In this document: piece by piece, positions 1 through 64,000 of the stretch
How the letters are laid out: every line of letters starts with the position of its first letter
Position numbering within the stretch: position 1 is the stretch's first letter
Source of the DNA: a virus
Lineage: Duplodnaviria > Caudoviricetes
Length of the DNA stretch: 64,000 nt
Strand: one strand, 5' to 3'
Virus record (IMG/VR): IMGVR_UViG_3300030095_005813
Span: 1 to 64,000 of that record
Made by a program: the position numbers and the translations under genes
The notes under the pieces: generated by a model
Database searches by the model: none
What the model was told of the DNA's origin: nothing
Seen by the model: only the letters and a program-made list of their open reading frames with translations

Positions 1-1
1 T

Positions 2-754
2 AGAAAACTTCAAGTTAGAGGTGAAGAGTCTCAGTTGAAATTCTCAAGACAAGATTCAGGTAAGATTGACAAGAGATTGATTTCTGAGTTAGGTTTCGGA
101 AACTCAAATGTTTTCTCTCACACTCTTACTGAAAGATTCAACAAGGCTTACTTACATATCTCTGTTGATGCTTCTGGTTCTATGAGTGGGAGACCTTGGA
201 ACAAGGCAATGACATCAGCAGTTGCGATGATTAAGGCTTGTGATATGGCTGGTAACATTGATGTTGTGATGACTATCAGAACTACTCACTCTGGTTCAAG
301 AGGTTATAGAAGTGGTGGTTCAGATGTTCCAATGATGATGGTGTGTTATGATTCAAGAACTGATAAACTAATGAAAGTAAAAAGTTTGTTTTCTTCTCTT
401 AATGTTTCAGGTACTACACCAGAAGGTTTGTGTTTTGAAGCTATTGAGAAGGATTTAATTCCAGGTAACTCTAATCAAGATAGTTACTTTGTGAACTTTT
501 CAGATGGTCAACCTTACTACGGTAACTCTGATATTAATTATTGTGGTACAGAAGCTGAGAATCACACAAGAAAAATGGTAAACAATATGAGAGCTAAAGG
601 TATTAGTGTTCTGAGTTACTTCATTAGTGACTATGATGATTCAAGAGACAACGAGTCATTCACAAATATGTATGGTAAGGATGCTGAGTTTATCAACGCT
701 ACTAATATGATGCAAGTAGCTAAAACAATGAACAAAAAGTTTTTAAGTAAATAA
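2..754 (+). CDS. VWA (von Willebrand A, CobT-like) domain protein, 5' truncated by window edge
   Basis: MIDAS motif VDASGSMSG, later GTTPEG and FSDGQP; frame is open from base 2. Confidence 0.8.
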   Translation, partial: RKLQVRGEESQLKFSRQDSGKIDKRLISELGFGNSNVFSHTLTERFNKAYLHISVDASGSMSGRPWNKAMTSAVAMIKACDMAGNIDVVMTIRTTHSGSRGYRSGGSDVPMMMVCYDSRTDKLMKVKSLFSSLNVSGTTPEGLCFEAIEKDLIPGNSNQDSYFVNFSDGQPYYGNSDINYCGTEAENHTRKMVNNMRAKGISVLSYFISDYDDSRDNESFTNMYGKDAEFINATNMMQVAKTMNKKFLSK

Positions 755-765
755 AAGGAGATAAA

Positions 766-906
766 ATGGAAAACTTATTATTAACAATGGGATTTATGTT
801 TGGAGGGATATTCACTTTGATGATGTCCTTCTATTTAGGTCTTTGTTTCATTCAATGGTTAGCAGATGCTATTGATAACAAAATATGGAGGGGTCTATGG
901 GATTAA
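766..906 (+). CDS. small single-TM protein, 46 aa (MENLLLTMGFMFGG...RGLWD), not in ORF track
   Basis: AAGGAG SD before ATG 766; hydrophobic segment; stop overlaps next gene. Confidence 0.6.
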   Translation: MENLLLTMGFMFGGIFTLMMSFYLGLCFIQWLADAIDNKIWRGLWD

Positions 907-1466
907 GAATAGGATTTGATTGTGATGGTGTGTTACGAGATTTCATTCCAGATTTAATTGAAGGAATAAAAACAACCCATCCAGAGCATGCTGATAAAAT
1001 ACTCACACCCGAATCTTGGGAGTGGGAACAATGGTTACCATTTTGGACTGAAGATGAAACGGAAAAATATGTTTTCGAGGATAACTATTTAGATTTCTTT
1101 GGACCGGTTGCTAACCCTATACAAAGTTCACTTGATGATTGGACTAAAATAAGAGCGTGGGCAATTGAAAATGGTCACAAATTAATTTTAGTATCTGCTC
1201 AACGACCTCATTGCGAGGAACCAACTACTGAATGGTTACAAAGATGGGGCTTTATGTTTGATGAAATACATTATACAAAACATAAATGGTCTATTGATGT
1301 TGATGTATTGATTGATGACTCACCTGAAAAGTTAGAACAATTTGCTGCAAGGAGTGTCAACTATGGAACTGCTGTCCGTTACAGACAGACTTGGAATGAA
1401 TCCTGTCAAGATGACTATATGTGTATCGACAGGTTGTCAGATATTATGACAAAAGTATTCGGTTAA
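897..1466 (+). CDS. HAD-family 5'(3')-deoxyribonucleotidase
   Basis: DCDGVLRD motif I and LIDDSP motif; GGAGG SD favours ATG 897 over 885. Confidence 0.8.
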   Translation: MGLRIGFDCDGVLRDFIPDLIEGIKTTHPEHADKILTPESWEWEQWLPFWTEDETEKYVFEDNYLDFFGPVANPIQSSLDDWTKIRAWAIENGHKLILVSAQRPHCEEPTTEWLQRWGFMFDEIHYTKHKWSIDVDVLIDDSPEKLEQFAARSVNYGTAVRYRQTWNESCQDDYMCIDRLSDIMTKVFG

Positions 1467-1535
1467 CCACTTTAGTACGGTTTTTGTACCATATATAGTG
1501 TAGACAATTTTAAACAACTAATTAGGAGAAAAAAA

Positions 1536-1868
1536 ATGAATAGTTTACTTGATAACTTTTTTGATGATAGTTTCGCAATCAGAAAAATGAATTATATGAC
1601 TTACACGGATGATGTTAAATACAATGATGAAGGTGCTACAATAAAAATGAAAGTACCAGGCTTCAATAAAAAATCAATTGACATTTCAGTTGATTCTGAA
1701 CATCTACTTATCGAAGGTAAAACAGATGATGATTCTTTTTCAAAAAGATATGCAATAGATGGTAAGTATGATTTAGATTCAATTGACGCATCTGTTATTG
1801 ATGGTCTTTTAACTTTATCTGTTCCATATAAAGCAGAAGTTAAACCAAGAAAAATAAAAGTTAGTTAA
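1536..1868 (+). CDS. small heat-shock protein (Hsp20/alpha-crystallin)
   Basis: VPGFNKKSIDI...F.KRY...IDASVIDGLLTLSVP...PRKIKV pattern; AGGAG SD. Confidence 0.9.
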   Translation: MNSLLDNFFDDSFAIRKMNYMTYTDDVKYNDEGATIKMKVPGFNKKSIDISVDSEHLLIEGKTDDDSFSKRYAIDGKYDLDSIDASVIDGLLTLSVPYKAEVKPRKIKVS

Positions 1869-2056
1869 TGGCAATCCCTGAACTAATTGATTTTCAAAAT
1901 AAAAAGTGGCAGGTCGTCAGCAAGATTCCAGAGAATAAAGTTGACGACCACACTAAATTAAAATCAATGTATGATGCAGATTTAGTTTTAAAAAATAATC
2001 AAGGATTATTTTTCGTTTTGAATGAGGTTATAGACGCGGAGTTCGAGGACATTTAA
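1868..2056 (+). CDS. hypothetical protein
   Basis: Translationally coupled (TAATG) to Hsp20; followed by terminator. Confidence 0.7.
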   Translation: MAIPELIDFQNKKWQVVSKIPENKVDDHTKLKSMYDADLVLKNNQGLFFVLNEVIDAEFEDI

Positions 2057-2083
2057 ACAGGTTATATTATCTTCCAGCATAAT

Positions 2084-2115
2084 AAAAAAGGTTCTGTTAA
2101 TTCAGAGCCTTTTTT
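2084..2115 (+). terminator. intrinsic terminator, possibly bidirectional
   Basis: AAAAAAGGTTCTG-ttaatt-CAGAGCCTTTTTT hairpin with A-tract before and T-tract after. Confidence 0.8.
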
Positions 2116-2150
2116 ATATTTATAAATATATAACCAACTGGAGACTTCAA

Positions 2151-2309
2151 ATGACAAAAGAAAAAAGAGAAGCAATCCGATACTCAGCTTGGTTAAATCT
2201 TTTCATTGGTATTTACAATATGTATTTATACACTCAAGGTGATTGGTGGTTTAACTTGTTAGTCGGTTCACTTAACATAGGTGTATGGGTATTTTTTAGA
2301 AAAGTATAA
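2151..2309 (+). CDS. small 2-TM membrane protein, 52 aa (MTKEKREAIRYSAWLNLFIG...FFRKV), not in ORF track
   Basis: GGAG SD; ATATTTAT motif at 2116; two hydrophobic segments. Confidence 0.65.
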   Translation: MTKEKREAIRYSAWLNLFIGIYNMYLYTQGDWWFNLLVGSLNIGVWVFFRKV

Positions 2310-2322
2310 CGGAGAATAAAAA

Positions 2323-2567
2323 ATGGGAACGAGGATTTAATAACATTAATAATAGCCTTTACAATAGGTTATGTTCAAAATAATACAGGACCACAGCCTT
2401 ATCATTATCAAGATACAATAGTAGTTGTAAATAAAAAGTATCAATGCCCAAAACATTGTGCTGTCCATCATCATCACTCAGTTTTTTATGATGGTTACGG
2501 TATGACTATCGATAAAAACCAACTAGGTGAAAAAGTTAAGAAAAAAAAATCTCGAAGGAAAAAATAA
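2323..2567 (+). pseudogene. small protein gene with an apparent 1-nt frameshift just after the start
   Basis: SD plus ATG 2323 reads only MGTRI*, while the -1 frame is open 2310-2567 (EDLITLIIAFTIG...CPKHCAVHHHH...KKKKSRRKK). Confidence 0.45.
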
Positions 2568-2570
2568 AGC

Positions 2571-2600
2571 TTGACATATATATAGAAAAAGTCTTATATT
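2571..2600 (+). promoter_or_regulatory. sigma70-type promoter
   Basis: TTGACA-N18-TATATT preceded by AAAGC; same layout at 6382 and 32585. Confidence 0.75.
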
Positions 2601-2613
2601 AAAAGGATAGAAT

Positions 2614-3030
2614 ATGTCAAAGAAAAAGAAACAAGAATGGATGTCTTTTGTCGAAGATGGCCAGAAATATATGATTTGTAAAGTTTGCCAATCTGAATAT
2701 GTTAAGGCTGGTAAAACAACTACAGCAGTAACTTGTAGTATGTGTGTACAAAGAAGATGTCTTTCAAGAGTATCATTAGAAGAAATGATGCCATCATTAA
2801 AAAAGAAATCTTCAACAGGTAGACCACCAGGCTGGCATTTTATGAATGAGTTCGTTGACAAGGATGGTAATGTGTTTCACAAAGGTAAAGAACAACCTGA
2901 TTTAAAGGGAACTCTTAAACCTACTAAAGTGAAACCACCAAAGAAGAGAAAGAAATTGACAGCAGACCAAAAGTTATTTAAAAAAGCTGCTGATTGGAAA
3001 AAGAGATTAAAAGCTAAAAGAGGTAAATAG
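2614..3030 (+). CDS. basic hypothetical protein with CxxC...CxxC zinc finger
   Basis: CKVC and CSMC pairs; Lys-rich C-terminus. Confidence 0.75.
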   Translation: MSKKKKQEWMSFVEDGQKYMICKVCQSEYVKAGKTTTAVTCSMCVQRRCLSRVSLEEMMPSLKKKSSTGRPPGWHFMNEFVDKDGNVFHKGKEQPDLKGTLKPTKVKPPKKRKKLTADQKLFKKAADWKKRLKAKRGK

Positions 3031-3605
3031 TGATAATAAAAGATGAAAATAAACTAAAACAAAAATGTAAAGAAGTTACTGATTTTAAAAATGCAGAAAA
3101 AATAGCTGCAGAGCTGTTGAATGAATTATCAAATTCAAAAAATGGTATTGGTTTAGCAGCAAATCAAATAGGTTATAATGAAAGAATTTGTGTTGTTAAT
3201 GTAAAAGAACCGATGGTACTTATCAATCCTAAAATTATTGATAAGTCAAAAGAAACTTTTGTATTTGCAGAAGGTTGTCTTTCATTCCCAAATAAAAAAA
3301 TAAAAACAACAAGACACATATCCATATCAGTAGAATGTGACAATATTGATTCAACTTTATTCTTCACAGCTGATTCCAATAAACTTGAAGACGCTTTAGA
3401 ATGTGCTTGTGTACAGCATGAGATAGACCATTTAGATGGTATAACTATGTTTGATAGACAAGTTAAGGGCACTACTATTAAACGAGAAGGTAAAAAAATA
3501 GGTAGAAATGACAAAGTAACTATTACTAAAGGTTCAGAGTCAAAAGTCCTAAAGTATAAAAAAGCACAACCAATGTTGGAGGATGGATGGACATTGTCAA
3601 TTTAA
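3030..3605 (+). CDS. def: peptide deformylase with C-terminal extension
   Basis: All three PDF motifs: GIGLAANQIG, EGCLS, QHEIDHLDG. Confidence 0.95.
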   Translation: MIIKDENKLKQKCKEVTDFKNAEKIAAELLNELSNSKNGIGLAANQIGYNERICVVNVKEPMVLINPKIIDKSKETFVFAEGCLSFPNKKIKTTRHISISVECDNIDSTLFFTADSNKLEDALECACVQHEIDHLDGITMFDRQVKGTTIKREGKKIGRNDKVTITKGSESKVLKYKKAQPMLEDGWTLSI

Positions 3606-3757
3606 TAAAAGAACTAATCATACATATGATATACTTTGCTATGTTTTTTATACTAGCAACCATATTAGGGTTTACTATATTATTTATGGTTATGTGGGAT
3701 TGTTTAATATTTATAATAAAGACAACTGGAGAAAAATTATGGCGAAAGACACAATGA
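3587..3757 (+). CDS. small membrane protein, 56 aa (MDIVNLIKELIIHMIYFAMFF...LWRKTQ), not in ORF track
   Basis: GGAGG upstream; long hydrophobic stretch; fills gap between def and next gene. Confidence 0.5.
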   Translation: MDIVNLIKELIIHMIYFAMFFILATILGFTILFMVMWDCLIFIIKTTGEKLWRKTQ

Positions 3758-4059
3758 AAGAAATGTTAAAGATGATAGATGCTAAAATTGAACATATAGA
3801 AGACATTACAGCAGACAACAGAGCTATAATTGTAAAGTTAGTAAAACAGAATAATCAAATAGTTGAGTTTTTAAAACAACTTGAATTAGAAATAGTAGAT
3901 AGTTCTGAATTTATTGACCCTCCTAGAGATGAAAAATTAGCTAAACTAATGGACTTAGTAGAACAATTCAAAGAACATAATGAAGAATTTAAAAAATTTG
4001 TAGAAGAAATGGAAGAAAACAAAGATAAATTAACTCCCGGTCAATTTGGGGAATCTTAA
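3739..4059 (+). CDS. hypothetical coiled-coil protein (start corrected from 3583)
   Basis: GGAG SD before ATG 3739 (MAKDTMKEM...); heptad-like composition. Confidence 0.75.
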   Translation: MAKDTMKEMLKMIDAKIEHIEDITADNRAIIVKLVKQNNQIVEFLKQLELEIVDSSEFIDPPRDEKLAKLMDLVEQFKEHNEEFKKFVEEMEENKDKLTPGQFGES

Positions 4060-4121
4060 AAAAAACTTATGTTTTCAAAAAAAAAGTTATATTTATATAA
4101 AATGGTTATAAAAATTACAAA

Positions 4122-4275
4122 ATGAAACACTCACACTCACAAAGAATCAGCCTTTGATTCTTTAAACTTCCTGGTTAATATAATGTTATTAAGTTATCAA
4201 CTAAGAATATTTGTGGTGTTTTATGCGTAGTAAAACAAAAACAACGAGTAAGTTAATAGTTAAGGAGAAAACTAA
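4122..4275 (+). ncRNA. candidate structured 5' leader of the porin operon
   Basis: Long UTR with complementary segments 4122-30/4216-24, 4138-43/4210-15, hairpin 4141-4163 and alternative hairpin 4218-4236. Confidence 0.4.
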
Positions 4276-5130
4276 ATGAAGAACCTAAGTATGAAGACTC
4301 TAATCATCTACTCAATCGCTTTTTTGGGATTGTTTGGTATTGTTAGAGCTGAAGAAGTAGTTACAGAGACTACACAACCTGTCGTGTCTGTGACTGGTGA
4401 ATTTAGCACGGACATAACCTTTGGTGACGCTACTACATTTACAAGTCCATATACTGGATTAGTATTAAGTAGTGACGGATGGGTTTTAAGTACAAATCTA
4501 TCGGATGGTATGGTTCATATCGAAGAAGCGAAGTATTCGTGGAATGTCGTAGACGGTGTGACTTTAACATTTGGTAGTCAAGCAGAACCATATGGATTAG
4601 CATGGGGCTTACATAGACCATCTAACAACTGGTTTGTTTCAAATCCAAGAGACCATAGTATTACTAATGGTGTAGGAATCGGATTGAACAAATGGGGTGT
4701 TGGTGCTGATTTATTTTGGGGAGGAGATTCAATGGATGAAGAAATGGAATCAGAACTTTATTGGGCTGGTAGATTTTCTTATGGATTGAATTTGCTTGGA
4801 ATAGATTCCAAATTCGGACTATCATTAAATAGTAACGAAGCTCAACTTGTAGATGTAAGTTTAGGCAATAACCTATTCACTACATCTCTTGAGTATGATT
4901 TGTCAGAAGAGGCAGATGGTGCATATTGGCTTAGAGGAGTGGTAACACCACCTCAAGCTCAAGGTGCATTTCTACTAATCGGGTTAAACTCCGATGATGT
5001 TGTGACATATGGAGTTGGGTATAAGTGCTCAGATAATATGAAAGTTATATCTGAGTTTACATCTGGAACGGATTCAGATGGAAATGACATAGATAATGAC
5101 TTTGCTATCAGAGCAAGTTATTCATTCTAA
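4276..5130 (+). CDS. porin-like outer-membrane beta-barrel protein
   Basis: Sec signal peptide (...GIVRA|EE), amphipathic beta strands, C-terminal beta-signal RASYSF. Confidence 0.75.
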   Translation: MKNLSMKTLIIYSIAFLGLFGIVRAEEVVTETTQPVVSVTGEFSTDITFGDATTFTSPYTGLVLSSDGWVLSTNLSDGMVHIEEAKYSWNVVDGVTLTFGSQAEPYGLAWGLHRPSNNWFVSNPRDHSITNGVGIGLNKWGVGADLFWGGDSMDEEMESELYWAGRFSYGLNLLGIDSKFGLSLNSNEAQLVDVSLGNNLFTTSLEYDLSEEADGAYWLRGVVTPPQAQGAFLLIGLNSDDVVTYGVGYKCSDNMKVISEFTSGTDSDGNDIDNDFAIRASYSF

Positions 5131-5159
5131 ATAAACAATAAACAACGGAGGACTTAACA

Positions 5160-5390
5160 ATGAATGTTAAATCAATTTTCGGAACAATAGGTGATACACT
5201 AACAGGTTTATTCGGTATTCTAACAGGTCTTGTAGGCGTAGGTATTATGTCTCAAGTAGTGTTTGGTACTGGATGGATGGGTATTGATGTAGTTGGAAAT
5301 ATTTCTAACTTAGTAAATACTTTTCTAACTGGTGGTGTAACTGGATTACTAACTTTGATTGTTCTATTTTCATTAATAGACACTAAGTAA
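5160..5390 (+). CDS. small Gly-rich 2-TM membrane protein
   Basis: GGAGG SD; hydrophobic helices with GxxG/GxxxG patterns; shares terminator with porin gene. Confidence 0.8.
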   Translation: MNVKSIFGTIGDTLTGLFGILTGLVGVGIMSQVVFGTGWMGIDVVGNISNLVNTFLTGGVTGLLTLIVLFSLIDTK

Positions 5391-5410
5391 GTGATTTAAA
5401 TCACAATCTA

Positions 5411-5441
5411 AATGGGGTTGCTTCGGTGGCCCCATTTTTTT
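5411..5441 (+). terminator. intrinsic terminator with cUUCGg tetraloop
   Basis: ATGGGGTTGC-TTCG-GTGGCCCCAT followed by T-tract. Confidence 0.9.
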
Positions 5442-5518
5442 AAAATTTATTTTGTAGGAATTAGAAATATATACTATATTTATAGTTAAACCGACTAAGT
5501 AATATAGGAGAAGTTATT

Positions 5519-6376
5519 ATGTCAAAATCAGCAAGTTCTCGTAAAAAGGTTTCACTCCACGAATTAAATAACCATGCAATAAGTAATAAAAGACAAGCAT
5601 TAAAAGATTTGAAAATGTTAAATTTCGATGAAATTCAATTCAAAAATCCAGCACAAAAAAGATTCTATAAAACTATATCTACAAAAGATATAACATTTGG
5701 AATCGGACCTGCAGGATGTGGTAAAACTTTTCTATCTACACATAGAGCACTAAGAGAGTTAGGTGATAAAGAATCATCAATAGATGGTATCATTATCGTT
5801 AAACCTCTGGTAGAAGCAGCAGGTGAAAAGATAGGATTCTTACCTGGTGATGTAGAAGAAAAAACAGCACCATTTATGATGTCTTTTTATTACAATATGG
5901 AACAAATAATCGGTAAGCAAAGATTACAGATATTAAAAGAAAGTAATACAATTCAAGTCATACCAATGGCTTATATGAGAGGTATTACATTGGCTAATAA
6001 GTTTGTAATTTTAGATGAAGCACAGAACGCTACACCTGAACAAATCAAGATGTTTGTAACACGAATGGGTGAGAATAGTAAATATATAATCACTGGTGAT
6101 TTAGAACAATCTGATATTCAGAAACACAAAAGTGGATTAGAAGATGCAATCAAAAGATTCGCTGGTATTCACGGTGTTGGACTAGCATCATTTAAAGAAA
6201 GAGATGTTGTAAGAAGTTCGATAGTTAGACGATTGTTAAAAAGATACAAACCTAACTTTAATATTATTGATGAAGTATCAGCTGAAGATACAATATCTAT
6301 GTGGATACACGAAAACGGACTGGATAGCCCAGCAGATGGTTCACTGGATGATTATCAATATCAATTAAAAAAATAA
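5519..6376 (+). CDS. phoH: PhoH-family ATPase
   Basis: GPAGCGKT Walker A, GEKIGFLPG, YMRGITL, LDEAQN, ITGDLEQSD. Confidence 0.95.
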   Translation: MSKSASSRKKVSLHELNNHAISNKRQALKDLKMLNFDEIQFKNPAQKRFYKTISTKDITFGIGPAGCGKTFLSTHRALRELGDKESSIDGIIIVKPLVEAAGEKIGFLPGDVEEKTAPFMMSFYYNMEQIIGKQRLQILKESNTIQVIPMAYMRGITLANKFVILDEAQNATPEQIKMFVTRMGENSKYIITGDLEQSDIQKHKSGLEDAIKRFAGIHGVGLASFKERDVVRSSIVRRLLKRYKPNFNIIDEVSAEDTISMWIHENGLDSPADGSLDDYQYQLKK

Positions 6377-6381
6377 AAAGC

Positions 6382-6411
6382 TTGACTTATATAGGTAAAG
6401 TTCCGTATATT
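6382..6411 (+). promoter_or_regulatory. sigma70-type promoter
   Basis: AAAGC-TTGACT-N18-TATATT. Confidence 0.75.
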
Positions 6412-6439
6412 GTAACAATATAAAATTAGGAGAAACACT

Positions 6440-6655
6440 ATGAAGTGTATGATGAGTGTGGATGGTTCAAACATTGTTAGAGTATCTGATGATAAAGCAA
6501 GTGAATTATATCACGAAGGTTTTAGATATGTATCTAAATCTGTATGGAAAGAAAAAGTTCGTGATGTAGAAACAAAGCTTGAAATAGAATCTGATAATAA
6601 AAAATCTAATAAATTATCTAAGGCACAAAAAAGACATTTGAGAAAATCTAATTAG
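6440..6655 (+). CDS. hypothetical protein
   Basis: AGGAG SD; directly downstream of promoter. Confidence 0.7.
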   Translation: MKCMMSVDGSNIVRVSDDKASELYHEGFRYVSKSVWKEKVRDVETKLEIESDNKKSNKLSKAQKRHLRKSN

Positions 6656-6657
6656 TA

Positions 6658-6999
6658 ATGAATAAAGAAATTATTTACACTATATTGATATTTTTTTTCA
6701 ATAATATAATAATATGGTTTCAATTAAATGGTCAATTATTTTCAAATACTTGGAAGGGTAATTCTGGATTAATTATAACTTTAATATTAGGCATCCCAAT
6801 AACTTATCTGTTTTGGTTAGCTACAAAATTAGGTTATCAAGGATTCGGTAATTTATGGGCAGTCAGATTTCTTGGATTCGCTACAAGTATGATTACATTT
6901 CCATTCTTAACATATTTTTTTCTTGGTGAACCAATGGGATTAAAAACAATTATAACTTTAGGATTAGCAGTTATTATAATGTTATTACAATTACTATAA
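6658..6999 (+). CDS. small 4-TM membrane protein, DMT/EamA/SMR-like
   Basis: Four hydrophobic helices; FFLGEPM...IITLGL pattern typical of DMT proteins. Confidence 0.6.
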   Translation: MNKEIIYTILIFFFNNIIIWFQLNGQLFSNTWKGNSGLIITLILGIPITYLFWLATKLGYQGFGNLWAVRFLGFATSMITFPFLTYFFLGEPMGLKTIITLGLAVIIMLLQLL

Positions 7000-7000
7000 T

Positions 7001-7045
7001 AATATATAATAATATAATATATAATAATATAATATATAATAATAT
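7001..7045. repeat. pure A/T tandem repeat, 3 x AATATATAATAATAT
   Basis: Exact 15-bp units at 7001, 7016 and 7031 with degenerate flanks. Confidence 0.85.
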
Positions 7046-7076
7046 AATAACTATATAATAATTAATAGGAGATTAA

Positions 7077-7823
7077 ATGAAAAAATTAAATGAAACACAA
7101 CTTAAAGAAAATTGGGATAAACTAATAAACTTAGTTTCTGAAACATTTTCTGGAGAGAGAAAAGATAAATTAGTAAATATGTACAACCACTTTGAAGATA
7201 GAATGATGTTTACTCCAGGGTCGGGGACAGCACATTTTCATAATTGTTTCATTGGAGGGTATGTTGAGCATGTTTTACATATCACAAAAATAGCTAGAAA
7301 ACTATTTGTTGATTATAAAGAATTAGGGGCTCATATAGATTACACAGAAGAAGAAGTTATATTTGCAGCTTTACATCACGACTTAGGTAAAGTTGGTGAT
7401 TTAGAAAATGATTACTATGTACCGAACGATTCAAAATGGCACATTGAAAATCAGGGTAAATATTACAAGAGGGGTAAAGATTTAAATTTTATGACCGTTA
7501 CTGATAGAGCAATATATTTGTTAAATCATTTCGGTATTTCAATGTCAGAGAACGAATATATAGCGTTAAGATTAACAGATGGCATGTATGAAGAAGCTAA
7601 CAAAACATATTTGATGCAATATTTAGATGAGAATAAAGTTAAATCTAATTTACCAATTCTTCTTCATCAAGCTGATATGTTAGCTTCAAGAATTGAATAT
7701 GAGAATTGGAAACATCAAAATGATAATGATGTAAAACCAGAACCAATCAAACAGGTTAATAAACAAGAACAAAAGAAGGTAGACGGCATGAAAAAAGCAT
7801 TTGACGAGCTGTTTAGTAAATAA
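7077..7823 (+). CDS. HD-domain phosphohydrolase (YhaM-like)
   Basis: H...GGYVEH, ALHHDLGKVG, LHQADMLAS. Confidence 0.85.
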   Translation: MKKLNETQLKENWDKLINLVSETFSGERKDKLVNMYNHFEDRMMFTPGSGTAHFHNCFIGGYVEHVLHITKIARKLFVDYKELGAHIDYTEEEVIFAALHHDLGKVGDLENDYYVPNDSKWHIENQGKYYKRGKDLNFMTVTDRAIYLLNHFGISMSENEYIALRLTDGMYEEANKTYLMQYLDENKVKSNLPILLHQADMLASRIEYENWKHQNDNDVKPEPIKQVNKQEQKKVDGMKKAFDELFSK

Positions 7824-7826
7824 GAT

Positions 7827-8087
7827 ATGATAATAGAAATAATACTTACAATAATAATAATTACTTTAGGCATAACATTGTTTTATGCTCTCAGAAGAAT
7901 AAATCAATACGAAGACATAATAGTAGATTTCCAAAACATTATAAGATTCGCATCAGAAAAAATGAAACAAGTTGATTCTGCTGGCCATTATGAATCTGAT
8001 GACGAGACGGGATTCTTTTTTGAAGAGATAAAAAAATTACAGATTTTATTAGATAGTTTATTTGAAACAGAACAGGAGAAAAAATAA
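7827..8087 (+). CDS. membrane-anchored hypothetical protein
   Basis: N-terminal TM helix; coupled to next gene. Confidence 0.7.
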   Translation: MIIEIILTIIIITLGITLFYALRRINQYEDIIVDFQNIIRFASEKMKQVDSAGHYESDDETGFFFEEIKKLQILLDSLFETEQEKK

Positions 8088-8782
8088 TGGGCAGAAAAAA
8101 GACAACTAATTATTATTGGACTGATGATACAGAAAGAGGTATTATACGATACAATACTACAGATAGACCATCTGTAAAAAATAAAATATATAACGACCAT
8201 TTAGAATATCCATTCTTTAAATTAACCGAAAATATAATAAACACATTTAAATTTAGTTATTTCGATGATGTTTTTAAAGATGTTCAGAATGAATGTATTT
8301 CATTTTTAGTATTGAATATGCACAAGTATGACCATACAAAAGGTTCGAAAGCGTTTAGTTACTTTTCGGTTGTAATAAAAAATTATTTAATTCTAAATAA
8401 TAATGCAAATTATAAAAAATTAAAAACGCATGCTAGTATAGACAATGCTAGAGGAGTTCATCAAAAAATTGTTAATGAGGATGCTAGTATTTTTATTGAA
8501 GAGATTATAGTTTATTTTGAAAATAAAATACCTCATATGTTTAGTAAACATAAAGATAGAGTTATAGCATATGCTATTGTCGACTTAATGAAGATTAGAG
8601 AAAGTATAGAAGATTTTAATAAAAAAGCACTTTATATACTTTTGAGAGAAATGACGAATGTTGAAACAGCTAAAATAACAAAGGTTTTAAACTTGATGAG
8701 AAAACATATGAAAGTGTTACAAAATAACTTTTATACAGAAGGTACCTTAACAAAACTTTCTAATTTGGATAAATTTTCATAA
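8087..8782 (+). CDS. phage sigma-like factor (T4 gp55-like, putative late sigma)
   Basis: KYDHTKGSKAFSYFSVVIKN resembles sigma region 2.3/2.4 of gp55-type proteins; precedes structural genes. Confidence 0.65.
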   Translation: MGRKKTTNYYWTDDTERGIIRYNTTDRPSVKNKIYNDHLEYPFFKLTENIINTFKFSYFDDVFKDVQNECISFLVLNMHKYDHTKGSKAFSYFSVVIKNYLILNNNANYKKLKTHASIDNARGVHQKIVNEDASIFIEEIIVYFENKIPHMFSKHKDRVIAYAIVDLMKIRESIEDFNKKALYILLREMTNVETAKITKVLNLMRKHMKVLQNNFYTEGTLTKLSNLDKFS

Positions 8783-8813
8783 ATTACATATTTATTCATA
8801 TAGGAGATTTAAT

Positions 8814-9206
8814 ATGGATAAAAATAAAATATTTGATGGTAAGACTTTTGAAGATTTAACAAAAGACATTTACGAAAACCAACAAAGCAAAAAACTACAA
8901 CTTGATTTATTAATTCAAGAAATACACGGTATGATTCAAACGATGGATGATGCTGTTCTTATAACTCCCCTTATAAAAGAACTATTCGAAGTAGCTATTA
9001 AGAATGATGAACATTTGGTTAAATTAGCAAGTGTATGGCAAAGAATACTAGGAAAATCTAATAATGATGAAGATGGTATGTTATTATCTGAATCAGAAAA
9101 AGAAGATTTAATTGCTGCATTACAAGATGATGTAGATGACATACAACAACGAGCAGAAAAAATAAAACACGAAAAAGAATCTAATACTAAAGGCTTTGAA
9201 GCTTAA
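8814..9206 (+). CDS. hypothetical helical protein
   Basis: ATATTTAT at 8788, AGGAG SD, coupled to next gene. Confidence 0.75.
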   Translation: MDKNKIFDGKTFEDLTKDIYENQQSKKLQLDLLIQEIHGMIQTMDDAVLITPLIKELFEVAIKNDEHLVKLASVWQRILGKSNNDEDGMLLSESEKEDLIAALQDDVDDIQQRAEKIKHEKESNTKGFEA

Positions 9207-10507
9207 TGTCTTTTATTAAATCGGGAAACAATATATCAGGTAAAGAATACATTCTTGATGCACCAGCTCAACAAGAAACATTTTTACAATTTATTCCTGC
9301 TACGGTAAAACAAGTTGTCAATTCAGGTGAATCTGTTGCTAGTCCTTCCAATAATGACAATGAATCTAATTGTATAGTTGTAGAAAAGAATATTTACACC
9401 GAAGAAGTAACATTAAATGGGTTAGATGTTAGGAAGTACAGACCATTATTTAGAGGACTAATTGATAGTATTACTAAAGGTGATTTAGTATTAATAACAA
9501 TAGTTGGTGATGTTGGATACTATATGGGACCTCTAAATGTAACTAATACTCCATCCGACACTACTGCACAAATTAGTGGATTGAGTACTACTAAATCAGT
9601 TTCTAAAACATATCCAACTGCCGCTAATTTCAATCGTTTAACAAAAAGATTCAAGCCAGATTTAGACGACCCATTAGAAAAGGCTACAAGAATTACTGAC
9701 CCTACATCTGGTAAAACAATTTTACCAGATATACATACTGATTTAATCATAGAAGGTAGGCATGGTAATAGTATTAGGGTAGGGAGTAGGAACAAATTCC
9801 CATCTGTAGTGATAGATAATGGTAGAGCAACAAATCAAAGTTTTGAAAGTATAAATGATAGTTCTATTTTTGCAATGTTTGACAGAGGGAGTATTTTAAA
9901 TCATTTCGACCCAGCAGATGAAAATCTGGATGGTCAGATATATTCATTTAAATTTAGTGACGAGTCTATAGAAAATCCTACAAGTTATATAAAGAAAACA
10001 TTTACTGCACCCTTAGGGAGAGGGTTACCAATCGACGGAGAAAGTGATTCTGATATTGAAGAAACTATATACAATTATTCACAACCGTTTTCTATATTAA
10101 ATTCAGAAAGAATTATAATAAATGCTAGAAAAGAAAATATGTTCTTGAGTGCAAGAAAGCATATACATATAGGTTCTGGTGACTCTCTAACTTTTTCAAC
10201 AAGTAAAAATACTATATTTAATTCAACAGGTAGGTTTGATATAAATGCTCCAGAAGTTAGATTAGGCTCTCAAGTAGACGAAGAAACACAACCGATTGTA
10301 CTTGGTGATACTTTAGTGCAAAAGATAGTTGACTTGTGTGACCAACTTGACCAGTTGATTAAGAACATTACTGCTATAACGGTCCCCACTACACAAGGGC
10401 CATCAGGTACACCTATTAATGCAGCTGCATTTAGTTCTCAAACATCTGGTATTAGAAAAGTAGCTGAATCTATAGATGAAATATTAAGTGTGAATAGGAC
10501 TATATAA
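9206..10507 (+). CDS. baseplate hub/central spike protein (gp5/VgrG-like, no lysozyme domain recognised)
   Basis: EGRHGNSIRVGS, beta-repeat region, PIVLGDTL and GPSGTPIN tail; upstream of gp25-like gene. Confidence 0.6.
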   Translation: MSFIKSGNNISGKEYILDAPAQQETFLQFIPATVKQVVNSGESVASPSNNDNESNCIVVEKNIYTEEVTLNGLDVRKYRPLFRGLIDSITKGDLVLITIVGDVGYYMGPLNVTNTPSDTTAQISGLSTTKSVSKTYPTAANFNRLTKRFKPDLDDPLEKATRITDPTSGKTILPDIHTDLIIEGRHGNSIRVGSRNKFPSVVIDNGRATNQSFESINDSSIFAMFDRGSILNHFDPADENLDGQIYSFKFSDESIENPTSYIKKTFTAPLGRGLPIDGESDSDIEETIYNYSQPFSILNSERIIINARKENMFLSARKHIHIGSGDSLTFSTSKNTIFNSTGRFDINAPEVRLGSQVDEETQPIVLGDTLVQKIVDLCDQLDQLIKNITAITVPTTQGPSGTPINAAAFSSQTSGIRKVAESIDEILSVNRTI

Positions 10508-10995
10508 TGGCTTTAAATCCCAAAGTATTAGAAGATGAATTATTTAGACAATCAGAAGCAGCAGCTAATGGGCAGACAATAACATATGGTGACTTCGTTT
10601 CAGCCATGGAAAAATATGCTTTAGGTATAAAAAACCCACCACCAGCTGGTGTAGTACCAGCAGCTGCTATTTTAAAAAACTTATTAGATACTATCCCTAC
10701 GACGCCACCATTACCTATTGCAACACCAATTATTAAATTAGCAGTATCATTGTTTGCTTTAAGTATAGGATTTGCAGTACCTGTAGGGAAGGGTATTATC
10801 TTCCCCACTATACCACCATCTGGAGCACCAGCTATAGATGCTATTTTAGCTCAACCAAATTCAAGAGAACAAGTTGCTTCACAGCTAGCTAATGCTATTC
10901 ACACCTTTATGATAACAGGTATATATGATGCTAATGGTAAAGCACCGAATGCTGATTTACCTTCCGGTTTACCTGGATATGTTCCTTGGGGTTAA
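10507..10995 (+). CDS. Pro-rich virion protein, possibly spike associated
   Basis: Coupled to spike gene; function inferred from position only. Confidence 0.55.
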   Translation: MALNPKVLEDELFRQSEAAANGQTITYGDFVSAMEKYALGIKNPPPAGVVPAAAILKNLLDTIPTTPPLPIATPIIKLAVSLFALSIGFAVPVGKGIIFPTIPPSGAPAIDAILAQPNSREQVASQLANAIHTFMITGIYDANGKAPNADLPSGLPGYVPWG

Positions 10996-11020
10996 AAAGT
11001 AACTAAAAATTTTAAAAATT

Positions 11021-11040
11021 CATATTTATATATGAATAGG
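11021..11040 (+). promoter_or_regulatory. putative late promoter CATATTTATATATGAATAGG
   Basis: Identical 20-mer at 11021, 23411 and 53699, always intergenic before an SD. Confidence 0.75.
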
Positions 11041-11060
11041 TTTATACACAGGAGTCAATA

Positions 11061-11501
11061 ATGAAAAAATCAGATTTGAAATTAATTATAAGAAAAATAG
11101 TTAGGGAAGAGGTTGCTATGGCAATTCAAGAAGTTATAACTGAATTAAAACAACCTGTAACTACAAAACAAGTTTCTCAACCAAAATCAAAAAAGAAAAT
11201 TGTTGAGAAAAAAGAATTTACAAATAATTCTGTTTTGAATGATGTATTGAATGAGACTGCAATGGATGATGAATGGAAATCGTTAGGTGGTGGCACATAT
11301 GATTCGTCAAGAATGAACGAGGTATTATCATCTCAGTATGGTGATATAAATTCAGCTGAACCAAGTCCAGAGGCAATGGTAGCATCGATGGGAGTTAACC
11401 CTGAGACTGCACCTGACCCAGTTAAGAATATGTTTACAAAAGATTATAGAAGTATTTTAAAAAAAGTAGATGAGAAAGCAAAATCAACAAGAATGCCTTA
11501 G
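11061..11501 (+). CDS. hypothetical protein
   Basis: AGGAG SD; N-terminal LKLIIRKIVREEV helix. Confidence 0.75.
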   Translation: MKKSDLKLIIRKIVREEVAMAIQEVITELKQPVTTKQVSQPKSKKKIVEKKEFTNNSVLNDVLNETAMDDEWKSLGGGTYDSSRMNEVLSSQYGDINSAEPSPEAMVASMGVNPETAPDPVKNMFTKDYRSILKKVDEKAKSTRMP

Positions 11502-11511
11502 GAGAAAATAG

Positions 11512-11934
11512 ATGGCTTTTATTCAAGATAAATTAACAACAAATGTTGATACGATTGAAGAATTTATAGGATTTAAATTACCTGTAACATTTGAATCTGT
11601 TAACTTATCTGTTTCTACATTAGAGTCAACACAAACTAATTTAACAAATCTATTATCGACACAAAAAGGTGAAAGGATGTTTCAACCAAATCTTGGGATA
11701 GATTTACGAAGACATTTGTTTAATCCGATTTCTCCAGAGACATCGGTTGCTCTTCAAGAAGATGTTATCGAACAGGTAGCTATTTGGTTACCATTTTTAG
11801 AAATTCAAGATGTTATAATTACTCCTGATGAGGGGAATAATACAATTAATATTAAAATAAATTATAGTTTTAAATCTAACTCTGAATTGACTGAATCAGT
11901 GCAAGTTAATTTAAACACGGGAGCTACATACTAA
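11512..11934 (+). CDS. baseplate wedge subunit, gp25/GPW-like
   Basis: NLLSTQKGERMFQPNLGIDLRRHLF...WLP signature. Confidence 0.9.
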   Translation: MAFIQDKLTTNVDTIEEFIGFKLPVTFESVNLSVSTLESTQTNLTNLLSTQKGERMFQPNLGIDLRRHLFNPISPETSVALQEDVIEQVAIWLPFLEIQDVIITPDEGNNTINIKINYSFKSNSELTESVQVNLNTGATY

Positions 11935-14147
11935 TGGCATCATATTCTAATTTTGACACTAAAAACGAATACGGGGATTCCGTAACTAACTATACTGCTA
12001 GAGATTTTGCTTCTATTAAACAAAATTTATTAGGACATATACAAACATATTTCCCACAAGCATATAAAGATTTCAATGAAACATCACCTGGTATGATGTT
12101 AGTAGAATTATCTGCTTATGTAGGTGATGTATTAAATTATTATGTTGATGATTCATTCAAAGAACTTTTATTACCATTATCAGAAGATAGAAGAAACTTA
12201 GTAAATCTTGCAAAAGTTACAGGATTCAAACCAAGAACATCTATACCTAGTTATGTAGATTTAACTTTTACTTTAACGGTCGACTCGGATACAAGCGACT
12301 TGACCAATATAGTACCTGATTCGAGTCAGAAGTTAACACTTGAAAGTGGTGCTGTCATTTCATCTACATCTAATCCAGATGTATTATTTGAAACTTTAGA
12401 ACCAATAGATTTTTCTGCAGATACGAAACAAGAGGAAAATTTTGTAGTAGAGGATATAGATGCAACTACAGGATTAGTATCAACATTTAAAGCAACAAGA
12501 GTGATTAGAGCAATATCAGGAGAAACTAAAACAGCAACCTTTACAATTGGAGCTCCAGAACAACACAAGAAAATAAATTTAGTAGATTTAAATGTTATAG
12601 AAATTTTAAGTTGTGTAGATTCGAATGGTAATAAGTGGTATGAAGTTGATTATCTAGCTCAAGAAAATGTAGCAAATGTAACACACTATACAGATGATGT
12701 GAATAGAACTGATAGTATCGAATCTACTACAGATGGTTCCACAATTGTACCTTCGAGTTTATCTTTTATAAAAACGACTAAAAGATTTATCACAGAAGTT
12801 AATGAAGATAATACTACATCTTTAGTATTTGGTAATGGGATAATTAAAAATGGTAAAAAGTTTGAAACTACATTTATAGAATTAGAACAAGAAGGGGTAA
12901 CATTACCAACTACAAATTTTTCACCTAAACCACTTGACGCATCAATAGGTACATATTATGAATCATTGGGAGAAGCACCGCAGAGTGTGACTCTAACTAT
13001 AACATATAGAGTTGGGGGTGGTGTAGCTTCTAATGTCTCTGCAGCAGATTTAACAACAATAGATACTGCTACAACTATTCCGAACGGAGTATCAATAGCA
13101 AATTTAGCTGTTACAAATGATAGTCCAGCTGTTGGTGGTAGAGAAGGAGATTTTACAGAAGAGATAAGACAGGGTGCTTTAGGAAATTATGCTTCACAAA
13201 ATAGATGTGTTACTAAAGAAGACTTCGAAGCAAGAACTATTAGTATGCCTTCTAAATTTGGAAGTATTGGTAAAGTATATTGTACAACTGGTGGTAGTAT
13301 TGATAATAATGAGTACAAACAAGATTTAAGTTCTTTAAAAATTACTATTAACACACTTATGAATGAAATTCTTGAGACAACTGGAGGTTCAGACTTCGCA
13401 GAAAAAACACAAGAACAATTACAAAATGTAAACTTAAATAGTCCTACACTACTAAACTTAATATCAGGAACAGGTAACTCTATATCAACAGATGACAGAG
13501 ATAGAATTAGCACACTATTCGATAATGTACTCCAATATTCAGATAGTGTTGATTACAATCCGACTATTGACTTATACATTTTATCTTACGATGTTAATAA
13601 AAAATTAATAGCTGCACCTGATTTGATAGCACAGAATTTAAAAAACTATTTAAATCAATTCAGAATGTTATCAGATAAAATTAGAATATTACCGGGATAC
13701 ATTATAAATTTTGGAGTTGTGTTTGATGTGATGACATTCCCAGGTTATAATCCTTCAGTAATAAAATCACGATGTATTGATGCAATTAAACAATTCTATT
13801 CTATAGAGAAAATGAAATTCAAACAAATCTTATATGTAGCAGATGTTGTTAATCTTTTAAATTCATTAGAAGGTATAAAAGCTGTAAATGATGTTGTTTT
13901 TACACAAGATACAAATTTTACTGATGACATAGTAGCATTTAGTCCACCATTGTATAGTAAATCGATTAATGAATCCGGTGATGTTATAACAATAAACGAT
14001 AATAAACACGGTCATCTTTACGACTTTGGGAAATTTTTTACAATAAAGGATTCACCAGCTGGTAGAGGTGTAGTATTGCCTTCATATGACCCAAGCGTAT
14101 TTGAGATAAAAAATCCAGATACAGATATAAAAGGAGTAGTAAGATAA
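11934..14147 (+). CDS. baseplate wedge subunit, T4 gp6/GpJ-like
   Basis: DFASIK...DFNETSPG...AYVGDVLNYY; FGNG; YRVGGG; QNRCVTKEDF. Confidence 0.9.
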   Translation: MASYSNFDTKNEYGDSVTNYTARDFASIKQNLLGHIQTYFPQAYKDFNETSPGMMLVELSAYVGDVLNYYVDDSFKELLLPLSEDRRNLVNLAKVTGFKPRTSIPSYVDLTFTLTVDSDTSDLTNIVPDSSQKLTLESGAVISSTSNPDVLFETLEPIDFSADTKQEENFVVEDIDATTGLVSTFKATRVIRAISGETKTATFTIGAPEQHKKINLVDLNVIEILSCVDSNGNKWYEVDYLAQENVANVTHYTDDVNRTDSIESTTDGSTIVPSSLSFIKTTKRFITEVNEDNTTSLVFGNGIIKNGKKFETTFIELEQEGVTLPTTNFSPKPLDASIGTYYESLGEAPQSVTLTITYRVGGGVASNVSAADLTTIDTATTIPNGVSIANLAVTNDSPAVGGREGDFTEEIRQGALGNYASQNRCVTKEDFEARTISMPSKFGSIGKVYCTTGGSIDNNEYKQDLSSLKITINTLMNEILETTGGSDFAEKTQEQLQNVNLNSPTLLNLISGTGNSISTDDRDRISTLFDNVLQYSDSVDYNPTIDLYILSYDVNKKLIAAPDLIAQNLKNYLNQFRMLSDKIRILPGYIINFGVVFDVMTFPGYNPSVIKSRCIDAIKQFYSIEKMKFKQILYVADVVNLLNSLEGIKAVNDVVFTQDTNFTDDIVAFSPPLYSKSINESGDVITINDNKHGHLYDFGKFFTIKDSPAGRGVVLPSYDPSVFEIKNPDTDIKGVVR

Positions 14148-15250
14148 TGCATTATTTTGTTTTCTCATCACAAGATTCGTGGATTTCAAGTGGTTCAAAC
14201 CCTATAAATGGAGAATCATTTAGAGATAAAAACTTTGGTAAAGACCAAATATTAGAATTAAAAAAAAATTATTATAATCTTTCCTTTGATTACCCTACTC
14301 GTGCATTAGTACAATTCAGTGGTACTGGATTCAATACTCTTTCATCATCAATATCAGATGGTACTATTCCTGATGACGCTAAATTTTATTTTAGAATGTT
14401 TGAGGCACAAGGTAATAGTGATTTATCTTCTACATATAAAGTAGCAATACAACCAATATCACAATCTTGGACAGAAGGTGTAGGGAAATTAGAAGACAAT
14501 CCAAAAACTACAAATGGTTGTAGTTGGGCAAATCGTAGTAAACCTGTCGGTGGTTCTGCAGTTAGTTGGGCAAATGTAGGTGGTAGTGTTTACCCAGTAA
14601 GTCATTCAGTACAATCTTTTTCAAATCAAACTCCTGATGTTGAAGTAGAAGTAACCAATATGGTAAATATGTGGTTAAAAAGTCAAGAAGAAAATTATGG
14701 TATGTTAATTAGGTTTAGTGGTAGTCAAGAAACAGATTCTGTAACATCTGGAAAATTAAATTTTTTCTCAAGAGATACAGGTACTATATATGCCCCACGA
14801 TTAGAAGCTAGATGGGATGGTCACACACCCTGTACTGGTTCAAATACAGGTTCATTGACTGCATTAGATGTTTCAGGAAATACTGCTAATTTTATATACA
14901 CAATAGGTTTAAAGGATAAATACAGAGACACAGAAGTTCCTAAATTTAGAATAGGTGCAAGAAAACAATACATTCAAAAAACATTTACAAATTCATATCA
15001 AACCACATCAGGTTCATTTATACCAGAAGGAAGTGGTTCTTATGCAATACAAGATGTGGCAACCGGGCAGATGATTGTAGACTTTTCTTCGAATACACTT
15101 TTATCTTGTGATACGAAAAGTAATTATTTTACCGAATATATGAATGGGTTTTATCCCGACAGGACATACAAAATTTTAATAAAAGTCACATATGATGATA
15201 ATCAGGAACATATATTTGACAATGATTTTGAATTTAAAATAGTGAGGTAG
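14147..15250 (+). CDS. virion structural protein (DNRLRE-like beta domain)
   Basis: RALVQF...SWTEG...VTNMVNMW...NYGMLIR...FFSRD...PRLE pattern; baseplate operon. Confidence 0.6.
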   Translation: MHYFVFSSQDSWISSGSNPINGESFRDKNFGKDQILELKKNYYNLSFDYPTRALVQFSGTGFNTLSSSISDGTIPDDAKFYFRMFEAQGNSDLSSTYKVAIQPISQSWTEGVGKLEDNPKTTNGCSWANRSKPVGGSAVSWANVGGSVYPVSHSVQSFSNQTPDVEVEVTNMVNMWLKSQEENYGMLIRFSGSQETDSVTSGKLNFFSRDTGTIYAPRLEARWDGHTPCTGSNTGSLTALDVSGNTANFIYTIGLKDKYRDTEVPKFRIGARKQYIQKTFTNSYQTTSGSFIPEGSGSYAIQDVATGQMIVDFSSNTLLSCDTKSNYFTEYMNGFYPDRTYKILIKVTYDDNQEHIFDNDFEFKIVR

Positions 15251-15254
15251 ATAA

Positions 15255-18200
15255 GTGCCTGAACAATTTAAAAATATAGAAAATTTTAGAACCTATCAAA
15301 AGCAAATTTATGATTACATAAATCAAGAAATAATCCAGATACCTTTATTTTTTGACAATCAACCTTACTTAAACGATACTACGATACCAGCAAATGTTAT
15401 GCGAAAAGGTGGAGTTGCGCAACAAACTATCCGAGATGGGAGTTTACAATACAATAGAAAAATTAATGAATCTATAATTAGTTTTAAAGATGTATATAGT
15501 GAAAATAAAGATGATTTGAACATCATACAACTTATTGCAAATAAATTAAATGGAGAACCTCCATCACCACAAAATTTAATAATTGATGCTTACATTTGGG
15601 ACGGTGGATTATCTATAGATAGTTTTAAAGGCCCGATAGTAAATGACCCTGAATTTTATACACCACCTACAACAGGATATATGTATATCCCCTTTATTGG
15701 GTTTGTGGGTAGAGATGAAAAATTCTTATTAAGGAATGATTCAAATTATCCTATTAATCATTTTACAACAACTTTACAAAACATACCTGGCATAGGTGAA
15801 GTACAATTTGAAACTTTTAAAAATTATTTAAAACAATTAAGATTTAATTTTGATTTACCTGCATATAATTTATCAGATAATACAGGTGTATTTTTACCCG
15901 TCGGTGTTAAAAAAAGAACCATATCAAAAAAACTTTTAAGACAAAATTCAGAAACTGAATTTACAGAAATTGTACCTGATGGTTTACAGACAAAAATAGA
16001 TAATTTTTTTAGAGCTTGGAGTAAATCCAGAAATTTTATTCCAGAGGGGCAAGAATACATCATAGGCAATACAATGTTAAACAATGGAGACTTCGGTGGT
16101 GCTATTGGACCCGGTAGTTCTTATTTTATTGGATATCAAAATGCACAAGCTAATTGGAAGAAATTAACTACATCGAATTATATGACTTTAACAAATGCTT
16201 TTTTCAACGAAGCTCGAGATGTTGGTCAGGGTTTATATCCAGATTGGGATGGTAGTAGTGGACAATACGAAGATTTAAATAGACAATCTCAGAGAATAGA
16301 AGAGAAAGAAAATCCAGGGTTTTCACCGTTTGTGTTTTCGAGTACTCGAAGTACTCCTGCATGGTACGATATACAAATTTTATCTGATGAGTTATCACCT
16401 GGTGTATCGTATACATTTTCATTGTGGCATGCAGAAGATGAAGATTTCAACCCGAATAATTATTTAGAACAACAATTAGGTAATACATTTTTTTATGCAG
16501 TAACCATTATTGATAGAGCAACAAATGGTACAGCCGAAGAAGTAAGCGCAGTAAATTGGGCAGAACACACTTATTCAGGTGGTGGTGAATCAGATTTTAT
16601 AGATTTTTCGAATCCAGAAGAATATGTAAGTAGGATACAAGGTGAATCCATAGAAAATTTCCAGTCACCTGATTTATTATGGGTAAGGTATAAAAAAACT
16701 ATAACACTACCTGAAGGAGATGACGGTACACTTCTAGCTACTGATGGTACAACATACAATACGACTGATTATAAATATAAAATATATTGGTTGTTAGGAT
16801 TTCAAAACTCTCTTACAGATGTAGTTGCAAATAGTTTTGATTCAAGACAAGGGCTACGATTGTTTCCAGGACCTGATATAAGAGCAAACTCAAATAAAGC
16901 CAGACAATATTTTTGTGGGTTAAGATTTAACAGAGGTGACAGAATAACTGGTACTAATAGTATTCAACTAACCACACCGCAAAGTAAAACTATAGCAAGA
17001 ATTTTAAACGATTGTGTTGATATTCTTGAACCATATGATTTTGATTTACCAATTTATTCAAAATCTAAATTAGACCAAATAATTTTATCTCAGCAGGCAT
17101 CTTCAACTATAATTCAATTGTTAACAGAAATAAAAGAAGGGTTAATAAGTTCTGTAACTTCTTTAACTGCAGGCATTAGTGACACATATGAAACACTTGC
17201 AACTAATATTGCGAATATTACCGACGATACAGATACAGATACAATAACAGAATTAGGAAACATAATAGAAGATTTTAGAGATATGTTTGATGCAACTCAG
17301 ATTGCACAACGAGTTGACCAATTAAATACAAACTTAACAGATAAATTTAATCTTTTAACTGCAAACACTATTGCTCAACCATTGCAAAAAATATCAATAT
17401 TTCCAACAATACAAAAGCTACCGGGTGATTTTGGGCAACGGGCAGGATTTATTTTTAATAGAGTTGGGTTTGTTTATGCAAACAATCAAACTCTGGATGG
17501 TGCAAACTTAGAAGAAACTTTTACTGAACAACTTAATGAGTTTGCCCCAGTATGGTCAAATTATGGAACAAAATTTCAATTTCCTGGCGTTGATACTGGT
17601 ATATTAATAGGTGGTAGTAATGTAGCGGCTGGTTATACCGTTGATTATTTGAACGACGCTGTACCTGTACTTGGATATAGTTCTACGACCACGATACAGA
17701 CACCACCCTCTTTTCTTACACAAAACGATGAACAAACGAATACTCCAATTGGTGCAATGTATGCAAGTGAAGTGTATACATCCGATGATGGTTTAGGGCA
17801 AACAATTAGAGAGGGTAATCCAAACGATGATAATGGTTATCCTTCTGTAAGTTATGGTCCGTATGCTCAACAAGGTGGACCTGATTATGGATTTGGTACA
17901 ACCGGAGGCGGGGTAGAAAGATGTAAAGCTGTACAGGAAGCATATTACGCAACATATCAATTTAATGAACCTGATTTAGTCTCCGCAGATACTACTGAAA
18001 CATTTTTAGGTATGAACGGAACTAATGGATATATTAATAGTAACTTTGAACCACTAAGAACATATCTTTACAAATGTACTTCTGGTCTGGATTTTGTAGC
18101 ATGGGTTTATTCACATTTTATTGCATCAGGTACATCTTTTTGGAATATTGCAGGAGGTACATATCCAGGTTACCCTTTCCCAGCTGGTGATAATCCTAAA

Positions 18201-18467
18201 GGTGCAAGAGGAATGGGATTTTATAATATGTATCAATATGATGGAACCGACCCAAATCAATATAGAAAATATGATGGTGTAAGAACATTTTTATTATATG
18301 AACCACATTGGGAATGGAACGGAAGAGAAAACAGATGGGTTTTTAGATTTGCACAGCCTGTTATAGGAACAAATTCAACAGCTAATTATCCAGATGCATC
18401 ATTAACAACCGCTTCAGGTGAGACGAAATATAAATTTAAAAACATGCATTTTAGAAAGGCAGTATGA
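15255..18467 (+). CDS. large hypothetical virion protein
   Basis: 1070-aa ORF with GAGG SD and GTG start inside baseplate cluster. Confidence 0.7.
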   Translation: MPEQFKNIENFRTYQKQIYDYINQEIIQIPLFFDNQPYLNDTTIPANVMRKGGVAQQTIRDGSLQYNRKINESIISFKDVYSENKDDLNIIQLIANKLNGEPPSPQNLIIDAYIWDGGLSIDSFKGPIVNDPEFYTPPTTGYMYIPFIGFVGRDEKFLLRNDSNYPINHFTTTLQNIPGIGEVQFETFKNYLKQLRFNFDLPAYNLSDNTGVFLPVGVKKRTISKKLLRQNSETEFTEIVPDGLQTKIDNFFRAWSKSRNFIPEGQEYIIGNTMLNNGDFGGAIGPGSSYFIGYQNAQANWKKLTTSNYMTLTNAFFNEARDVGQGLYPDWDGSSGQYEDLNRQSQRIEEKENPGFSPFVFSSTRSTPAWYDIQILSDELSPGVSYTFSLWHAEDEDFNPNNYLEQQLGNTFFYAVTIIDRATNGTAEEVSAVNWAEHTYSGGGESDFIDFSNPEEYVSRIQGESIENFQSPDLLWVRYKKTITLPEGDDGTLLATDGTTYNTTDYKYKIYWLLGFQNSLTDVVANSFDSRQGLRLFPGPDIRANSNKARQYFCGLRFNRGDRITGTNSIQLTTPQSKTIARILNDCVDILEPYDFDLPIYSKSKLDQIILSQQASSTIIQLLTEIKEGLISSVTSLTAGISDTYETLATNIANITDDTDTDTITELGNIIEDFRDMFDATQIAQRVDQLNTNLTDKFNLLTANTIAQPLQKISIFPTIQKLPGDFGQRAGFIFNRVGFVYANNQTLDGANLEETFTEQLNEFAPVWSNYGTKFQFPGVDTGILIGGSNVAAGYTVDYLNDAVPVLGYSSTTTIQTPPSFLTQNDEQTNTPIGAMYASEVYTSDDGLGQTIREGNPNDDNGYPSVSYGPYAQQGGPDYGFGTTGGGVERCKAVQEAYYATYQFNEPDLVSADTTETFLGMNGTNGYINSNFEPLRTYLYKCTSGLDFVAWVYSHFIASGTSFWNIAGGTYPGYPFPAGDNPKGARGMGFYNMYQYDGTDPNQYRKYDGVRTFLLYEPHWEWNGRENRWVFRFAQPVIGTNSTANYPDASLTTASGETKYKFKNMHFRKAV

Positions 18468-18470
18468 TAG

Positions 18471-19052
18471 ATGAGTAATTTAATAAACTTATATAATGAT
18501 AGTGAAAGTGCAATAATAATAGACGAGGGGTCTACTACTTTAACACAAGTTGAAAAATTTCCAACTTTAGGTCAATCTCCGTTTAATTTTGACGCGTTAT
18601 TATCAGGAGACGCTAGTAGAAATCTTCAAGCAGAAAGAAATTTATATTTTATAGAATTAAATGTTTTTGATGGAGATGGTGCTTTAATTGTAACTCTTAA
18701 CTCTGCAAAACCTTTATTTAAATTACCTTCTACTGGAAAATATTATTTTGGAGATTATCATTACCATGATTCAGGGTATATGGTTGGTAAAAAACACACG
18801 ACACAACCACACGAAGGTTTAATAATCGAAAAACAAAATCAACTTATTCCATACCCTATAGAAAATAAAATATATGCAGATGATTATCAATCAACAAATA
18901 AAACCTTTATGATAAAAACAAGTGAAATTTTTGAAATATTAGAAAACTTACCTAATTTTTCATTAACAAAAAATGGTAAATATTCTATATCTTATGGTGT
19001 ATTTCAAGATGTATTTTTATTAATTAGAAACACATATGGGAGTACTTCGTAA
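18471..19052 (+). CDS. hypothetical protein with His-rich motif
   Basis: YFGDYHYHDSGYMVGKKHTTQPH; coupled to next gene. Confidence 0.7.
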   Translation: MSNLINLYNDSESAIIIDEGSTTLTQVEKFPTLGQSPFNFDALLSGDASRNLQAERNLYFIELNVFDGDGALIVTLNSAKPLFKLPSTGKYYFGDYHYHDSGYMVGKKHTTQPHEGLIIEKQNQLIPYPIENKIYADDYQSTNKTFMIKTSEIFEILENLPNFSLTKNGKYSISYGVFQDVFLLIRNTYGSTS

Positions 19053-22000
19053 TGAGTTATTTCCCAGAAATAATAACAAATGGATTAAAATTTATAATTG
19101 CAAAAGTTTCTGATTCAAGAAAAGAAATAGAAATACGGTTAATTAATGATAGTATTACAAGTTCCGAGAATAGACAATTTGATATAGGTGTTGAGGGGCA
19201 AAATGCTGGTATAGTCTCTGCAAATGAACTTTTTCAAAGATTAAATTTAAGACTTACACAATTTATTGATTCTAATGAACTTGATGCAGTAATACCTATA
19301 GGTGATGGAACTTACATACCATTAGTAAATGTTAATTATTTTGTAGATACTTTTTTACCAATTGAAGATATAAATAAAGAATTATTTGTAATAAAATTAC
19401 ATAATCCATTACCACCTAGTTTTAAAAAACTTGATAGAATACAAATACTCATACAACAAACAGAAATAGTTAGTAATGATGTTGTATATGGTGGGAGAAT
19501 AGAAAAGAGATTACAAAAATTTGGATACCCATTAGAGACTGATTTATCTCAAAACCCTTTTAGTAAAGAAGTAAAAGAGACAGATACTTATCAAAATAAA
19601 GCTCAAATATCTTCATCTATACCATTATCGAGATTAGAAAGTGTTTTATCAGGTTCTTCATATAAAAATAGGTTAGTAGATTATTCCGAGTTTGAAAATT
19701 TTATATACTTCAGTTCAGCTGAAAAAAGATTACAAAATTTTAAGGGTAAATTAGAAAAAATACAAACTCATTTATCTGATATTTCATCATCATTGGCAGG
19801 GGCAGGGCAAGATTATTCAAATATAAACACTCCTGCAGGAGAACTACGAAAGAAAAAATTTAAAAATGTACACACTATTGTAAATAACTTTACAGATTAT
19901 GAAAATTGGTTATATTACGATAACCAAATAACTTCAGAAAAATCTGTTCCGGGAATCGGAAAAGAATATACAGACTCTACTGCAGCTATTTCTACGAGTG
20001 ATAATATAACTCAACAATTTAACAAAGAAGGTCTCGATATTATATATGTACTTTCAGGTTCAAGTACAGAAAATATACAAATTGTAGAAGATAAATATAA
20101 ATTACAAGATATTAAATTTAATAATATAACGAGTTCAGTTTATCTATCATTTTTAATGCGAGCATCCAGTTCTGTATCTGATAATTTATTACATAAAAAT
20201 ACACAAACTTCATCAGTACCATTTTATCCGATGGATACTCTGCACTTAGCATCTGTACTGAAACCAGATGCAACTGGTAGTAGTTACAGAAGATATGTTT
20301 ATAAAGCATCAGGTTCACATTGGGCACCTGCAGATAAAAATAAATTAGTTGGGATAAATGTTTTAAATTTTAATAAAAATTCTTCTGATATAGAAATATT
20401 ATCTGGTAGTGATAAACAGAAAAAAAGTATTATTGCAGCCGGAGAATATAGTAATTATCTTTCATACAATACTGGTAGTGGTAAACCAGTATCTGGAAGT
20501 TTTGTACCTCGCGGAGATTTATTTAATTTAAGTATAAATGCTACCGGTGATAAAAATTTAAATGGAATAATTACTGATGTAAAAATAACATCAACCGACC
20601 CTTCAACAATAACACCATTTCATCATTTATATGATACAACATCAGATGAATTTTTAAATTGGTATAATGGAATGATTTCTTCCGCATCTTTTTATGATAG
20701 TCAAAACATACAAAGACTTGTGAATAATATACCAAGTAGTTATTTAGATGATACAATAACAAATCAAGAATTAATAACCTATGTTAATACGATAGGAGAA
20801 TTTTATGATGAGTATAAAACTTTAATTGATGATTATTATAGATTATTTAATAAAGGATATTCTGATTATGAACAAGTACCTGCTAAGTTTAATAAAATAT
20901 TAGCTGAAAACTTAGGGTTTAATATTTTACCAATTTCAGATAATAATTTTTTAAAAATATTTGGTGTGGCAGAAAATTTAGATAATAGTGAAGAGTACTC
21001 AAACAAAGTTATAAATAATGTTTTAAATAATCTTAGTTATTTATATAAAACAAAAGGGACACAGAATAGTATTAAAGCATTATTGAATTGTTATGGTCTA
21101 CCATCGAATGTATTAAAAATACGAGAGGGTGCACAAAATTTTACATCCTATGACCAAACAATTTTGTCTAATGATGCATCTGTATCGCCTATAGATGTTT
21201 TTGACCTGACAGGAAGTATTTCATTTACACAAACAACTGATAATCTTCACTCGTTAGTAATTAATGATGTTATAGATGTAAATGATTTTTCATTTAGGTG
21301 GAATAGTGATAATACTATAACACAATCTGCTGTAGAGGCTGCTTTTAAAATACCACCAGCACCTATTAATACTATGAGTTTGATGTCGAGTAAAAATAAT
21401 AATGATACTAAAGAATTATGGCATTTACAATTATTTCCATCAGGTTCAACAGAACCTAACAAAGCAAAATTAAGATTTAGAGTCAGTCCAACAGCAGGTG
21501 GTTCTTTATCATCAGGTATAGAATCCAGTTCTTTATTTGTTGATAGTGATTTTTTAGATATAACTGATAATTCTTTTTTCAATGTTGCAGTTCAAAAAAG
21601 TAGTTCTGGGCATGACACTTCTGCAGAACACACATATAATTTATTTGTAGGTAAATCATCAAGGGGTAGGATAAGTCTTTTAAATACAAAAACACTTACA
21701 ATTGATGGAGATTCAAATAGTGGTGGGAACAAAAATTTTATTACTGGTAGTAAAGACAAACATTTATTCTTCTGTAACGATTTTACAGGTTCTGTAGCAC
21801 AGATTAAAACATGGTCTACACCTTTATCATTTAAAGCTTTTAAACAACATATTTTTAATAAAAAAAGTATTGTTGGGAATAATTTTACAAGTTCAATTGA
21901 AGAATTACAATATTATTACCCACTTCAAGAAAATTATAATTCAGATTCACCTGAGTTTACACTTCTTGATGCATCAACAAAACAACAAGGTGGTAATTTT

Positions 22001-23383
22001 AATTTAAATGCAGGAGCATTTACTTCTATGTCTACTGCTATTTATGACACGACTCTTATTGAAACTATTAAATTTCCAAAATACGGAACAGGTGGTGGTA
22101 CAATAGCTTCATCAGATAATTTAATTACTATACCAACTAATCAAAAATTAATTGATAATTTATCATATGAAAAAAGTGTAACAAGGTTTAACAATTTTGA
22201 TGAAAAAGATGATATACATAATAGAGAATTATTTTTAGTAAGGTCTCCTCAAGAAATAATAAATGACTTCTTAGTAGACAATTTAGGTAATTTAGATTTT
22301 AATGATTTGTTTGCTGACCCTCGTGATGAATTTAAAACAACATATCCTGATTTAGATGCATTTAATGAAAAATTAAAACAATATAAAATATCAGTAGATA
22401 TGACAAGATTTATTGATGCAACAAAAAAAATATTTAATAGTAGTTTTGTAGAAAGTCTAAAAAAATTATTACCTGCTAAAGCAAAAGTAACAATAGGTAA
22501 TGTTATAAAACCAACTTTGACTGATAGAGTTAAAATACCACCTTTGAGGGAACGACCTGGAGTTGAACTTTTAACCCAACCATTTGCAGAAAAACCAGAT
22601 TTTGAAGCACCATCTACATTTAATGGAGAGCTACTTAGTCCTCCAGAACATTCGTTTATTGGATTTCAAACTCCAACATCTTCATTAGGTGTTATAACTC
22701 ATACAACATTTGATTATGAATTTGGTAAAGCATCAGAACTTGATGTTAGAACTAAACATATACGAGATTCATTATTATATAAAAACCCACAAAAGTTATG
22801 GGGACCAAGTTCAAATGACTTACATTTTAAAGGAGCGTCACCTGGTAAGACTGGTGATTATAATACATATCATTATGAAGAAGATGTTGTATTCACAAGC
22901 ATTTCAGACCCTGAGTTAGTTATAAATACAACTAGCAGTTATAGTGGAGTAGAAAATACAAATTATACAGCAAGTAAAACTTTTGCAAACAAATTATTAA
23001 TACAAACGAGTAAAACATTACCTAAAAGACATATGGGTATAACTCAACAATTATATTCAACTTCTTCAAATGATTCACCATATGGTGTAATATTAGATTC
23101 AGATACGAGAATACCAACAAATCATCCTGCTTATGCTCAGTATTTAAAATACTATGATAATTTTTATGAGGGCACAAAATTAGGAAACTATCAAAATAAT
23201 CAGTTTCCTATAGGAAATAGTTTATGGAATACAGGTCAATGGTGGACTCCATTCTCTGATATTCAAGAATGGGAAGATGTTGCAACAGCTTCATTTTATA
23301 GAGTTGAGTATGAAGGAACAAATAATAATACTTTAAGAATTGTAAGACCTGAAGATACGAATCAAGGTAATCAAAGTAATTAA
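19052..23383 (+). CDS. baseplate wedge protein, gp7/tail protein I-like, with LamG-like region
   Basis: YLYKTKGTQNSIKALLNCYG motif; FTGSVAQIKTW...YYPLQE LamG-like end. Confidence 0.65.
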   Translation: MSYFPEIITNGLKFIIAKVSDSRKEIEIRLINDSITSSENRQFDIGVEGQNAGIVSANELFQRLNLRLTQFIDSNELDAVIPIGDGTYIPLVNVNYFVDTFLPIEDINKELFVIKLHNPLPPSFKKLDRIQILIQQTEIVSNDVVYGGRIEKRLQKFGYPLETDLSQNPFSKEVKETDTYQNKAQISSSIPLSRLESVLSGSSYKNRLVDYSEFENFIYFSSAEKRLQNFKGKLEKIQTHLSDISSSLAGAGQDYSNINTPAGELRKKKFKNVHTIVNNFTDYENWLYYDNQITSEKSVPGIGKEYTDSTAAISTSDNITQQFNKEGLDIIYVLSGSSTENIQIVEDKYKLQDIKFNNITSSVYLSFLMRASSSVSDNLLHKNTQTSSVPFYPMDTLHLASVLKPDATGSSYRRYVYKASGSHWAPADKNKLVGINVLNFNKNSSDIEILSGSDKQKKSIIAAGEYSNYLSYNTGSGKPVSGSFVPRGDLFNLSINATGDKNLNGIITDVKITSTDPSTITPFHHLYDTTSDEFLNWYNGMISSASFYDSQNIQRLVNNIPSSYLDDTITNQELITYVNTIGEFYDEYKTLIDDYYRLFNKGYSDYEQVPAKFNKILAENLGFNILPISDNNFLKIFGVAENLDNSEEYSNKVINNVLNNLSYLYKTKGTQNSIKALLNCYGLPSNVLKIREGAQNFTSYDQTILSNDASVSPIDVFDLTGSISFTQTTDNLHSLVINDVIDVNDFSFRWNSDNTITQSAVEAAFKIPPAPINTMSLMSSKNNNDTKELWHLQLFPSGSTEPNKAKLRFRVSPTAGGSLSSGIESSSLFVDSDFLDITDNSFFNVAVQKSSSGHDTSAEHTYNLFVGKSSRGRISLLNTKTLTIDGDSNSGGNKNFITGSKDKHLFFCNDFTGSVAQIKTWSTPLSFKAFKQHIFNKKSIVGNNFTSSIEELQYYYPLQENYNSDSPEFTLLDASTKQQGGNFNLNAGAFTSMSTAIYDTTLIETIKFPKYGTGGGTIASSDNLITIPTNQKLIDNLSYEKSVTRFNNFDEKDDIHNRELFLVRSPQEIINDFLVDNLGNLDFNDLFADPRDEFKTTYPDLDAFNEKLKQYKISVDMTRFIDATKKIFNSSFVESLKKLLPAKAKVTIGNVIKPTLTDRVKIPPLRERPGVELLTQPFAEKPDFEAPSTFNGELLSPPEHSFIGFQTPTSSLGVITHTTFDYEFGKASELDVRTKHIRDSLLYKNPQKLWGPSSNDLHFKGASPGKTGDYNTYHYEEDVVFTSISDPELVINTTSSYSGVENTNYTASKTFANKLLIQTSKTLPKRHMGITQQLYSTSSNDSPYGVILDSDTRIPTNHPAYAQYLKYYDNFYEGTKLGNYQNNQFPIGNSLWNTGQWWTPFSDIQEWEDVATASFYRVEYEGTNNNTLRIVRPEDTNQGNQSN

Positions 23384-23410
23384 AAAAAATGGTTAAAAAC
23401 ACAATAATGA

Positions 23411-23430
23411 CATATTTATATATGAATAGG
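23411..23430 (+). promoter_or_regulatory. putative late promoter CATATTTATATATGAATAGG
   Basis: Exact copy of the 11021 20-mer. Confidence 0.75.
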
Positions 23431-23474
23431 AATATAAATAAAGTTATGTACATTTCAGTATAGGAGAAAATCAA

Positions 23475-24191
23475 ATGGGATATTTGGATAATTCAACAAT
23501 TGTAGTTGACGCAGTTTTAACAAAAGAGGGAAGAAAAAGACTGGCTGACGGAAACGGATTAGGAATAGAATTTTTTACACTTTCTGATTCTGGTATAGAT
23601 TACAGGCTTTGGAATCCAGACCACCCGAGTGGTTCGGCTTTTTATGGAGAAGCAATTGAAAATTTACCTTCTTTAGAAGCAATACCAAGGGCAGAATTTT
23701 ATATGAGAAATAAATTAATTACATTGGATAAAGATGTGACAGGATTGCCTTATTGGTCTACAGACAAAACTATCACTCCACTACTGATTAATAATGCTAC
23801 TGATACACAGACACCAGGAACTAATGGAAATCAAATTTCAGACTATGAAGGTATAGATGTAGAGTTTACATTTAATCAACAATCACCGGGTGAAGTATTG
23901 ATAATAATAGAAGATGGTACAGCTCTAAATACTATACTTGGAAAATCAAATTGTACCGTTACAGACTTAGGTGGGTTTAGTGATTCTGGAGAATTACAAT
24001 CTTATCAGTCACTAATAAATCTTGGAGCAGGGTCTTCATATTATAAATTATCAGATATTGTAAATCCACCAAGAGTTACATTTAAACGGGCAGATGTGAA
24101 CAAAACTACAGATGCAACAATTATTGATTTAACATCTGGAATTTACAAGTCTTTTCAAATTCAAACAAATACGGTTGCTCAAGGCGCATAA
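23475..24191 (+). CDS. virion structural protein (baseplate/fibre attachment)
   Basis: N-terminal DAVLTKEGRKRLA...FTLSDSGIDY motif. Confidence 0.6.
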   Translation: MGYLDNSTIVVDAVLTKEGRKRLADGNGLGIEFFTLSDSGIDYRLWNPDHPSGSAFYGEAIENLPSLEAIPRAEFYMRNKLITLDKDVTGLPYWSTDKTITPLLINNATDTQTPGTNGNQISDYEGIDVEFTFNQQSPGEVLIIIEDGTALNTILGKSNCTVTDLGGFSDSGELQSYQSLINLGAGSSYYKLSDIVNPPRVTFKRADVNKTTDATIIDLTSGIYKSFQIQTNTVAQGA

Positions 24192-24205
24192 TAAGGAGAT
24201 AATTA

Positions 24206-25513
24206 ATGGCTAACACTAATTACGGCAATACAGGAAACACAACTCCAGGGGGGTCAGCGAGAGGTACCGGAGGTGGATTAGGTGGCAGTAGTAATCAAAA
24301 TCCACTCACACAAAATACAGAGGCTAATAATATTGGGGCTGCAATTACAAGTGTTGGTACCGTAATTCCAATACCTGCAGGTGAAACAGGTGAAATAGGT
24401 ACTCGAACTAATATAACCGTAACACAAGGATATTTTACAAATGGTGCAGGTCTATTACAAGGAAGTAATATTCATACTGGTACATTAGCAGATAGTAACG
24501 AAAAATATTATTACAATGTTGTTAACACCCATCCTGCGTCAAGTAGTGCTGAAGTTCAATTTTCTGTTGCTTTTGCACATAGAGGTGGTTCTGGTTCAAA
24601 TGTTTTGGCTGGTAATGAGACAAAAACCGTTAAAGGTGAATCTGAAGCAGTTTACAAACAATTTAGTTCATTATTACTTACTGAAAATGAAATAACTGGT
24701 GGATTCAAAATTTCTCAACAAGGTAACGGTGGAGCAATAGCAAAACATGGTACAGATGAATATGTGTACCTATTAATTGCAAATAGAGAAAGATTTAAAG
24801 ACAAATTAGATAAACATGCTTGGACAATAAAATTAAGTGGAGCTAGCACTACTGGAAGTGCTAATGCTGCATTACTATCCTTGACTGATGATAGTGATAG
24901 TCCAACACAAACAGGTTCATTTACTTCAATTGCAGGTCCAAGGTATAATATCGTAAGTGGTGCAAATGGAACCGTCCATACTGCATCTGTTCATAGAACA
25001 TTTGGCCATTTTTATCCTAATATGGGTGTGATGGTATTTAGTGGTGCTGAATTATCTTCATCAATACCAGGAAGAAAAGGAACTGACCACATTACAGCAA
25101 GTTTTTCTGCAAATACTTCTGATACTGCATTTATAACTGCAAGTGGATTTACTCCAAATTTAAATAATAATGCTGATTGTAAAAATGGTATAAGATTTGT
25201 TAATTGTTTAAGACAAATAGGAACGCAGGACATTAGATTAAGAGGTGCATTGGAACAAGATAAGAGAAGTTATTTTTGTACCGTAACACCTAGTCAATGT
25301 AACTTTACTAATAATCCAACTTTTATATCAGCATCTGCAGACGGAAGCAATGTATTAAGACATACATCGATGTTTGGAAACACTACCGTTTACATAACAG
25401 GATTGGGTTTACACGATGCGAATGGAACTCTTTTGGCAGTAGCTAAATTATCTACTCCAATACAAAAAAATCGTGGAACACAACAGACTATAAAAGTTAA
25501 TTTAACATATTAA
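24206..25513 (+). CDS. virion structural protein
   Basis: C-terminal YITGLGLHDANGTLLAVAKLSTPIQK motif shared with the next two genes. Confidence 0.65.
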   Translation: MANTNYGNTGNTTPGGSARGTGGGLGGSSNQNPLTQNTEANNIGAAITSVGTVIPIPAGETGEIGTRTNITVTQGYFTNGAGLLQGSNIHTGTLADSNEKYYYNVVNTHPASSSAEVQFSVAFAHRGGSGSNVLAGNETKTVKGESEAVYKQFSSLLLTENEITGGFKISQQGNGGAIAKHGTDEYVYLLIANRERFKDKLDKHAWTIKLSGASTTGSANAALLSLTDDSDSPTQTGSFTSIAGPRYNIVSGANGTVHTASVHRTFGHFYPNMGVMVFSGAELSSSIPGRKGTDHITASFSANTSDTAFITASGFTPNLNNNADCKNGIRFVNCLRQIGTQDIRLRGALEQDKRSYFCTVTPSQCNFTNNPTFISASADGSNVLRHTSMFGNTTVYITGLGLHDANGTLLAVAKLSTPIQKNRGTQQTIKVNLTY

Positions 25514-25522
25514 GACAATGGC

Positions 25523-26638
25523 ATGGCAAAAAATTATAAACCAGTTGAGTATGCTTCGTCCACATTTGAAAGTAGAATATATCATAAGAAACAAAAATTT
25601 TCAAAATCAACTGAAGGCGTAAGTTCAATACATTTTAGGTCTGAATCATTAAATCAATATGATTCACCCGGAAAATTATCATATTCAATATCAGGTAGTC
25701 ATTACAATTTTTTAAAGAATATGTTATTTGATTCTGCTTCATTTTATGGTTATAATTACATTTATAAAAATAAATTTCCAGATTCAGGTTCAGTAATTTA
25801 TATACCTCAACAATATTATGGTGAACAAATAAAACCAAATTCTTTTACTTTAACTGAGGGAAATATAAACATAAAAGATGATGGCCACGGTAATTTATAT
25901 CCGACAAATGCAGTAAATTCGAGAAGTAACGCATCTGCAATTTCTTCATCAGAAAATTATGTAGGTAATATTCAGTATCAAATGGGTGTAGTTACAATAA
26001 CTGAAACAGGTTCTTGGTCAGGTTCTGGTCTATCCTCGACTGATGTAATGTATACTGATATTGGTACTACAGACTTTAAAATAAAATTTGATGCATCACA
26101 GACTATTCATCAAAATGAAATTGTATGTAAAATAAATAAAAATGAATTTACAGCAACTGCGAACAGAAGTTTATGGTCTGGTTCACATTATTTAATATCA
26201 AATGTTTCAAGTAGTTTATCTAAGTGGACACCATACGCAACAGGTATAGCATTTTATGACAAGACTCCTGATATTTATAGTAGGTTAGAAAATAAAAATT
26301 TTATATTTGAAATTAAACCTGGATTGAATACAATTTTATGGCCAGAAAATCCAGTACTGGTAGACGAATTGATTCCAAATCAAATATACACAATTGAGGA
26401 TGACAATCAAAGGGAAGCATATAGAAATGATTTAGGTGTATGGGAAGGAACGATTACTCGACTTGACCCAGGAGTTCAATATTATATTAGTAGTAATGGT
26501 AGTTCAACATTTAATTGGGAATTGAGAAGTGGGCAAATTAAACAACGAGGTGTTCCTTTATTAGTTGGGACATTTCCGAGACCAATTAAAATAGATAAAG
26601 AATCAGATTTAACAATAATTATAAGATATGATGTATAG
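25523..26638 (+). CDS. virion structural protein, paralog of neighbours
   Basis: PYATGIAFYD...[insert]...LLVGTFPRPIKIDK...IIIRYD. Confidence 0.65.
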   Translation: MAKNYKPVEYASSTFESRIYHKKQKFSKSTEGVSSIHFRSESLNQYDSPGKLSYSISGSHYNFLKNMLFDSASFYGYNYIYKNKFPDSGSVIYIPQQYYGEQIKPNSFTLTEGNINIKDDGHGNLYPTNAVNSRSNASAISSSENYVGNIQYQMGVVTITETGSWSGSGLSSTDVMYTDIGTTDFKIKFDASQTIHQNEIVCKINKNEFTATANRSLWSGSHYLISNVSSSLSKWTPYATGIAFYDKTPDIYSRLENKNFIFEIKPGLNTILWPENPVLVDELIPNQIYTIEDDNQREAYRNDLGVWEGTITRLDPGVQYYISSNGSSTFNWELRSGQIKQRGVPLLVGTFPRPIKIDKESDLTIIIRYDV

Positions 26639-26647
26639 GATTAAAAT

Positions 26648-29600
26648 ATGAAAATAGGATTATATGATTTAGGTACACCAATTGAGTATGGATTCACACA
26701 AGAGAATCAACTTTATTATTGTAATTTGCACGGTTCACCTTCATCTAATAATTATGATGTAGATTATGGTAATTTATTTGATAGATACTATACTATTACT
26801 CCATACAGCGGTACAGAAGTGTTTTCAAACCCAGTAATAAGGCGTAGAGATTATGAACAATATTTTGATACAAACCAACAATATACTTCACCAGGTAGTG
26901 CATTAGGTGCAGGCCCAAGACAGGATGCTATAAGTAAACCATATAGTACAGAAGGAGTATTAGATTGTATTAATACGGTAAATTTCCCATTCGGGGGAGG
27001 TGATAATACATATTTACAAAGTTTTCCAGCTAATCATACAAGATTCAATTCCAGACTACACTCATCTATTTTTACAGAATTATTATTACACAATGTACAT
27101 ACTAACTATGAAGAATTTCTTGCTTCATCAACACCTATTTTGTATTCAAGTGCACTTGACAGAATTACAAAAACTTTGTTTGCTGGAGATTCTTTACAGC
27201 CAATAATTGAAACTGATATAGATAGCCAATTTAATGCACCAAGACACGAATTTGTCCCTGCAGGAAAACCATATGTTAAATTTAGATTTGAAAGTCATTT
27301 TGTAGATGACACAGGTATCACTACAAGTGGAGAAGAAAAAGGAGTTGTAGAATATTTTGTTTTAATGAATACTTTTGCACATTTCGGAATAACACAGGAT
27401 GCAGATGTACCAGCTGAATATCGACAAAGTAATGGTGGTGATGGTATTTATACTATGGTGACAAACGATGGTGGGTTACCAGTTGATTCATTAATATCAT
27501 TTTTAAATTCATCCGTTACTAATACTTTTTCCAGAACGGATGTTAATGAAATGAAAATGTTATTTGACGCTGTAGGTGTTTCAATACCTACTATTGTTGC
27601 TGATTTTCAAGATACAATATTTTCTGTTGATTGGGAAGATTGTTTATTTAATCAACCAATAAGTGACATAAAACCTTTTGAAGCATTCCCTTTCCCTGGT
27701 AGATACAATCCGACCAATGAAACAAATAAAGCTCCAAATTATGGATGGCATCCTAAGTCAAACGAAAATTTAACAAATAAATCATCGGAAGAATTAATCA
27801 CAGACTATCAAGAATATTTATCTTATTTCGCATACACAGGTAATCACCCATATTTTTTTACTATTGATAATTTTTATTTACAAGATTATGATATTTTAGG
27901 TTTATTACCAACAAATGTTTCAGAATTTACACGATACAACAATTATTGGTCAGGAAATATTGGGTTTTATCAATGGCTCGCAGATACTACAATAGCATTT
28001 GAAAATTTATTACTTCAATTGGAGTCTGAAGAAAACAATTCGTCTACATTATTAGAACGAAAAAAAATACAAATAATATTAGAAAGACTGAATACATATT
28101 CTTCAACAGATGTAGATGATGATGATTTGATAACTTGGATAACGCCTTATTTAGAATCAAGTGCACCTTTTTCATTTGAAGATGAGTTTAGCGATATTGC
28201 TTGGTATTTGTTACACGATGAGGAAGGTGGACAATATGAAGTTGAATTTTTCTTAAGGATGTTTGGCCCTATAGCACCTCGAGGTTATCAACCCAAATGT
28301 GGTGTGAACTATAAACAATATTTTAATTTACCAGATTCTATTGATATAGGACCAGACGGACATGCAGAAAATTATACAGGTGGAGAAGGTGTAGTACCTT
28401 TTATATTTAATGGTGGTTTAAATGTAGGTTCAACTGAGACCGTTGATACATATTTAGGATATGATGCATCCCAATTACTTACAAACTATGATGTTGCTCA
28501 AAATATTAGTCCATACGCTGCAATAAATTTATTTGATTTAGAATTATGGAAATTATTTTATGATGCTCAAAATTATAATGTTAGAATAGAAAGTTTTATA
28601 CATAATGAGTATACAAGTGGTGGTCAACTTGAACCGTTCCAAACGATAGATATACCATCACCACCCTTGAATCCAATAATTAATGGTGATGGATATCAAA
28701 CATATAGAACTGATGAAACAAGATTTGCTACTCTTGAAGGTAGTGGGGATTATACACCAATTCAATGGCCATTCGAAGATTTACCAGTAAATGGATTGAA
28801 TCCTAATGGTCCTTCATTTAGTGGATTGTCGCCATTCAATGAAACCGTACATCCATCATTAGCAGTTTTATATGGGGGACTTTTTCCAAATAGTAGCCAC
28901 GCTTATAGTTGGTCTAATAATTCAATACAAAATGCAGGTGGAACTATAAATACACCAGACCTTACAGAATGGACTGCTGCTGCATTAGGAAATCCGGATT
29001 GGAGAATTTACAGAGTTAGAAAAATTACAATGTATGATGATGATTGGATTAATAGATTTGAAAATTGTAATCCTTTCGGACAATATCAAATAAATACAGA
29101 AACAATAATTAATCAAGATGGTACAACACAAGATGTACAATATTTTTGGTATGTTGAAGGTTATGTAACAGCTCAAGGAGTTTATCCTTCAAATTCACCT
29201 GAAGAAGCATTTTACACATACCCATCTATAAATTATTTTAGAGACCAATTTCCTGGGTATGGTAACAATCAAAACAATAATAATTTTAATCCAGGTGAAT
29301 CAAATCAAAATGCACCAACTTTACAACAAGGTGAGTTTTATGTGTTTACACATGCAAATGTGCCTGGTATTACAAATACAACAAATAGTGAACCTAATTA
29401 TGTTGCGTTAGAACCTACAACTTTTTCTTCTGATGTTATAATGAATACAGCAGTAGTGAATGAAGCATATAATGTAGGGTATTATTATAATACATATACT
29501 CCACGACCAGATAGTAGTTTTGCACTTTATGGTAGACACCCAGTAGAATATAATTTAGATTTTGTACGAGATAATTCTATACTGAGTCCAATTGAATATG

Positions 29601-32071
29601 AAAAATATGAATTTGTCCATAAAGTATCTACTGCACTTTCTGTTTTTAGTGGTCAGTGGAATTCATTCCCACTATGGCATCATTATCATCACATCGTAAG
29701 ATTTTTTAGTTCAGAAACAGAATTTAATATACCTAATTTATTACCAGACGGTATAAATCCACATTTATTCGATGGTGTGAATCCATTTAACAATAACTTG
29801 GGTGGCTTTAAAACAACAATAAGAGATTATTTAAGACAACTTTCGTTTAGTGACGGGGGTATAGCTACTTGGGAAGTTTATAATTGGACACAATGGTTAA
29901 AAGGTGGTTGTACGGGAGTGTTTTCAAATACTCCACCTAATTTACATAATAACTATAATAATAATGATTATACTGATGCATTTGGTGCTTTCGTTGCACC
30001 ACCAACTCAAGTTATAGGTAACTTAAATATCGATAATGAAACAGCTAGTAGTACAATAACATTTAATACTACATCGCCAGGACCAACTTGGTGGGACATA
30101 TGTAATTATCTAAACACATTTCCAGAATTAAAAACAACTGCTATTTCTTATATAGCTGCAAATGAAGGTGATAGTGACACTATTCTTTACTCAAGTCAAC
30201 CTATACAGACTGATGGTGCAATAATACAAGCTGGCTATTACCCTTCAAATCCTGAAACACCACTTCCTACAACATTTTTTCAACCTGGAGGGAGTTTATT
30301 TATTAAATTTGGAGGCTCAGCATTTATTGAAACTGCTGCTTTTGGACCACCACCTGAATCTCAAGGGTATGCATCCGGAACTTCATTTTTATCTATGATA
30401 AATGAATTAATTCAAGATGGGATTGAAGGAACAACCATTGATATTTATCCAGAAGACACGAATGGTAACGGTCAGTATCAAAATGCAGACGGAAGAATTT
30501 ATTTAGAAAGAAGTATAATTGCAGGCAATCCAGATTATAGACCATTACAATTAATTTCTTATGCTATGCAAAATAATCTTATGGGGGCATTGAATTACTT
30601 TCTACCTCCATCTTCATCACCTTTAGTTGCTGATGATACACCATCTATTAACACAACTGATTATGGACCGACTTTATTGCCAACTACGATTAATGCCTTA
30701 GGAATTTTTGATGGTAAAAATTCTGGTGTAAAAATATCTTCTGATAACAACTATGAAAACTTTACTAATATACATAATTATGATTCAGGGCGTGGCCTCT
30801 TACCAGGTACAGGTGGAAGTGGTATGAATACTCCAAGTTTACAGGATAATGGTTATCAACCAAAAAATAATTTTGGTGTCTTTGGCCAAAATATATTTAC
30901 ACAGAGTACGAATCCAACCAATCATCCTTATTATTTTACAATAACTAATGAAGAACCAAATAAAGCTTCTTCGTTAGAAATTTTTGATGTTAGTTGGGGG
31001 CATATAGATGGTTCAGGGTCATTAAAAAAAGGCCATACAAAATCACCTAGTGAAGCAATTTATAGACAAGCAGCAAATGAATTACTTGGAACTGGTAGTG
31101 CATTTTATTCAGTATCACAATCATTATTAATAGATGGTCAGATTATAACTGATGCAGACCAACCTCAATATATGAGAGGTAGTAAACCATCACCAGATAA
31201 ATATGTATGGGTGTTGAGGACAAAAGGTCAAGTACAACAAGGTACAGATTTAAATAAAAAATTCTATTTAAACATAAAAGGTAAAAATAGTAGTAATGGT
31301 GATGTTACACTACAATTACATTCTGGAAGACAGACTGCAGGAACAAGTGCAAATCTATATGGTTATAAATCTCAAACAAATGGATTAAGAAGATATTATT
31401 TATATCGTTTAGATAGTGATTCTCGGTATACAGCAACATTAGGTTGTTATGGATATTTTTATCCTCAAATAGGAACCGTAGTTTTAAATCCTAAAGCTGC
31501 AGAAATTTTTGATGGGACAGGTGCTACTACCGTGACTGAATTTAACGGTGCAGGAGCTGCTCATAATGGTTTATTACCGAATGGTATAAATAAAAGTGAT
31601 AAAGAATATAATAATGCATTAAAATTAGTTAATGTTTTGCGTAACCAAACTGGAGATGAAAATTCAATCAGTACTATCGTACCAGCAATTCATACTAAAA
31701 AACAACTGATAAATTATAGTAGTGATTTACAAACTAATAGTCAACCACAGCAAACTATTACTGCAGTAATAAGATTACGACCAACTGAATTTAATTTTAC
31801 TACTAATAAGACCAGATTAGTAGATTTAGGTGAACATAATGGTGAATTTAATACCTTTACTGCAAACGGTACATATAGTGCAGTAACACCAGCTGGTAGA
31901 GAAACTATGAAATATAATGAGAGTTTGGGTACTTACCCAACTACTTATATAACACATATTGATTTATATGATAGATATGGTTATAGAGTAGCTACTGCAA
32001 AATTAAGTACACCTATTAAAAAAGATTTTAATTCATCAGTAGTTATAAAAATACACATTAACTCATATTAG
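26648..32071 (+). CDS. large virion protein with C-terminus paralogous to 24206..25513
   Basis: Ends TYITHIDLYDRYGYRVATAKLSTPIKK; shares SEA.Y.Q and G.FYP..G..V blocks. Confidence 0.7.
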   Translation: MKIGLYDLGTPIEYGFTQENQLYYCNLHGSPSSNNYDVDYGNLFDRYYTITPYSGTEVFSNPVIRRRDYEQYFDTNQQYTSPGSALGAGPRQDAISKPYSTEGVLDCINTVNFPFGGGDNTYLQSFPANHTRFNSRLHSSIFTELLLHNVHTNYEEFLASSTPILYSSALDRITKTLFAGDSLQPIIETDIDSQFNAPRHEFVPAGKPYVKFRFESHFVDDTGITTSGEEKGVVEYFVLMNTFAHFGITQDADVPAEYRQSNGGDGIYTMVTNDGGLPVDSLISFLNSSVTNTFSRTDVNEMKMLFDAVGVSIPTIVADFQDTIFSVDWEDCLFNQPISDIKPFEAFPFPGRYNPTNETNKAPNYGWHPKSNENLTNKSSEELITDYQEYLSYFAYTGNHPYFFTIDNFYLQDYDILGLLPTNVSEFTRYNNYWSGNIGFYQWLADTTIAFENLLLQLESEENNSSTLLERKKIQIILERLNTYSSTDVDDDDLITWITPYLESSAPFSFEDEFSDIAWYLLHDEEGGQYEVEFFLRMFGPIAPRGYQPKCGVNYKQYFNLPDSIDIGPDGHAENYTGGEGVVPFIFNGGLNVGSTETVDTYLGYDASQLLTNYDVAQNISPYAAINLFDLELWKLFYDAQNYNVRIESFIHNEYTSGGQLEPFQTIDIPSPPLNPIINGDGYQTYRTDETRFATLEGSGDYTPIQWPFEDLPVNGLNPNGPSFSGLSPFNETVHPSLAVLYGGLFPNSSHAYSWSNNSIQNAGGTINTPDLTEWTAAALGNPDWRIYRVRKITMYDDDWINRFENCNPFGQYQINTETIINQDGTTQDVQYFWYVEGYVTAQGVYPSNSPEEAFYTYPSINYFRDQFPGYGNNQNNNNFNPGESNQNAPTLQQGEFYVFTHANVPGITNTTNSEPNYVALEPTTFSSDVIMNTAVVNEAYNVGYYYNTYTPRPDSSFALYGRHPVEYNLDFVRDNSILSPIEYEKYEFVHKVSTALSVFSGQWNSFPLWHHYHHIVRFFSSETEFNIPNLLPDGINPHLFDGVNPFNNNLGGFKTTIRDYLRQLSFSDGGIATWEVYNWTQWLKGGCTGVFSNTPPNLHNNYNNNDYTDAFGAFVAPPTQVIGNLNIDNETASSTITFNTTSPGPTWWDICNYLNTFPELKTTAISYIAANEGDSDTILYSSQPIQTDGAIIQAGYYPSNPETPLPTTFFQPGGSLFIKFGGSAFIETAAFGPPPESQGYASGTSFLSMINELIQDGIEGTTIDIYPEDTNGNGQYQNADGRIYLERSIIAGNPDYRPLQLISYAMQNNLMGALNYFLPPSSSPLVADDTPSINTTDYGPTLLPTTINALGIFDGKNSGVKISSDNNYENFTNIHNYDSGRGLLPGTGGSGMNTPSLQDNGYQPKNNFGVFGQNIFTQSTNPTNHPYYFTITNEEPNKASSLEIFDVSWGHIDGSGSLKKGHTKSPSEAIYRQAANELLGTGSAFYSVSQSLLIDGQIITDADQPQYMRGSKPSPDKYVWVLRTKGQVQQGTDLNKKFYLNIKGKNSSNGDVTLQLHSGRQTAGTSANLYGYKSQTNGLRRYYLYRLDSDSRYTATLGCYGYFYPQIGTVVLNPKAAEIFDGTGATTVTEFNGAGAAHNGLLPNGINKSDKEYNNALKLVNVLRNQTGDENSISTIVPAIHTKKQLINYSSDLQTNSQPQQTITAVIRLRPTEFNFTTNKTRLVDLGEHNGEFNTFTANGTYSAVTPAGRETMKYNESLGTYPTTYITHIDLYDRYGYRVATAKLSTPIKKDFNSSVVIKIHINSY

Positions 32072-32078
32072 GAGGCAA

Positions 32079-32588
32079 ATGGTTATATTAGGTTTAGATG
32101 CATCGACAACTTGTGTCGGATATGCATTCACACAAGATAAGAAGATTCTCGATATGGGATTCATCGACATCAAAAAAGAAAAAACACCCAAAGATAAAGT
32201 GCAGAAAGTTCTTGAATATTTGAATAATATTTCGTATATTGATAATGTTGAACATATTAACATTGAAGACAATCTATCAGGTTTTGCTGGTGGAAGAACT
32301 TCACAACAAGTTATTATCAAATTAGCAAAATTTAATGCAATACTTTGTTTTATGTTGGAACAATTTGATTTTAAAGTTCACAATATAAACCCAATGACTG
32401 CTAGAAAGAATGTATTTGGAAAAGCTAGAGTCAAAGGTAAAAAGGCAAAAGAATTTGTACAAGAAGAAATAGAAAAAATGTACAATACTAAAAAATGGTG
32501 TAAAGAAACTACACGAGGAAATTGGGATAAAAGGAATATTGATATGTACGATGGTTTAGTAATGTCACTTTTTGAAAAAAAAGCTTGA
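32079..32588 (+). CDS. RuvC-like Holliday junction resolvase
   Basis: ILGLDASTTCVGY, INIED, C-terminal DMYDG acidic residues. Confidence 0.85.
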   Translation: MVILGLDASTTCVGYAFTQDKKILDMGFIDIKKEKTPKDKVQKVLEYLNNISYIDNVEHINIEDNLSGFAGGRTSQQVIIKLAKFNAILCFMLEQFDFKVHNINPMTARKNVFGKARVKGKKAKEFVQEEIEKMYNTKKWCKETTRGNWDKRNIDMYDGLVMSLFEKKA

Positions 32589-32614
32589 CTCATATACTAA
32601 ATCTTTCGTATATT
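32585..32614 (+). promoter_or_regulatory. sigma70-type promoter, probably giving a leaderless primase mRNA
   Basis: AAAGC-TTGACT-N18-TATATT; ATG 32622 follows after 7 nt with no SD. Confidence 0.7.
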
Positions 32615-32621
32615 GTTATAA

Positions 32622-33542
32622 ATGTATAAGTACGAATTAGTCACATTACTGGAAAAAGTATTAATGAAAAGCTATGAAATGAAAAATGGTGAGCATGCTT
32701 TTCATTGCCCTTTTTGTAATCATCATAAAAAGAAACTACAAGTCAATTGTGAAACACAAAAGTGGCATTGCTGGGTTTGTAATCAAGGTGGACACAAAAT
32801 TGGAATACTTTTAAGAAAACTAAATGCACCTAAAAACATCATTTCAGAAGTTTTAAAGATACTTGGTGACTATAAAGGTGTTAAACACGAAAAAGATGAA
32901 AAGACAGAATATGATGTATCATTACCACAATGTTATCAACCACTTTGGAAAAAATCAGATGACCCATTATATAAAAATGCAATTGCGTATTTAAAGAGAA
33001 GAGGTATTACTGGTATAGATATTCTTCGTTATTCAATAGGGTTTTGTTCGTCAAATGGTTATTCTAATCGTATCATTATACCGAGTTATGATGCTGATGG
33101 TAAATTGAATTACTTTATAGCGAGAGATATGTTTCCTAATTCTAAGTTTAAATATAAGAATCCACCAATGTCAAAAGATACGGTGTGTTTTGAAATGTTT
33201 ATAAATTGGAATGAACCTATTGTTTTATGTGAAGGTGTGTTTGATGCCATATCAATTAGGAGAAATGTAATACCTTTATTGGGAAAATTTCCAAGTAAAA
33301 CATTAGTTAAAAGATTAGTAGAAAAGAAAGTAAAAAAGATATATGTTGCATTAGATGAAGATGCAAAAAAAGATGCAATCAAATTATCAAAATTTTTAAT
33401 GGATTATGGCATACAAACATATATGTTAAACTTAAAAGAAAAAGACCCATCAGAATTAGGTTTTAGTAATTTCTGGAAAATAATAAAAAACTCAAAACAA
33501 TCTAAATTTTCAGATATAATTAGGGAGAGATTAAATGGATAA
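32622..33542 (+). CDS. DNA primase (zinc finger plus Toprim)
   Basis: CPFC...HCWVC, YLKRRGI, RIIIP, CEGVFDA, ALDEDA, KDPSE. Confidence 0.92.
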   Translation: MYKYELVTLLEKVLMKSYEMKNGEHAFHCPFCNHHKKKLQVNCETQKWHCWVCNQGGHKIGILLRKLNAPKNIISEVLKILGDYKGVKHEKDEKTEYDVSLPQCYQPLWKKSDDPLYKNAIAYLKRRGITGIDILRYSIGFCSSNGYSNRIIIPSYDADGKLNYFIARDMFPNSKFKYKNPPMSKDTVCFEMFINWNEPIVLCEGVFDAISIRRNVIPLLGKFPSKTLVKRLVEKKVKKIYVALDEDAKKDAIKLSKFLMDYGIQTYMLNLKEKDPSELGFSNFWKIIKNSKQSKFSDIIRERLNG

Positions 33543-34047
33543 AAAATTTAACACTATCGATTGGAGAAAGTCAGTAATAATATTAAGTGGTGGGTTTGAC
33601 CCAATACACAAAGGACATATGAGAATGTTCAGAGAAGCCAGTAATTTAGGACATCAAGTAATTGTAGGATTAAATTCAGATGATTGGTTAACAAGAAAAA
33701 AAGGTAAACCATTTATGAAGTTCTACGAAAGAAAAGAAATCTTAGAAGGTATTAAGTATATAAGTAATGTTGTTAAGTTTGATGATTCAGATGATACAGC
33801 TCGTTCTTTAATACATCAAGTAAGAAGTACATACAATGGTGGAATGTTTAATCACGATTGGGAGGGTAACAACCCAACAGGAAGAAAAGACTATGAAATT
33901 TATTTTGCAAATGGTGGAGATAGAGGTAAAGGTAACACACCTGAAATGGATACTTGTAGAAAATTAGATGTTACTATGTTATGGAATATAGGTGGTGGTA
34001 AAATTCAATCATCATCTTGGTTAATTAATGGAGGTAAAGATGAATAA
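33535..34047 (+). CDS. cytidylyltransferase-family nucleotidyltransferase (TagD/RfaE-like)
   Basis: SGGFDPIHKGH (HxGH), VGLNSD, FANGGDR, KIQSSS. Confidence 0.9.
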   Translation: MDKKFNTIDWRKSVIILSGGFDPIHKGHMRMFREASNLGHQVIVGLNSDDWLTRKKGKPFMKFYERKEILEGIKYISNVVKFDDSDDTARSLIHQVRSTYNGGMFNHDWEGNNPTGRKDYEIYFANGGDRGKGNTPEMDTCRKLDVTMLWNIGGGKIQSSSWLINGGKDE

Positions 34048-34768
34048 AGTTTTTATATTTGATGTTGATGGAACATTGACACCATCAAGACTACCAATGA
34101 CAGAAGAGTTTCAAAAGTTCTTTCAGAAATGGGTAACTAAAAATAAATTTTATTTAGTTACGGGTAGTGATTTACCTAAACTACAAGAACAAATGTGTTT
34201 ATATGATATTGAAGCTGAAGGTATATTTACTTGTTGTGGTAATCAATATTGGAAACCAGACCCAAGTATTGTAAATGTAAGTGCAGAATTGATTTATGAA
34301 AACAAATTTGAATTGCCACCACACTTGGATTTATTTTTAAATATCGTGTTGAAACAATCTCCTTATCCTCATCGTTATGGTAATCATATTGAAGACAGAG
34401 GTTCAATGGTAAACTTCAGTATTGTTGGTAGAGATTGTACTCAAGAACAGAGAGAAGAGTTTTTTGAATGGGATAATGAAAATAATGAAAGAGAAAGAAT
34501 AGCAAATATTATAAAAAGTAAAGCTACAGGTATAGATGCTGTCATAGGTGGGCAAATATCAATTGATATTTATCCAGAAGGTTGTGACAAATCACAAATA
34601 TTAAAACATATTGAAGCTGACGAATATGTATTTATAGGTGATAGAACAGAAGAAGGTGGTAATGATTATCCTCTTGCAAAGTTAATGGAAGGGAAAGATA
34701 ATTGTAGTTTTTATCAAACAGAAGGATGGGAAGAAACACAAAAAATATTGGAGAAGTTGAGTGATTAA
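34040..34768 (+). CDS. HAD-IIB phosphomannomutase (eukaryote-type PMM family)
   Basis: FDVDGTLT, VTGSD, IEDRGSMVNFS, GGQISIDIYP, FIGD...GGNDY; GGAGG SD favours ATG 34040. Confidence 0.88.
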   Translation: MNKVFIFDVDGTLTPSRLPMTEEFQKFFQKWVTKNKFYLVTGSDLPKLQEQMCLYDIEAEGIFTCCGNQYWKPDPSIVNVSAELIYENKFELPPHLDLFLNIVLKQSPYPHRYGNHIEDRGSMVNFSIVGRDCTQEQREEFFEWDNENNERERIANIIKSKATGIDAVIGGQISIDIYPEGCDKSQILKHIEADEYVFIGDRTEEGGNDYPLAKLMEGKDNCSFYQTEGWEETQKILEKLSD

Positions 34769-37700
34769 AACGATTGCACATTTAGCGGATATACATATTC
34801 GTAAATTACATAGATTTGTAGAATACAGACAAGTATTTAAAAATCTATATAAACAATTAAAAGAATTAAAACCAGATGCTATATACATTGGTGGTGATGT
34901 GGTTCACGGAAAATTAGATACCTCACCCGAAGAAGTCAGAATGGTTGCAAACTTCTTTTTAGAATTATGTAAGATTGCTCCTACGATTATCATACCAGGT
35001 AATCACGATTGTAATCTAAACAACAAATCGAGAGAAGATACACTTTCACCTATTGTTGATTTAGTTAAAAAGATTACACCAGATTTACACTATTGGAAAA
35101 AGACAGGTGTTTACACAATGGATAATGTTGACTTTGCTCATTTGTCTATATTTGATATTGATAAAGAGGGTAAACAAAGAACTGATACTTTACCTTCTCC
35201 TGATAATCATACAGAACAAATCAAGATTGCATTATTCCATGGTGGAGTAGATAAACATTTATACGACAATAACTTTGCTGTTACTGATGATAGAGTATCT
35301 AATGAAACATTTGAAGGATATGATTTAGTTTTATTAGGTGATATACATAAAAGACAATTCTTGAATGAAGAAGAAACAATTGCATATCCTGGTTCATTGA
35401 TTCAACAAAACTATTCTGAAGACCCAAGTCACGGATTCTTATTATGGGATTTAGATAAAAAGAAAGCAACATATCATCAAGTAGAAAATGAATATGGATA
35501 TAAAATATTACAAGTTGTAGATGGTGTAATTCAAAACAAAATGAATTTTATTCCACCAAAAGGTAGTATTAAAATTAAATATACTAATACAACACTTGAA
35601 CAAATAAAAGATATACAAATGGATATAAGAAAACAATATCCGAAGTTAAAAGATGTTGTAACTGAAAGACAAGATAATATATCTATTGGTTCTGATAGAG
35701 AGAATAAGTTGGATATAGGTGATGTAAGAGATATAAATTATCAGAATGAATTAATCGAAGATTTCTTGAAAAGAAATGTAGAAGGAATACACGAAGAAAC
35801 AATCAAGAGAGTACAACACATAAATGATATGACTAACAATTCACCAGAAATCTATGATGGTGATATTACGAGAAATGTAGATTGGAAAATCAAGTCATTT
35901 GAATTTGATAATATGTTTTGTTATGGTAAAGGTAATAAAATAGACTTTGAAAAACTTGATGGGACGATTGGTGTAGTTGCACCTAACCATAGTGGTAAGT
36001 CGGCTATAATGGATGCAATCGCTTACACAATCTATGATGTATGTTCAAGAACAACACGAGCTATAGATGTTATGAATAAAAAGAAACAAACATTTAAAGC
36101 AAGATTAAATCTGGAAATCAACGGTGTAGATTATTGGATTGAAAGAGATGCTAAGTATAAAGTAAGAAGACATAAAGATGGTAAGAAGACTCATATGTGT
36201 CCAGTTAAAGTTCGTTTCTATATGATAGACGAGGGTGGAGAAGAAGTAGATTTAAGTGGAGCGGCTAGATTTAATTCTCAGTATGGTAGTGGTACAAACG
36301 AGGAAATCAAGAAAGTGTTAGGAACATTTGACGACTTCATTTTAACATCATTATCGCTACAAACCAATGGTATGAACTTCCTTGACAAAAAACAAGCTGA
36401 AAGGAAAAAAATTCTTTCTACTTTTATGGACATTGAGGTGTTTGAACAACTCGAAACCATAGCCAAATCTGATTCAAATGAAGAACGAGTTATGTTACGA
36501 CAATTTCAAAAGAAAGATTCTTATAAAGAATTGGGTACAATTAATCAAAGAATTATTGAAATGGAAAAAGATGAAGAAGAGTTAAGCACAAAAGATAAAT
36601 CAATTAGTGACGACTTAACTAAATTAGAAAAAGATAAAATTGAATTAGTTAGAAAGTTGTATAAAATAGATGAAACTTATGATATAGACGAATTAAGTAC
36701 TCTTAAAAGTAGTCTTACAACTGAAAAACAAGATTTAAAAAAACAACTCAAAGATGATAAAGAATACAAAGAACAGCTTCGTCCAATGTATATGGATTAT
36801 CATAAAAAATTAGCTGAGATTGATGAAGAAAAAATACAAGAAGAATATGATGAATATAAAGAATTAAAAAAAGATTTAAGAGACTTAGAAAGTGCTTTAA
36901 GATTGAATGAATCAAAAACTAAATCTTTAAATCATCACAATTCTGATTTGATGAAATTTACTTATGATGAAGATTGTGAATTTTGTATTAAAAATGGTAA
37001 AGAACAAATACACGAACAAGAAGAAATACAGAATAAAATAAAGGAATTATTTGATGAACATTCTAATTTAACAGCTCATTATAAAAAAACTTCATATAGT
37101 TTAGAAAAGTTAGGTGACGCTGAAGAAAGAAATAAAGATTTTAAAATATTCTCAGATGAATTAAATCAAATACAACACGATGCTGTTAAGATTGGTGGAA
37201 AGATTTCTACACAAGAAAGTAGATTAAAACATATTGAAAGTGAGTTAACTAATGTAGAATCAAGTATTAAACGATACTATCAATTAGAAGAAAAGATTGA
37301 AAACAACAATAAGTTAAATGATAAAATATCTACTTTAACTACGGAAATATCTAAACTGCAAATGGCAGGTATAGAAGTGGATAAAAAATATAAACAAGTT
37401 CTTTCCACATTATCAGTAGCTAAAAATCAAAAACAACAGATAGAAGACGATATACAAAATCTTGTTGATATAGAACAAAAGATATTAGATTATGATTTAT
37501 ACTTAATGGCATTATCCAAAGATGGTGTCCCATATGAATTAATCTCAAAAGCTATCCCTTCAATAGAAAGAGAAATTAATTATGTATTGGAGAATATGAA
37601 TGCTGGTTTCCACATTGAATTAGAGATGAAAGACAAAATGATTGATGCCTTTATATGTTATGGTGAAACAAAATGGAATCTTGAATTATCATCAGGTATG

Positions 37701-37964
37701 GAAAGATTTGTATCTTCATTAGCTATCAGGATTGGATTAATCAATGTATCAACATTACCTCGTCCTAACTTCATTATTGTAGATGAGGGATTCGGTGCTT
37801 TAGATTCTGATAACATCGCTAATATGCAGGGAGCATTTCAATACTTGAGAACTCAATTTGATTTCACAATGATTATAACTCACTTAGATACAATCAAAGA
37901 TTATATGGATATGTTGATTCCGATTAATGTTAAAAATGGACTAAGTAAAGTTACTTTTGTATAA
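34761..37964 (+). CDS. fused Mre11/SbcD nuclease and Rad50/SbcC ATPase (gp47-gp46-like)
   Basis: DIH, GGD, PGNHD, GDIH, YPGS; Walker A NHSGKS; CEFC zinc hook; LSSGME signature; VDEGFGALD; ITH. Confidence 0.93.
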   Translation: MIKTIAHLADIHIRKLHRFVEYRQVFKNLYKQLKELKPDAIYIGGDVVHGKLDTSPEEVRMVANFFLELCKIAPTIIIPGNHDCNLNNKSREDTLSPIVDLVKKITPDLHYWKKTGVYTMDNVDFAHLSIFDIDKEGKQRTDTLPSPDNHTEQIKIALFHGGVDKHLYDNNFAVTDDRVSNETFEGYDLVLLGDIHKRQFLNEEETIAYPGSLIQQNYSEDPSHGFLLWDLDKKKATYHQVENEYGYKILQVVDGVIQNKMNFIPPKGSIKIKYTNTTLEQIKDIQMDIRKQYPKLKDVVTERQDNISIGSDRENKLDIGDVRDINYQNELIEDFLKRNVEGIHEETIKRVQHINDMTNNSPEIYDGDITRNVDWKIKSFEFDNMFCYGKGNKIDFEKLDGTIGVVAPNHSGKSAIMDAIAYTIYDVCSRTTRAIDVMNKKKQTFKARLNLEINGVDYWIERDAKYKVRRHKDGKKTHMCPVKVRFYMIDEGGEEVDLSGAARFNSQYGSGTNEEIKKVLGTFDDFILTSLSLQTNGMNFLDKKQAERKKILSTFMDIEVFEQLETIAKSDSNEERVMLRQFQKKDSYKELGTINQRIIEMEKDEEELSTKDKSISDDLTKLEKDKIELVRKLYKIDETYDIDELSTLKSSLTTEKQDLKKQLKDDKEYKEQLRPMYMDYHKKLAEIDEEKIQEEYDEYKELKKDLRDLESALRLNESKTKSLNHHNSDLMKFTYDEDCEFCIKNGKEQIHEQEEIQNKIKELFDEHSNLTAHYKKTSYSLEKLGDAEERNKDFKIFSDELNQIQHDAVKIGGKISTQESRLKHIESELTNVESSIKRYYQLEEKIENNNKLNDKISTLTTEISKLQMAGIEVDKKYKQVLSTLSVAKNQKQQIEDDIQNLVDIEQKILDYDLYLMALSKDGVPYELISKAIPSIEREINYVLENMNAGFHIELEMKDKMIDAFICYGETKWNLELSSGMERFVSSLAIRIGLINVSTLPRPNFIIVDEGFGALDSDNIANMQGAFQYLRTQFDFTMIITHLDTIKDYMDMLIPINVKNGLSKVTFV

Positions 37965-38118
37965 TTGGTAATTTTTTACCTTTAGTACTATTATTGTGTA
38001 GATAATCATACAAAATTCTTGTTACATTAGCAGAAATAGTTAACCCACGGTTTTTACTATCCTCTTCTAACCTATCGTCAATTTCTGGTGATAATGATAT
38101 ACTTCTAATTTTCTTCAT
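37951..38118 (-). CDS. ribbon-helix-helix (CopG/Arc-like) DNA-binding protein, 55 aa, not in ORF track
   Basis: MKKIRSISLSPEIDDRLEEDSKNRGLTISANVTRILYDYL: beta strand, helix, G-x-T-x-S turn, helix. Confidence 0.75.
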   Translation of the reverse strand: MKKIRSISLSPEIDDRLEEDSKNRGLTISANVTRILYDYLHNNSTKGKKLPIIQK

Positions 38119-38199
38119 ATTAATAATTATTAATTTTTATTAAAAATACAAACATTTAATTAATTTTGATATTTATTAGTATAATAATGGAGAATTTTC

Positions 38200-41100
38200 T
38201 TGAGTGATGGTATAAAAAGATTTCCACCAGAATTTGATTCTACTAAAAAATATCCTAGGCAATATGATTTAGAACAGATTGATGTTTATGTAGAAGCATC
38301 ACCTGGTGAATATTTTAACATAAATGGATTACCGGAAAACATAGGATTCGGTAAACACGCGTTTACTATTTTTGTGACAGATGCGGAAGGTGGTGCACCA
38401 CTAAAAAACTTTTCTAATGTGTTATTTGAAGCAAAAGACTCTGCAGGAAATCTCATATATTCAGGAGTTTCTAATAAACAAGATTTAAGTGGTGCTAGTG
38501 TTTGTTTCATATGGATAAAAGAAGACCCAATAACTACAACAAACGATATACAGCAGGGTATAGGTTCTTTAACATTAGTAGGACAATTACAAGATGTACC
38601 TACTCAATATCAAAATGTTTATAATGTAAGAACAACTTTTCCTTTAAATATAAGAACAGATTTTTTAAACACTTCACCAATATTATTTCAAAGTTCTTCA
38701 AAAATAGCTTCTGATTTAACTATTACAGAAACTTTAGAAGCTGATATTGACAATCCAAATTTTAACAAATCATATGCTAACATCACTATAAAAAATTTAG
38801 AAACTTTTGGAGGTGAAGTTGAAACAATTCAAGTTAGTTATTTAGAAAGTGGTTCTTTATCAGTTTTACAAGATGAAGAATTTACACTTTTAACTCAACA
38901 ACGAGTAAATAAAGTTAGTGGTTCCTTTGAAGATGATATTGATTTTAGAATTTCAAGAGGATTGAATCCAATAAGTCAATCTCTAAGAGTCGTGATGCCT
39001 CCTATGGCAAATCAATCAGGTAGTAACTTTGGATTAGGTGACAACAAATTTAAATTTAAATTTGAATTTTTAAATAAAAATAATGAAAAGGCAAAAGATT
39101 TTGATTCAGGTGAAGATTTAAATATAACATCTTCATTTGTTGATTTCGTTGGACCGGCTACCGTTATAACAGGTGAAAACAATTTAATAGCAGGACAAAT
39201 GTATGTAGGTAACTCTGTTGGTCAAGGATTAGAAGTAAGTGCAGAAAACTCAGCATTTCTGAGAAGTATTGGTTATTTAGGATTCACAAGTGCATCAGCC
39301 GGAAGTGGTTCTGGTTTTATGTTATATTCAGGTTCTGTTTTAGCAGCAAATACTGATGATTATCAACAAGGTGGTGTTGGATTTGAATTTGTTTCAAGTT
39401 CAGAAGCCTTTATGAGATTCAATACAAATCCTGGTATCTTTGATGTTAGAGCAAAATCATTTTTCGTAGGTAGTGAAACTACACAATTCATTAGTGGTAG
39501 TGGTACAAATATAGAAATATCTGCTTCTGGATTTCATTTAACACCGGAAGGTAATGTTACAATGTCTGGCCAACTTGCAGTTGAAGCAGGTGGTACACTT
39601 GGTGGGTTTACAATAGGAGAAGATGCTTTATTTACAAGCAATTTTAGACTTAGTAGTAGTGTTAATAACAACGACCCTGTTTCATTTATTTCTTCAAGTA
39701 AATTTAAAGTAAGTGCAGGTGGTGTTCTTACAGCTTCAGCAGCATTTATTGAAGGGGCAATAATAACAGGTTCAACATCAATTGATGTTGGAAATGATAT
39801 TAAAGTTAAAGGTGTAAAAGTAGCAGCGTTAAATATTAATAACGAAATTACTTTAGGTGGTGACACTGCACAACTTACTGCATCATCAGCTATAATTAAT
39901 GATTTAACTTATAGCGATATGAGTGGTTCGTTTATTTCTGCCTCTGGTATAAGACTTGATGGTAATATGGTTGTAGATGGTACCGTTACAGCTAATACTT
40001 TTGTTACAAACACAATTCAAGAAAACTTTTCAACTGGTAACACGATATTTGGTAATTCAAATGACGACATTCATGCATTTACAGGTTCAGTAGTAATACA
40101 ACATACTGGGAGTAGTAATACTGGTTTATTATTATCAGGTTCTGATTTAAAAGTTGTTGGTGACATAAGTGCTAGTGGAATTCTTATAACTGGATTAGGT
40201 ATCAGTATGCCTGATAGTAAAGGGATAGCTTTTACTGATACGGGTATAGGAGATATGCAACTCGTAGGTGCAAGCAATAAACTTGCAATTTATAGTGGTT
40301 CTTTTCCAAAGATAATTTTTGATGTATCACAATCAGCAACTCCAAAAATAGGTATAGGAACAACAGCTCCAACAAAGGCATTACAAGTAACAGGTGACAT
40401 AAGTGCTAGTGGCGACATTTTTCTTGGTCACAACAAATTTCTTAGAAATAATGTCGGTGATACAGCATTATTAGGAGAATTTGGTAATATAGTTTACATT
40501 GGAAGTATAAACCATAAAACATTATTTCAAGGAGATACAACTAACGGTATACAATTTGGTCAAAATACATCAATACCATTAGTGATGAAAGGGCACATAA
40601 CCGCAAGCGGAGACATAAGTGCGAGCGGTAATTTAATTGCAACTGGTGATTTAAACATCGATGGAAAATCTCATTTTGAAGGAAACATAACTGCTAGTGG
40701 AAACATAAGTTCAAGTGGTAACATATATGCTTCAAAATATTATTTACATCCAACAAAAGATACTTTCATTGGTTCACTTGATGATGGTGACGATGTAAAT
40801 ATTGAGTCTGTTGATGACATAAGACTTAGACCAACTGATGATATATCCATTCATCACGGAACTACAGAATATGTAAGATTTGATGGTGGAAATCAAAGAG
40901 TTGGTATCGGAACAGATAGTCCTTCTGAAAAACTTCACATAGATGGTAATGTAAGAACAAATACAACACAAGGTTACTATGGCTCTTTTGTGCAAGCAAT
41001 TAGTAATGCTGGATTAAAATTAGGTAATGATGATTATTCAGGATTTATGTTTTTTAAAGATGATGGGAAAATCGGTATCGGGACAGAAAGTCCTTCTGAA

Positions 41101-44100
41101 AAACTTGATGTTGATGGTAATATAAAAACCACAGGTAATATATCATCACCATCATTTCAAAGTGGATTTGCTGGTAGTGGATTTAGAATCACATCAGGTT
41201 CAGATGGAAAAACATCTTTTGCAGTTGATGATTTAACCGTTCGTGGACAAATGAATGTATTTGAAATGTTAATACATCAAGTGAGAGCAACAAATGGTTC
41301 ATTATTTGTATCCAACACAGGAAGAATAATATCTGCAAGTTTAGAAAATGCATCAACAAAACAATACAAATTGTTCTTTGATACTGGTTCAGGTTATGGC
41401 CATTCATTTAGAGTAGGTGATGTAATAAGAGCTCAAAGATTTACACCAGCTGTTTCAGGAGACAATGATGGTGTGACAGATGGTCCTGCAAGTTATAAAT
41501 CTGATTTAACAATTGAATCTGTTACTGGTATAAGTGAATCAATAGCAAGATTAACAGGTTCAAATGGTACGACAGATGCTCCGACAGCAGGTTATGAATA
41601 TGTAAGGATTGGAAGTATATCAGATACTGATAGACAGGGTTCAATTTACTTAACTGCAGATGATGATGACGCTCCATTTATTGATGTTGCAGATGGTATA
41701 AAAACACATGCAGGTTTTAATACAACTGGTACCGTTAAAACCAGAATGGGTAAATTAACAGGTATAACTTCGGCTAAATTTGGAACACTATCTGGTTATG
41801 GATTTTATTCTTCTGGGTCATCTTTCTTAGAAGGTGCAATTAACGCTGATAAAGGTTCAGTCGGTGGTTGGTCTTTAAGTAATTCTATTATTTCAAGTTC
41901 AAATATTACTTTAGATTCTGTTAATGAAAAAATAACAATAGAAAATACTACTTTTGGAGCTGCAGGTGTTCAGTTAGAAAACGATAGTGGTGGTAAGTTG
42001 TATGCAGGAGATGGTTCAAATAAATTTTTACAATTTGATGGAACAAATGCTTTAATAAAAGCATCAAATTTTGAACTTGATAGTAGTGGTAACATTACAG
42101 CTTCAAATGCGTTGTTGAGTGGTAAATTAACATCAACAGAAGGTGCTATCGGTGGTTTTACAATAAATGAAAAAAGTTTATCATCTACTAATTTCACATT
42201 ATCTGCATCAACAGCAACAAATGAATTATTTATATCACACTCATCGTTTAAAGTAAAAAACTCAGGACAAGTTACAGCTTCTGCTTTATTATTAACAGGT
42301 TCTGCAAATACAAACTTTTTACAATTTACAAATGGTGTGTTGACTATTCGTGGTGATGTTGCTGCGTCATCTCTTTCAACAACAAACTTTAATGTTAATT
42401 CAGCAGGTCAAATAACTGCTTCTGCTGGTACAATTGGTGGATTTACAATATCTTCAACTTCACTTACAAGTGGTTCAAAAATAGTATTAGATGCTTCTCA
42501 ATCATTATTTAGTATAAATGATAGAACCTTTGGTAATGATGGAATACAATTAGATTTCAATGGAGGCTCACCAAGAGCATTCATAGGAAATAAAACAGGT
42601 TCACATTTTAATTTTGACGGGACAAATGTATTTATTTCTTCATCTAAATTTTTATTAGGTAGTGGAGAACAATTCATAAGTGGTTCTGGTGGTAAATTAC
42701 AGATTAGAGCTCAAGATGTAGTGTTATCAGGTTCAAGTGTTAGAGTTCAAACAGATGATTTCTTTTTAGGAGGCCAAGGTAGTTTTATAAGTGGAGCAAA
42801 TGACCAAATTGAAATCACATCAAGTCAATTTCATTTAGATAGAGATGGTAATGCAACATTTGGTGGCGATATTAAAGTTGGTTCACAACCATCACAAACA
42901 AATTTAAATGATGGTTTAATTCTTCATTATAATTTTGACCAATATAGTTCTGAACAACAACCAGGAGCAAGATTTCCATTACGAAACAATGTAGAAGAAT
43001 TTAGAGATATGACTGCTGACATTTCAATTGGTAATGGGAGTATTGAGGCAAGTAGTGGTAGTAATGCAATCGTAAACACTGGTTTATTCTTTTCAGGTTC
43101 TGATAGAACAAAAACAATAACATTAGACCACGACACAATTAACTCAGATATGATTGACACTAATAATTATAGTCTTTCATTTTTCTTTAAACCTGTAAAT
43201 GTTGCTAGAGAAGGTGACCCACCACAACAAATATTTGGTGCTGGTGGTTCGTCAAATGGATTCAATGCTTTCATTACTGCAAGTAAAATCATTACTAACT
43301 TTTATGAAACAGATAAGGGTTCTGTTACAAGTGCAAGTATTGCAAACAACACAATGTATCATCTTGTAACTACATATGAAGGTGGTGAAGCAAAACTTTA
43401 TTTAAATTCAGAATTAATTCAAACAGACAACATTAGTGTAGGAACAATAACAGGGTTTAGTGGTAAAATATTTTTAGGTGGTTTTACTTCTAATCAAGAA
43501 TATTATTTAACATCAGGTTCTGTTCCAATTAATTTTAGTGGAACTCAACAACCATATGAAGGTTATCTTGATGAAGTTAGATTGTATAAAGGTAAAGTAT
43601 TAACACAAAATGAAGTTAGAGCTATATTTTTAAATCCACAAGCAAATGTTTCAAATGTTGTGAATGGTGGACAAATTGAGGCAGGTATAATTAAATCACT
43701 TAACTCATCTGCAACAGCAGGAACAATATTGAATCTTCAAGCAGGTGAATTACATGCTGGAGGTTCTGGAAGTAGTGCAAGATTTTTATTTGATGGTACA
43801 CAATTAAGAGTTTCTGCAAGTAATTTCTTCGTAGGTAGTGAATCATTCATAAGTGGTTCAGGAACCAATATAGAAATCAGTTCATCTGGTTTCCATTTGA
43901 AACCTGAAGGTGATGCAATCTTTAGTGGTTCAATAACTGCTAACGATGGTACTATAGGTGGATTTACTTTAGGAACAACAAAACTAACAACAACAGGTTT
44001 TGAAATTGGAAATTCATCAACTGATTTTGCTCTTAGTTCAAGTAAATTTCAAGTCACACACGATGGTCAATTAACTGGTTCACAAGTATTAGTAGATGGT

Positions 44101-44532
44101 GGTAAAATTGGTGGTTTTGATATTACATCAAATCAATTAAGTATTGATAATATTAAGTTATCATCATTAGAAAAAGGTTTAGTAATTAGTAGTAGTGATG
44201 GTCAAGGAAAGGTATTGATTTCATCTGGAAGTTTATCTTCTACGGTTGGGTCAACAACAAATTATTTTGTTACACCAAGTTTTGAAGGGCTATCAACTGA
44301 TTTAGTAATAACTGGTTCACACGGTGGTACCTCAGTAGGTGCATGGCATATAAAAAATGATACAGCTACAGGAAGTAGAAATGAAGAATTATGGAACTCA
44401 GGTTCAGTTTCAATGAGTCTTTCTGATACAAGTGGCCAGGCAGGAGATGGTTCGATTCATTTAAGAATAAATGTGAAAAGAGAATTAGGCCCTCCAGGTT
44501 CAGGATTAACAGACGGGTTTGACCCAGAATAA
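38200..44532 (+). CDS. large tail fibre/adhesin with LamG domain
   Basis: ITASGDISASG, IGIGT..P and G.IGGF repeats; MYHLVTTY...LYLN...YEGYLDEVRLY LamG motif; GGAG SD plus TTG. Confidence 0.8.
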   Translation: MSDGIKRFPPEFDSTKKYPRQYDLEQIDVYVEASPGEYFNINGLPENIGFGKHAFTIFVTDAEGGAPLKNFSNVLFEAKDSAGNLIYSGVSNKQDLSGASVCFIWIKEDPITTTNDIQQGIGSLTLVGQLQDVPTQYQNVYNVRTTFPLNIRTDFLNTSPILFQSSSKIASDLTITETLEADIDNPNFNKSYANITIKNLETFGGEVETIQVSYLESGSLSVLQDEEFTLLTQQRVNKVSGSFEDDIDFRISRGLNPISQSLRVVMPPMANQSGSNFGLGDNKFKFKFEFLNKNNEKAKDFDSGEDLNITSSFVDFVGPATVITGENNLIAGQMYVGNSVGQGLEVSAENSAFLRSIGYLGFTSASAGSGSGFMLYSGSVLAANTDDYQQGGVGFEFVSSSEAFMRFNTNPGIFDVRAKSFFVGSETTQFISGSGTNIEISASGFHLTPEGNVTMSGQLAVEAGGTLGGFTIGEDALFTSNFRLSSSVNNNDPVSFISSSKFKVSAGGVLTASAAFIEGAIITGSTSIDVGNDIKVKGVKVAALNINNEITLGGDTAQLTASSAIINDLTYSDMSGSFISASGIRLDGNMVVDGTVTANTFVTNTIQENFSTGNTIFGNSNDDIHAFTGSVVIQHTGSSNTGLLLSGSDLKVVGDISASGILITGLGISMPDSKGIAFTDTGIGDMQLVGASNKLAIYSGSFPKIIFDVSQSATPKIGIGTTAPTKALQVTGDISASGDIFLGHNKFLRNNVGDTALLGEFGNIVYIGSINHKTLFQGDTTNGIQFGQNTSIPLVMKGHITASGDISASGNLIATGDLNIDGKSHFEGNITASGNISSSGNIYASKYYLHPTKDTFIGSLDDGDDVNIESVDDIRLRPTDDISIHHGTTEYVRFDGGNQRVGIGTDSPSEKLHIDGNVRTNTTQGYYGSFVQAISNAGLKLGNDDYSGFMFFKDDGKIGIGTESPSEKLDVDGNIKTTGNISSPSFQSGFAGSGFRITSGSDGKTSFAVDDLTVRGQMNVFEMLIHQVRATNGSLFVSNTGRIISASLENASTKQYKLFFDTGSGYGHSFRVGDVIRAQRFTPAVSGDNDGVTDGPASYKSDLTIESVTGISESIARLTGSNGTTDAPTAGYEYVRIGSISDTDRQGSIYLTADDDDAPFIDVADGIKTHAGFNTTGTVKTRMGKLTGITSAKFGTLSGYGFYSSGSSFLEGAINADKGSVGGWSLSNSIISSSNITLDSVNEKITIENTTFGAAGVQLENDSGGKLYAGDGSNKFLQFDGTNALIKASNFELDSSGNITASNALLSGKLTSTEGAIGGFTINEKSLSSTNFTLSASTATNELFISHSSFKVKNSGQVTASALLLTGSANTNFLQFTNGVLTIRGDVAASSLSTTNFNVNSAGQITASAGTIGGFTISSTSLTSGSKIVLDASQSLFSINDRTFGNDGIQLDFNGGSPRAFIGNKTGSHFNFDGTNVFISSSKFLLGSGEQFISGSGGKLQIRAQDVVLSGSSVRVQTDDFFLGGQGSFISGANDQIEITSSQFHLDRDGNATFGGDIKVGSQPSQTNLNDGLILHYNFDQYSSEQQPGARFPLRNNVEEFRDMTADISIGNGSIEASSGSNAIVNTGLFFSGSDRTKTITLDHDTINSDMIDTNNYSLSFFFKPVNVAREGDPPQQIFGAGGSSNGFNAFITASKIITNFYETDKGSVTSASIANNTMYHLVTTYEGGEAKLYLNSELIQTDNISVGTITGFSGKIFLGGFTSNQEYYLTSGSVPINFSGTQQPYEGYLDEVRLYKGKVLTQNEVRAIFLNPQANVSNVVNGGQIEAGIIKSLNSSATAGTILNLQAGELHAGGSGSSARFLFDGTQLRVSASNFFVGSESFISGSGTNIEISSSGFHLKPEGDAIFSGSITANDGTIGGFTLGTTKLTTTGFEIGNSSTDFALSSSKFQVTHDGQLTGSQVLVDGGKIGGFDITSNQLSIDNIKLSSLEKGLVISSSDGQGKVLISSGSLSSTVGSTTNYFVTPSFEGLSTDLVITGSHGGTSVGAWHIKNDTATGSRNEELWNSGSVSMSLSDTSGQAGDGSIHLRINVKRELGPPGSGLTDGFDPE

Positions 44533-44574
44533 AAAAATGATAAGTATATATTTATATATTAACAGGAGATTTTA

Positions 44575-47500
44575 ATGTCATTTACACGACTAAAAAAATA
44601 TGATTTTGCAGTATCACAATCTATTAGTGGTAGTTTTACTATTGGTGATACGGTTGAGGCATCCTTTTTAGCTAAAGCTAATAATGTAAATGTAAATTCA
44701 CATACAACACAATTTGTTGATTTAAAATATTCTGTGTTAAGTGAAAGTATTGATTTAAAAGAATTTCCTAAAGGCACATTTCCTGAAAGATTTTATATTG
44801 GTAATAGTTATGTTACAAAAAGTTTTGTGGCAGGTATACCAGAAGAAATACAATATGTTCAATTCACATTAACAGGTTCAATAAATTCTACAGGTTCACA
44901 CACTTATAGTAGTGGTGGCCTTTCATATGCAAATGATTTACAATTAGATTATGATGCATTTCAAATAAAAGTACACAGACCTAAAACAGAATTAAAAGAT
45001 ACAGGATTATTAGTATTTACATCTCCAAGTAAATATATAAAAGCAGATTCAGATGGTGTTGAAATAAAAGGTGGTCAAATTCAAGCAGACAAGTTGACGG
45101 TAGAAACATTAGAAGTATTTGGAGACGCTGCAATATTTGGTGATGTTACAGCTACAGCAAATTCACCATACACAAGTACACCTAATTTAGTAGGTTTATC
45201 AGGTAGCCAAGGTAGTGTAGCTACATTTGCTAGAGGTGACCATCAACATGCTTTACCTTTTTCAACAATCAATACTTTAGCTCAACAAAATGAATTTACA
45301 AAAATAAGTGGTTCAAAAACTTCAACTGGTTCATTCGGTGAAATAGAAGTGCATATAGGAGGAACTGCAAATAATTCATTAACAATATCAGATGTATCTA
45401 CTGGTATAGGTAGACCAAATCTTTCATCAGAAAATACAATATTCATTCAACAAGGAACTTCTAATCAAACACAATTTGGAGGTGATGTTATACCTACTTC
45501 AACTAACACAAAAGATTTAGGTTCAGCTGGAAGACAATGGGCAGAATTCCATGCTGTTTCATCATCAGTTAGTCATTCCATAGTTAGTAGTAAAGTTGGT
45601 ATTGGAACATTATTTCCACCAAAACCATTAACCGTAGAAGGTGACATAAGTGCTAGTGGCCACTTTTTTCTTGGTCACGACAAATTTCTTTATAATAATC
45701 TTGGTGATACAGCATTAATAGGAGAATTTTCTGGATTAGTTTACATTGGAAGTATAAACCATAAAACATTATTTCAAGGAAATAAATCTAATGGTATACA
45801 ATTTGGTCAAAATACATCAATACCATTAGTGATGGAAGGACAAGTAACTGCAAGTGGAGAAATAAGTGCAAGTGGAATAATTACTTCACCTAATATCTTA
45901 GCTATAACAACAACTACAGGTTCTCTTTTAAGTAGTATAGATTCAATATCTACCACGACTGGTTCATTGTTAACAAGTATTGATACAATATCTTCAATTA
46001 CCAGTTCTTTATTCGCTACAACAGGTTCATTGTTAGCAAGCATCGATACAATATCTACTACAACTGGTTCATTATTAGCAAGCATCGATACAATATCAAC
46101 AACAACTGGTTCATTGTTAACAAGTATTGATACAATATCAACAACAACAGGTTCATTGTTAACAAGTATTGATACAATATCAACAACAACTGGTTCATTA
46201 TTAAATAGTGTAGATTCAATATCAACAACAACAGGTTCATTGTTAAGTAGTGTTGACTCTATATCTGCTACCACTGGTTCATTACTTAATAGTATTGACG
46301 AAATATCTTTAACAACTGGTTCATTATTAAATAGCATAGCTTCTATATCAACCGTAACAGGTTCATATGCTATAACAGGTAGTGATGTAACATTTGGTAA
46401 TGTAACTTTAGGGGAAATAACTGCAAGTGGGAATGTAAAAATAGATGGTGATATAAGTTCAAGTGGAACTTTAAGAATTTCAACAATTCGAGATGCAAAT
46501 GATGAGGGTTCTTCATCTGATTTATCAGTAGATGCAGCTAATTTATTAAACATTGGTTCTTCTCAAGCAGATGAAATAAATATTGGTAGACAAGACAATA
46601 CATCAGTCGATATTAACTTGTATGCAGGTTCATCAACACCATCAATAAGAATGATAAATAAAGGTATTAAAATTAATCATCCAATAACTGCAAGTAGTAA
46701 TATAAGTTCAAGTGCTAATATTGAAACACTTCACACTGGTTCATTTGGAAAAGGATTTTTTAAAGGAAGAGTTGGAATCGGAGTAACAAATCCAAATACA
46801 GAGTTAGAAATTTATAGTGCTAATTCAGAAGCATATCACTATCCATTAGTGTTAAGGAATCCATATAATAGTGAAACTAATCTTGACTATGGTGTTGGAA
46901 TAAAATTTCATCTTGATGATGCTAATGATAATAAGTTTGGTTCTATAGCATATGAAGCTCAAACAAGTTATGCCAACATAGGTAACTTAAAATTTTATGT
47001 AGACCAAAATGATACTACAACACCAATAGCAACAATGACCACAACTGGTTTAGGAATTGGAACAACAACTCCATCAGCTAAACTAACAATAGAAGGTGAT
47101 GTTGCAATAAGTGCAAGTGGTGATATTGATATTGCAAATGAAAAAAGAATTAGATTTGCAGCTAGTGATGGAACATATTCAGATGATGGTTCAATAAGAA
47201 GAGCTAGTGGTGAAGCCATAAGATTTAGATATGATAAAAATGCTTTTATTTTTGATGCTATAGAAAATGATAATTGGGAAATAAGAAATAGTGGTGATTC
47301 ACCAGTATTTAGAGTAAATACAAACAATGGTACTTCTATCTTTAGTGGTAGTGCTGGTCAGTTTTTCAGTTTAGAACACAACACAGGACACATTGGTATT
47401 GGGGTATCAAATCCAACTGCACCACTGCATGTTGAAAATGATGGTTCGGTTAGTAATCTTCTAGCATATTTTAAAAGTGGAGACCAAGCGGCAAAATTAA

Positions 47501-50500
47501 GATTAGAAGATGATGATACTATGGCTTATTTTAATGTTCTTGATGACACCATTAGATTCAACTTTTCAAGTGATGCTTCACACGCTGGTTTAACAATAAA
47601 ATCAGGAAGTACAACGGCAGTAAATGTTGGTATAGGAACAACAAGTCCAGACTACGCATTAGATGTGGTTGGTGATGTTGGTATTGATAAATTTATATAT
47701 CATAATGGTGATGATGATACATTCTTTAAATTTCAAGATGCTGAAGACAATATACAACTTTCAGCTGGTGGTTCTCATCTTAACTTTACATCTACAGGTT
47801 TAGGTGTTGGTGTAACTGCTACAGAAAAATTTGATGTTGATGGTAATATAAAAGCTAGAGGTAACATTTCATCACCAACTTTCTTTAGTGGTTTTGCTGG
47901 TAATGGTTTTAGAGTAACTTCTGGTTCAAAATATTCTTTAGAAGTTGATGATTTAACCGTAAGAAATTCAATGTCAGTATTTGAATTACTAATACATCAA
48001 GTTAGAGCAACAAATGGTTCTCTGTTTGTTTCAAATACTGGTAAAATAATTTCAGCTTCTAAAACCTCTAATTATTCTGAAGACCATCGTGAATTTAATT
48101 TATTCTTTGATACAGGTTCAAATTACGGACATTCATTTTTAGTTGGTGATTTGATTAGAGCACAAAGATTTCAACCTTCAACTAATGGTTCTGGTTCTCA
48201 AGTGTTTAAATCAGATTTTCACATCATTGGTGTAAATGGTACAACTTCATCTTTAGCAAGATTAACTGGTTCAGATGAGCCTGAAATAGGTTACGAATAT
48301 GTAAGAATTGGAAGTACAACAAACACAGATAGACAAGGGTCTATTTATATGACTGCTGATGATGAGAATGCTCCATTCTTAGATGTAGTTGATGAATTAA
48401 CAGCTCATAGTCAATTCAATACAGCAGGTAAAACAAAAGTAAGATTGGGTAAGTTGAGTGGTATCACTACAACAACATTTGGAACATTACCTGGTTATGG
48501 ATTTTATGCAAGTGGTAGTGCTTATCTTGAAGGTTCAATAAATGCTACTGCTGGTGAAATTGGTGGGTTTGGAATAAATAAGTCTACAATATCAAGTTCA
48601 AATGGTAATTTAAAATTATTTAGTGATGGTGTAATATCAGGTTCAGATGTACATTTTAATGGTGGTACAATTGGTGGATTTACAATTGATTCTGATGAAA
48701 TTAAAGCTGGTTCAACTTTAGTATTAGATTCTGATACAAATAGTGGAGAAATAAAATTAGGTGGTGCATCAGATATTACAACTGGTGATGGTATCTATAT
48801 GGCTGGTGATAAAAAGTTTAGAGTAGGACAAGCATCAGATAACTTTATAAGATTTAACAATACTGCAAATAAATTAGAAATAAAAACACCTTCATTAACT
48901 TTAGATTCAAGTGGAAACTTAACTACAATTGGAACAATATCATCAAGTGCAGGTAACATTGGTGGTTGGACAATCGATACAGATAAACTTGCCAAATCTA
49001 ATTTATTTGAATTAGCACCTAATGCAACTTATGTGATTTCATCATCTAATTTCAAAGTCAGTAATGCAGGAAGTATAATAGCAACCGCTGGTACAATTGG
49101 TGGATTTGGATTAGGTGCAACAACAATTTCATCCTCAACAGGTACTTTGATATTAACAAATACTGGACAAATTACAGCTTCAGATGCAGACATAACTGGT
49201 AAAATAAATGCCACATCAGGACAATTCAGTGGTGATGTTATAGCTACTCACATCAATACTGATAGTGGTTCAATTGGTGGATTCACAATTGATGGTCATT
49301 CATTGACAACAGATGGTGTTGAAATTAATAAAACAGGTCAATCATTATTTATTAGTTCGAGTGATTTCAAAGTAAGTCATACAGGTGAATTAACAGCTTC
49401 AAATGTAAGAGCTGATGGTGGAACTATTGGTGGATTTGCAATTGATGAATCAACATTAAAATCAACTGGTAATAACATTATTATAGATGCTGTTTCCAAT
49501 GATGGTAAAATAACAATTGGTAATATTGGATTTGGCCAAAAAGGTATTCAATTAGATAACAATAATGGCCATCCAAAATTTTATGTTGGTGATGGTGGAA
49601 CCACTATGGGTTCTGATAACTTTATTAGTTTTACATCTCAGAACGGACTTTTAGATGTTAGTAGTCCTACATTTCAATTAGATGCATCAGAAGGAACTGC
49701 ATTTTTAAGTGGGTCAATAAGTGCAAGTGCAGGTGAAATTGGTGGATTTTCTTTAGGGATAAATAAAATATCAAGTAAAAATTTAATTCTTTCATCATCA
49801 ACAGATACAAATGAATTTATAATATCAGCAAGTAATTTTAATGTGAAAGCAGGCGGACAAATTACTGCATCAAATATACGAACAGATGGTGGTACGGTCG
49901 GTGGATTTACAATAGATGAAACATCCATTAGTTCAAATGGATTAACATTAAAGTCTAATGGACAATTAACAGGTTCTGCTGTTTCAATGAGTGGAACAAT
50001 TGTAACTGATGATATATCAGCTACAGGTGGTACAATTGGAGGATTTACATTAGATACTAATTTAAAAGCTGGTAATGATGGAGCAGGTGGTTCTGCTATT
50101 GATATTAATCCATCAACACCAAGTATTAAATTAGGAGCCAAAGAATCTATAGCTGATAATGATGGTGATACAGGTGCATTCTTAACTGACCAAGCAATTG
50201 CAATAGGACCACAATCAGCAACTCAAGGATTTAGAGTTACAAGTCAAGGTGTAGTTACTGCATCTAATGCATTAATAAGAGGTAATTCTCAAGTAGCTGG
50301 TTTTGATGTTTCAGATTCACAAATATCATCTCAAGCAGGAACATTAGTATTAAAATCAAGTGGACAAATAACTGCTTCAGCTGTATCAATGAGTGGTCAT
50401 ATAATAGCAGATAGTGGAATAGTAGGTGGATTTTCCATTGATAATAATGAAATCAGTTCTTCTGGCATCTTAATACAACCATACGCAGGTTCAGCAGTAA

Positions 50501-51069
50501 CACCTTCAATTGAATTGGGTGGAAAATCTCAGGCTCTGAGCTCTAATCCAGGCGTTTTTATTGGCAAAAATGTATTTTTTGGTGCTGGGTATGGTATAGC
50601 AATTGGAGATACAAATGTTATAAGTGGAACTGAACCTGGCGGGTTTGTAGCTGCAACAGGTACTGATAGTGATGATAATGTTGTTGCATTTGGCCAAATT
50701 AAATCTGCTTATGCTGAAGCTGTAGGTAATACATCATATGTAATGTATAGACCAACTTCAGGTTTATTAATTCAACATCCAAACTTTAGTTTAAGAGATG
50801 GTCAACTACAAATAAGTGCATCAGGTAATAAACCAACAAATATAAAACTTGCAAGTGATGGTATAAGCACTGGAATAGAAATAGGTAATAAAACAGGAAT
50901 AGTTGGTCACGGTGATGTTACATCACATGCATTTCAAACACACGATGGTAATTTTCAATTTGGTGAAGATACTATTTCAGTACCTGGTGGTGGTGGAGGT
51001 GCTCAATATGGTACAGATGGTACTTTAACAAAAGGTGGGGAAAATCAATATAATCCATCTGGTGATTAA
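44575..51069 (+). CDS. large tail fibre protein, partly paralogous to upstream gene
   Basis: Same repeat types; shared LIHQVRATNGSLFVSNTG block; 14-aa tandem repeat. Confidence 0.8.
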   Translation: MSFTRLKKYDFAVSQSISGSFTIGDTVEASFLAKANNVNVNSHTTQFVDLKYSVLSESIDLKEFPKGTFPERFYIGNSYVTKSFVAGIPEEIQYVQFTLTGSINSTGSHTYSSGGLSYANDLQLDYDAFQIKVHRPKTELKDTGLLVFTSPSKYIKADSDGVEIKGGQIQADKLTVETLEVFGDAAIFGDVTATANSPYTSTPNLVGLSGSQGSVATFARGDHQHALPFSTINTLAQQNEFTKISGSKTSTGSFGEIEVHIGGTANNSLTISDVSTGIGRPNLSSENTIFIQQGTSNQTQFGGDVIPTSTNTKDLGSAGRQWAEFHAVSSSVSHSIVSSKVGIGTLFPPKPLTVEGDISASGHFFLGHDKFLYNNLGDTALIGEFSGLVYIGSINHKTLFQGNKSNGIQFGQNTSIPLVMEGQVTASGEISASGIITSPNILAITTTTGSLLSSIDSISTTTGSLLTSIDTISSITSSLFATTGSLLASIDTISTTTGSLLASIDTISTTTGSLLTSIDTISTTTGSLLTSIDTISTTTGSLLNSVDSISTTTGSLLSSVDSISATTGSLLNSIDEISLTTGSLLNSIASISTVTGSYAITGSDVTFGNVTLGEITASGNVKIDGDISSSGTLRISTIRDANDEGSSSDLSVDAANLLNIGSSQADEINIGRQDNTSVDINLYAGSSTPSIRMINKGIKINHPITASSNISSSANIETLHTGSFGKGFFKGRVGIGVTNPNTELEIYSANSEAYHYPLVLRNPYNSETNLDYGVGIKFHLDDANDNKFGSIAYEAQTSYANIGNLKFYVDQNDTTTPIATMTTTGLGIGTTTPSAKLTIEGDVAISASGDIDIANEKRIRFAASDGTYSDDGSIRRASGEAIRFRYDKNAFIFDAIENDNWEIRNSGDSPVFRVNTNNGTSIFSGSAGQFFSLEHNTGHIGIGVSNPTAPLHVENDGSVSNLLAYFKSGDQAAKLRLEDDDTMAYFNVLDDTIRFNFSSDASHAGLTIKSGSTTAVNVGIGTTSPDYALDVVGDVGIDKFIYHNGDDDTFFKFQDAEDNIQLSAGGSHLNFTSTGLGVGVTATEKFDVDGNIKARGNISSPTFFSGFAGNGFRVTSGSKYSLEVDDLTVRNSMSVFELLIHQVRATNGSLFVSNTGKIISASKTSNYSEDHREFNLFFDTGSNYGHSFLVGDLIRAQRFQPSTNGSGSQVFKSDFHIIGVNGTTSSLARLTGSDEPEIGYEYVRIGSTTNTDRQGSIYMTADDENAPFLDVVDELTAHSQFNTAGKTKVRLGKLSGITTTTFGTLPGYGFYASGSAYLEGSINATAGEIGGFGINKSTISSSNGNLKLFSDGVISGSDVHFNGGTIGGFTIDSDEIKAGSTLVLDSDTNSGEIKLGGASDITTGDGIYMAGDKKFRVGQASDNFIRFNNTANKLEIKTPSLTLDSSGNLTTIGTISSSAGNIGGWTIDTDKLAKSNLFELAPNATYVISSSNFKVSNAGSIIATAGTIGGFGLGATTISSSTGTLILTNTGQITASDADITGKINATSGQFSGDVIATHINTDSGSIGGFTIDGHSLTTDGVEINKTGQSLFISSSDFKVSHTGELTASNVRADGGTIGGFAIDESTLKSTGNNIIIDAVSNDGKITIGNIGFGQKGIQLDNNNGHPKFYVGDGGTTMGSDNFISFTSQNGLLDVSSPTFQLDASEGTAFLSGSISASAGEIGGFSLGINKISSKNLILSSSTDTNEFIISASNFNVKAGGQITASNIRTDGGTVGGFTIDETSISSNGLTLKSNGQLTGSAVSMSGTIVTDDISATGGTIGGFTLDTNLKAGNDGAGGSAIDINPSTPSIKLGAKESIADNDGDTGAFLTDQAIAIGPQSATQGFRVTSQGVVTASNALIRGNSQVAGFDVSDSQISSQAGTLVLKSSGQITASAVSMSGHIIADSGIVGGFSIDNNEISSSGILIQPYAGSAVTPSIELGGKSQALSSNPGVFIGKNVFFGAGYGIAIGDTNVISGTEPGGFVAATGTDSDDNVVAFGQIKSAYAEAVGNTSYVMYRPTSGLLIQHPNFSLRDGQLQISASGNKPTNIKLASDGISTGIEIGNKTGIVGHGDVTSHAFQTHDGNFQFGEDTISVPGGGGGAQYGTDGTLTKGGENQYNPSGD
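45913..46365 (+). repeat. coding tandem repeat, about 10 units of 42 bp (TTGSLLxSIDxIST)
   Basis: Visible in DNA and protein; one offset partial unit. Confidence 0.9.
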
Positions 51070-51096
51070 TAAATAGGTAATAGGAGAGTGATATAA

Positions 51097-53673
51097 ATGT
51101 CAACAACATATAATTATGATTTTAGAGTTTTGATTGAAACCCTTAGTGGGAGTAAATATTCTTATGGTACTGGTTCATTCATAAGTGTGACACCAGGACT
51201 ACCAGTAACTATACCAACAAGTGGGGCATTAGAAAGAATGGTTAATATGCCTTCAATGTCATATTTTAATAATGAACATTATCAATCTGGCTCATTGTAT
51301 ACAGCTAATACTGATTTCTTAAAAGGTAACTTTACAAATACTCAATTATTAGCTGCAGACGGGGCTGCAAATTATCAATTTTTATCAGCGAGTATTATCA
51401 ATAGTCCTGCATCTGGTTCTATAAAATTTGAACCAAATATGAGTGTTGCTTGGACAGGTTCAAATGGTAAAGCTAGAGATTTTATTAAAAGATATAAGTT
51501 TTTTGGTAATAAAGTTTGTAATGTTTTAGGAATACCAGAAGATTTTTGGATTTATTCTGATAGATTTAGGTTGGCAAATACAGGTTCTGACCAAAACATA
51601 ATCAGAGGTGATGTGTTAGGTAATTCATTGCATGTTAAAAAGAATCTTGCAATATCTAATGCTGGAAATTTTGCATCCGATATACCATTTCATCATGCAC
51701 AAAACACAGACAGATGGGTAAAATGGACCAATACATCAGGTTCTCTACCACAGAATGATATGTTGATTGGTTATAGTAATTTATCTGATGATTATATGAT
51801 TAGAATGAAAAATGGAAAACGACTTGTAATAAGTGGTTCAAACACAGATTTAGAAGTGAATGAATTTAATAATATAAATGTGTCAGGTAAATCTATATTA
51901 AATATGAATTTTACATCTACAAATCAAGCAGATGGTACATTTCAAATATCAAATAATTCAGGTATTGTTACTCTTGAAAATACCTATAACAGCAATATAG
52001 GAAATATGATATTTCAAGTGCATGGTTTTGCTAATTCTATCGTCATAGATAGAAGTGCTCAATCAGTTGGTATTGGGACAAGTGGACCAGATTCAACACT
52101 TGAAGTAGATGGTGACTTTACAGCAACAAACATAACTGCAAGTGGAAACATAAAGATTGATGGCTACATAACCGCAAGTGGTGATTTATTTTTATCAGAT
52201 ACAGATGGTTCTCCATCTCTACACTATGATGTTTCAGCAAATGAATTAAATACTGCCGGAGCTACATTTCATATCAATAAATCAAATGGTGTTGATACTT
52301 CATTTGATGATGGGACTCTTTATGTAGATGCAAGTGAAAATAATGTTGGTATCAGAGTTACCGACCCATCTGCGCCATTAGAAGTAAGAGGTGATATTGG
52401 TACTGCAGGCATAAATCAAATAACAGCTGGAACAGACCAAATCAAAATACATTCTACAACTGCTGGTAGTGGTGCAGGGATTGGATTTTCAGACCATTCT
52501 TCTGAAGACCAATCAGGACATTTAAGATTTTTTATGACTGATGTTGATAATGATACCGATACTGGTGCATTATTTAGATTGTCTTCAAATCAAACATTAG
52601 CTTTTCAAATCACTGGTAGTGGTGATAATGTTTTAGCATTAGGTAAAACACAAATTAGAGAGAATGATGGCAAAATTGGTATTATGCATGATAATGATTT
52701 AGGAAACCCGCATCAACTACTACACCTTCAATCAACAAGTGCTCCTCAATTATTAATTGAAGAGTCAGATTCAAGATTTGTTAGATTGGGTGTTGAAGAT
52801 ACAGCAGATGATATGTGTTTGGGTTGGGACGATGGAGATGATATGCACTTTGGTGTATTCGCGTCTACTACAGATGTAACATTATCCAGTAAAATGATTA
52901 TAAACTCTTCTGGTGATGTTTACATTGGAACAACCACTACAACTACTGGAAATCGTTTGTATGTTTACGATGCACCAGGTAGTGGAACTCCTGTAAATGT
53001 TGTTGTGCACGGTGGAATAACAGATGGTAACAACAATGATGTAATGTTATTAAAACAACTGGATAAAGTTAATTCAGATTCAAAAGATAGATTCTTAAAC
53101 TTTATGGGAGCTGGTTCAACTTACTTAGGTTCAATTAAAGGTGATGGCTCAGGTGGTGTTGATTACGAAACTTCATTTACTGGAAAACACGCAAGTGTGA
53201 TGAAAAGTGGTAGTTATGAAACTGGTATGATTGTAGAATCAACTGGTGAAGTTTGGGGTAAAAGAGATGATGGAACACACCTACATACTGGATTACCAAA
53301 AGTTCAAATCACAACAACAAATTCATCTAAAAAAATATATGGTGTTATTGGTGAATTAGATGAATATGATACATATGGTGGATATAATGATAATTTTGGA
53401 GTAGATAGTGATGAGATTCCAGTAACCGTACATTCTATTGGTGAAGGTTTAATGATAGTAACTAATGTGAATGGTAATGTTGAAAATGGAGATTACATCG
53501 TTTCATCAGATATAGCAGGATATGGACAAAAACAAGATGATGATATATTGAGAAGTTCAACGGTAGCTAAATGTACAGAAACAATTGATTGGAATAATGT
53601 AACTGATACAATAACTCATAATGGTGTTCAATATAAAAAATATATAACAACTTGTACTTATCATTGTGGATAA
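51097..53673 (+). CDS. tail fibre/spike with C-terminal autocleaving chaperone (Peptidase_G2/IMC-like)
   Basis: SFTGKH then GEG...NG.VENGDYIVSS...GYGQKQDDD...TVAK...CTYHCG. Confidence 0.75.
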   Translation: MSTTYNYDFRVLIETLSGSKYSYGTGSFISVTPGLPVTIPTSGALERMVNMPSMSYFNNEHYQSGSLYTANTDFLKGNFTNTQLLAADGAANYQFLSASIINSPASGSIKFEPNMSVAWTGSNGKARDFIKRYKFFGNKVCNVLGIPEDFWIYSDRFRLANTGSDQNIIRGDVLGNSLHVKKNLAISNAGNFASDIPFHHAQNTDRWVKWTNTSGSLPQNDMLIGYSNLSDDYMIRMKNGKRLVISGSNTDLEVNEFNNINVSGKSILNMNFTSTNQADGTFQISNNSGIVTLENTYNSNIGNMIFQVHGFANSIVIDRSAQSVGIGTSGPDSTLEVDGDFTATNITASGNIKIDGYITASGDLFLSDTDGSPSLHYDVSANELNTAGATFHINKSNGVDTSFDDGTLYVDASENNVGIRVTDPSAPLEVRGDIGTAGINQITAGTDQIKIHSTTAGSGAGIGFSDHSSEDQSGHLRFFMTDVDNDTDTGALFRLSSNQTLAFQITGSGDNVLALGKTQIRENDGKIGIMHDNDLGNPHQLLHLQSTSAPQLLIEESDSRFVRLGVEDTADDMCLGWDDGDDMHFGVFASTTDVTLSSKMIINSSGDVYIGTTTTTTGNRLYVYDAPGSGTPVNVVVHGGITDGNNNDVMLLKQLDKVNSDSKDRFLNFMGAGSTYLGSIKGDGSGGVDYETSFTGKHASVMKSGSYETGMIVESTGEVWGKRDDGTHLHTGLPKVQITTTNSSKKIYGVIGELDEYDTYGGYNDNFGVDSDEIPVTVHSIGEGLMIVTNVNGNVENGDYIVSSDIAGYGQKQDDDILRSSTVAKCTETIDWNNVTDTITHNGVQYKKYITTCTYHCG

Positions 53674-53698
53674 AAAATGATGATAAAAACAAAAATAA

Positions 53699-53718
53699 CA
53701 TATTTATATATGAATAGG
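53699..53718 (+). promoter_or_regulatory. putative late promoter CATATTTATATATGAATAGG
   Basis: Third exact copy of the 20-mer. Confidence 0.75.
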
Positions 53719-53726
53719 ACTATATA

Positions 53727-54074
53727 ATGGCTAAGTCAAAAGTAAGATGGAATGGCACAACAGAAGATGGAAGAACCACTTCTGTTCAATGGAATGATAA
53801 TCCATTCACTTGGGGTGATGTAGCTTTAGCAGTTGAAGTAGCTGATGTTATAGCTGGTGGTAGTTATAAAAGAAGACAAGAGAATCTTGATAAACTACTA
53901 AAAGATACTGATAAAAAGAAAAAACTTATTCATTTGATTTGTCGAATCAAAGGAGAAAAAGTTTACGATGATTATACTGAAGTTGGTGAAGTTGATGTGA
54001 AAGTAGAAGATGCTGAATTAGTTGTAGAAACCATTGTAAAGAAAGTCAAGTTGGAGATAAAAGAAAATGTATAA
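53727..54074 (+). CDS. hypothetical protein
   Basis: Follows late motif; overlaps next gene. Confidence 0.7.
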   Translation: MAKSKVRWNGTTEDGRTTSVQWNDNPFTWGDVALAVEVADVIAGGSYKRRQENLDKLLKDTDKKKKLIHLICRIKGEKVYDDYTEVGEVDVKVEDAELVVETIVKKVKLEIKENV

Positions 54075-54624
54075 ACTATATACGGATAAACAAGAAACAT
54101 TTGAATGTGATTTATTCTTAGAAGGAGCAGATTTAAAAGAATCAAGTGCTAGAATTGTTGTTGAATCAGAAGACTTGACATTAATGTTCAAGGGTACAAT
54201 TGATGATAAAGGAAATTGTAAAGTACCTATCAAAAAATTAAAAGGATTAATGAGTGAAAACACTACAGGTGATATTAAACTTGAAGTGATTGCAGAAGAC
54301 ACTTTGATTGAACCTTGGCAATCTGATTTCATTGTCGATACTGCTAAGAAAGTAACGGTTGAGATTAAATCTCAAAAACAATCAAAACCACAAATCAAAG
54401 AATCTACAAAACCACAAGTAAAGGTTAAATCAGTTAAAAATTATACAAATCCAATAAATGAAATGGTTAAAGTATTAATTGAAAACGATATAACAATAGA
54501 CAAAGTGTTACAGAATAAGAAAAAAATTGCTCCAATATTAAACAATTATGCTAACACTATTAATTATCAAGGGGGAACTCAAAAGTTCATAAAAGAAGTA
54601 ATTAATAAATTAGCAAAAACTTAA
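54067..54624 (+). CDS. hypothetical protein with beta-sandwich-like N-terminus
   Basis: GGAG SD; operon context. Confidence 0.7.
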   Translation: MYKLYTDKQETFECDLFLEGADLKESSARIVVESEDLTLMFKGTIDDKGNCKVPIKKLKGLMSENTTGDIKLEVIAEDTLIEPWQSDFIVDTAKKVTVEIKSQKQSKPQIKESTKPQVKVKSVKNYTNPINEMVKVLIENDITIDKVLQNKKKIAPILNNYANTINYQGGTQKFIKEVINKLAKT

Positions 54625-54635
54625 AGGTTATATAA

Positions 54636-55184
54636 ATGTCGTTTGATTTAACGAATAAGAATATCCAAGATACCTTTCAGAATCTATTACAACAGACTGG
54701 GAGTACTGGTGAGGTTTATGATTTAGAAGGTAATCAGGTTACAGATTTAAATATTGCCACTATCAGTTCTTCTGCTGTAAATACTTCGGTAGTAGACATA
54801 CCAAATGGTAGTGACCAAGCAGGTAATAAGTTACATTCAAGAAGTGGAACACTTTATTTTGGTGATACAAATCTTGAAACTGGTGGTAGTGGATTATCAA
54901 ATGTAGTTGAAGACACAACACCACAATTAGGTGGAAATTTAGATTTAAATTCACAAACCATTAATGGTAGTGGAAATATAAATTATTCAGGTAGTATTGA
55001 AATAAACACAAGTAATGCTACAGATGATTTCTTTTTATTGAAATCAGGTAGTTTGAATAGTTTGAAGGTAAATAATCAAGGTGTTCTACAATTAGGAGCA
55101 TTTTCATTTACACCTACAGCAGTAAAAGGTGGAATGTATTATGATGATGATGATGATGAATTTTATGCAGGAAAACAGAATTAA
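54636..55184 (+). CDS. short tail-fibre-like protein
   Basis: VVEDTTPQLGGNLDLNS motif seen in phage fibre proteins. Confidence 0.65.
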   Translation: MSFDLTNKNIQDTFQNLLQQTGSTGEVYDLEGNQVTDLNIATISSSAVNTSVVDIPNGSDQAGNKLHSRSGTLYFGDTNLETGGSGLSNVVEDTTPQLGGNLDLNSQTINGSGNINYSGSIEINTSNATDDFFLLKSGSLNSLKVNNQGVLQLGAFSFTPTAVKGGMYYDDDDDEFYAGKQN

Positions 55185-55243
55185 AATTAATGAAAAATAA
55201 TTTTTATATATACTTATATATGAAGTATTAATAGGAGAATATT

Positions 55244-56896
55244 ATGGCCGAATGGAAAAAGATAATAACAAGTGGTAGTCATGCTGAACTGGCAGGAGTT
55301 ACTGGTTCTAAAGGATTTCACGGTTCCGGAACAGATTTAACATTTTCAGATACTGCTATGGTAACTGGGGATGCTTTAGTATTTGTAGATGCTGATGGTG
55401 GAACTAAAAAAGATAATATCTCCGATGTTGTTACTTTACTTGCAGGTGATGGTATACAAAATTCATCTAATAAATTTGCAATTGATGTTGATGTTATGGC
55501 AGGTGTAGGTTTAACTGCAGACAATACAAATGAAGAATTAGATGTAAGTTCAGCTCAAACAGGTATTCAAACTATTTACAATACTGGTCTTATCATTGGT
55601 AGAGCTGAAGACGATACAACTATAAACTTTACAGCAGATGATACAATTGTACTTGATGCAGGAAGTACGGCAGCTTTAACAGCTACTACTGCTGGTATTA
55701 GTGTAACAACTACAGGTTCAATATCTCGTGTTGAATCAACACAAATTTCAAGTTCAAATGTATTGTCAACTACATTGACTGCAACTTCAGCCTCAATTAA
55801 CACTATTGGTGCATTCACCTTAGGTGGGAAATTAACAGCTGGTACTATAGAAATTGAAGGTAGTAATTTTGACATCAATGGTGGAACAATTGATGGAATC
55901 ACATCATTAACTGCTGGTGGAAATTTAGATATTGGTACACACGATTTTAGAGCACGAAACTTAACAGCTGATGCATTAGCAGCAGGTAAAGTATTATTTA
56001 CAGGAACTGCAGGTTTATTATCAGTAGATTCAAATTTTTCATTTGCTAGTGATACACTAACAGCAAAATCAGGTTCATTTGATGCTATTTCTTCTGAAAA
56101 CATTTCAGGTTCATTAAGAGGTGATGCAGACATAAATGTATTAAATGTAGTTGGAACAGGTTCAGCTGGTTATTTAACTGCTGTAGAAATAAGTGGTTCA
56201 TTTAGAGGTGATGGTTCTAATCTATCAGGTGTCGGTTTTCAAATTGACGAATTATCTAATACACTTACTGCAGTTGCTCAAGATGATTTATTAGTAGTAG
56301 CTGATGTAGACGATTCAAATGAAGAAAAGAAAATAACTTTTTCAAATTTTGAAGACCAAATATTTTCAAATATAAATGCAGCATCTTCAGACATAGCAAT
56401 AGTGGCAGGAGGAGCAATAACACTTGCAAACAATTCAGTTGGAAACGATGAGATGGCTGATGACGCAATTGGAAACGCCGAGTTAAAACAAAACGAAGAT
56501 ATAACTTTACAGGCTTTAACCACAACTAATAATCTTTCAGTAGGTGGAAATGCAATCATAACAGGTGACTTAACCGTAAATGGTGAAACCACGGTAGTAT
56601 CATCTTCAAATCTTGAAGTAAGAGATAGATTTATATTATTGAATAGTGGTTCAAATGCTGGTGATGGTGGTATTATTGTTCAACACGGAAGTACTGGTTC
56701 AGGTTCAGCTTTTGCATATGATGTGTCTGTTAATAGATGGGGATTCCCAAAATCAGGTTCAACAGGAAAAACAGAACATACCGTTTCTCCAGAAGCATAT
56801 GTTTCAGCAGTTGTAACAGATGATAATGAAGCAGAATTTAGAAAAAACGGAAACATCAGAGTTCAAAGTGGTGAAATTTTTATTTTTGTTGAATAA
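55244..56896 (+). CDS. tail fibre-like protein
   Basis: MAEWKKIITSGS start; GDLTVNGETT..SSNLEVRDRFILLNSG domain. Confidence 0.75.
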   Translation: MAEWKKIITSGSHAELAGVTGSKGFHGSGTDLTFSDTAMVTGDALVFVDADGGTKKDNISDVVTLLAGDGIQNSSNKFAIDVDVMAGVGLTADNTNEELDVSSAQTGIQTIYNTGLIIGRAEDDTTINFTADDTIVLDAGSTAALTATTAGISVTTTGSISRVESTQISSSNVLSTTLTATSASINTIGAFTLGGKLTAGTIEIEGSNFDINGGTIDGITSLTAGGNLDIGTHDFRARNLTADALAAGKVLFTGTAGLLSVDSNFSFASDTLTAKSGSFDAISSENISGSLRGDADINVLNVVGTGSAGYLTAVEISGSFRGDGSNLSGVGFQIDELSNTLTAVAQDDLLVVADVDDSNEEKKITFSNFEDQIFSNINAASSDIAIVAGGAITLANNSVGNDEMADDAIGNAELKQNEDITLQALTTTNNLSVGGNAIITGDLTVNGETTVVSSSNLEVRDRFILLNSGSNAGDGGIIVQHGSTGSGSAFAYDVSVNRWGFPKSGSTGKTEHTVSPEAYVSAVVTDDNEAEFRKNGNIRVQSGEIFIFVE

Positions 56897-56905
56897 GAGG
56901 TATGA

Positions 56906-57109
56906 ATGGCATTAAACTTTAAAGGTGGTTTCAAAGTAGGTGGTGTTGAATATCGTCACCCATTAACATCAGAAGAGATAAGATTTATTTTAGAAATTTT
57001 TAAAAAATGTAATTTTACAGGTGAAGAAATGGAAAACTTAATTGTTGTCACTATGAAATTACAAGAAGAATATAATAAGGTTTTAGAAAAAGAACAACAG
57101 ACAAAGTGA
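56906..57109 (+). CDS. small hypothetical protein, possible fibre chaperone
   Basis: GAGG SD; lies between two fibre genes. Confidence 0.65.
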   Translation: MALNFKGGFKVGGVEYRHPLTSEEIRFILEIFKKCNFTGEEMENLIVVTMKLQEEYNKVLEKEQQTK

Positions 57110-57171
57110 TTATTGGCCCAATGTGTGGCAACATTGGGAAGTGGGCTTAATCAGAAGTAACCAACCATAAT
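57109..57171 (+). ncRNA. candidate cis-regulatory structured RNA
   Basis: GC-rich island; perfect CCCAATGT/ACATTGGG stem, GCTT/AAGT stem and a closing helix that ends at the AGGAGG SD. Confidence 0.55.
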
Positions 57172-57183
57172 TAGGAGGAATCA

Positions 57184-60100
57184 ATGCCAAACTGGAAAAA
57201 AGTTATTACTTCAGGTAGTAATGCACAACTCAATCAAATTACAGCAAGTGGAGACATAAGTGTTGGTGATGCCACGGTAAAAACATTAACACTTACACAT
57301 CACACAGACGGGACTGATAGAAGTGCTTATCCTGGTAATTTCTATATGGGCAGTAACAATGTTATCAGTAGTGATGATAGTTTATATGTTGATGGGGCAT
57401 TTAGAGCTGGTGATGGTATATTTATTGTAAGTAATTCTCCAACAACTGATGAAGTTGTGACAATAGATGGAAATATGAATATTTCTTCACATATAACCGC
57501 AAGTGGAGACATAAGTTCAAGTGGTATAATTCATTCAAGTAGTTCTATAAAAACCAATTTAACTAAACTTGTGACTTATGATGACGCAACTGGTATATTT
57601 CACATAACTGCTTCAAGTGGGTTCGTTAATGGGGCTGGTGGTGGAACAACAACAAATGGTTTAACTGCTGGAACTGGTGTTGATATGGGTAATGGTACAG
57701 GTGGCCAGATATTCAATGGTGCATCTGCTTTGACATTAAATTTAGATTTAACTGAAGTTATTACATCCGATGGAGCTAATAGAGTTTTAACTTCTGATGG
57801 TGATGGGACTTTAACTGCAGAAGCTAATTTAGCTTTTGATGGTAATGGTGTAGATGTAACTGGTCACATAACCGCAAGTGGTACAATAAGTGCAAGTGGA
57901 ACAATTATTGCTGACGCCATTACAACTGGTAACTCTGCATTCCATAATGGTATATTCAATTCTGGTCCTGTCAATCCAAAATTAAAAATTAGTTCTTCAA
58001 ACGACATTTTAATAGAATCATCTGATGACATTTTTTTCAAATCAGATGGAACTACAATAGCTCAAATTAAAGGTGGTGAGGCTATACTTGATTTAAATGG
58101 AACATTAGATGTATCATCACACATAACCTCAAGTGGAAATATAAGTTCAAGTGGTATAATTAATGCAAGCGCATCTATAAAATCTAATTTGACTAAACTT
58201 GTTACATATGATGATGCAACTGGTATATTTCACATAACTGCATCATCTGGATTTGTTAACGGTGACGGTGGCGGTGATGGTGATATGACTGGAGTTGATT
58301 TGACTGGTGGTTCAGGAATAACGATTGGGAGTGAAACCAATACAACTTCAGGTGATTATTCAGCTACAATATCTGTTGCATCAGCTACAATTTCAGGTTC
58401 ATTTTTAGGACAAAATGTATTAAGTGGTTCTGCTCTTGAAGGTACGAGGACTATAATAAGTGGTTCAGTAAATTCAACTGGTTCATTTGGAAGAGTTGAA
58501 GCTGTTGGAATCATAACAGCTGAAGGTTTAGTAATTAGTGATGACGCTGAAATTACAGATGATTTAACGGTTAATGGTGATATAGATTTAGAAGGTGATA
58601 TTGATGTAAATGGAACAGCAAATTTAGATGCGGTTGATATTGATGGTAATGTTCAACTCGGCGGAAATCTCACCGTAGGTACTAATGGTTCAAGTCACGA
58701 TATTGAAGTGCATTCAAATACTTCAGGTAAAAAGTTTAACTGGCATGCAACTAATGCTTATATGAATTTTGTAGACAATACAAAACTCTCATTCGGAACA
58801 CCTGCGACTGCTGGTGGCTATGATAGTGCTATATATTCTGATGGTACGGTTAACCGATTTCAAGGTGTTATAGGTGATATACTATTGGATACTCATGGTG
58901 ATAATTGTAACCGAGTTTTTATTTCTGGTTCAGGTCAGAGTAATTTTGCAGTCCATGGACACATAACCGCAAGTGGAAACATAAGTGCTAGTGGTAATGT
59001 TATTACATCACAAGTTGGAAGTGCTGATGATGATTTACTTGTAAGAGGTGAGAATATTACAAACACATTAGATGTAGGTGGAGATTTTATTATTCAGGAA
59101 GGTGTTACTGAAAGATTAAAATTTGATGGTGGTGATGATAGTTTTACACTCACAGGAAACATAACCACAAGTGGAAACATAAGTTCAAGTGGAACAATCA
59201 TATCCAATGACATAACAGCCGATGCTGTAACTGGTGTGGATTCAATATTAAATACAGGTTTAAAAGTTGGTAGAGATTCTACGGATTTAATTGATTTTAC
59301 ATCAGATAATCAAATTAAATTTAGAGTTAATGATGTTAATGAATTTGTACTGGCAGAAAATATTTTCCGACCAGGTGGAAGTGGTGGTGCTGGATTGGGT
59401 AATTCTGCTAAAAAATGGTCTGAATTAGTTGTCAACCACATAACCGCAAGTAACAACATAAGTGCGAGTGGATTATTAATGTCAAGTGCATCTATAAAAG
59501 GCAATTTAACTAAACTTGTTACATATGATGATGCAACTGGACAATATCATATAACTGCCTCAAGTGGATTTGTCAATGGAAGTAGTGGAGGTGGTTCAGG
59601 TGATATGACTGGTGTCGACTTAACAGGTGGAACAAATGTATCAATTGCAAGTGAAACTAATACAACATCAGGTGATTATTCAGCAACAATAAATCTTGAT
59701 GATTCAATAACTCTTGCTGGTGATTTTTTACAAAGCGGTCCCGGAGCAGGAAACTATGTTAGTTCAAGTCAAGGTAATTTAGAATTAAGTGGAAGTGGTA
59801 AAGGACAATTAGAAGTTGATTACAGATTATTCGATACTGGTTCAGGAGGTGTTGCAGGTTCTGTAGGTCAAGCTGTAGGTGATGTTATTAAATTTGGTGG
59901 TTCAGTTACATCTCCAGGAAGATTATATCATTTAACTGGAACTGGTACTTGGTCCACAACACGAAGAGATATAGTAGGTTCTTGTACAGGCTCTTTGGCT
60001 ATAGCATTAGGGACTAATTCAACAAATGATGGTATGATGATAAGAGGTATGGTTAGTTGTTCTACTCAATTTTCATATTCATCATCAATAGGGGGACCTG

Positions 60101-60240
60101 TTTACATAGGTAGTTCAGCAGGAAAAATAAATAATACCGTATCATCTACAAGTGGTGACATAGTAAGAGTTGTAGGCCATAGTTATGGTAATGGTGTTGT
60201 TTATTTTAATCCTGATAACACATTTATTGAAGTTGCATAA
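57184..60240 (+). CDS. modular tail fibre protein
   Basis: MPNWKKVITSGS start; many HITASG.IS.SG junctions; three internal repeats; C-terminal IVRVVGH...YFNPDNTFIEV. Confidence 0.8.
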   Translation: MPNWKKVITSGSNAQLNQITASGDISVGDATVKTLTLTHHTDGTDRSAYPGNFYMGSNNVISSDDSLYVDGAFRAGDGIFIVSNSPTTDEVVTIDGNMNISSHITASGDISSSGIIHSSSSIKTNLTKLVTYDDATGIFHITASSGFVNGAGGGTTTNGLTAGTGVDMGNGTGGQIFNGASALTLNLDLTEVITSDGANRVLTSDGDGTLTAEANLAFDGNGVDVTGHITASGTISASGTIIADAITTGNSAFHNGIFNSGPVNPKLKISSSNDILIESSDDIFFKSDGTTIAQIKGGEAILDLNGTLDVSSHITSSGNISSSGIINASASIKSNLTKLVTYDDATGIFHITASSGFVNGDGGGDGDMTGVDLTGGSGITIGSETNTTSGDYSATISVASATISGSFLGQNVLSGSALEGTRTIISGSVNSTGSFGRVEAVGIITAEGLVISDDAEITDDLTVNGDIDLEGDIDVNGTANLDAVDIDGNVQLGGNLTVGTNGSSHDIEVHSNTSGKKFNWHATNAYMNFVDNTKLSFGTPATAGGYDSAIYSDGTVNRFQGVIGDILLDTHGDNCNRVFISGSGQSNFAVHGHITASGNISASGNVITSQVGSADDDLLVRGENITNTLDVGGDFIIQEGVTERLKFDGGDDSFTLTGNITTSGNISSSGTIISNDITADAVTGVDSILNTGLKVGRDSTDLIDFTSDNQIKFRVNDVNEFVLAENIFRPGGSGGAGLGNSAKKWSELVVNHITASNNISASGLLMSSASIKGNLTKLVTYDDATGQYHITASSGFVNGSSGGGSGDMTGVDLTGGTNVSIASETNTTSGDYSATINLDDSITLAGDFLQSGPGAGNYVSSSQGNLELSGSGKGQLEVDYRLFDTGSGGVAGSVGQAVGDVIKFGGSVTSPGRLYHLTGTGTWSTTRRDIVGSCTGSLAIALGTNSTNDGMMIRGMVSCSTQFSYSSSIGGPVYIGSSAGKINNTVSSTSGDIVRVVGHSYGNGVVYFNPDNTFIEVA

Positions 60241-61013
60241 TGGCAAACATAAGTAAAATAAAAAAAGTACCTATAGATAATATTACAAAACTTTCTAACA
60301 GAACTTTAGCAGAAGGTGATTCTGTTTTAGGGTTATTGAAACCATCAGGTGGAACTCAAGTAATAGCATTATATAATTTTGAAGACCAAACCACTCAAGA
60401 AAGTGGTGCTAGTGATTGGAACCCATCTGGAACGCATTCAGGTTGGGAAACAGATACAGCAGTTGTTACTGGTGGTGGTTCTTGGGGTAATCCAGCAAGT
60501 AATGGAAACACAACAACAGATGGGTGGAATTTAGGTTTTGGTTCAACAACAAGTGGTGGAACAGGACCAACTGGTGCACTTCATGCTGATTTAGATGGTT
60601 CACACGATACAAGTGGAAGATATATGTATGTAGAAGGAACTGGTGTAAAAGATGATAGAGTTTGTGTTGTAAGAACTCCTGGATTTAATTTTTCAACTGC
60701 AATGAACAACACTGGTAATGATTTAAATTTAAAATTTTGGTTACATCAATATTCATCAAACAATAGTGGTCACAATTTATACATTTATATTGATGATTCT
60801 TCAACTTCTACTGAATCAGATGCTACTTTACTTCATACTATTACTGATTTTACTGAATATAATACTTTTAGTGCAAATTGGAGTCAAAAAACCGTGAGTT
60901 TAAATAGTTATAGAACAACAGATGCTACTCATTATATTTATTTTGTAGCAGATGGTGCAACAACTTTTAGATGTGATATTTGTATAGACAATGTTGAATT
61001 TAAGGAAGGTTAG
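60240..61013 (+). CDS. MAM-domain virion/adhesion protein
   Basis: YNFE...W...TGPTG...D.SGRYMYVE...RTP...LKFWLHQY...W....V.L...F...DICIDNV matches the MAM pattern. Confidence 0.75.
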   Translation: MANISKIKKVPIDNITKLSNRTLAEGDSVLGLLKPSGGTQVIALYNFEDQTTQESGASDWNPSGTHSGWETDTAVVTGGGSWGNPASNGNTTTDGWNLGFGSTTSGGTGPTGALHADLDGSHDTSGRYMYVEGTGVKDDRVCVVRTPGFNFSTAMNNTGNDLNLKFWLHQYSSNNSGHNLYIYIDDSSTSTESDATLLHTITDFTEYNTFSANWSQKTVSLNSYRTTDATHYIYFVADGATTFRCDICIDNVEFKEG

Positions 61014-61015
61014 AA

Positions 61016-61240
61016 ATGATTTGTGAATATTGTAATGAAAATATGAAAGATGGTACATATGTTTGTACAACAGAAGGTTATAGTGTTTTAGATAGCAATG
61101 ATAATTTAGTTCAAATTGTAGCTACTCATAGTGGTATACCTGCAGATGATGAAGAAGTAGATGAATCAGAACCTGTTAAGTATTGTAAATGTCAAGTATA
61201 TTTTTTAAATTACTACAGACCTAATTCAGGAGGTATCTAA
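61016..61240 (+). CDS. small Cys-containing hypothetical protein
   Basis: CEYC and YCKC motifs; tight operon spacing. Confidence 0.6.
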   Translation: MICEYCNENMKDGTYVCTTEGYSVLDSNDNLVQIVATHSGIPADDEEVDESEPVKYCKCQVYFLNYYRPNSGGI

Positions 61241-61242
61241 GT

Positions 61243-61890
61243 ATGCCTTATGTAGATATATTACCTGGTGATTCAACAGCTGTTGGTTATAGTGATGAAA
61301 CAGATAGTGGAACGAGTGGTTGTGTAACACATGCTGGTAATGCACTTACAGATAATGGTACTAATTGTCTTGTTCAAAGAAATGATGGAACTGGTGGAGT
61401 AGCTGTAGGTGCTTGTTACAATGGTGTTATAGAACTTATTTGGGACGATGCAGGCTCTTTACCAGATGGTGTATCAATAAATGGTATACAATTTATTTTT
61501 GAATGTAAAGGTAATTTATATGATTTAACTGATGGTGTGCAATATAGAGTATCAACAGACGGAGGTAGTAATTATTCATCGTATCAAGATGCTGACTTGA
61601 CTGGTATGGCAAATAATAAAGCTTCAACATTATCAGTTATAGCTGTCCCATCTTCTGCAGCAGGTAATCCACCATTTGGTGTATCTGCTACATTAAATAA
61701 ATCTGGATTAGAAACTGAACAACTTAAACTAAGATTTAAACTTAATTCATTAAATCCTAATACAAGTAGATTCAATGTTGACTATGTTAAGGCAAGAATA
61801 CATTATGCAGTATCTAACCCTGAGATAAATACACGATGTGCAATTGGTGGTGTTTTAAGTATAAAAGGTGGAAGTTTACTAATTAAATAA
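61243..61890 (+). CDS. hypothetical beta-sandwich virion protein
   Basis: GGAGG SD; YRVSTDGGSNYS Asp-box-like motif; VDYVKARIHY. Confidence 0.65.
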   Translation: MPYVDILPGDSTAVGYSDETDSGTSGCVTHAGNALTDNGTNCLVQRNDGTGGVAVGACYNGVIELIWDDAGSLPDGVSINGIQFIFECKGNLYDLTDGVQYRVSTDGGSNYSSYQDADLTGMANNKASTLSVIAVPSSAAGNPPFGVSATLNKSGLETEQLKLRFKLNSLNPNTSRFNVDYVKARIHYAVSNPEINTRCAIGGVLSIKGGSLLIK

Positions 61891-61933
61891 TAAATATATT
61901 TGATATTTATAAATAGACCAAGAGAGAGACTTT

Positions 61934-64000
61934 ATGCCAATAACATTTAATTCAGAAGGAGGATTCCTTAACGGGACCGTTAGTTCAAGTAATGGTGATT
62001 TGTTTATTACCACAAGTGGTTCTGCTGGTTCAATTCATATTGGCAATCAAGTATTAACAGGTTCTCAAATTATTGAAAAAGATGACGCTGGTAAAATTAG
62101 AAATAAAAGAACATTCAATGCAGATGGAACAATCACACAAGAAAAATTTGACCAAAATGGAAAAATAACTGAAACAAAAGTTAAAAATCCAGGTTCTGGA
62201 AAAGAAACTTTTCGAAGTGCAAGTGCTACAACAAATCAAATAGAATTTCAACAAAATTCAAATGGAGCTTTTATTTCGGTTTCTGGTTCTTCACCTGGAT
62301 TCAATGTTATTAATTCACCAAGAAAATCATATAGACTGATTAGAGAAACACAAGACCAATATATTGATTTGTCTAATCCTCAATTCAATCTTTGGACAAA
62401 TGGTATTGCTCAGAGTGATTTTACATACGATGCTACTAAAGTATACTCAGGTTCTTTTGTATTTTCACCAGCATCAAATATGTCTACTCCAATATTAATT
62501 TTAAGTAAATCAGGTGATGTAAGAATACCTGGTAAATTATATGCAGAAGAATATCATACTGAATTTATTTCATCATCAATTCTTTTTAGAAGTGGTTCAA
62601 CACAATTTGGTAACTCACACGATGATACACATACATTTACAGGAACATTTGTAAATGCAATAACTGCTAGTGGAAACATATCTTCAAGTGGAAACATAAC
62701 TGCCGTATCAATGAGTGGTGATGGTAGTGGTTTGACAAATATAAGTGCAACGGTAAATGCATCTGCAATAACTGGTTCATTTAAAACTTTATCAGCAAGT
62801 TTGGCAACAAGAATAAATACTGAAGTTGTAGCCAATTCATCAACAAGTTCATTTGTATTAAATTCACAAACTAGCTCATTCGCAACATCAGAGTACTCAT
62901 CTGGAGACATCAGTGGTTCATTTTTACAATTATCACAATCAATAGGTACATCAAGAGCATTAAAAACTTCTGTAAGTGGCTCATTTACAGCATTGTCTTC
63001 AAGTTTAACAACAAGAATAAATACTGAAGTTGTAGCCAATTCATCAACAAGTTCTTTTATAACTGATTCACAAACTGGTTCATTTGCAACATCAGAGTAC
63101 TCATCAGGTGATATTAGTGGTTCATTTTTATCATTAAGTAGCTCCATAGCAACTTCAAGAGCTTTAAAGACAACTATAAGTGGTTCATTTAAAACTTTAT
63201 CTGCGAGTCTTGCTACAAGAATAAATACAACCGTAGTTGCTAATGCATCAACAAGTTCATTTTTAACACCAAGTGATACAGGTTCATTCTTAACAACCTC
63301 ACCATATTCATCTGCAGATATTAGTGGCTCTTTTTTATCATTAAGTAGTTCTATAGCAACTTCAAGAGCATTAAAGTCTGGAATTAGTGGTTCATTTAGA
63401 ACTTTATCGGCAAGTTTAGCAACAAGAATAAACACAACCGTAGTTGCTAATGCTTCTACGAGTTCATTTGTATTGAATTCCCAAACAAGTTCTTTTGCAA
63501 CATCAGAATATTCTTCTGGAGACATCAGTGGTTCATTTTTATCATTAAGTAGCTCCATAGCAACTTCAAGAGCATTAAAGTCTGGAATTAGTGGTTCATT
63601 TAAATCACTATCAGCAAGTTTAGCAACAAGGATAAATACAGAGGTTGTAGCTAATGCCTCGACAAGTTCATTTGTTTTAAATTCACAAACAGGTTCATTT
63701 TTAACTACATCTCCTTATTCATCTGGTGATATTAGTGGTTCGTTTTTAGCATTATCACAATCAATAGGTACATCAAGAGCATTAAAATCTGGAATTAGTG
63801 GTTCATTTGTTTTAGTTTCTTCAAGTTTAGCATCAAGAATTTCAATTGCAGAGTCAGAATTAGGAAATACATTAATCAGTTCATCAGCTCAAATAGCAAG
63901 TAATATATCAGGTTCTTGGGAAAGTTTAGGTTTATTATCAGGGTCGGCTCAAATTGCTACTTCTATAAGTGGTTCTTTTGTAGAAGCGTCATCAAGTTTT
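61934..64000 (+). CDS. Ser/Thr-rich tail fibre-like protein, 3' truncated, not in ORF track
   Basis: ATG 61934 (MPITFNSEGG...) reads open to window end; SGSTQFGNSHDDTHTFTG motif; ATATTTAT at 61903. Confidence 0.85.
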   Translation, partial: MPITFNSEGGFLNGTVSSSNGDLFITTSGSAGSIHIGNQVLTGSQIIEKDDAGKIRNKRTFNADGTITQEKFDQNGKITETKVKNPGSGKETFRSASATTNQIEFQQNSNGAFISVSGSSPGFNVINSPRKSYRLIRETQDQYIDLSNPQFNLWTNGIAQSDFTYDATKVYSGSFVFSPASNMSTPILILSKSGDVRIPGKLYAEEYHTEFISSSILFRSGSTQFGNSHDDTHTFTGTFVNAITASGNISSSGNITAVSMSGDGSGLTNISATVNASAITGSFKTLSASLATRINTEVVANSSTSSFVLNSQTSSFATSEYSSGDISGSFLQLSQSIGTSRALKTSVSGSFTALSSSLTTRINTEVVANSSTSSFITDSQTGSFATSEYSSGDISGSFLSLSSSIATSRALKTTISGSFKTLSASLATRINTTVVANASTSSFLTPSDTGSFLTTSPYSSADISGSFLSLSSSIATSRALKSGISGSFRTLSASLATRINTTVVANASTSSFVLNSQTSSFATSEYSSGDISGSFLSLSSSIATSRALKSGISGSFKSLSASLATRINTEVVANASTSSFVLNSQTGSFLTTSPYSSGDISGSFLALSQSIGTSRALKSGISGSFVLVSSSLASRISIAESELGNTLISSSAQIASNISGSWESLGLLSGSAQIATSISGSFVEASSSF
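62774..63808 (+). repeat. coding tandem repeat, 5 units of 204/207 bp (68/69 aa)
   Basis: Units start at 62774, 62978, 63182, 63389 and 63593 (GSFKTLSASLATRINT...SRALKSGIS). Confidence 0.9.

Follow-up and report, generated by a model that had tools for sequence, protein, structure and literature searches.

Two adjacent tail fibre genes of a phage share a 195 nt coding cassette whose copies differ almost only by codons that change the amino acid, and the question raised by this locus is whether such a bias reflects active diversification of the protein or the ordinary fate of a module copied between paralogues. The cassettes lie in a window of 64,000 nucleotides (the whole stretch of DNA that was analysed), part of a viral record of 114,459 bp. 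The source of the record is a marine contractile-tailed phage, i.e. an uncultured myovirus. The genes, here called gA and gB, are adjacent and anciently paralogous giant fibre genes, whose products are 40% identical over 731 aa by blastp (E=4e-110). Both match phrog_33450, annotated as tail fiber protein, gA at aa 981-1082 (E=7.2e-22) and gB at aa 1098-1201 (E=4.1e-18), in either case outside the cassette, and this similarity to annotated fibres together with the upstream baseplate genes places gA and gB in the fibre family.

Table 1. Coordinates in the window of the fibre genes, the cassettes and the related features.
Feature	Position	Strand	Remarks
GPW_gp25 gene	11512-11934		upstream of the fibre genes
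gp6-like baseplate wedge gene, phrog_219	11934-14147		upstream of the fibre genes
gA, fibre ORF, 2110 aa, TTG start	38200..44532	+	ORF list; cassette copy A at aa 732-796
Upstream conserved motif of module A (KIGIGTTAPTKALQVT)	40345..40392	+	gB partner 45592-45639; conserved family-wide
Cassette copy A, variable core of the probable shaft module, 65 codons	40393..40587	+	within gA
Downstream conserved motif of module A (KGHITASGDISASGNL)	40588..40635	+	gB partner 45835-45882
Older paralogous block of gA	41098..41913	+	gB partner 47824-48612; 69.3% nt identity over 834 columns
Laminin_G_3 (ConA-like lectin) domain of gA	43135..43617	+	Pfam, aa 1646-1806, E=4.4e-12
gB, fibre ORF, 2164 aa	44575..51069	+	ORF list; cassette copy B at aa 356-420
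Cassette copy B, 65 codons	45640..45834	+	within gB

The cassettes form a direct repeat with a spacing of 5,247 bp; they are aligned codon by codon, and each is in phase with its own ORF (offset 0 from 38200 and 44575). They align over 195 nt without gaps, with 19 differing nucleotides (176/195, 90.3% identity) and identical runs of 42 and 44 nt. Fifty-two of the 65 codons are identical, and the thirteen others are one silent difference (AAC/AAT) and twelve replacements (A/B: D/H, I/F, N/D, R/Y, V/L, L/I, G/S, N/G, I/L, D/N, T/K, T/S), mostly mild ones (BLOSUM62 -2 to +2); the ungapped cassette with its ratio of 12:1, as counted by hand in an earlier reading of the sequence alone (the sequence-only reading), was exact. 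The opening 21 nt are the same in both copies and a (K/E)G(H/Q)(I/V)TASG(D/E)ISASG motif comes after each, in agreement with the common start and (I/V)TASG.ISASG-type junction described there. A blastn comparison of the window with itself gives 84.5% identity over 291 nt (E=1.4e-87), so that the likeness is not due to chance. The record, about 65% complete by CheckV, contains only these two copies, both coding, and neither a third nor a template copy was found in its 114,459 bp.

Four codons carry two or three base differences (AGA/TAT, GTC/CTT, GGT/TCT, AAT/GGA), and 11 of the 19 differing bases sit in codons 18, 21 and 31-33. This clustering is the sturdiest anomaly of the pair: in random placements (4000 per setting) thirteen codons or fewer were struck in 0.05-0.18% of the trials (p about 0.001), and clustering jointly with at most one silent codon occurred in 12 of 20,000 (p=0.0006). 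The two three-base differences (AGA/TAT, AAT/GGA) fit poorly with stepwise neutral mutation accompanied by about one silent change, a point that speaks against a near-neutral history.

Silent divergence (pS) is 0.057 inside the cassette, whereas the older paralogous block and the adjacent downstream motif show 0.50-0.66. The 260 aligned codons of the older block comprise 111 identical, 60 silent-only and 89 replacement codons (pS 0.50, pN 0.24), the opposite pattern to that of the cassette, as had been noted from the sequence alone. Where both genes encode the same residue, 52 of 53 codons are identical in the cassette and 111 of 171 in the older block (Fisher p=1.1e-7). In the flanking motifs silent sites have reached saturation; the upstream one has 15 differences in 48 nt (pS 0.28), and the downstream one, with 14 differences in 48 nt including 7 silent steps (pS 0.66, pN/pS-type ratio 0.14), marks the sharp 3' edge of a young tract. 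A codon model returns t=0.345 and omega=1.11 for the cassette and t=1.48 and omega=0.146 for the 32 flanking codons; the maximum likelihood fit on the older block was saturated (t unbounded) and was excluded. At the 5' edge the 21-nt identical run falls in the conserved GDISASG-coding motif, and beyond 40587 there are only short shared runs. The absence of a long identical stretch at the 3' edge is an observation that counts against the history preferred below. Because silent divergence is low inside and the flanks are saturated, a recent copy or gene conversion between gA and gB, already proposed by the sequence-only reading, is well supported, and silent divergence far under that of the flanks, with sharp edges, is the pattern by which gene conversion is recognised.

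The cassette belongs to a widespread fibre module of about 100 residues, in which a core that varies across the family (about 58-65 residues) is framed by two conserved motifs, 'GIGT..P...L.V.GDISASG' before it and 'ITASG.ISASG' after it. A 112-aa piece of it retrieved 1416 representatives at E<=1e-3, and among the 150 best proteins 70 stretches span most of the module, with conserved ends and a variable core. The core itself was found in gA and gB only (proteins of 1160-3693 aa) and was absent among the proteins of 103-2000 aa searched; the best N-terminal relatives of the fibres are 34-36% identical. A search for the cassette at other positions in related phages, suggested beforehand, yielded no third carrier in the collections searched, and the protein and contig collections held no relative of intermediate divergence that could serve as outgroup. 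The GenBank phage collection gave no blastn match to 40200-41000, nor did viral contigs contain the exact 38-nt core pattern. Seventeen related loci (2 in viral and 15 in metagenome contigs) were considered as outgroup and set aside; all but one of them (L002) match gA and gB only in short stretches, chiefly the motif of about 65 nt at 40349-40415 and ITASG-type motifs, with L003 additionally matching the older block, and none of these carries the core. Marine contigs with no other relation to the fibres also match about 65 nt at the upstream motif, at 79-94%. A search for ectopic donors of the multi-base patches found none: among the 14-mers that span a difference, none from copy A recurs elsewhere in the genome, and the only other occurrences of those from copy B are an RBS-like site at 55227 and position 61480, neither of them a donor. 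A literature search by keyword, the motif strings themselves not being among the terms, returned no paper on the module or the phage.

The population data consist of contigs and predicted proteins, from which rare variants drop out, and in them the cassettes do not vary. Five full-length gA (2110 aa) and four full-length gB variants show no difference within the cassette and do differ elsewhere, and the contigs of the marine runs X2, X16, X17 and X19 contain no variant letter in either copy, with 17 variant sites listed elsewhere in 40000-46200. As to the question, raised beforehand, whether the same codons are polymorphic, the twelve residues are invariant in all of these. In 20 of the 24 listed runs, from 11 studies, 63% or more of the words of 39800-41200 are present. 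Within the Laminin_G_3 domain of gA, a minor X2 contig (160 nt, depth 2.7) differs in six listed codons, five of them replacements, and the variant P0151 departs from gA at aa 1775, in the range of the same domain. The analysis points to the lectin-like domain of gA and to parts of gB, not to the cassette, as the places where the phage varies in nature.

As for the role of the module, modelling supports a putative, intertwined homotrimer, with an ipSAE of 0.87 (best of three controls 0.00). Among the calibration proteins, 20 of the 30 solved as pairs of one chain attained this mark, as did 1 of the 23 solved as single chains; these counts hold only roughly here, since the set-up, with its own alignment and three copies, is unlike that of the calibration. 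Between the trimer runs at least 97% of the contacts coincide, partner pLDDT is at least 89, and nearly all module residues are listed at the predicted interface, including ten of the twelve variable ones. The AF2 monomer of the 112-aa piece is poor (pLDDT 65, pTM 0.22). Sequence search of the PDB with gA aa 561-1000 gave chance-level matches only (E>=0.11), and no Pfam domain matches over the cassette. Leads from the ESM Atlas, i.e. unnamed viral clusters (0.94) and adenovirus-fibre and bactofilin (0.89-0.90), fell under useful confidence and were dropped. The cassette lies at 35% (gA) and 16% (gB) of the protein length, far from the C-terminal ends. Because of this distance and of the intertwined model, the module is probably a shaft and not the receptor tip. 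The sequence-only reading had called it receptor-binding, a description hard to maintain for a segment that is neither distal nor C-terminal, lacks a Pfam or PDB match in the searches above and is invariant in the populations, with the replacements of natural variants lying elsewhere, for example in Laminin_G_3 of gA; that domain is more likely to be the binding part.

We consider, with a probability of roughly two in three, that the core of the module underwent an ordinary copy between fibre paralogues by gene conversion, followed by near-neutral changes that are now fixed, and that no diversity-generating mechanism was involved. Non-reciprocal homologous recombination (gene conversion) would have carried the core from one fibre gene to its neighbour, the tract having its 5' edge inside the identical run that codes for GDISASG and its 3' edge immediately before the downstream motif, and the two cores would since have gained about 19 base changes, later fixed in the population. 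Because third positions are mostly shared and rarer C-ending codons are shared, most single-base differences would represent ordinary mutations after the copy, and the tight patches of multi-base change, three or four in number (codons 18, 21 and 31-33), may derive from multi-nucleotide events or from repeated changes at a small set of codons that are tolerant or under selection. The copy, its young and sharp-edged tract, the clustering, the invariance and the absence of a DGR in the sequence at hand are observations, from which we infer how the transfer took place, in what order the events followed and that the module serves as a shaft. Positive selection at a subset of codons may also have acted within such a near-neutral history.

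It is difficult to separate near-neutral change from selection in so short a tract. The Nei-Gojobori (NG86) omega of the pair is 1.97 (Fisher p=0.19), the GY94 estimate with the genes' own codon frequencies is 1.11 (LRT against omega=1, p=0.89), and random placement of the differences leaves at most one silent codon in 8-15% of the trials, so that with two sequences dN/dS above 1 reaches no significance in any test. The ratio of 12:1 is the level expected from near-neutral change in AT-rich coding sequence, and the claim of diversifying selection or localized mutagenesis did not survive the dN/dS check named beforehand, since omega with codon bias modelled is no different from 1, nor the invariance of the twelve residues in populations. 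Simple purifying selection does not hold for the cassette either: an omega of 1.1-2.0 is significantly above the local background of 0.08-0.15 (flanks 0.146, another internal fibre repeat 0.076), and the LRT against 0.2 gives p=0.0056. This excess, together with the concentration of the differences in few codons, four of which carry two or three changes, and the fixation of the differences, as expected of paralogue-specific residues, would suit the idea that after the copy a few residues were pushed apart by positive (diversifying) selection, possibly for distinct partners or to keep co-expressed trimeric fibres from co-assembling; if only some of the 154 replacement sites were free to change, their rate would have to exceed the silent rate. 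We regard it as unlikely. Apart from the tests against neutrality, multi-nucleotide events alone are reported to mimic such a signal (10.1101/165969), the positions that differ show no preference for the most variable columns of the family (Mann-Whitney p=0.52), the replacements are mild, and the predicted interface position of variable residues is uninformative where nearly every residue is listed. An old origin of the cores is less probable still, a history in which repeated conversion would erase neutral differences in long-running concerted evolution and spare twelve protected, paralogue-specific replacements. Multi-base codons are typical of old divergence, three silent-type differences (the third bases of GTC/CTT and AAT/GGA, and AAC/AAT) lie unneeded in or beside replacement codons, the differences are fixed, and the pattern is described for other paralogues (PMC3728101; 10.1101/2020.08.04.234435). 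However, the third position differs in 3 of the 12 replacement codons against 49 of 89 in the older block (binomial p=0.035), the GAC/CAC and AAC/GAC pairs keep, across D/H and N/D, the rarer C-ending form common to both copies (GAC 44 vs GAT 231; AAC 63 vs AAT 225), and a multi-base change is seen in only 4 of the 12 replacement codons against 60 of 89 (67%; P(<=4)=0.016). Moreover, some of the differences are separated by identical runs of no more than 0-15 nt, far below plausible conversion tracts, and the adjacent conserved motifs, the best substrates, were left unhomogenised.

Targeted hypermutation of the cassette, by a DGR-like or another localized mutator, would account for clustered, mostly amino-acid-changing differences that stay within a single short tract, but this reading is largely refuted and we hold it for very improbable. 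No RVT_1 (PF00078) reverse transcriptase candidate was found in the 114,459-bp record (about 65% complete), while control genomes did match, and no template copy was found in it; the differing sites are A in 8/19 cases in copy A and in 4/19 in copy B, i.e. without adenine bias, with 7/19 transitions and a fitted kappa of 1.0. Both copies are coding and in mid-protein, not in a C-terminal variable region, and the hypervariability within populations that characterises DGRs is missing, with no difference in the nine full-length variants or the contigs of four runs. The locus was rightly held not to be a classical DGR, and on our preferred reading no active diversity-generating mechanism operates at the cassette. 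That one cassette was pasted in through a mis-assembled repeat is scarcely credible, even if Logan contigs tend to break within the cassettes and a 379-nt X16 contig joins 45595-45792 to 40546-40718 via the shared 42-nt run, which assemblers can cross. Copy-specific variant sets are tied to their own flanks in four independent marine runs from four studies, with no difference in the contigs spanning the cassette edges (X16 40101-40423, X17 40453-40659, X2 45004-45766, X19 45689-45987), which shows that the pair is no assembly chimera, and the same cassettes occur in full-length proteins of several independent sources. The X16 contig carries an exact gB-head/gA-tail junction at a depth similar to that of the phage, explicable also as a de Bruijn graph crossing of the 42-nt repeat. 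There is a slim chance that the cassettes could act as a standing crossover site, where unequal recombination would give hybrid fibres (gB head with gA tail, or the reciprocal deletion form) and the twelve fixed replacements would mark the trimer of each paralogue. Other listed gA/gB joints (40178>45845, 40716>45318 and others) were rejected, having sides of 21-31 nt from short motifs shared with other organisms.

The pair offers a base-pair-resolution view of a probable shaft module moving between two fibre genes in one uncultured marine myovirus, and a worked example of why a hand-counted ratio of 12:1, in a tract that is short and AT-rich, should not be taken as a sign of diversifying selection. 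Should the multi-base patches be selected or associated with conversion, they would form a small case of fibre paralogues staying distinct after homogenisation. For host-range work the lectin-like domain of gA and parts of gB are the more useful lead.

The model case of a DGR is that of the Bordetella phage BPP-1 (Mtd type). The cassette resembles it in being a short repeat in a phage tail-fibre gene, with copies that differ mainly by amino-acid-changing bases, but no reverse transcriptase, non-coding template, adenine specificity, C-terminal position or population variability was found here. Phage tail fibres are known to evolve as mosaics by recombination at conserved motifs, as in T-even g37/g38 and in the fibre segments of P2, Mu and P1. 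Fragment shuffling in phage proteins is also treated in PMC10684548. The likeness to mosaic fibres is close: a short coding fragment between conserved motifs has high nucleotide identity in otherwise diverged fibre genes, with conserved ends and a variable core; the exchange, however, is here within a single genome, between neighbouring paralogues, and not from phage to phage, and there is no third carrier of the core in the collections searched. Multinucleotide mutations are reported to cause false signals of positive selection (10.1101/165969), and adjacent multi-base differences, almost always amino-acid-changing, inflate N:S in the same way here, except that with two sequences and no outgroup single events are indistinguishable from successive changes. 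Interlocus gene conversion between paralogues is described for GOT1 in Tigriopus (PMC3728101) and ATP1A1 in Leptodactylus frogs (10.1101/2020.08.04.234435); like those cases, the cassette is a sharp-edged tract of very low silent divergence within older paralogues with few fixed residue differences, but its shared third positions and rare codons fit post-copy change better than protected old islands. The cassette pair belongs to a known type of module exchange and stands out only by the odd clustering of its changes.

The IMG/VR record is linear, 114,459 bp long, with 31% G+C, and is about 65% complete (CheckV); the window covers its first 64 kb. The phage is contractile-tailed, because genes resembling the baseplate wedge genes gp25 and gp6 are present. 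At least 63% of the words sampled from 39800-41200 are present in 20 of the 24 listed public runs (11 studies), all labelled marine or aquatic metagenomes; the run with the highest share may be the sample from which the record came. Two fibre genes, gA and gB, encode proteins with 40% identity across 731 aa (blastp, E=4e-110) and are old paralogues.

Each of these two genes carries, in phase with its own ORF, one copy of a 195-bp cassette, and a search of the whole record finds these two copies only. The sequence-only reading had described the pair correctly in every detail: the copies align without gaps over 195 nt, far above chance (E=1.4e-87); 19 nt differ, and 52 of the 65 codons are the same in both. 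Codon alignment gives 12 replacement codons and one silent codon, two or three bases are changed in four of the codons, and both copies begin with the same 21 nt and are followed by (I/V)TASG.ISASG. An assembly chimera, which had been named as a possible refutation, is not borne out, and mis-assembly as the origin of the pair is contradicted by contigs of four runs from four studies which span each cassette edge without a mismatch, and by full-length protein variants of several origins (five of gA, four of gB) that have the same cassettes.

Positions of the features discussed (plus-strand fibre genes gA and gB; aa, amino acid position)
Feature	Position	Details
gp25-like baseplate wedge gene	11512-11934	PF04965, E=3.4e-12
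gp6-like wedge gene	11934-14147	adjoins gp25-like gene; phrog_219, E=1.1e-20
Intergenic repeat, 53 nt	23384-23436; 53672-53724	87% identical, invariant ACATATTTATATATGAATAGGA core
Nuclease-ATPase-like ORF	34761-37964	single ORF, 1067 aa; N-terminal Metallophos (Mre11/SbcD-like), SMC_N, SbcC Walker B (Rad50/SbcC-like)
gA	38200-44532	2110 aa, very large ORF; phrog_33450 'tail fiber protein', E=7e-22
gB	44575-51069	2164 aa, very large ORF adjoining gA; phrog_33450 'tail fiber protein', E=4e-18
Cassette copies A and B	40393-40587; 45640-45834	in gA and gB; 65 codons each
Short motif-coding stretches	40349-40415; 40621-40827; 45175-45381
Older paralogous block	41098-41913; 47824-48612	in gA and gB
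Laminin_G_3 (ConA-like lectin) domain		gA aa 1646-1806
Minor contig of run X2	43497-43656	gA aa ~1783-1808, in Laminin_G_3
Tandem 42-nt (14-aa) units	46018-46366	gB aa ~482-597; ~8 units, TTGSLL.SIDTIS-like
First gB replacement group	~47278-47340	aa 902-922: E902D, G919N, S921T, I922F
Second gB replacement group	~48973-49116	aa 1467-1514: I1467L, A1473K, V1487I, N1497S, T1507Q, L1513I, G1514A
Internal repeat of third fibre-like gene	57484-57644; 58114-58274	ORF 57184-60240
Tandem 204-nt (68-aa) units	62762-63840	ORF from 61934, past window end; 5.3 serine-rich units, 78% identity

A recent, non-reciprocal copying of the core between gA and gB is well supported, because the cassette combines low silent divergence, shared codons and a short branch. 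Its pS (Nei-Gojobori) is 0.057, i.e. 2.3 silent steps over 41 sites, compared to 0.66 for the 16 codons directly downstream, 0.28 for the 16 codons upstream and 0.50 for the older block (260 codons). At conserved residues the two copies use the same codon at 52 of 53 positions in the cassette, and in the older block at 111 of 171 (Fisher p=1.1e-7), and the branch length in a pairwise codon model is 0.345 versus 1.48 for 32 flanking codons. These contrasts agree with the recent copy or gene conversion originally proposed. The 5' edge of the tract lies inside the 21-nt identical stretch of a conserved motif and the 3' edge just ahead of the downstream motif, which is not homogenised.

Two models were weighed for the differences between the copies: new changes after one copying event, or old differences protected while repeated conversion acts on the tract. 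Several comparisons favour new changes. The differences are not a random sample of the old divergence, since silent-only codons number 1 of 13 in the cassette versus 60 of 149 in the older block (P=0.012). Among replacement codons, the third base differs in 3 of 12 versus 49 of 89 (binomial p=0.035), and multi-base changes are found in 4 of 12 versus 60 of 89 (P=0.016). New changes are further favoured by the D/H and N/D pairs, which have rare C-ending codons in common, and by the identical runs separating the differences, which are as short as 0-15 nt. As for new changes after one copy, the two three-base codons and the patch of six differing bases out of nine in codons 31-33 favour more than stepwise neutral mutation. 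Candidate sources, which two sequences and no outgroup do not tell apart, are multi-nucleotide events, errors that accompany conversion, and repeated hits under selection; no ectopic donor for the multi-base patches was found in the genome. One report holds that the overwhelming majority of multinucleotide mutations are nonsynonymous and that they lead to false inferences of positive selection (10.1101/165969).

The 12:1 ratio is not evidence of selection by any test run. Cassette omega is 1.97 by Nei-Gojobori (Fisher p=0.19), and when 19 changes were randomly placed on either copy, with genome base composition and a transition bias of 1 or 3, no more than one silent codon resulted in 8-15% of placements (4000 trials per setting). 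In a Goldman-Yang-type model with gA and gB codon frequencies omega is 1.11 (kappa 1.0), and the likelihood-ratio test gives p=0.89 against omega=1 and p=0.0056 against omega=0.2; with omegas of 0.146 for the flanks and 0.076 for the internal repeat in a third fibre-like gene, the replacement sites of the cassette therefore evolved much faster than their surroundings, but with no demonstrable excess over the neutral rate. Diversifying selection or localized mutagenesis, suggested by the sequence-only reading, is unsupported by the available tests: with codon bias modelled dN/dS is not significantly above 1, and the residues are invariant in the population data, two outcomes which it had itself listed as counting against the idea. 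The statistically robust signal is the clustering of the differences, which fall in 13 codons versus a mean of 17.3 (13 or fewer in 0.05-0.18% of trials), codons 18, 21 and 31-33 holding 11 of the 19 differing bases; clustering and silent deficit came together in 12 of 20,000 trials. In the internal repeat of the third fibre-like gene the pattern is the ordinary one, with 32 of 53 codons identical, 14 differing by silent changes only and 7 replacements, which makes the cassette pair the odd one out in this genome.

A 112-residue piece around copy A was searched against 1.84 billion representative proteins, giving 1416 matches at E<=1e-3; the top 150 proteins contain 70 stretches that span most of it, several of them in some proteins. 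In the aligned family a conserved head, '(I/V)G(I/V)G(T/N)..P...L.V.G.IS(A/S)SG', and a conserved tail, '(H)(I/V)TASG.IS(A/S)SG', enclose a core variable in both sequence and length, and the 65-codon cassette is exactly this core plus the final seven residues of the head motif. The cassette has no match in Pfam families, solved structures or named Atlas clusters. The AlphaFold monomer model is poor (pLDDT 65, pTM 0.22), while three copies are modelled as a tightly intertwined homotrimer (ipSAE 0.87, best of three controls 0.00), with contacts agreeing at least 97% between runs and partner pLDDT of at least 89. Of 30 proteins solved as pairs of a single chain, 20 reached this ipSAE mark, as did 1 of 23 solved as single chains; these counts are only rough for the trimer, whose set-up differed (own alignment, three copies). 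The model supports, rather than shows, that the module forms a homotrimer. The cassette lies at 35% of the length of gA and 16% of that of gB, and the surrounding sequence differs considerably between the two; taken with the trimer model, this position points to a module of the shaft rather than a tip that binds a receptor, and the label 'receptor-binding' is unsupported by the available tests.

Variation in nature was followed in contigs of four runs, compared with 40000-46200 at 93% likeness or more, and in the full-length proteins. None of the 17 variant sites listed in this region is in either cassette, and no amino-acid difference occurs in either cassette across the nine full-length variants, so that polymorphism at the same codons is not seen. 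Those of gA differ at aa 63 and 1775, those of gB at aa 902, 919-922, 1110 and 1467-1514. There is no active diversification of the cassette in these data, which are contigs and predicted proteins that drop rare variants, so that minor alleles could escape. The two tight groups of gB replacements are possible host-interaction patches. All nine variant codons in the gA shaft (aa 1028-1037, 1432-1448) are silent, whereas five of the six in Laminin_G_3 are replacements, all six coming from a single low-depth contig; natural variation of gA seems to lie in the lectin-like domain and not in the cassette. This 160-nt contig (run X2, depth 2.7) differs at 11 bases, and its eight listed sites fall in the six codons. 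A 379-nt contig of run X16 (depth 4) joins 45595-45792 to 40546-40718 via a shared 42-nt run, a gB-head/gA-tail junction. Crossover between the cassettes would be in frame, because they are codon-aligned direct repeats; as a real crossover the junction is a lead only, since a 31-mer de Bruijn assembler can give the same junction.

Several other repeats and genes were observed. The short motif-coding stretches have matches of 79-94% nt identity in many marine contigs that are unrelated in other respects, causing depth spikes and many loose ends in contig placement; an invariant peptide with strongly biased codons may suffice to explain these matches. Shortly past copy B, gB has tandem 14-aa units, and a similar unit is found again towards the end of the fibre-like gene that follows. 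The fibre-like ORF with 68-aa units also has ITASGNISSSG motifs. The ORF at 34761-37964 appears to be a fused gp47/gp46-type nuclease-ATPase. Both copies of the 53-nt repeat lie directly 3' of the stops of large structural ORFs, ahead of the next genes, and the TATAAATA box in the first copy resembles the T4 late-promoter consensus.

It is well described that phage fibre genes swap short fragments at conserved motifs, with examples from T-even phages and P2/Mu. Published accounts describe fragment exchange in phage proteins (PMC10684548) and conversion tracts between paralogues that contain fixed differences (PMC3728101; 10.1101/2020.08.04.234435). The cassette pair is not a DGR, and the sequence-only reading had likewise set aside a classical one: the record (~65% complete) has no reverse-transcriptase match and no third cassette copy, and the differences show no adenine bias (transitions 7 of 19). 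Next to known fibre module exchange and paralogue conversion the gA/gB case is the same kind of event, but it is unusual for fibre exchange in being intragenomic, in a tract that covers exactly the family-variable core without the conserved motifs, and in differences that are clustered and mostly replacements. The pair adds one more case to known module exchange and gene conversion.

Follow-up and report, generated by a model that had tools for sequence, protein, structure and literature searches.

Between a 67-aa open reading frame (ORF) and the gene of a 1018-aa fibre-like protein starting with MPNWKK, a marine phage DNA of 64,000 nt (positions 1 to 64,000 of IMG/VR record IMGVR_UViG_3300030095_005813; hereafter the window) carries a short gap which raises the question of whether it encodes a structured RNA and what such an RNA would do for the gene that follows. 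A first-pass annotation, made from the letters alone, had described the gap as a GC-rich structured RNA candidate abutting the Shine-Dalgarno (SD) sequence of a tail-fibre gene. Its letters and coordinates agree with the sequence, and so does its remark on composition: 57110-57183 (74 nt) contains 42% G+C, against 5-31% in the 18 other gaps of at least 15 nt, the whole window having 31.7%. We found that positions 57107-57173 of the plus strand form a three-way-junction RNA with three helices (P1, P2 and P3), which adjoins the ribosome-binding site of the fibre-like gene (Table 1). Judging from sequence comparison, we give an even chance to the reading that this element is an uncatalogued leader RNA of about 50-70 nt, built on a three-way junction, which belongs to the MPNWKK fibre genes and acts in cis on translation initiation.

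Table 1. Positions in the window of the element, its parts and the neighbouring genes.
Feature	Position	Strand	Description	Basis
Paralogous fibre-like gene	55244-56896	+	550 aa, MAEWKK type, without RNA leader	internal contrast
Upstream ORF	56906-57109	+	67 aa, small helical-hairpin family; UGA stop (57107-57109) inside the P1 5' strand	
Whole element	57107-57173	+	P1+P2+P3	covariance model R1 match and minimum-energy fold
P1, 5' strand	57107-57116	+	UGAUUAU 57107-57113, bulged U57114, invariant G57115 and G57116	
P2	57117-57138	+	perfect 8-bp stem CCCAAUGU/ACAUUGGG (57117-57124 with 57131-57138), 6-nt loop GUGGCA	
Loop letters	57126-57130	+	UGGCA, exact reverse complement of UGCCA 57185-57189 (start and Pro codon)	
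J2/3	57139-57141	+	junction strand AAG	
P3	57142-57163	+	UGG/CCA (57142-57144 with 57161-57163), AA bulge 57159-57160, G.U-closed stem GCUU/AAGU (57145-57148 with 57155-57158), loop AAUCAG	
J3/1	57164-57164	+	junction strand, single A, invariant in 84/84	
P1, 3' strand	57165-57173	+	CC, then AUAAUUA; C84 and C85 invariant	
SD	57173-57178	+	AGGAGG; shares A57173, the last paired base, with P1	
Fibre-like gene	57184-60240	+	1018 aa, MPNWKK type, served by the leader	ORF

The 8-bp stem, the short stem and the closing helix which had been proposed are all present in the minimum-energy fold of the window sequence. The letters AAGTGG, earlier left unpaired, are so only in their first half, where AAG is the junction strand J2/3; the UGG pairs with CCA in P3. 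Taken alone, this fold is no better than that of shuffled sequences, with z-scores of +0.10 (96 nt) and -0.14 (75 nt) and with 93 of 200 and 81 of 200 shuffles, respectively, folding at least as well; the window contains 369 inverted-repeat pairs with 8-nt seeds at most 40 nt apart. It is because of the comparison between sequences, and not of single-sequence folding, that the element stands beyond chance. An alternative pairing GCCCA/TGGGC, thought to exclude the 8-bp stem, is possible in the window but did not withstand the same comparison, as its covariation (0.065) hardly differed from that of shuffles (0.061) and, of its four pairs, one is broken in 18/84 sequences and another in 30/84. 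Another closing helix, in which UUGGC of the core pairs with GCCAA at the start, amounts to about 16% of the computed ensemble; it was rejected, its pairing of the bulge base with the third base of the Pro codon being without covariation. That the element is not a terminator, as had been stated, was confirmed: there are 0 terminator-like sites within 54900-57400, and the element is followed by AUAAUUAGGAGG, in which no terminator-type U run of the sort that completes a G+C-rich hairpin occurs.

Two pattern scans of the virus collection gave at least 119 stretches each, and 98 distinct copies were collected by the RNA-core pattern among the matches listed. In these 98 copies, 95.0% of the pairing cells were paired, against 80.0% in shuffles (across samples about 94-95%), and 311 cells had changed on both sides, against 99 in shuffles. 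The covariation score was 0.296, compared with 0.102 for shuffled alignments; none of 500 shuffles scored as high and slid controls stayed at or below 0.071. Compensatory changes were present at 15 of the 25 pairs, junction included. A second sample, composed of 90 loci for which the fibre start codon was the sole criterion (among the matches listed), the window and nine others, contained the RNA as exactly one copy in 100 of its 100 sources, with 29-68 bits. At homologous loci, where the first-pass annotation had placed the decisive comparison, the candidate is conserved and covarying, and a structured three-way-junction RNA is borne out by the 98 distinct copies. The covariance model built from them (R1) matches 57108-57173 of the window with 59.9 bits (E 9e-17), which is the single match both in the window (next best 9.6 bits) and in the 114,459-nt record; five of five further records likewise carry one copy per genome.

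The pairs also tell on which strand and in which form the element acts. G.U pairs are frequent (U.G in 44/98 copies at pair 6-66, G40.U57 throughout) and the P2 loops are of the GNRA type in 65 and UUCG in 4 of 153 nonredundant copies, both loops being hallmarks of RNA; these features indicate that the element acts as RNA, from the sense strand. They bear on a quite different explanation, according to which the conserved letters would be a DNA-level signal, either a target for recombination or for a homing endonuclease or a DNA site bound by another protein, marking the edge of a fibre cassette open to exchange. In three loci, the space separating the element from the fibre gene is indeed occupied by a homing-endonuclease gene (HNH in L008 and L114, a NUMOD1-domain protein in L051), and the fibre bodies that follow differ greatly (67 to 2311 aa). 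However, the compensatory changes preserve pairing and not sequence, the frequent G.U pairs would be A/C mismatches on the other strand, the loops are those of RNA while stem lengths vary freely, and the endonuclease insertions more readily follow from the DNA being conserved than account for its conservation. A DNA-level signal is thus largely refuted by the strand-specific covariation and we consider it scarcely credible.

Part by part, the element combines an invariant junction with arms of free length and sequence. In P1, pair 5-67 is A-U in 78 copies, G-C in 15 and U-A in 4, pair 2-70 presents five pair types, the bulge position is free to vary (U 60, A 13, C 11; n=84), and in the copy of the cultured phage vB_FspM_immuto the inner pair passes from G-C to A-U with both sides compensating. 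P2 extends from 2 to 9 bp across the family, with compensatory change at 6/8 aligned pairs; in the sample chosen by start codon (n=84, the ten other loci included), C10 and G32/G33 are invariant and position 11 is C in 81/84 sequences. In the same sample, A35 and G36 of J2/3 are invariant and A34 is present in 82/84; the junction pair 38-81 is G-C in 58, A-U in 26 and unpaired in 0. The P3 pair G40.U57 is G.U in 66 and A-U in 17, and the inner pairs show four to five types each. All three helices appear in the minimum-energy fold of only 66/145 copies and P1 in that of 71/145; P1 is marginal yet kept by covariation, which fits a regulated helix.

No family of Rfam 15 (4227 covariance models) matches the element on its own strand at E<=10, in agreement with the earlier failure to place it in a known riboswitch or ribozyme class. 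At this threshold, window region 56500-57800 gave four weak snoRNA-type matches, three of them away from the element and a SNORD12 match overlapping it on the opposite strand only, and ten element loci (39.6 kb) gave one unrelated miRNA match. The families RF01739 (glutamine riboswitch), RF01786 (c-di-GMP-II), RF02991, RF03003 and Downstream-peptide had no match at E<=10 in the window region and the ten loci, nor was there an Rfam match to hammerhead, twister, twister-sister, pistol or hatchet ribozymes in the same sequences; the window contains no tRNA or tmRNA. The motif is undescribed in the literature searched, where nothing was found with GGAAGUGGGC or MPNWKK and matches to the DNA spelling were off-subject. 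According to its main text, the study by Fremin et al. 2023 (PMC10690425) reports structured-RNA candidates that precede structural genes of phages; tail or fibre is unmentioned in this main text, and the motif may stand unnamed among the 10,006 supplementary candidates, part of which come from the virus collection scanned here. Those candidates, as the main text presents them, and the motifs GP20-a (RF02991) and GP20-b (RF03003) resemble the element in being motifs of comparative genomics that lie at most about 25 nt ahead of a single structural gene of a phage. All these motifs, whose function is likewise without assignment, differ from the element in gene and fold, and it matches no Rfam family.

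When 185,579 species' genomes were scanned, three true-like matches (59.9-65.3 bits) were obtained, all on contigs of metagenome-assembled genomes, the matches in isolates having 20-27 bits. By BLASTN, the 3.3-kb region had no match in 50,697 phage records, and element queries of 131 nt and 121 nt retrieved from phage records only chance short matches and the immuto phages. The Flavobacterium phage vB_FspM_immuto (host Flavobacterium sp. LMO8) carries one copy, and the function of the element is therefore directly testable in a cultured pair. The RNA family is abundant in marine and freshwater viromes; its record of covariation is unusually clean and its core is invariant. We know of few phage-specific structured RNAs, and of none tied to a host-recognition protein.

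The position of the element relative to the start codon is narrowly defined. The fibre start lies 12-27 nt after C65 in 145/153 nonredundant copies, and the last P1 pair is separated from the AUG by 6-24 nt, with a mode of 8-11 nt in class I and of 11-12 nt in class II. Class I, the commonest form (75/145), is promoter-led, has no SD and bears short arms; in class II, to which the window belongs, the element abuts the stop of the upstream small ORF and P1 overlaps the SD. An SD-like site is missing in 85/145 copies, and of the 60 that have one, 36 show it beginning within the 3' strand of P1. The overlap or abutment with the ribosome-binding site that is expected of an operator is found in the window and, through the spacer between P1 and AUG, in the family. 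In three distinct loci a conserved insert of about 110 nt separates the element from the start, and these three sequences gave no supported structure for it.

The upstream side is equally instructive. In 75/145 copies, P1 is preceded at a distance of a few bases by a promoter-like motif; its form TATTTAT occurs at most 60 nt upstream in 99/153 copies, ending 4-10 nt before P1 in 84 of these 99. The window contains ATATTTATA 12 times where 4.9 occurrences are expected, with 8 of these sites in gaps that precede genes. Of contigs from four sequencing runs aligned to 56400-58000, those of the one run guessed to be RNA cover small shares only. In 42/145 copies, window included, the fold lies within a polycistronic message, and between the 67-aa ORF and the fibre gene of the window there is neither a terminator nor a promoter-like motif. 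A processing site, which had also been suggested, finds no evidence here and fits poorly: with a promoter-like motif just before P1, as in 75/145 copies, the RNA would already be the 5' end of the transcript.

The same geometry could serve messenger stability, the compact junction blocking 5'-end-dependent decay without controlling initiation, in the manner of the 5' stem-loops of stable bacterial mRNAs and of the exonuclease-resistant junction folds of flaviviral RNAs. The distances of TATTTAT to P1, by which the fold would start the transcript, and the excess of ATATTTATA ahead of genes both speak for such protection. Yet a plain hairpin would suffice for it whereas the junction is invariant, the polycistronic copies have the fold inside the message, other late genes of the same phages carry the promoter-like motif without the RNA, and the tight, constant AUG spacing and the SD overlap point to initiation, so that we regard a pure stabilizing role as improbable. 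Because the element touches the ribosome-binding site, the translational operator or switch of the first-pass annotation stands as the most natural reading, with a mechanism that we can only infer; that the element sets fibre stoichiometry is plausible.

In the mechanism which we propose for translational control, the element would form the last part of the fibre mRNA leader and clamp the ribosome-binding region through its weak, A-U-rich P1, predicted to end 8-12 nt before the AUG. In SD-using phages such as that of the window, P1 would include or touch the SD and, in long-armed versions, among them that of the window, the apical loop UGGCA could also pair with the start region UGCCA. A ribosome finishing the 67-aa ORF would unzip P1 and free the SD, since the P1 5' strand holds the stop codon of this ORF and a terminating ribosome must open it. 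Fibre synthesis would in this way be coupled to, and limited by, the translation of the small upstream gene, whereas the mRNA of promoter-led versions would begin with this fold. Transcription as drawn here, the hindrance of 30S binding by P1 or the loop, the coupling and any partner are what we infer from these arrangements.

Loops complementary to the start region were counted in the whole family. At least 5 nt complementary to positions -4 to +9 of the start are present in 36/37 long-P2 and 18/18 long-P3 copies and in 5/82 short-armed ones; overall, start-complementary loops reach 41%, against 11% for shuffled targets, and control targets elsewhere in the mRNA gave 6/145 and 9/145 copies. 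The long-P2 copies (n=42) have 20 distinct stems, and UGGC is in the loop of 35. These anti-start loops represent two or three independent lineages and not 54 independent events, and covariation cannot speak on the loop-start pairing because its target is fixed by coding.

In RNA coliphages and ribosomal-protein operons, the translation of neighbouring genes is coupled by long-range RNA structure. The element is like these systems in that the downstream ribosome-binding site pairs with the end of the upstream ORF, an arrangement present in the window and in 38 loci where the small-ORF stop ends 4-9 nt before G8; unlike them, it has no ORF reading in for the 75/145 copies of class I, where the geometry of structure-mediated coupling is absent, and its conserved junction would be unneeded for coupling. 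As the class I start codon is predicted to be largely unpaired and no upstream ribosome is there to open P1, simple occlusion or coupling cannot be the whole function; simple occlusion also leaves the invariance of about 20 junction letters unexplained. Most likely, the invariant junction (GG/CC, CC/GG, AAG, UGG/CCA, G.U and A) offers a putative partner a surface for recognition or a tertiary core.

A phage protein is one candidate for this partner. Several phage translational operators are well known: the leader pseudoknot of T4 gene 32, the gene 43 hairpin, the RegA sites, and the mom leader of Mu, whose fold is altered by Com, a small protein encoded just upstream, which allows translation. 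By likeness to Com on the mom leader and to gp32, gp43 and RegA on their operators, the 67-aa hairpin protein, or the fibre N-terminus in an autogenous manner, would recognize the junction and either repress initiation or activate it. Like these operators, the element is a folded RNA placed where ribosomes bind one particular phage gene and, as in Mu, has a small ORF upstream; it differs from them by its three-way junction, its invariant core and its spread over hundreds of uncultured phages, and its small upstream protein is not basic and has no zinc-finger-like features.

The case for the small protein is made by its neighbourhood. Its family is present at 177/200 element loci and at 170 of the 185 having at least 700 nt of flank, and 171 of the 177 family copies end at most 650 nt upstream of the element. 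In the immuto phage the small ORF is annotated 'hypothetical protein' and three neighbouring genes 'structural protein'. The AlphaFold2 model of the 67-aa protein (pLDDT 81) presents helices 22-34 and 39-66, and this conserved helical hairpin is not basic, with a median net charge of 0 (-1 and a pI of 5.8 for the protein of the window). Pfam and PHROGs gave nothing above threshold for 81 members of the family, and Foldseek found no PDB match to the model at E<=0.001. An operator would also agree with the restriction of the element to the MPNWKK N-terminus and with an invariant junction suited to protein recognition; but no RNA-binding family or fold was found for the small protein, a role as fibre chaperone or connector would explain the synteny equally well, and the MAEWKK paralogue, with the same WKK..SGS N-terminus, has no operator. 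For the involvement of the 67-aa protein, which the first-pass annotation had suggested, the evidence is mixed, synteny being for it and charge against it, and an operator for a phage protein seems to us unlikely to be the right answer.

Could the partner be a small molecule instead? In a riboswitch, a ligand lodged in the junction pocket would stabilize the weak P1 and thereby close or open the fibre ribosome-binding site, an explanation that we hold for improbable; the further idea, that some metabolite or signal in the infected cell governs synthesis of the fibre as receptor-binding protein, we find equally hard to favour. The element does possess a conserved aptamer-like fold with covariation support, as is generally expected of riboswitches, and it resembles the translational ones by its invariant junction, its peripheral stems variable in length and sequence and its marginal P1 lying over the SD in 36/60 SD-bearing copies, an SD-like site being missing in 85/145. 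Its core is moreover kept in SD-using and SD-less phages, which would fit a universal small ligand. The glutamine riboswitch, or glnA RNA, carries a GGAAGU-like string in its junction. This riboswitch has been reported in marine myophages (PMC9004378) and is, like the element, a small three-stem RNA of marine T4-like phages; it differs by its gene context, and no glnA match was obtained at E<=10 in the window region or the ten loci. Against a riboswitch, the element was found only in phage DNA, the true-like matches among 185,579 species' genomes all lying on contigs of metagenome-assembled genomes, serves a single gene family whose product has no evident link to metabolites, occurs once per genome without any Rfam riboswitch match, and shows no variety of expression platforms, a terminator form being absent.

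Joining both kinds of partner, the junction may sense either a small molecule or a phage protein not yet assembled, being mounted on a modular scaffold and deciding whether P1, joined in long-armed forms by a loop-start pseudoknot, locks the fibre ribosome-binding site; we offer this version tentatively and consider it doubtful. If it were true, the element would be a phage-specific, riboswitch-like class devoted to a protein of the virion, the first of its kind and one kept across SD-using (window) and SD-less (Flavobacterium phage) translation starts. More generally, a gate on fibre translation would add a new layer of control over virion assembly, a junction binding a ligand or a protein would be a new RNA recognition motif, and the presence of the same core in SD-using and SD-less contexts means that the element may be a portable regulatory part.

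The element was found only with genes of the MPNWKK N-terminus. It is absent upstream of MAEWKK-type starts (0/95 distinct starts), though these belong to the same phages and the paralogue has the WKK..SGS N-terminus in common with MPNWKK; in 40 of these 95 loci, the element lies 1.2-5.6 kb downstream. The 1018-aa protein of the window had no Pfam, PHROG or PDB sequence match. Among ten members of the MPNWKK family scanned, Peptidase_S74 was present in two and Phage_tail_C in one, and the homologue in the immuto phage is annotated 'putative tail fiber-like protein'.

The gap at 57110-57183, whose letters the first-pass annotation had read exactly, is indeed an outlier in base composition: it has 42% G+C against 5-31% in the 18 other gaps that measure 15 nt or more, in an A+T-rich phage DNA (31.7% G+C) whose + strand carries nearly all the genes. 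The three-way junction proposed for it is also what RNAfold returns. All three proposed helices (P1, P2 and P3) were kept and a UGG/CCA helix was added where a single strand had been read, while the proposed alternative GCCCA/UGGGC pairing is not conserved. In fold energy, this sequence does not surpass its dinucleotide shuffles (z of +0.10 and -0.14, with 93 and 81 of 200 shuffles equalling or beating it in two fold runs) and short inverted repeats are frequent in the window (369 pairs); therefore, taken alone, this sequence is unusual in its base composition only.

Comparison between phages provided the evidence for a structure. Relatives of the 67-aa ORF lying just upstream (56906-57109, +) were found in three viral contigs, in all three of which the same element separates the ORF from the fibre-like MPNWKK gene (57184-60240 in the window), with compensating changes visible in both stems. 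For a first sample, a viral contig collection was scanned with a pattern of two conserved strings, which gave at least 119 stretches; with the window and the three loci of the first comparison added, the matches listed came to 123, of which 7 without the upstream GGCC were left out. The remaining 116 represented 102 unique sequences, and 4 of these were excluded as G+C-rich chance matches without flanking helices. The same three helices are present in all of the at least 98 distinct sequences, and an MP(N/S/A)WKK start directly follows the element in 93 of 98 among the matches listed. Pairs were counted in a MAFFT alignment of these distinct sequences fitted to no structure (A1): 95.0% of the cells are paired against 80.0% in column shuffles, 311 cells are changed on both sides against 99, and the covariation score reaches 0.296 where shuffles give 0.102, none of 500 shuffles being as high and slid registers giving at most 0.071. 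Compensatory change occurs in 15 of 25 pairs, so the covariation in homologous loci that the first-pass annotation had suggested looking for does exist.

Since the junction of the first sample was fixed by the search pattern itself, a second sample was drawn by the fibre start codon only. Among the matches listed, the exact core was found at 50 of the 121 start sites with enough flank, and variant cores at nearly all the others. When 90 new loci were tested along with the window and 9 loci from before, a covariance model built on A1 recovered exactly one copy, at 29-68 bits, in each of the 100 sources. The junction is invariant in this sample (G8, G9, C10, G32, G33, A35, G36, U37, G39, C80, A83, C84 and C85), the junction-proximal pair G38-C81 becomes A-U in 26 of 84 sequences and is unpaired in none, and G40.U57 becomes A-U in 17. 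Because the junction is invariant and these changes keep the pairing among sequences chosen by their start codon, the comparison shows that the structure is real and under selection.

Coordinates of the element's parts in the window and of genes and inserts found beside it in other contig loci (L numbers)
Feature	Location	Strand	Details
P1 outer	U57107-A57173, G57108.U57172, 57109-57113 with 57167-57171	+	AUUAU with AUAAU
P1 inner	G57115, G57116 with C57166, C57165	+	bulged U57114
P2	57117-57124 with 57131-57138	+	loop GUGGCA
J2/3	57139-57141	+	AAG
P3	57142-57144 with 57161-57163	+	UGG with CCA; AA bulge 57159-57160; GCUU/AAGU closed by G.U
J3/1	57164	+	A
HNH	L008 1553-1795	-	22.4 bits, above Pfam cut-off
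HNH	L114 1443-1643	+	23.6 bits, above Pfam cut-off
NUMOD1-domain protein	L051 10525-11247	-	weak GIY-YIG match
Conserved insert	L068 11541-11651		~110-125 nt, between element and fibre start
Conserved insert	L127 3954-4064		same
Conserved insert	L145 2385-2503		same

Three features fit an RNA of the + strand better than a DNA site: G.U pairs are common (U.G in 44 of 98 sequences at pair 6-66, and G40.U57 throughout A1), the P2 loops are GNRA in 65 and UUCG in 4 of 153 copies, and stem length varies between copies from 2 to 9 bp in P2 and from 3 to 7 bp in P3. That the site acts at the level of DNA is, in our judgement, very improbable.

In 145 of 153 nonredundant copies, the fibre gene starts 12-27 nt after C65, and two contexts dominate these 145. 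Class I (75 copies) has a TATTTAT motif just upstream and no Shine-Dalgarno (SD)-like site; class II (42 copies, including that of the window) has no TATTTAT, but an SD-like site and the stop of an upstream ORF abutting P1; both features are present in 18 copies and neither in 10. TATTTAT lies within 60 nt upstream in 99 of 153 copies, ending 4-10 nt before P1 in 84 of these 99, and motifs of this type are probably the phages' own promoter, perhaps a late one. In the window, ATATTTATA is enriched (12 matches against 4.9 expected) and stands mostly ahead of genes; (C)ATATTTATATATGAATAGG recurs in gaps ahead of genes at 11022, 23412, 44548 and 53700 (+), with a variant at 55185-55243. In most other phages, this promoter-like motif stands ahead of the element. 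A function in stabilising the 5' end of the transcript is a reading to be weighed for copies so placed, and we consider it unlikely.

On the downstream side, the SD starts inside the 3' strand of P1 in 36 of the 60 copies with an SD-like site, and the AUG follows the last P1 pair after a spacer whose mode is 8-12 nt, a distance inside the 30S ribosome footprint. P1 is rich in A-U and G.U pairs and marginal: when 145 copies are folded one by one, the minimum-energy fold includes P1 in 71 and all three helices in 66. Wherever an arm is long, the sequence of its loop complements the region of the start codon. The P2 loop UGGCA of the window (57126-57130) is the reverse complement of UGCCA (57185-57189), and a second lineage with a UAG/CUA core, a short P2 and a long P3 presents there the loop GGCAU(A), complementary to (U)AUGCC. 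Of 145 copies, 60 have Watson-Crick complementarity of at least 5 nt to start positions -4 to +9, whereas shuffled targets gave 11% and control targets in the same mRNAs 6 and 9 of 145; by arm, it concerns 36 of 37 long-P2, 18 of 18 long-P3 and 5 of 82 short-armed copies. UGGC is in the loop of 35 of the 42 long-P2 copies, which have 20 different stems, and GGCAU in that of all 19 long-P3 copies, these counts representing two or three lineages and not dozens of independent events. The pairing of loop and start is beyond the reach of covariation because its target is fixed by coding. At the fibre start, the Pro codon ends in A in 77, G in 10, U in 3 and C in none (RNA-core sample, among the matches listed); window-wide, Pro is encoded by CCA 354, CCT 219, CCG 37 and CCC 18 times. 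The bias at the start is consistent with a purine constraint, and translation-initiation preferences could also explain it.

We see an even chance that the element is a cis-acting translational gate, in which P1 would hold the region where the ribosome binds and, in forms with a long arm, the loop would hold the start codon as well. In the window's copy, ribosomes that reach the stop of the 67-aa ORF (UGA at 57107-57109) would open P1 and free the AGGAGG, and fibre output would thereby be coupled to the small gene. Since such a gate accounts neither for the invariant junction nor for the class I form, a further partner is likely. A small molecule, as in a riboswitch, seems a rather improbable one; the Rfam comparison proposed by the first-pass annotation found no match among Rfam 15 families.

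An operator bound by the small protein or by the fibre N-terminus is likewise doubtful. When all ORFs of 200 element loci were clustered into families, the 67-aa family was present in 177 (170 of the 185 with at least 700 nt of flank), and for 171 of these 177 copies the distance from the end of the ORF to the element downstream is at most 650 nt; a second small family, in 69 of the loci, has a sequence pattern that looks similar by eye, kinship not being implied. The 67-aa protein is predicted to fold as a helical hairpin (AlphaFold2 pLDDT 81), which is not basic in this family, and searches of Pfam, PHROG and PDB gave no match. The synteny keeps alive the earlier idea that this protein binds the RNA, and it could equally be a fibre chaperone or connector.

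A search of the published literature found no description of the motif. Fremin et al. 2023 (PMC10690425) treat GP20 and GP32 leaders in their main text, with no mention of tail or fibre, and their supplementary lists may carry the motif unnamed. We regard the element as a new family within cis-acting leader RNAs.

The window, whose genes include a T4-type baseplate wedge protein, an SbcC-like nuclease and a primase, belongs to a 114-kb viral contig (estimated 65% complete) with one copy of the element. Five further records have one copy each, including contigs of 186.6 kb (98% complete) and 156 kb (94% complete) and the complete 160-kb genome of the cultured Flavobacterium phage vB_FspM_immuto_3-5A. 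There, the element scores 58 bits, and in inner P1 a G-C pair is replaced by A-U, which is a compensating change; it is flanked by the promoter-like ATATTTATA on one side and on the other by a gene with the annotation 'putative tail fiber-like protein'. A search of isolate genomes for the element gave only low-scoring G+C-rich chance matches. The downstream proteins, of 67 to 2311 aa, have in common only ~25-30 N-terminal residues. Because Peptidase_S74 (in 2) and Phage_tail_C (in 1) were detected among 10 of them scanned, 'fibre' seems a reasonable name for the gene type; the window's own MPNWKK protein had no match in domain, family and PDB searches. For the MAEWKK paralogue (55244-56896 in the window), the element was upstream of none of 95 distinct starts, and in 40 of these loci it lies 1.2-5.6 kb downstream.

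The window stretch, whole or in part, is present in marine or aquatic metagenome runs of 11 studies. Positions 1-6947 of L217, a contig in a Candidatus Pelagibacter metagenome-assembled genome, are 99.94% identical to window 54532-61478; the presence of this phage's DNA in a SAR11 bin hints weakly at the host or reflects an artefact of binning. Window genes have strong AGGAG sites; class I leaders, by contrast, lack an SD, and the cultured phage with such a leader infects Flavobacterium.

In three loci, a homing-endonuclease gene is placed exactly between element and fibre gene. Both HNH ORFs start with MPNY, reusing the first three fibre-gene codons. Beyond every endonuclease gene, the fibre gene begins anew with an SD of its own, and its start region is altered: the Pro codon is CCU or CCC, and K is replaced by R in two, which looks like immunity of the homing site. 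The conserved insert of three other loci holds two hairpins and, in L068, a possible 25-codon ORF; its three sequences gave no covariation.

Within the fibre gene, 57480-57533 and 57858-57911 are HITASG-type repeat units, with summed depths in three metagenome runs of ~1400-6000 and 360-1700, respectively, against 8-15 in flanking bins, and many contigs join or loop between them; they look like a repeat that many phages share and at which assembly chimeras or recombination are concentrated. Just after this gene, the 257-aa protein at 60240-61013 matches a MAM domain below threshold (25.2 bits, the cut-off being 26.4) and is possibly an adhesion or receptor-binding module. Elsewhere in the window, the 77-nt gap 7000-7076 (5% G+C), which precedes the gene at 7077, consists of units resembling TAATATATAATAATA repeated in tandem, and terminator-like hairpins occur at 5391-5518 and 2057-2130 (GGGGTTGCTTCGGTGGCCCC then a T run, with a UUCG-type loop; AAAAAAGGTTCTG...CAGAGCCTTTTTT). 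Two giant ORFs are adjacent, at 38200-44532 (2110 aa, with a TTG start in the ORF list) and 44575-51069 (2164 aa), and a 235-nt gap lies ahead of the pair.
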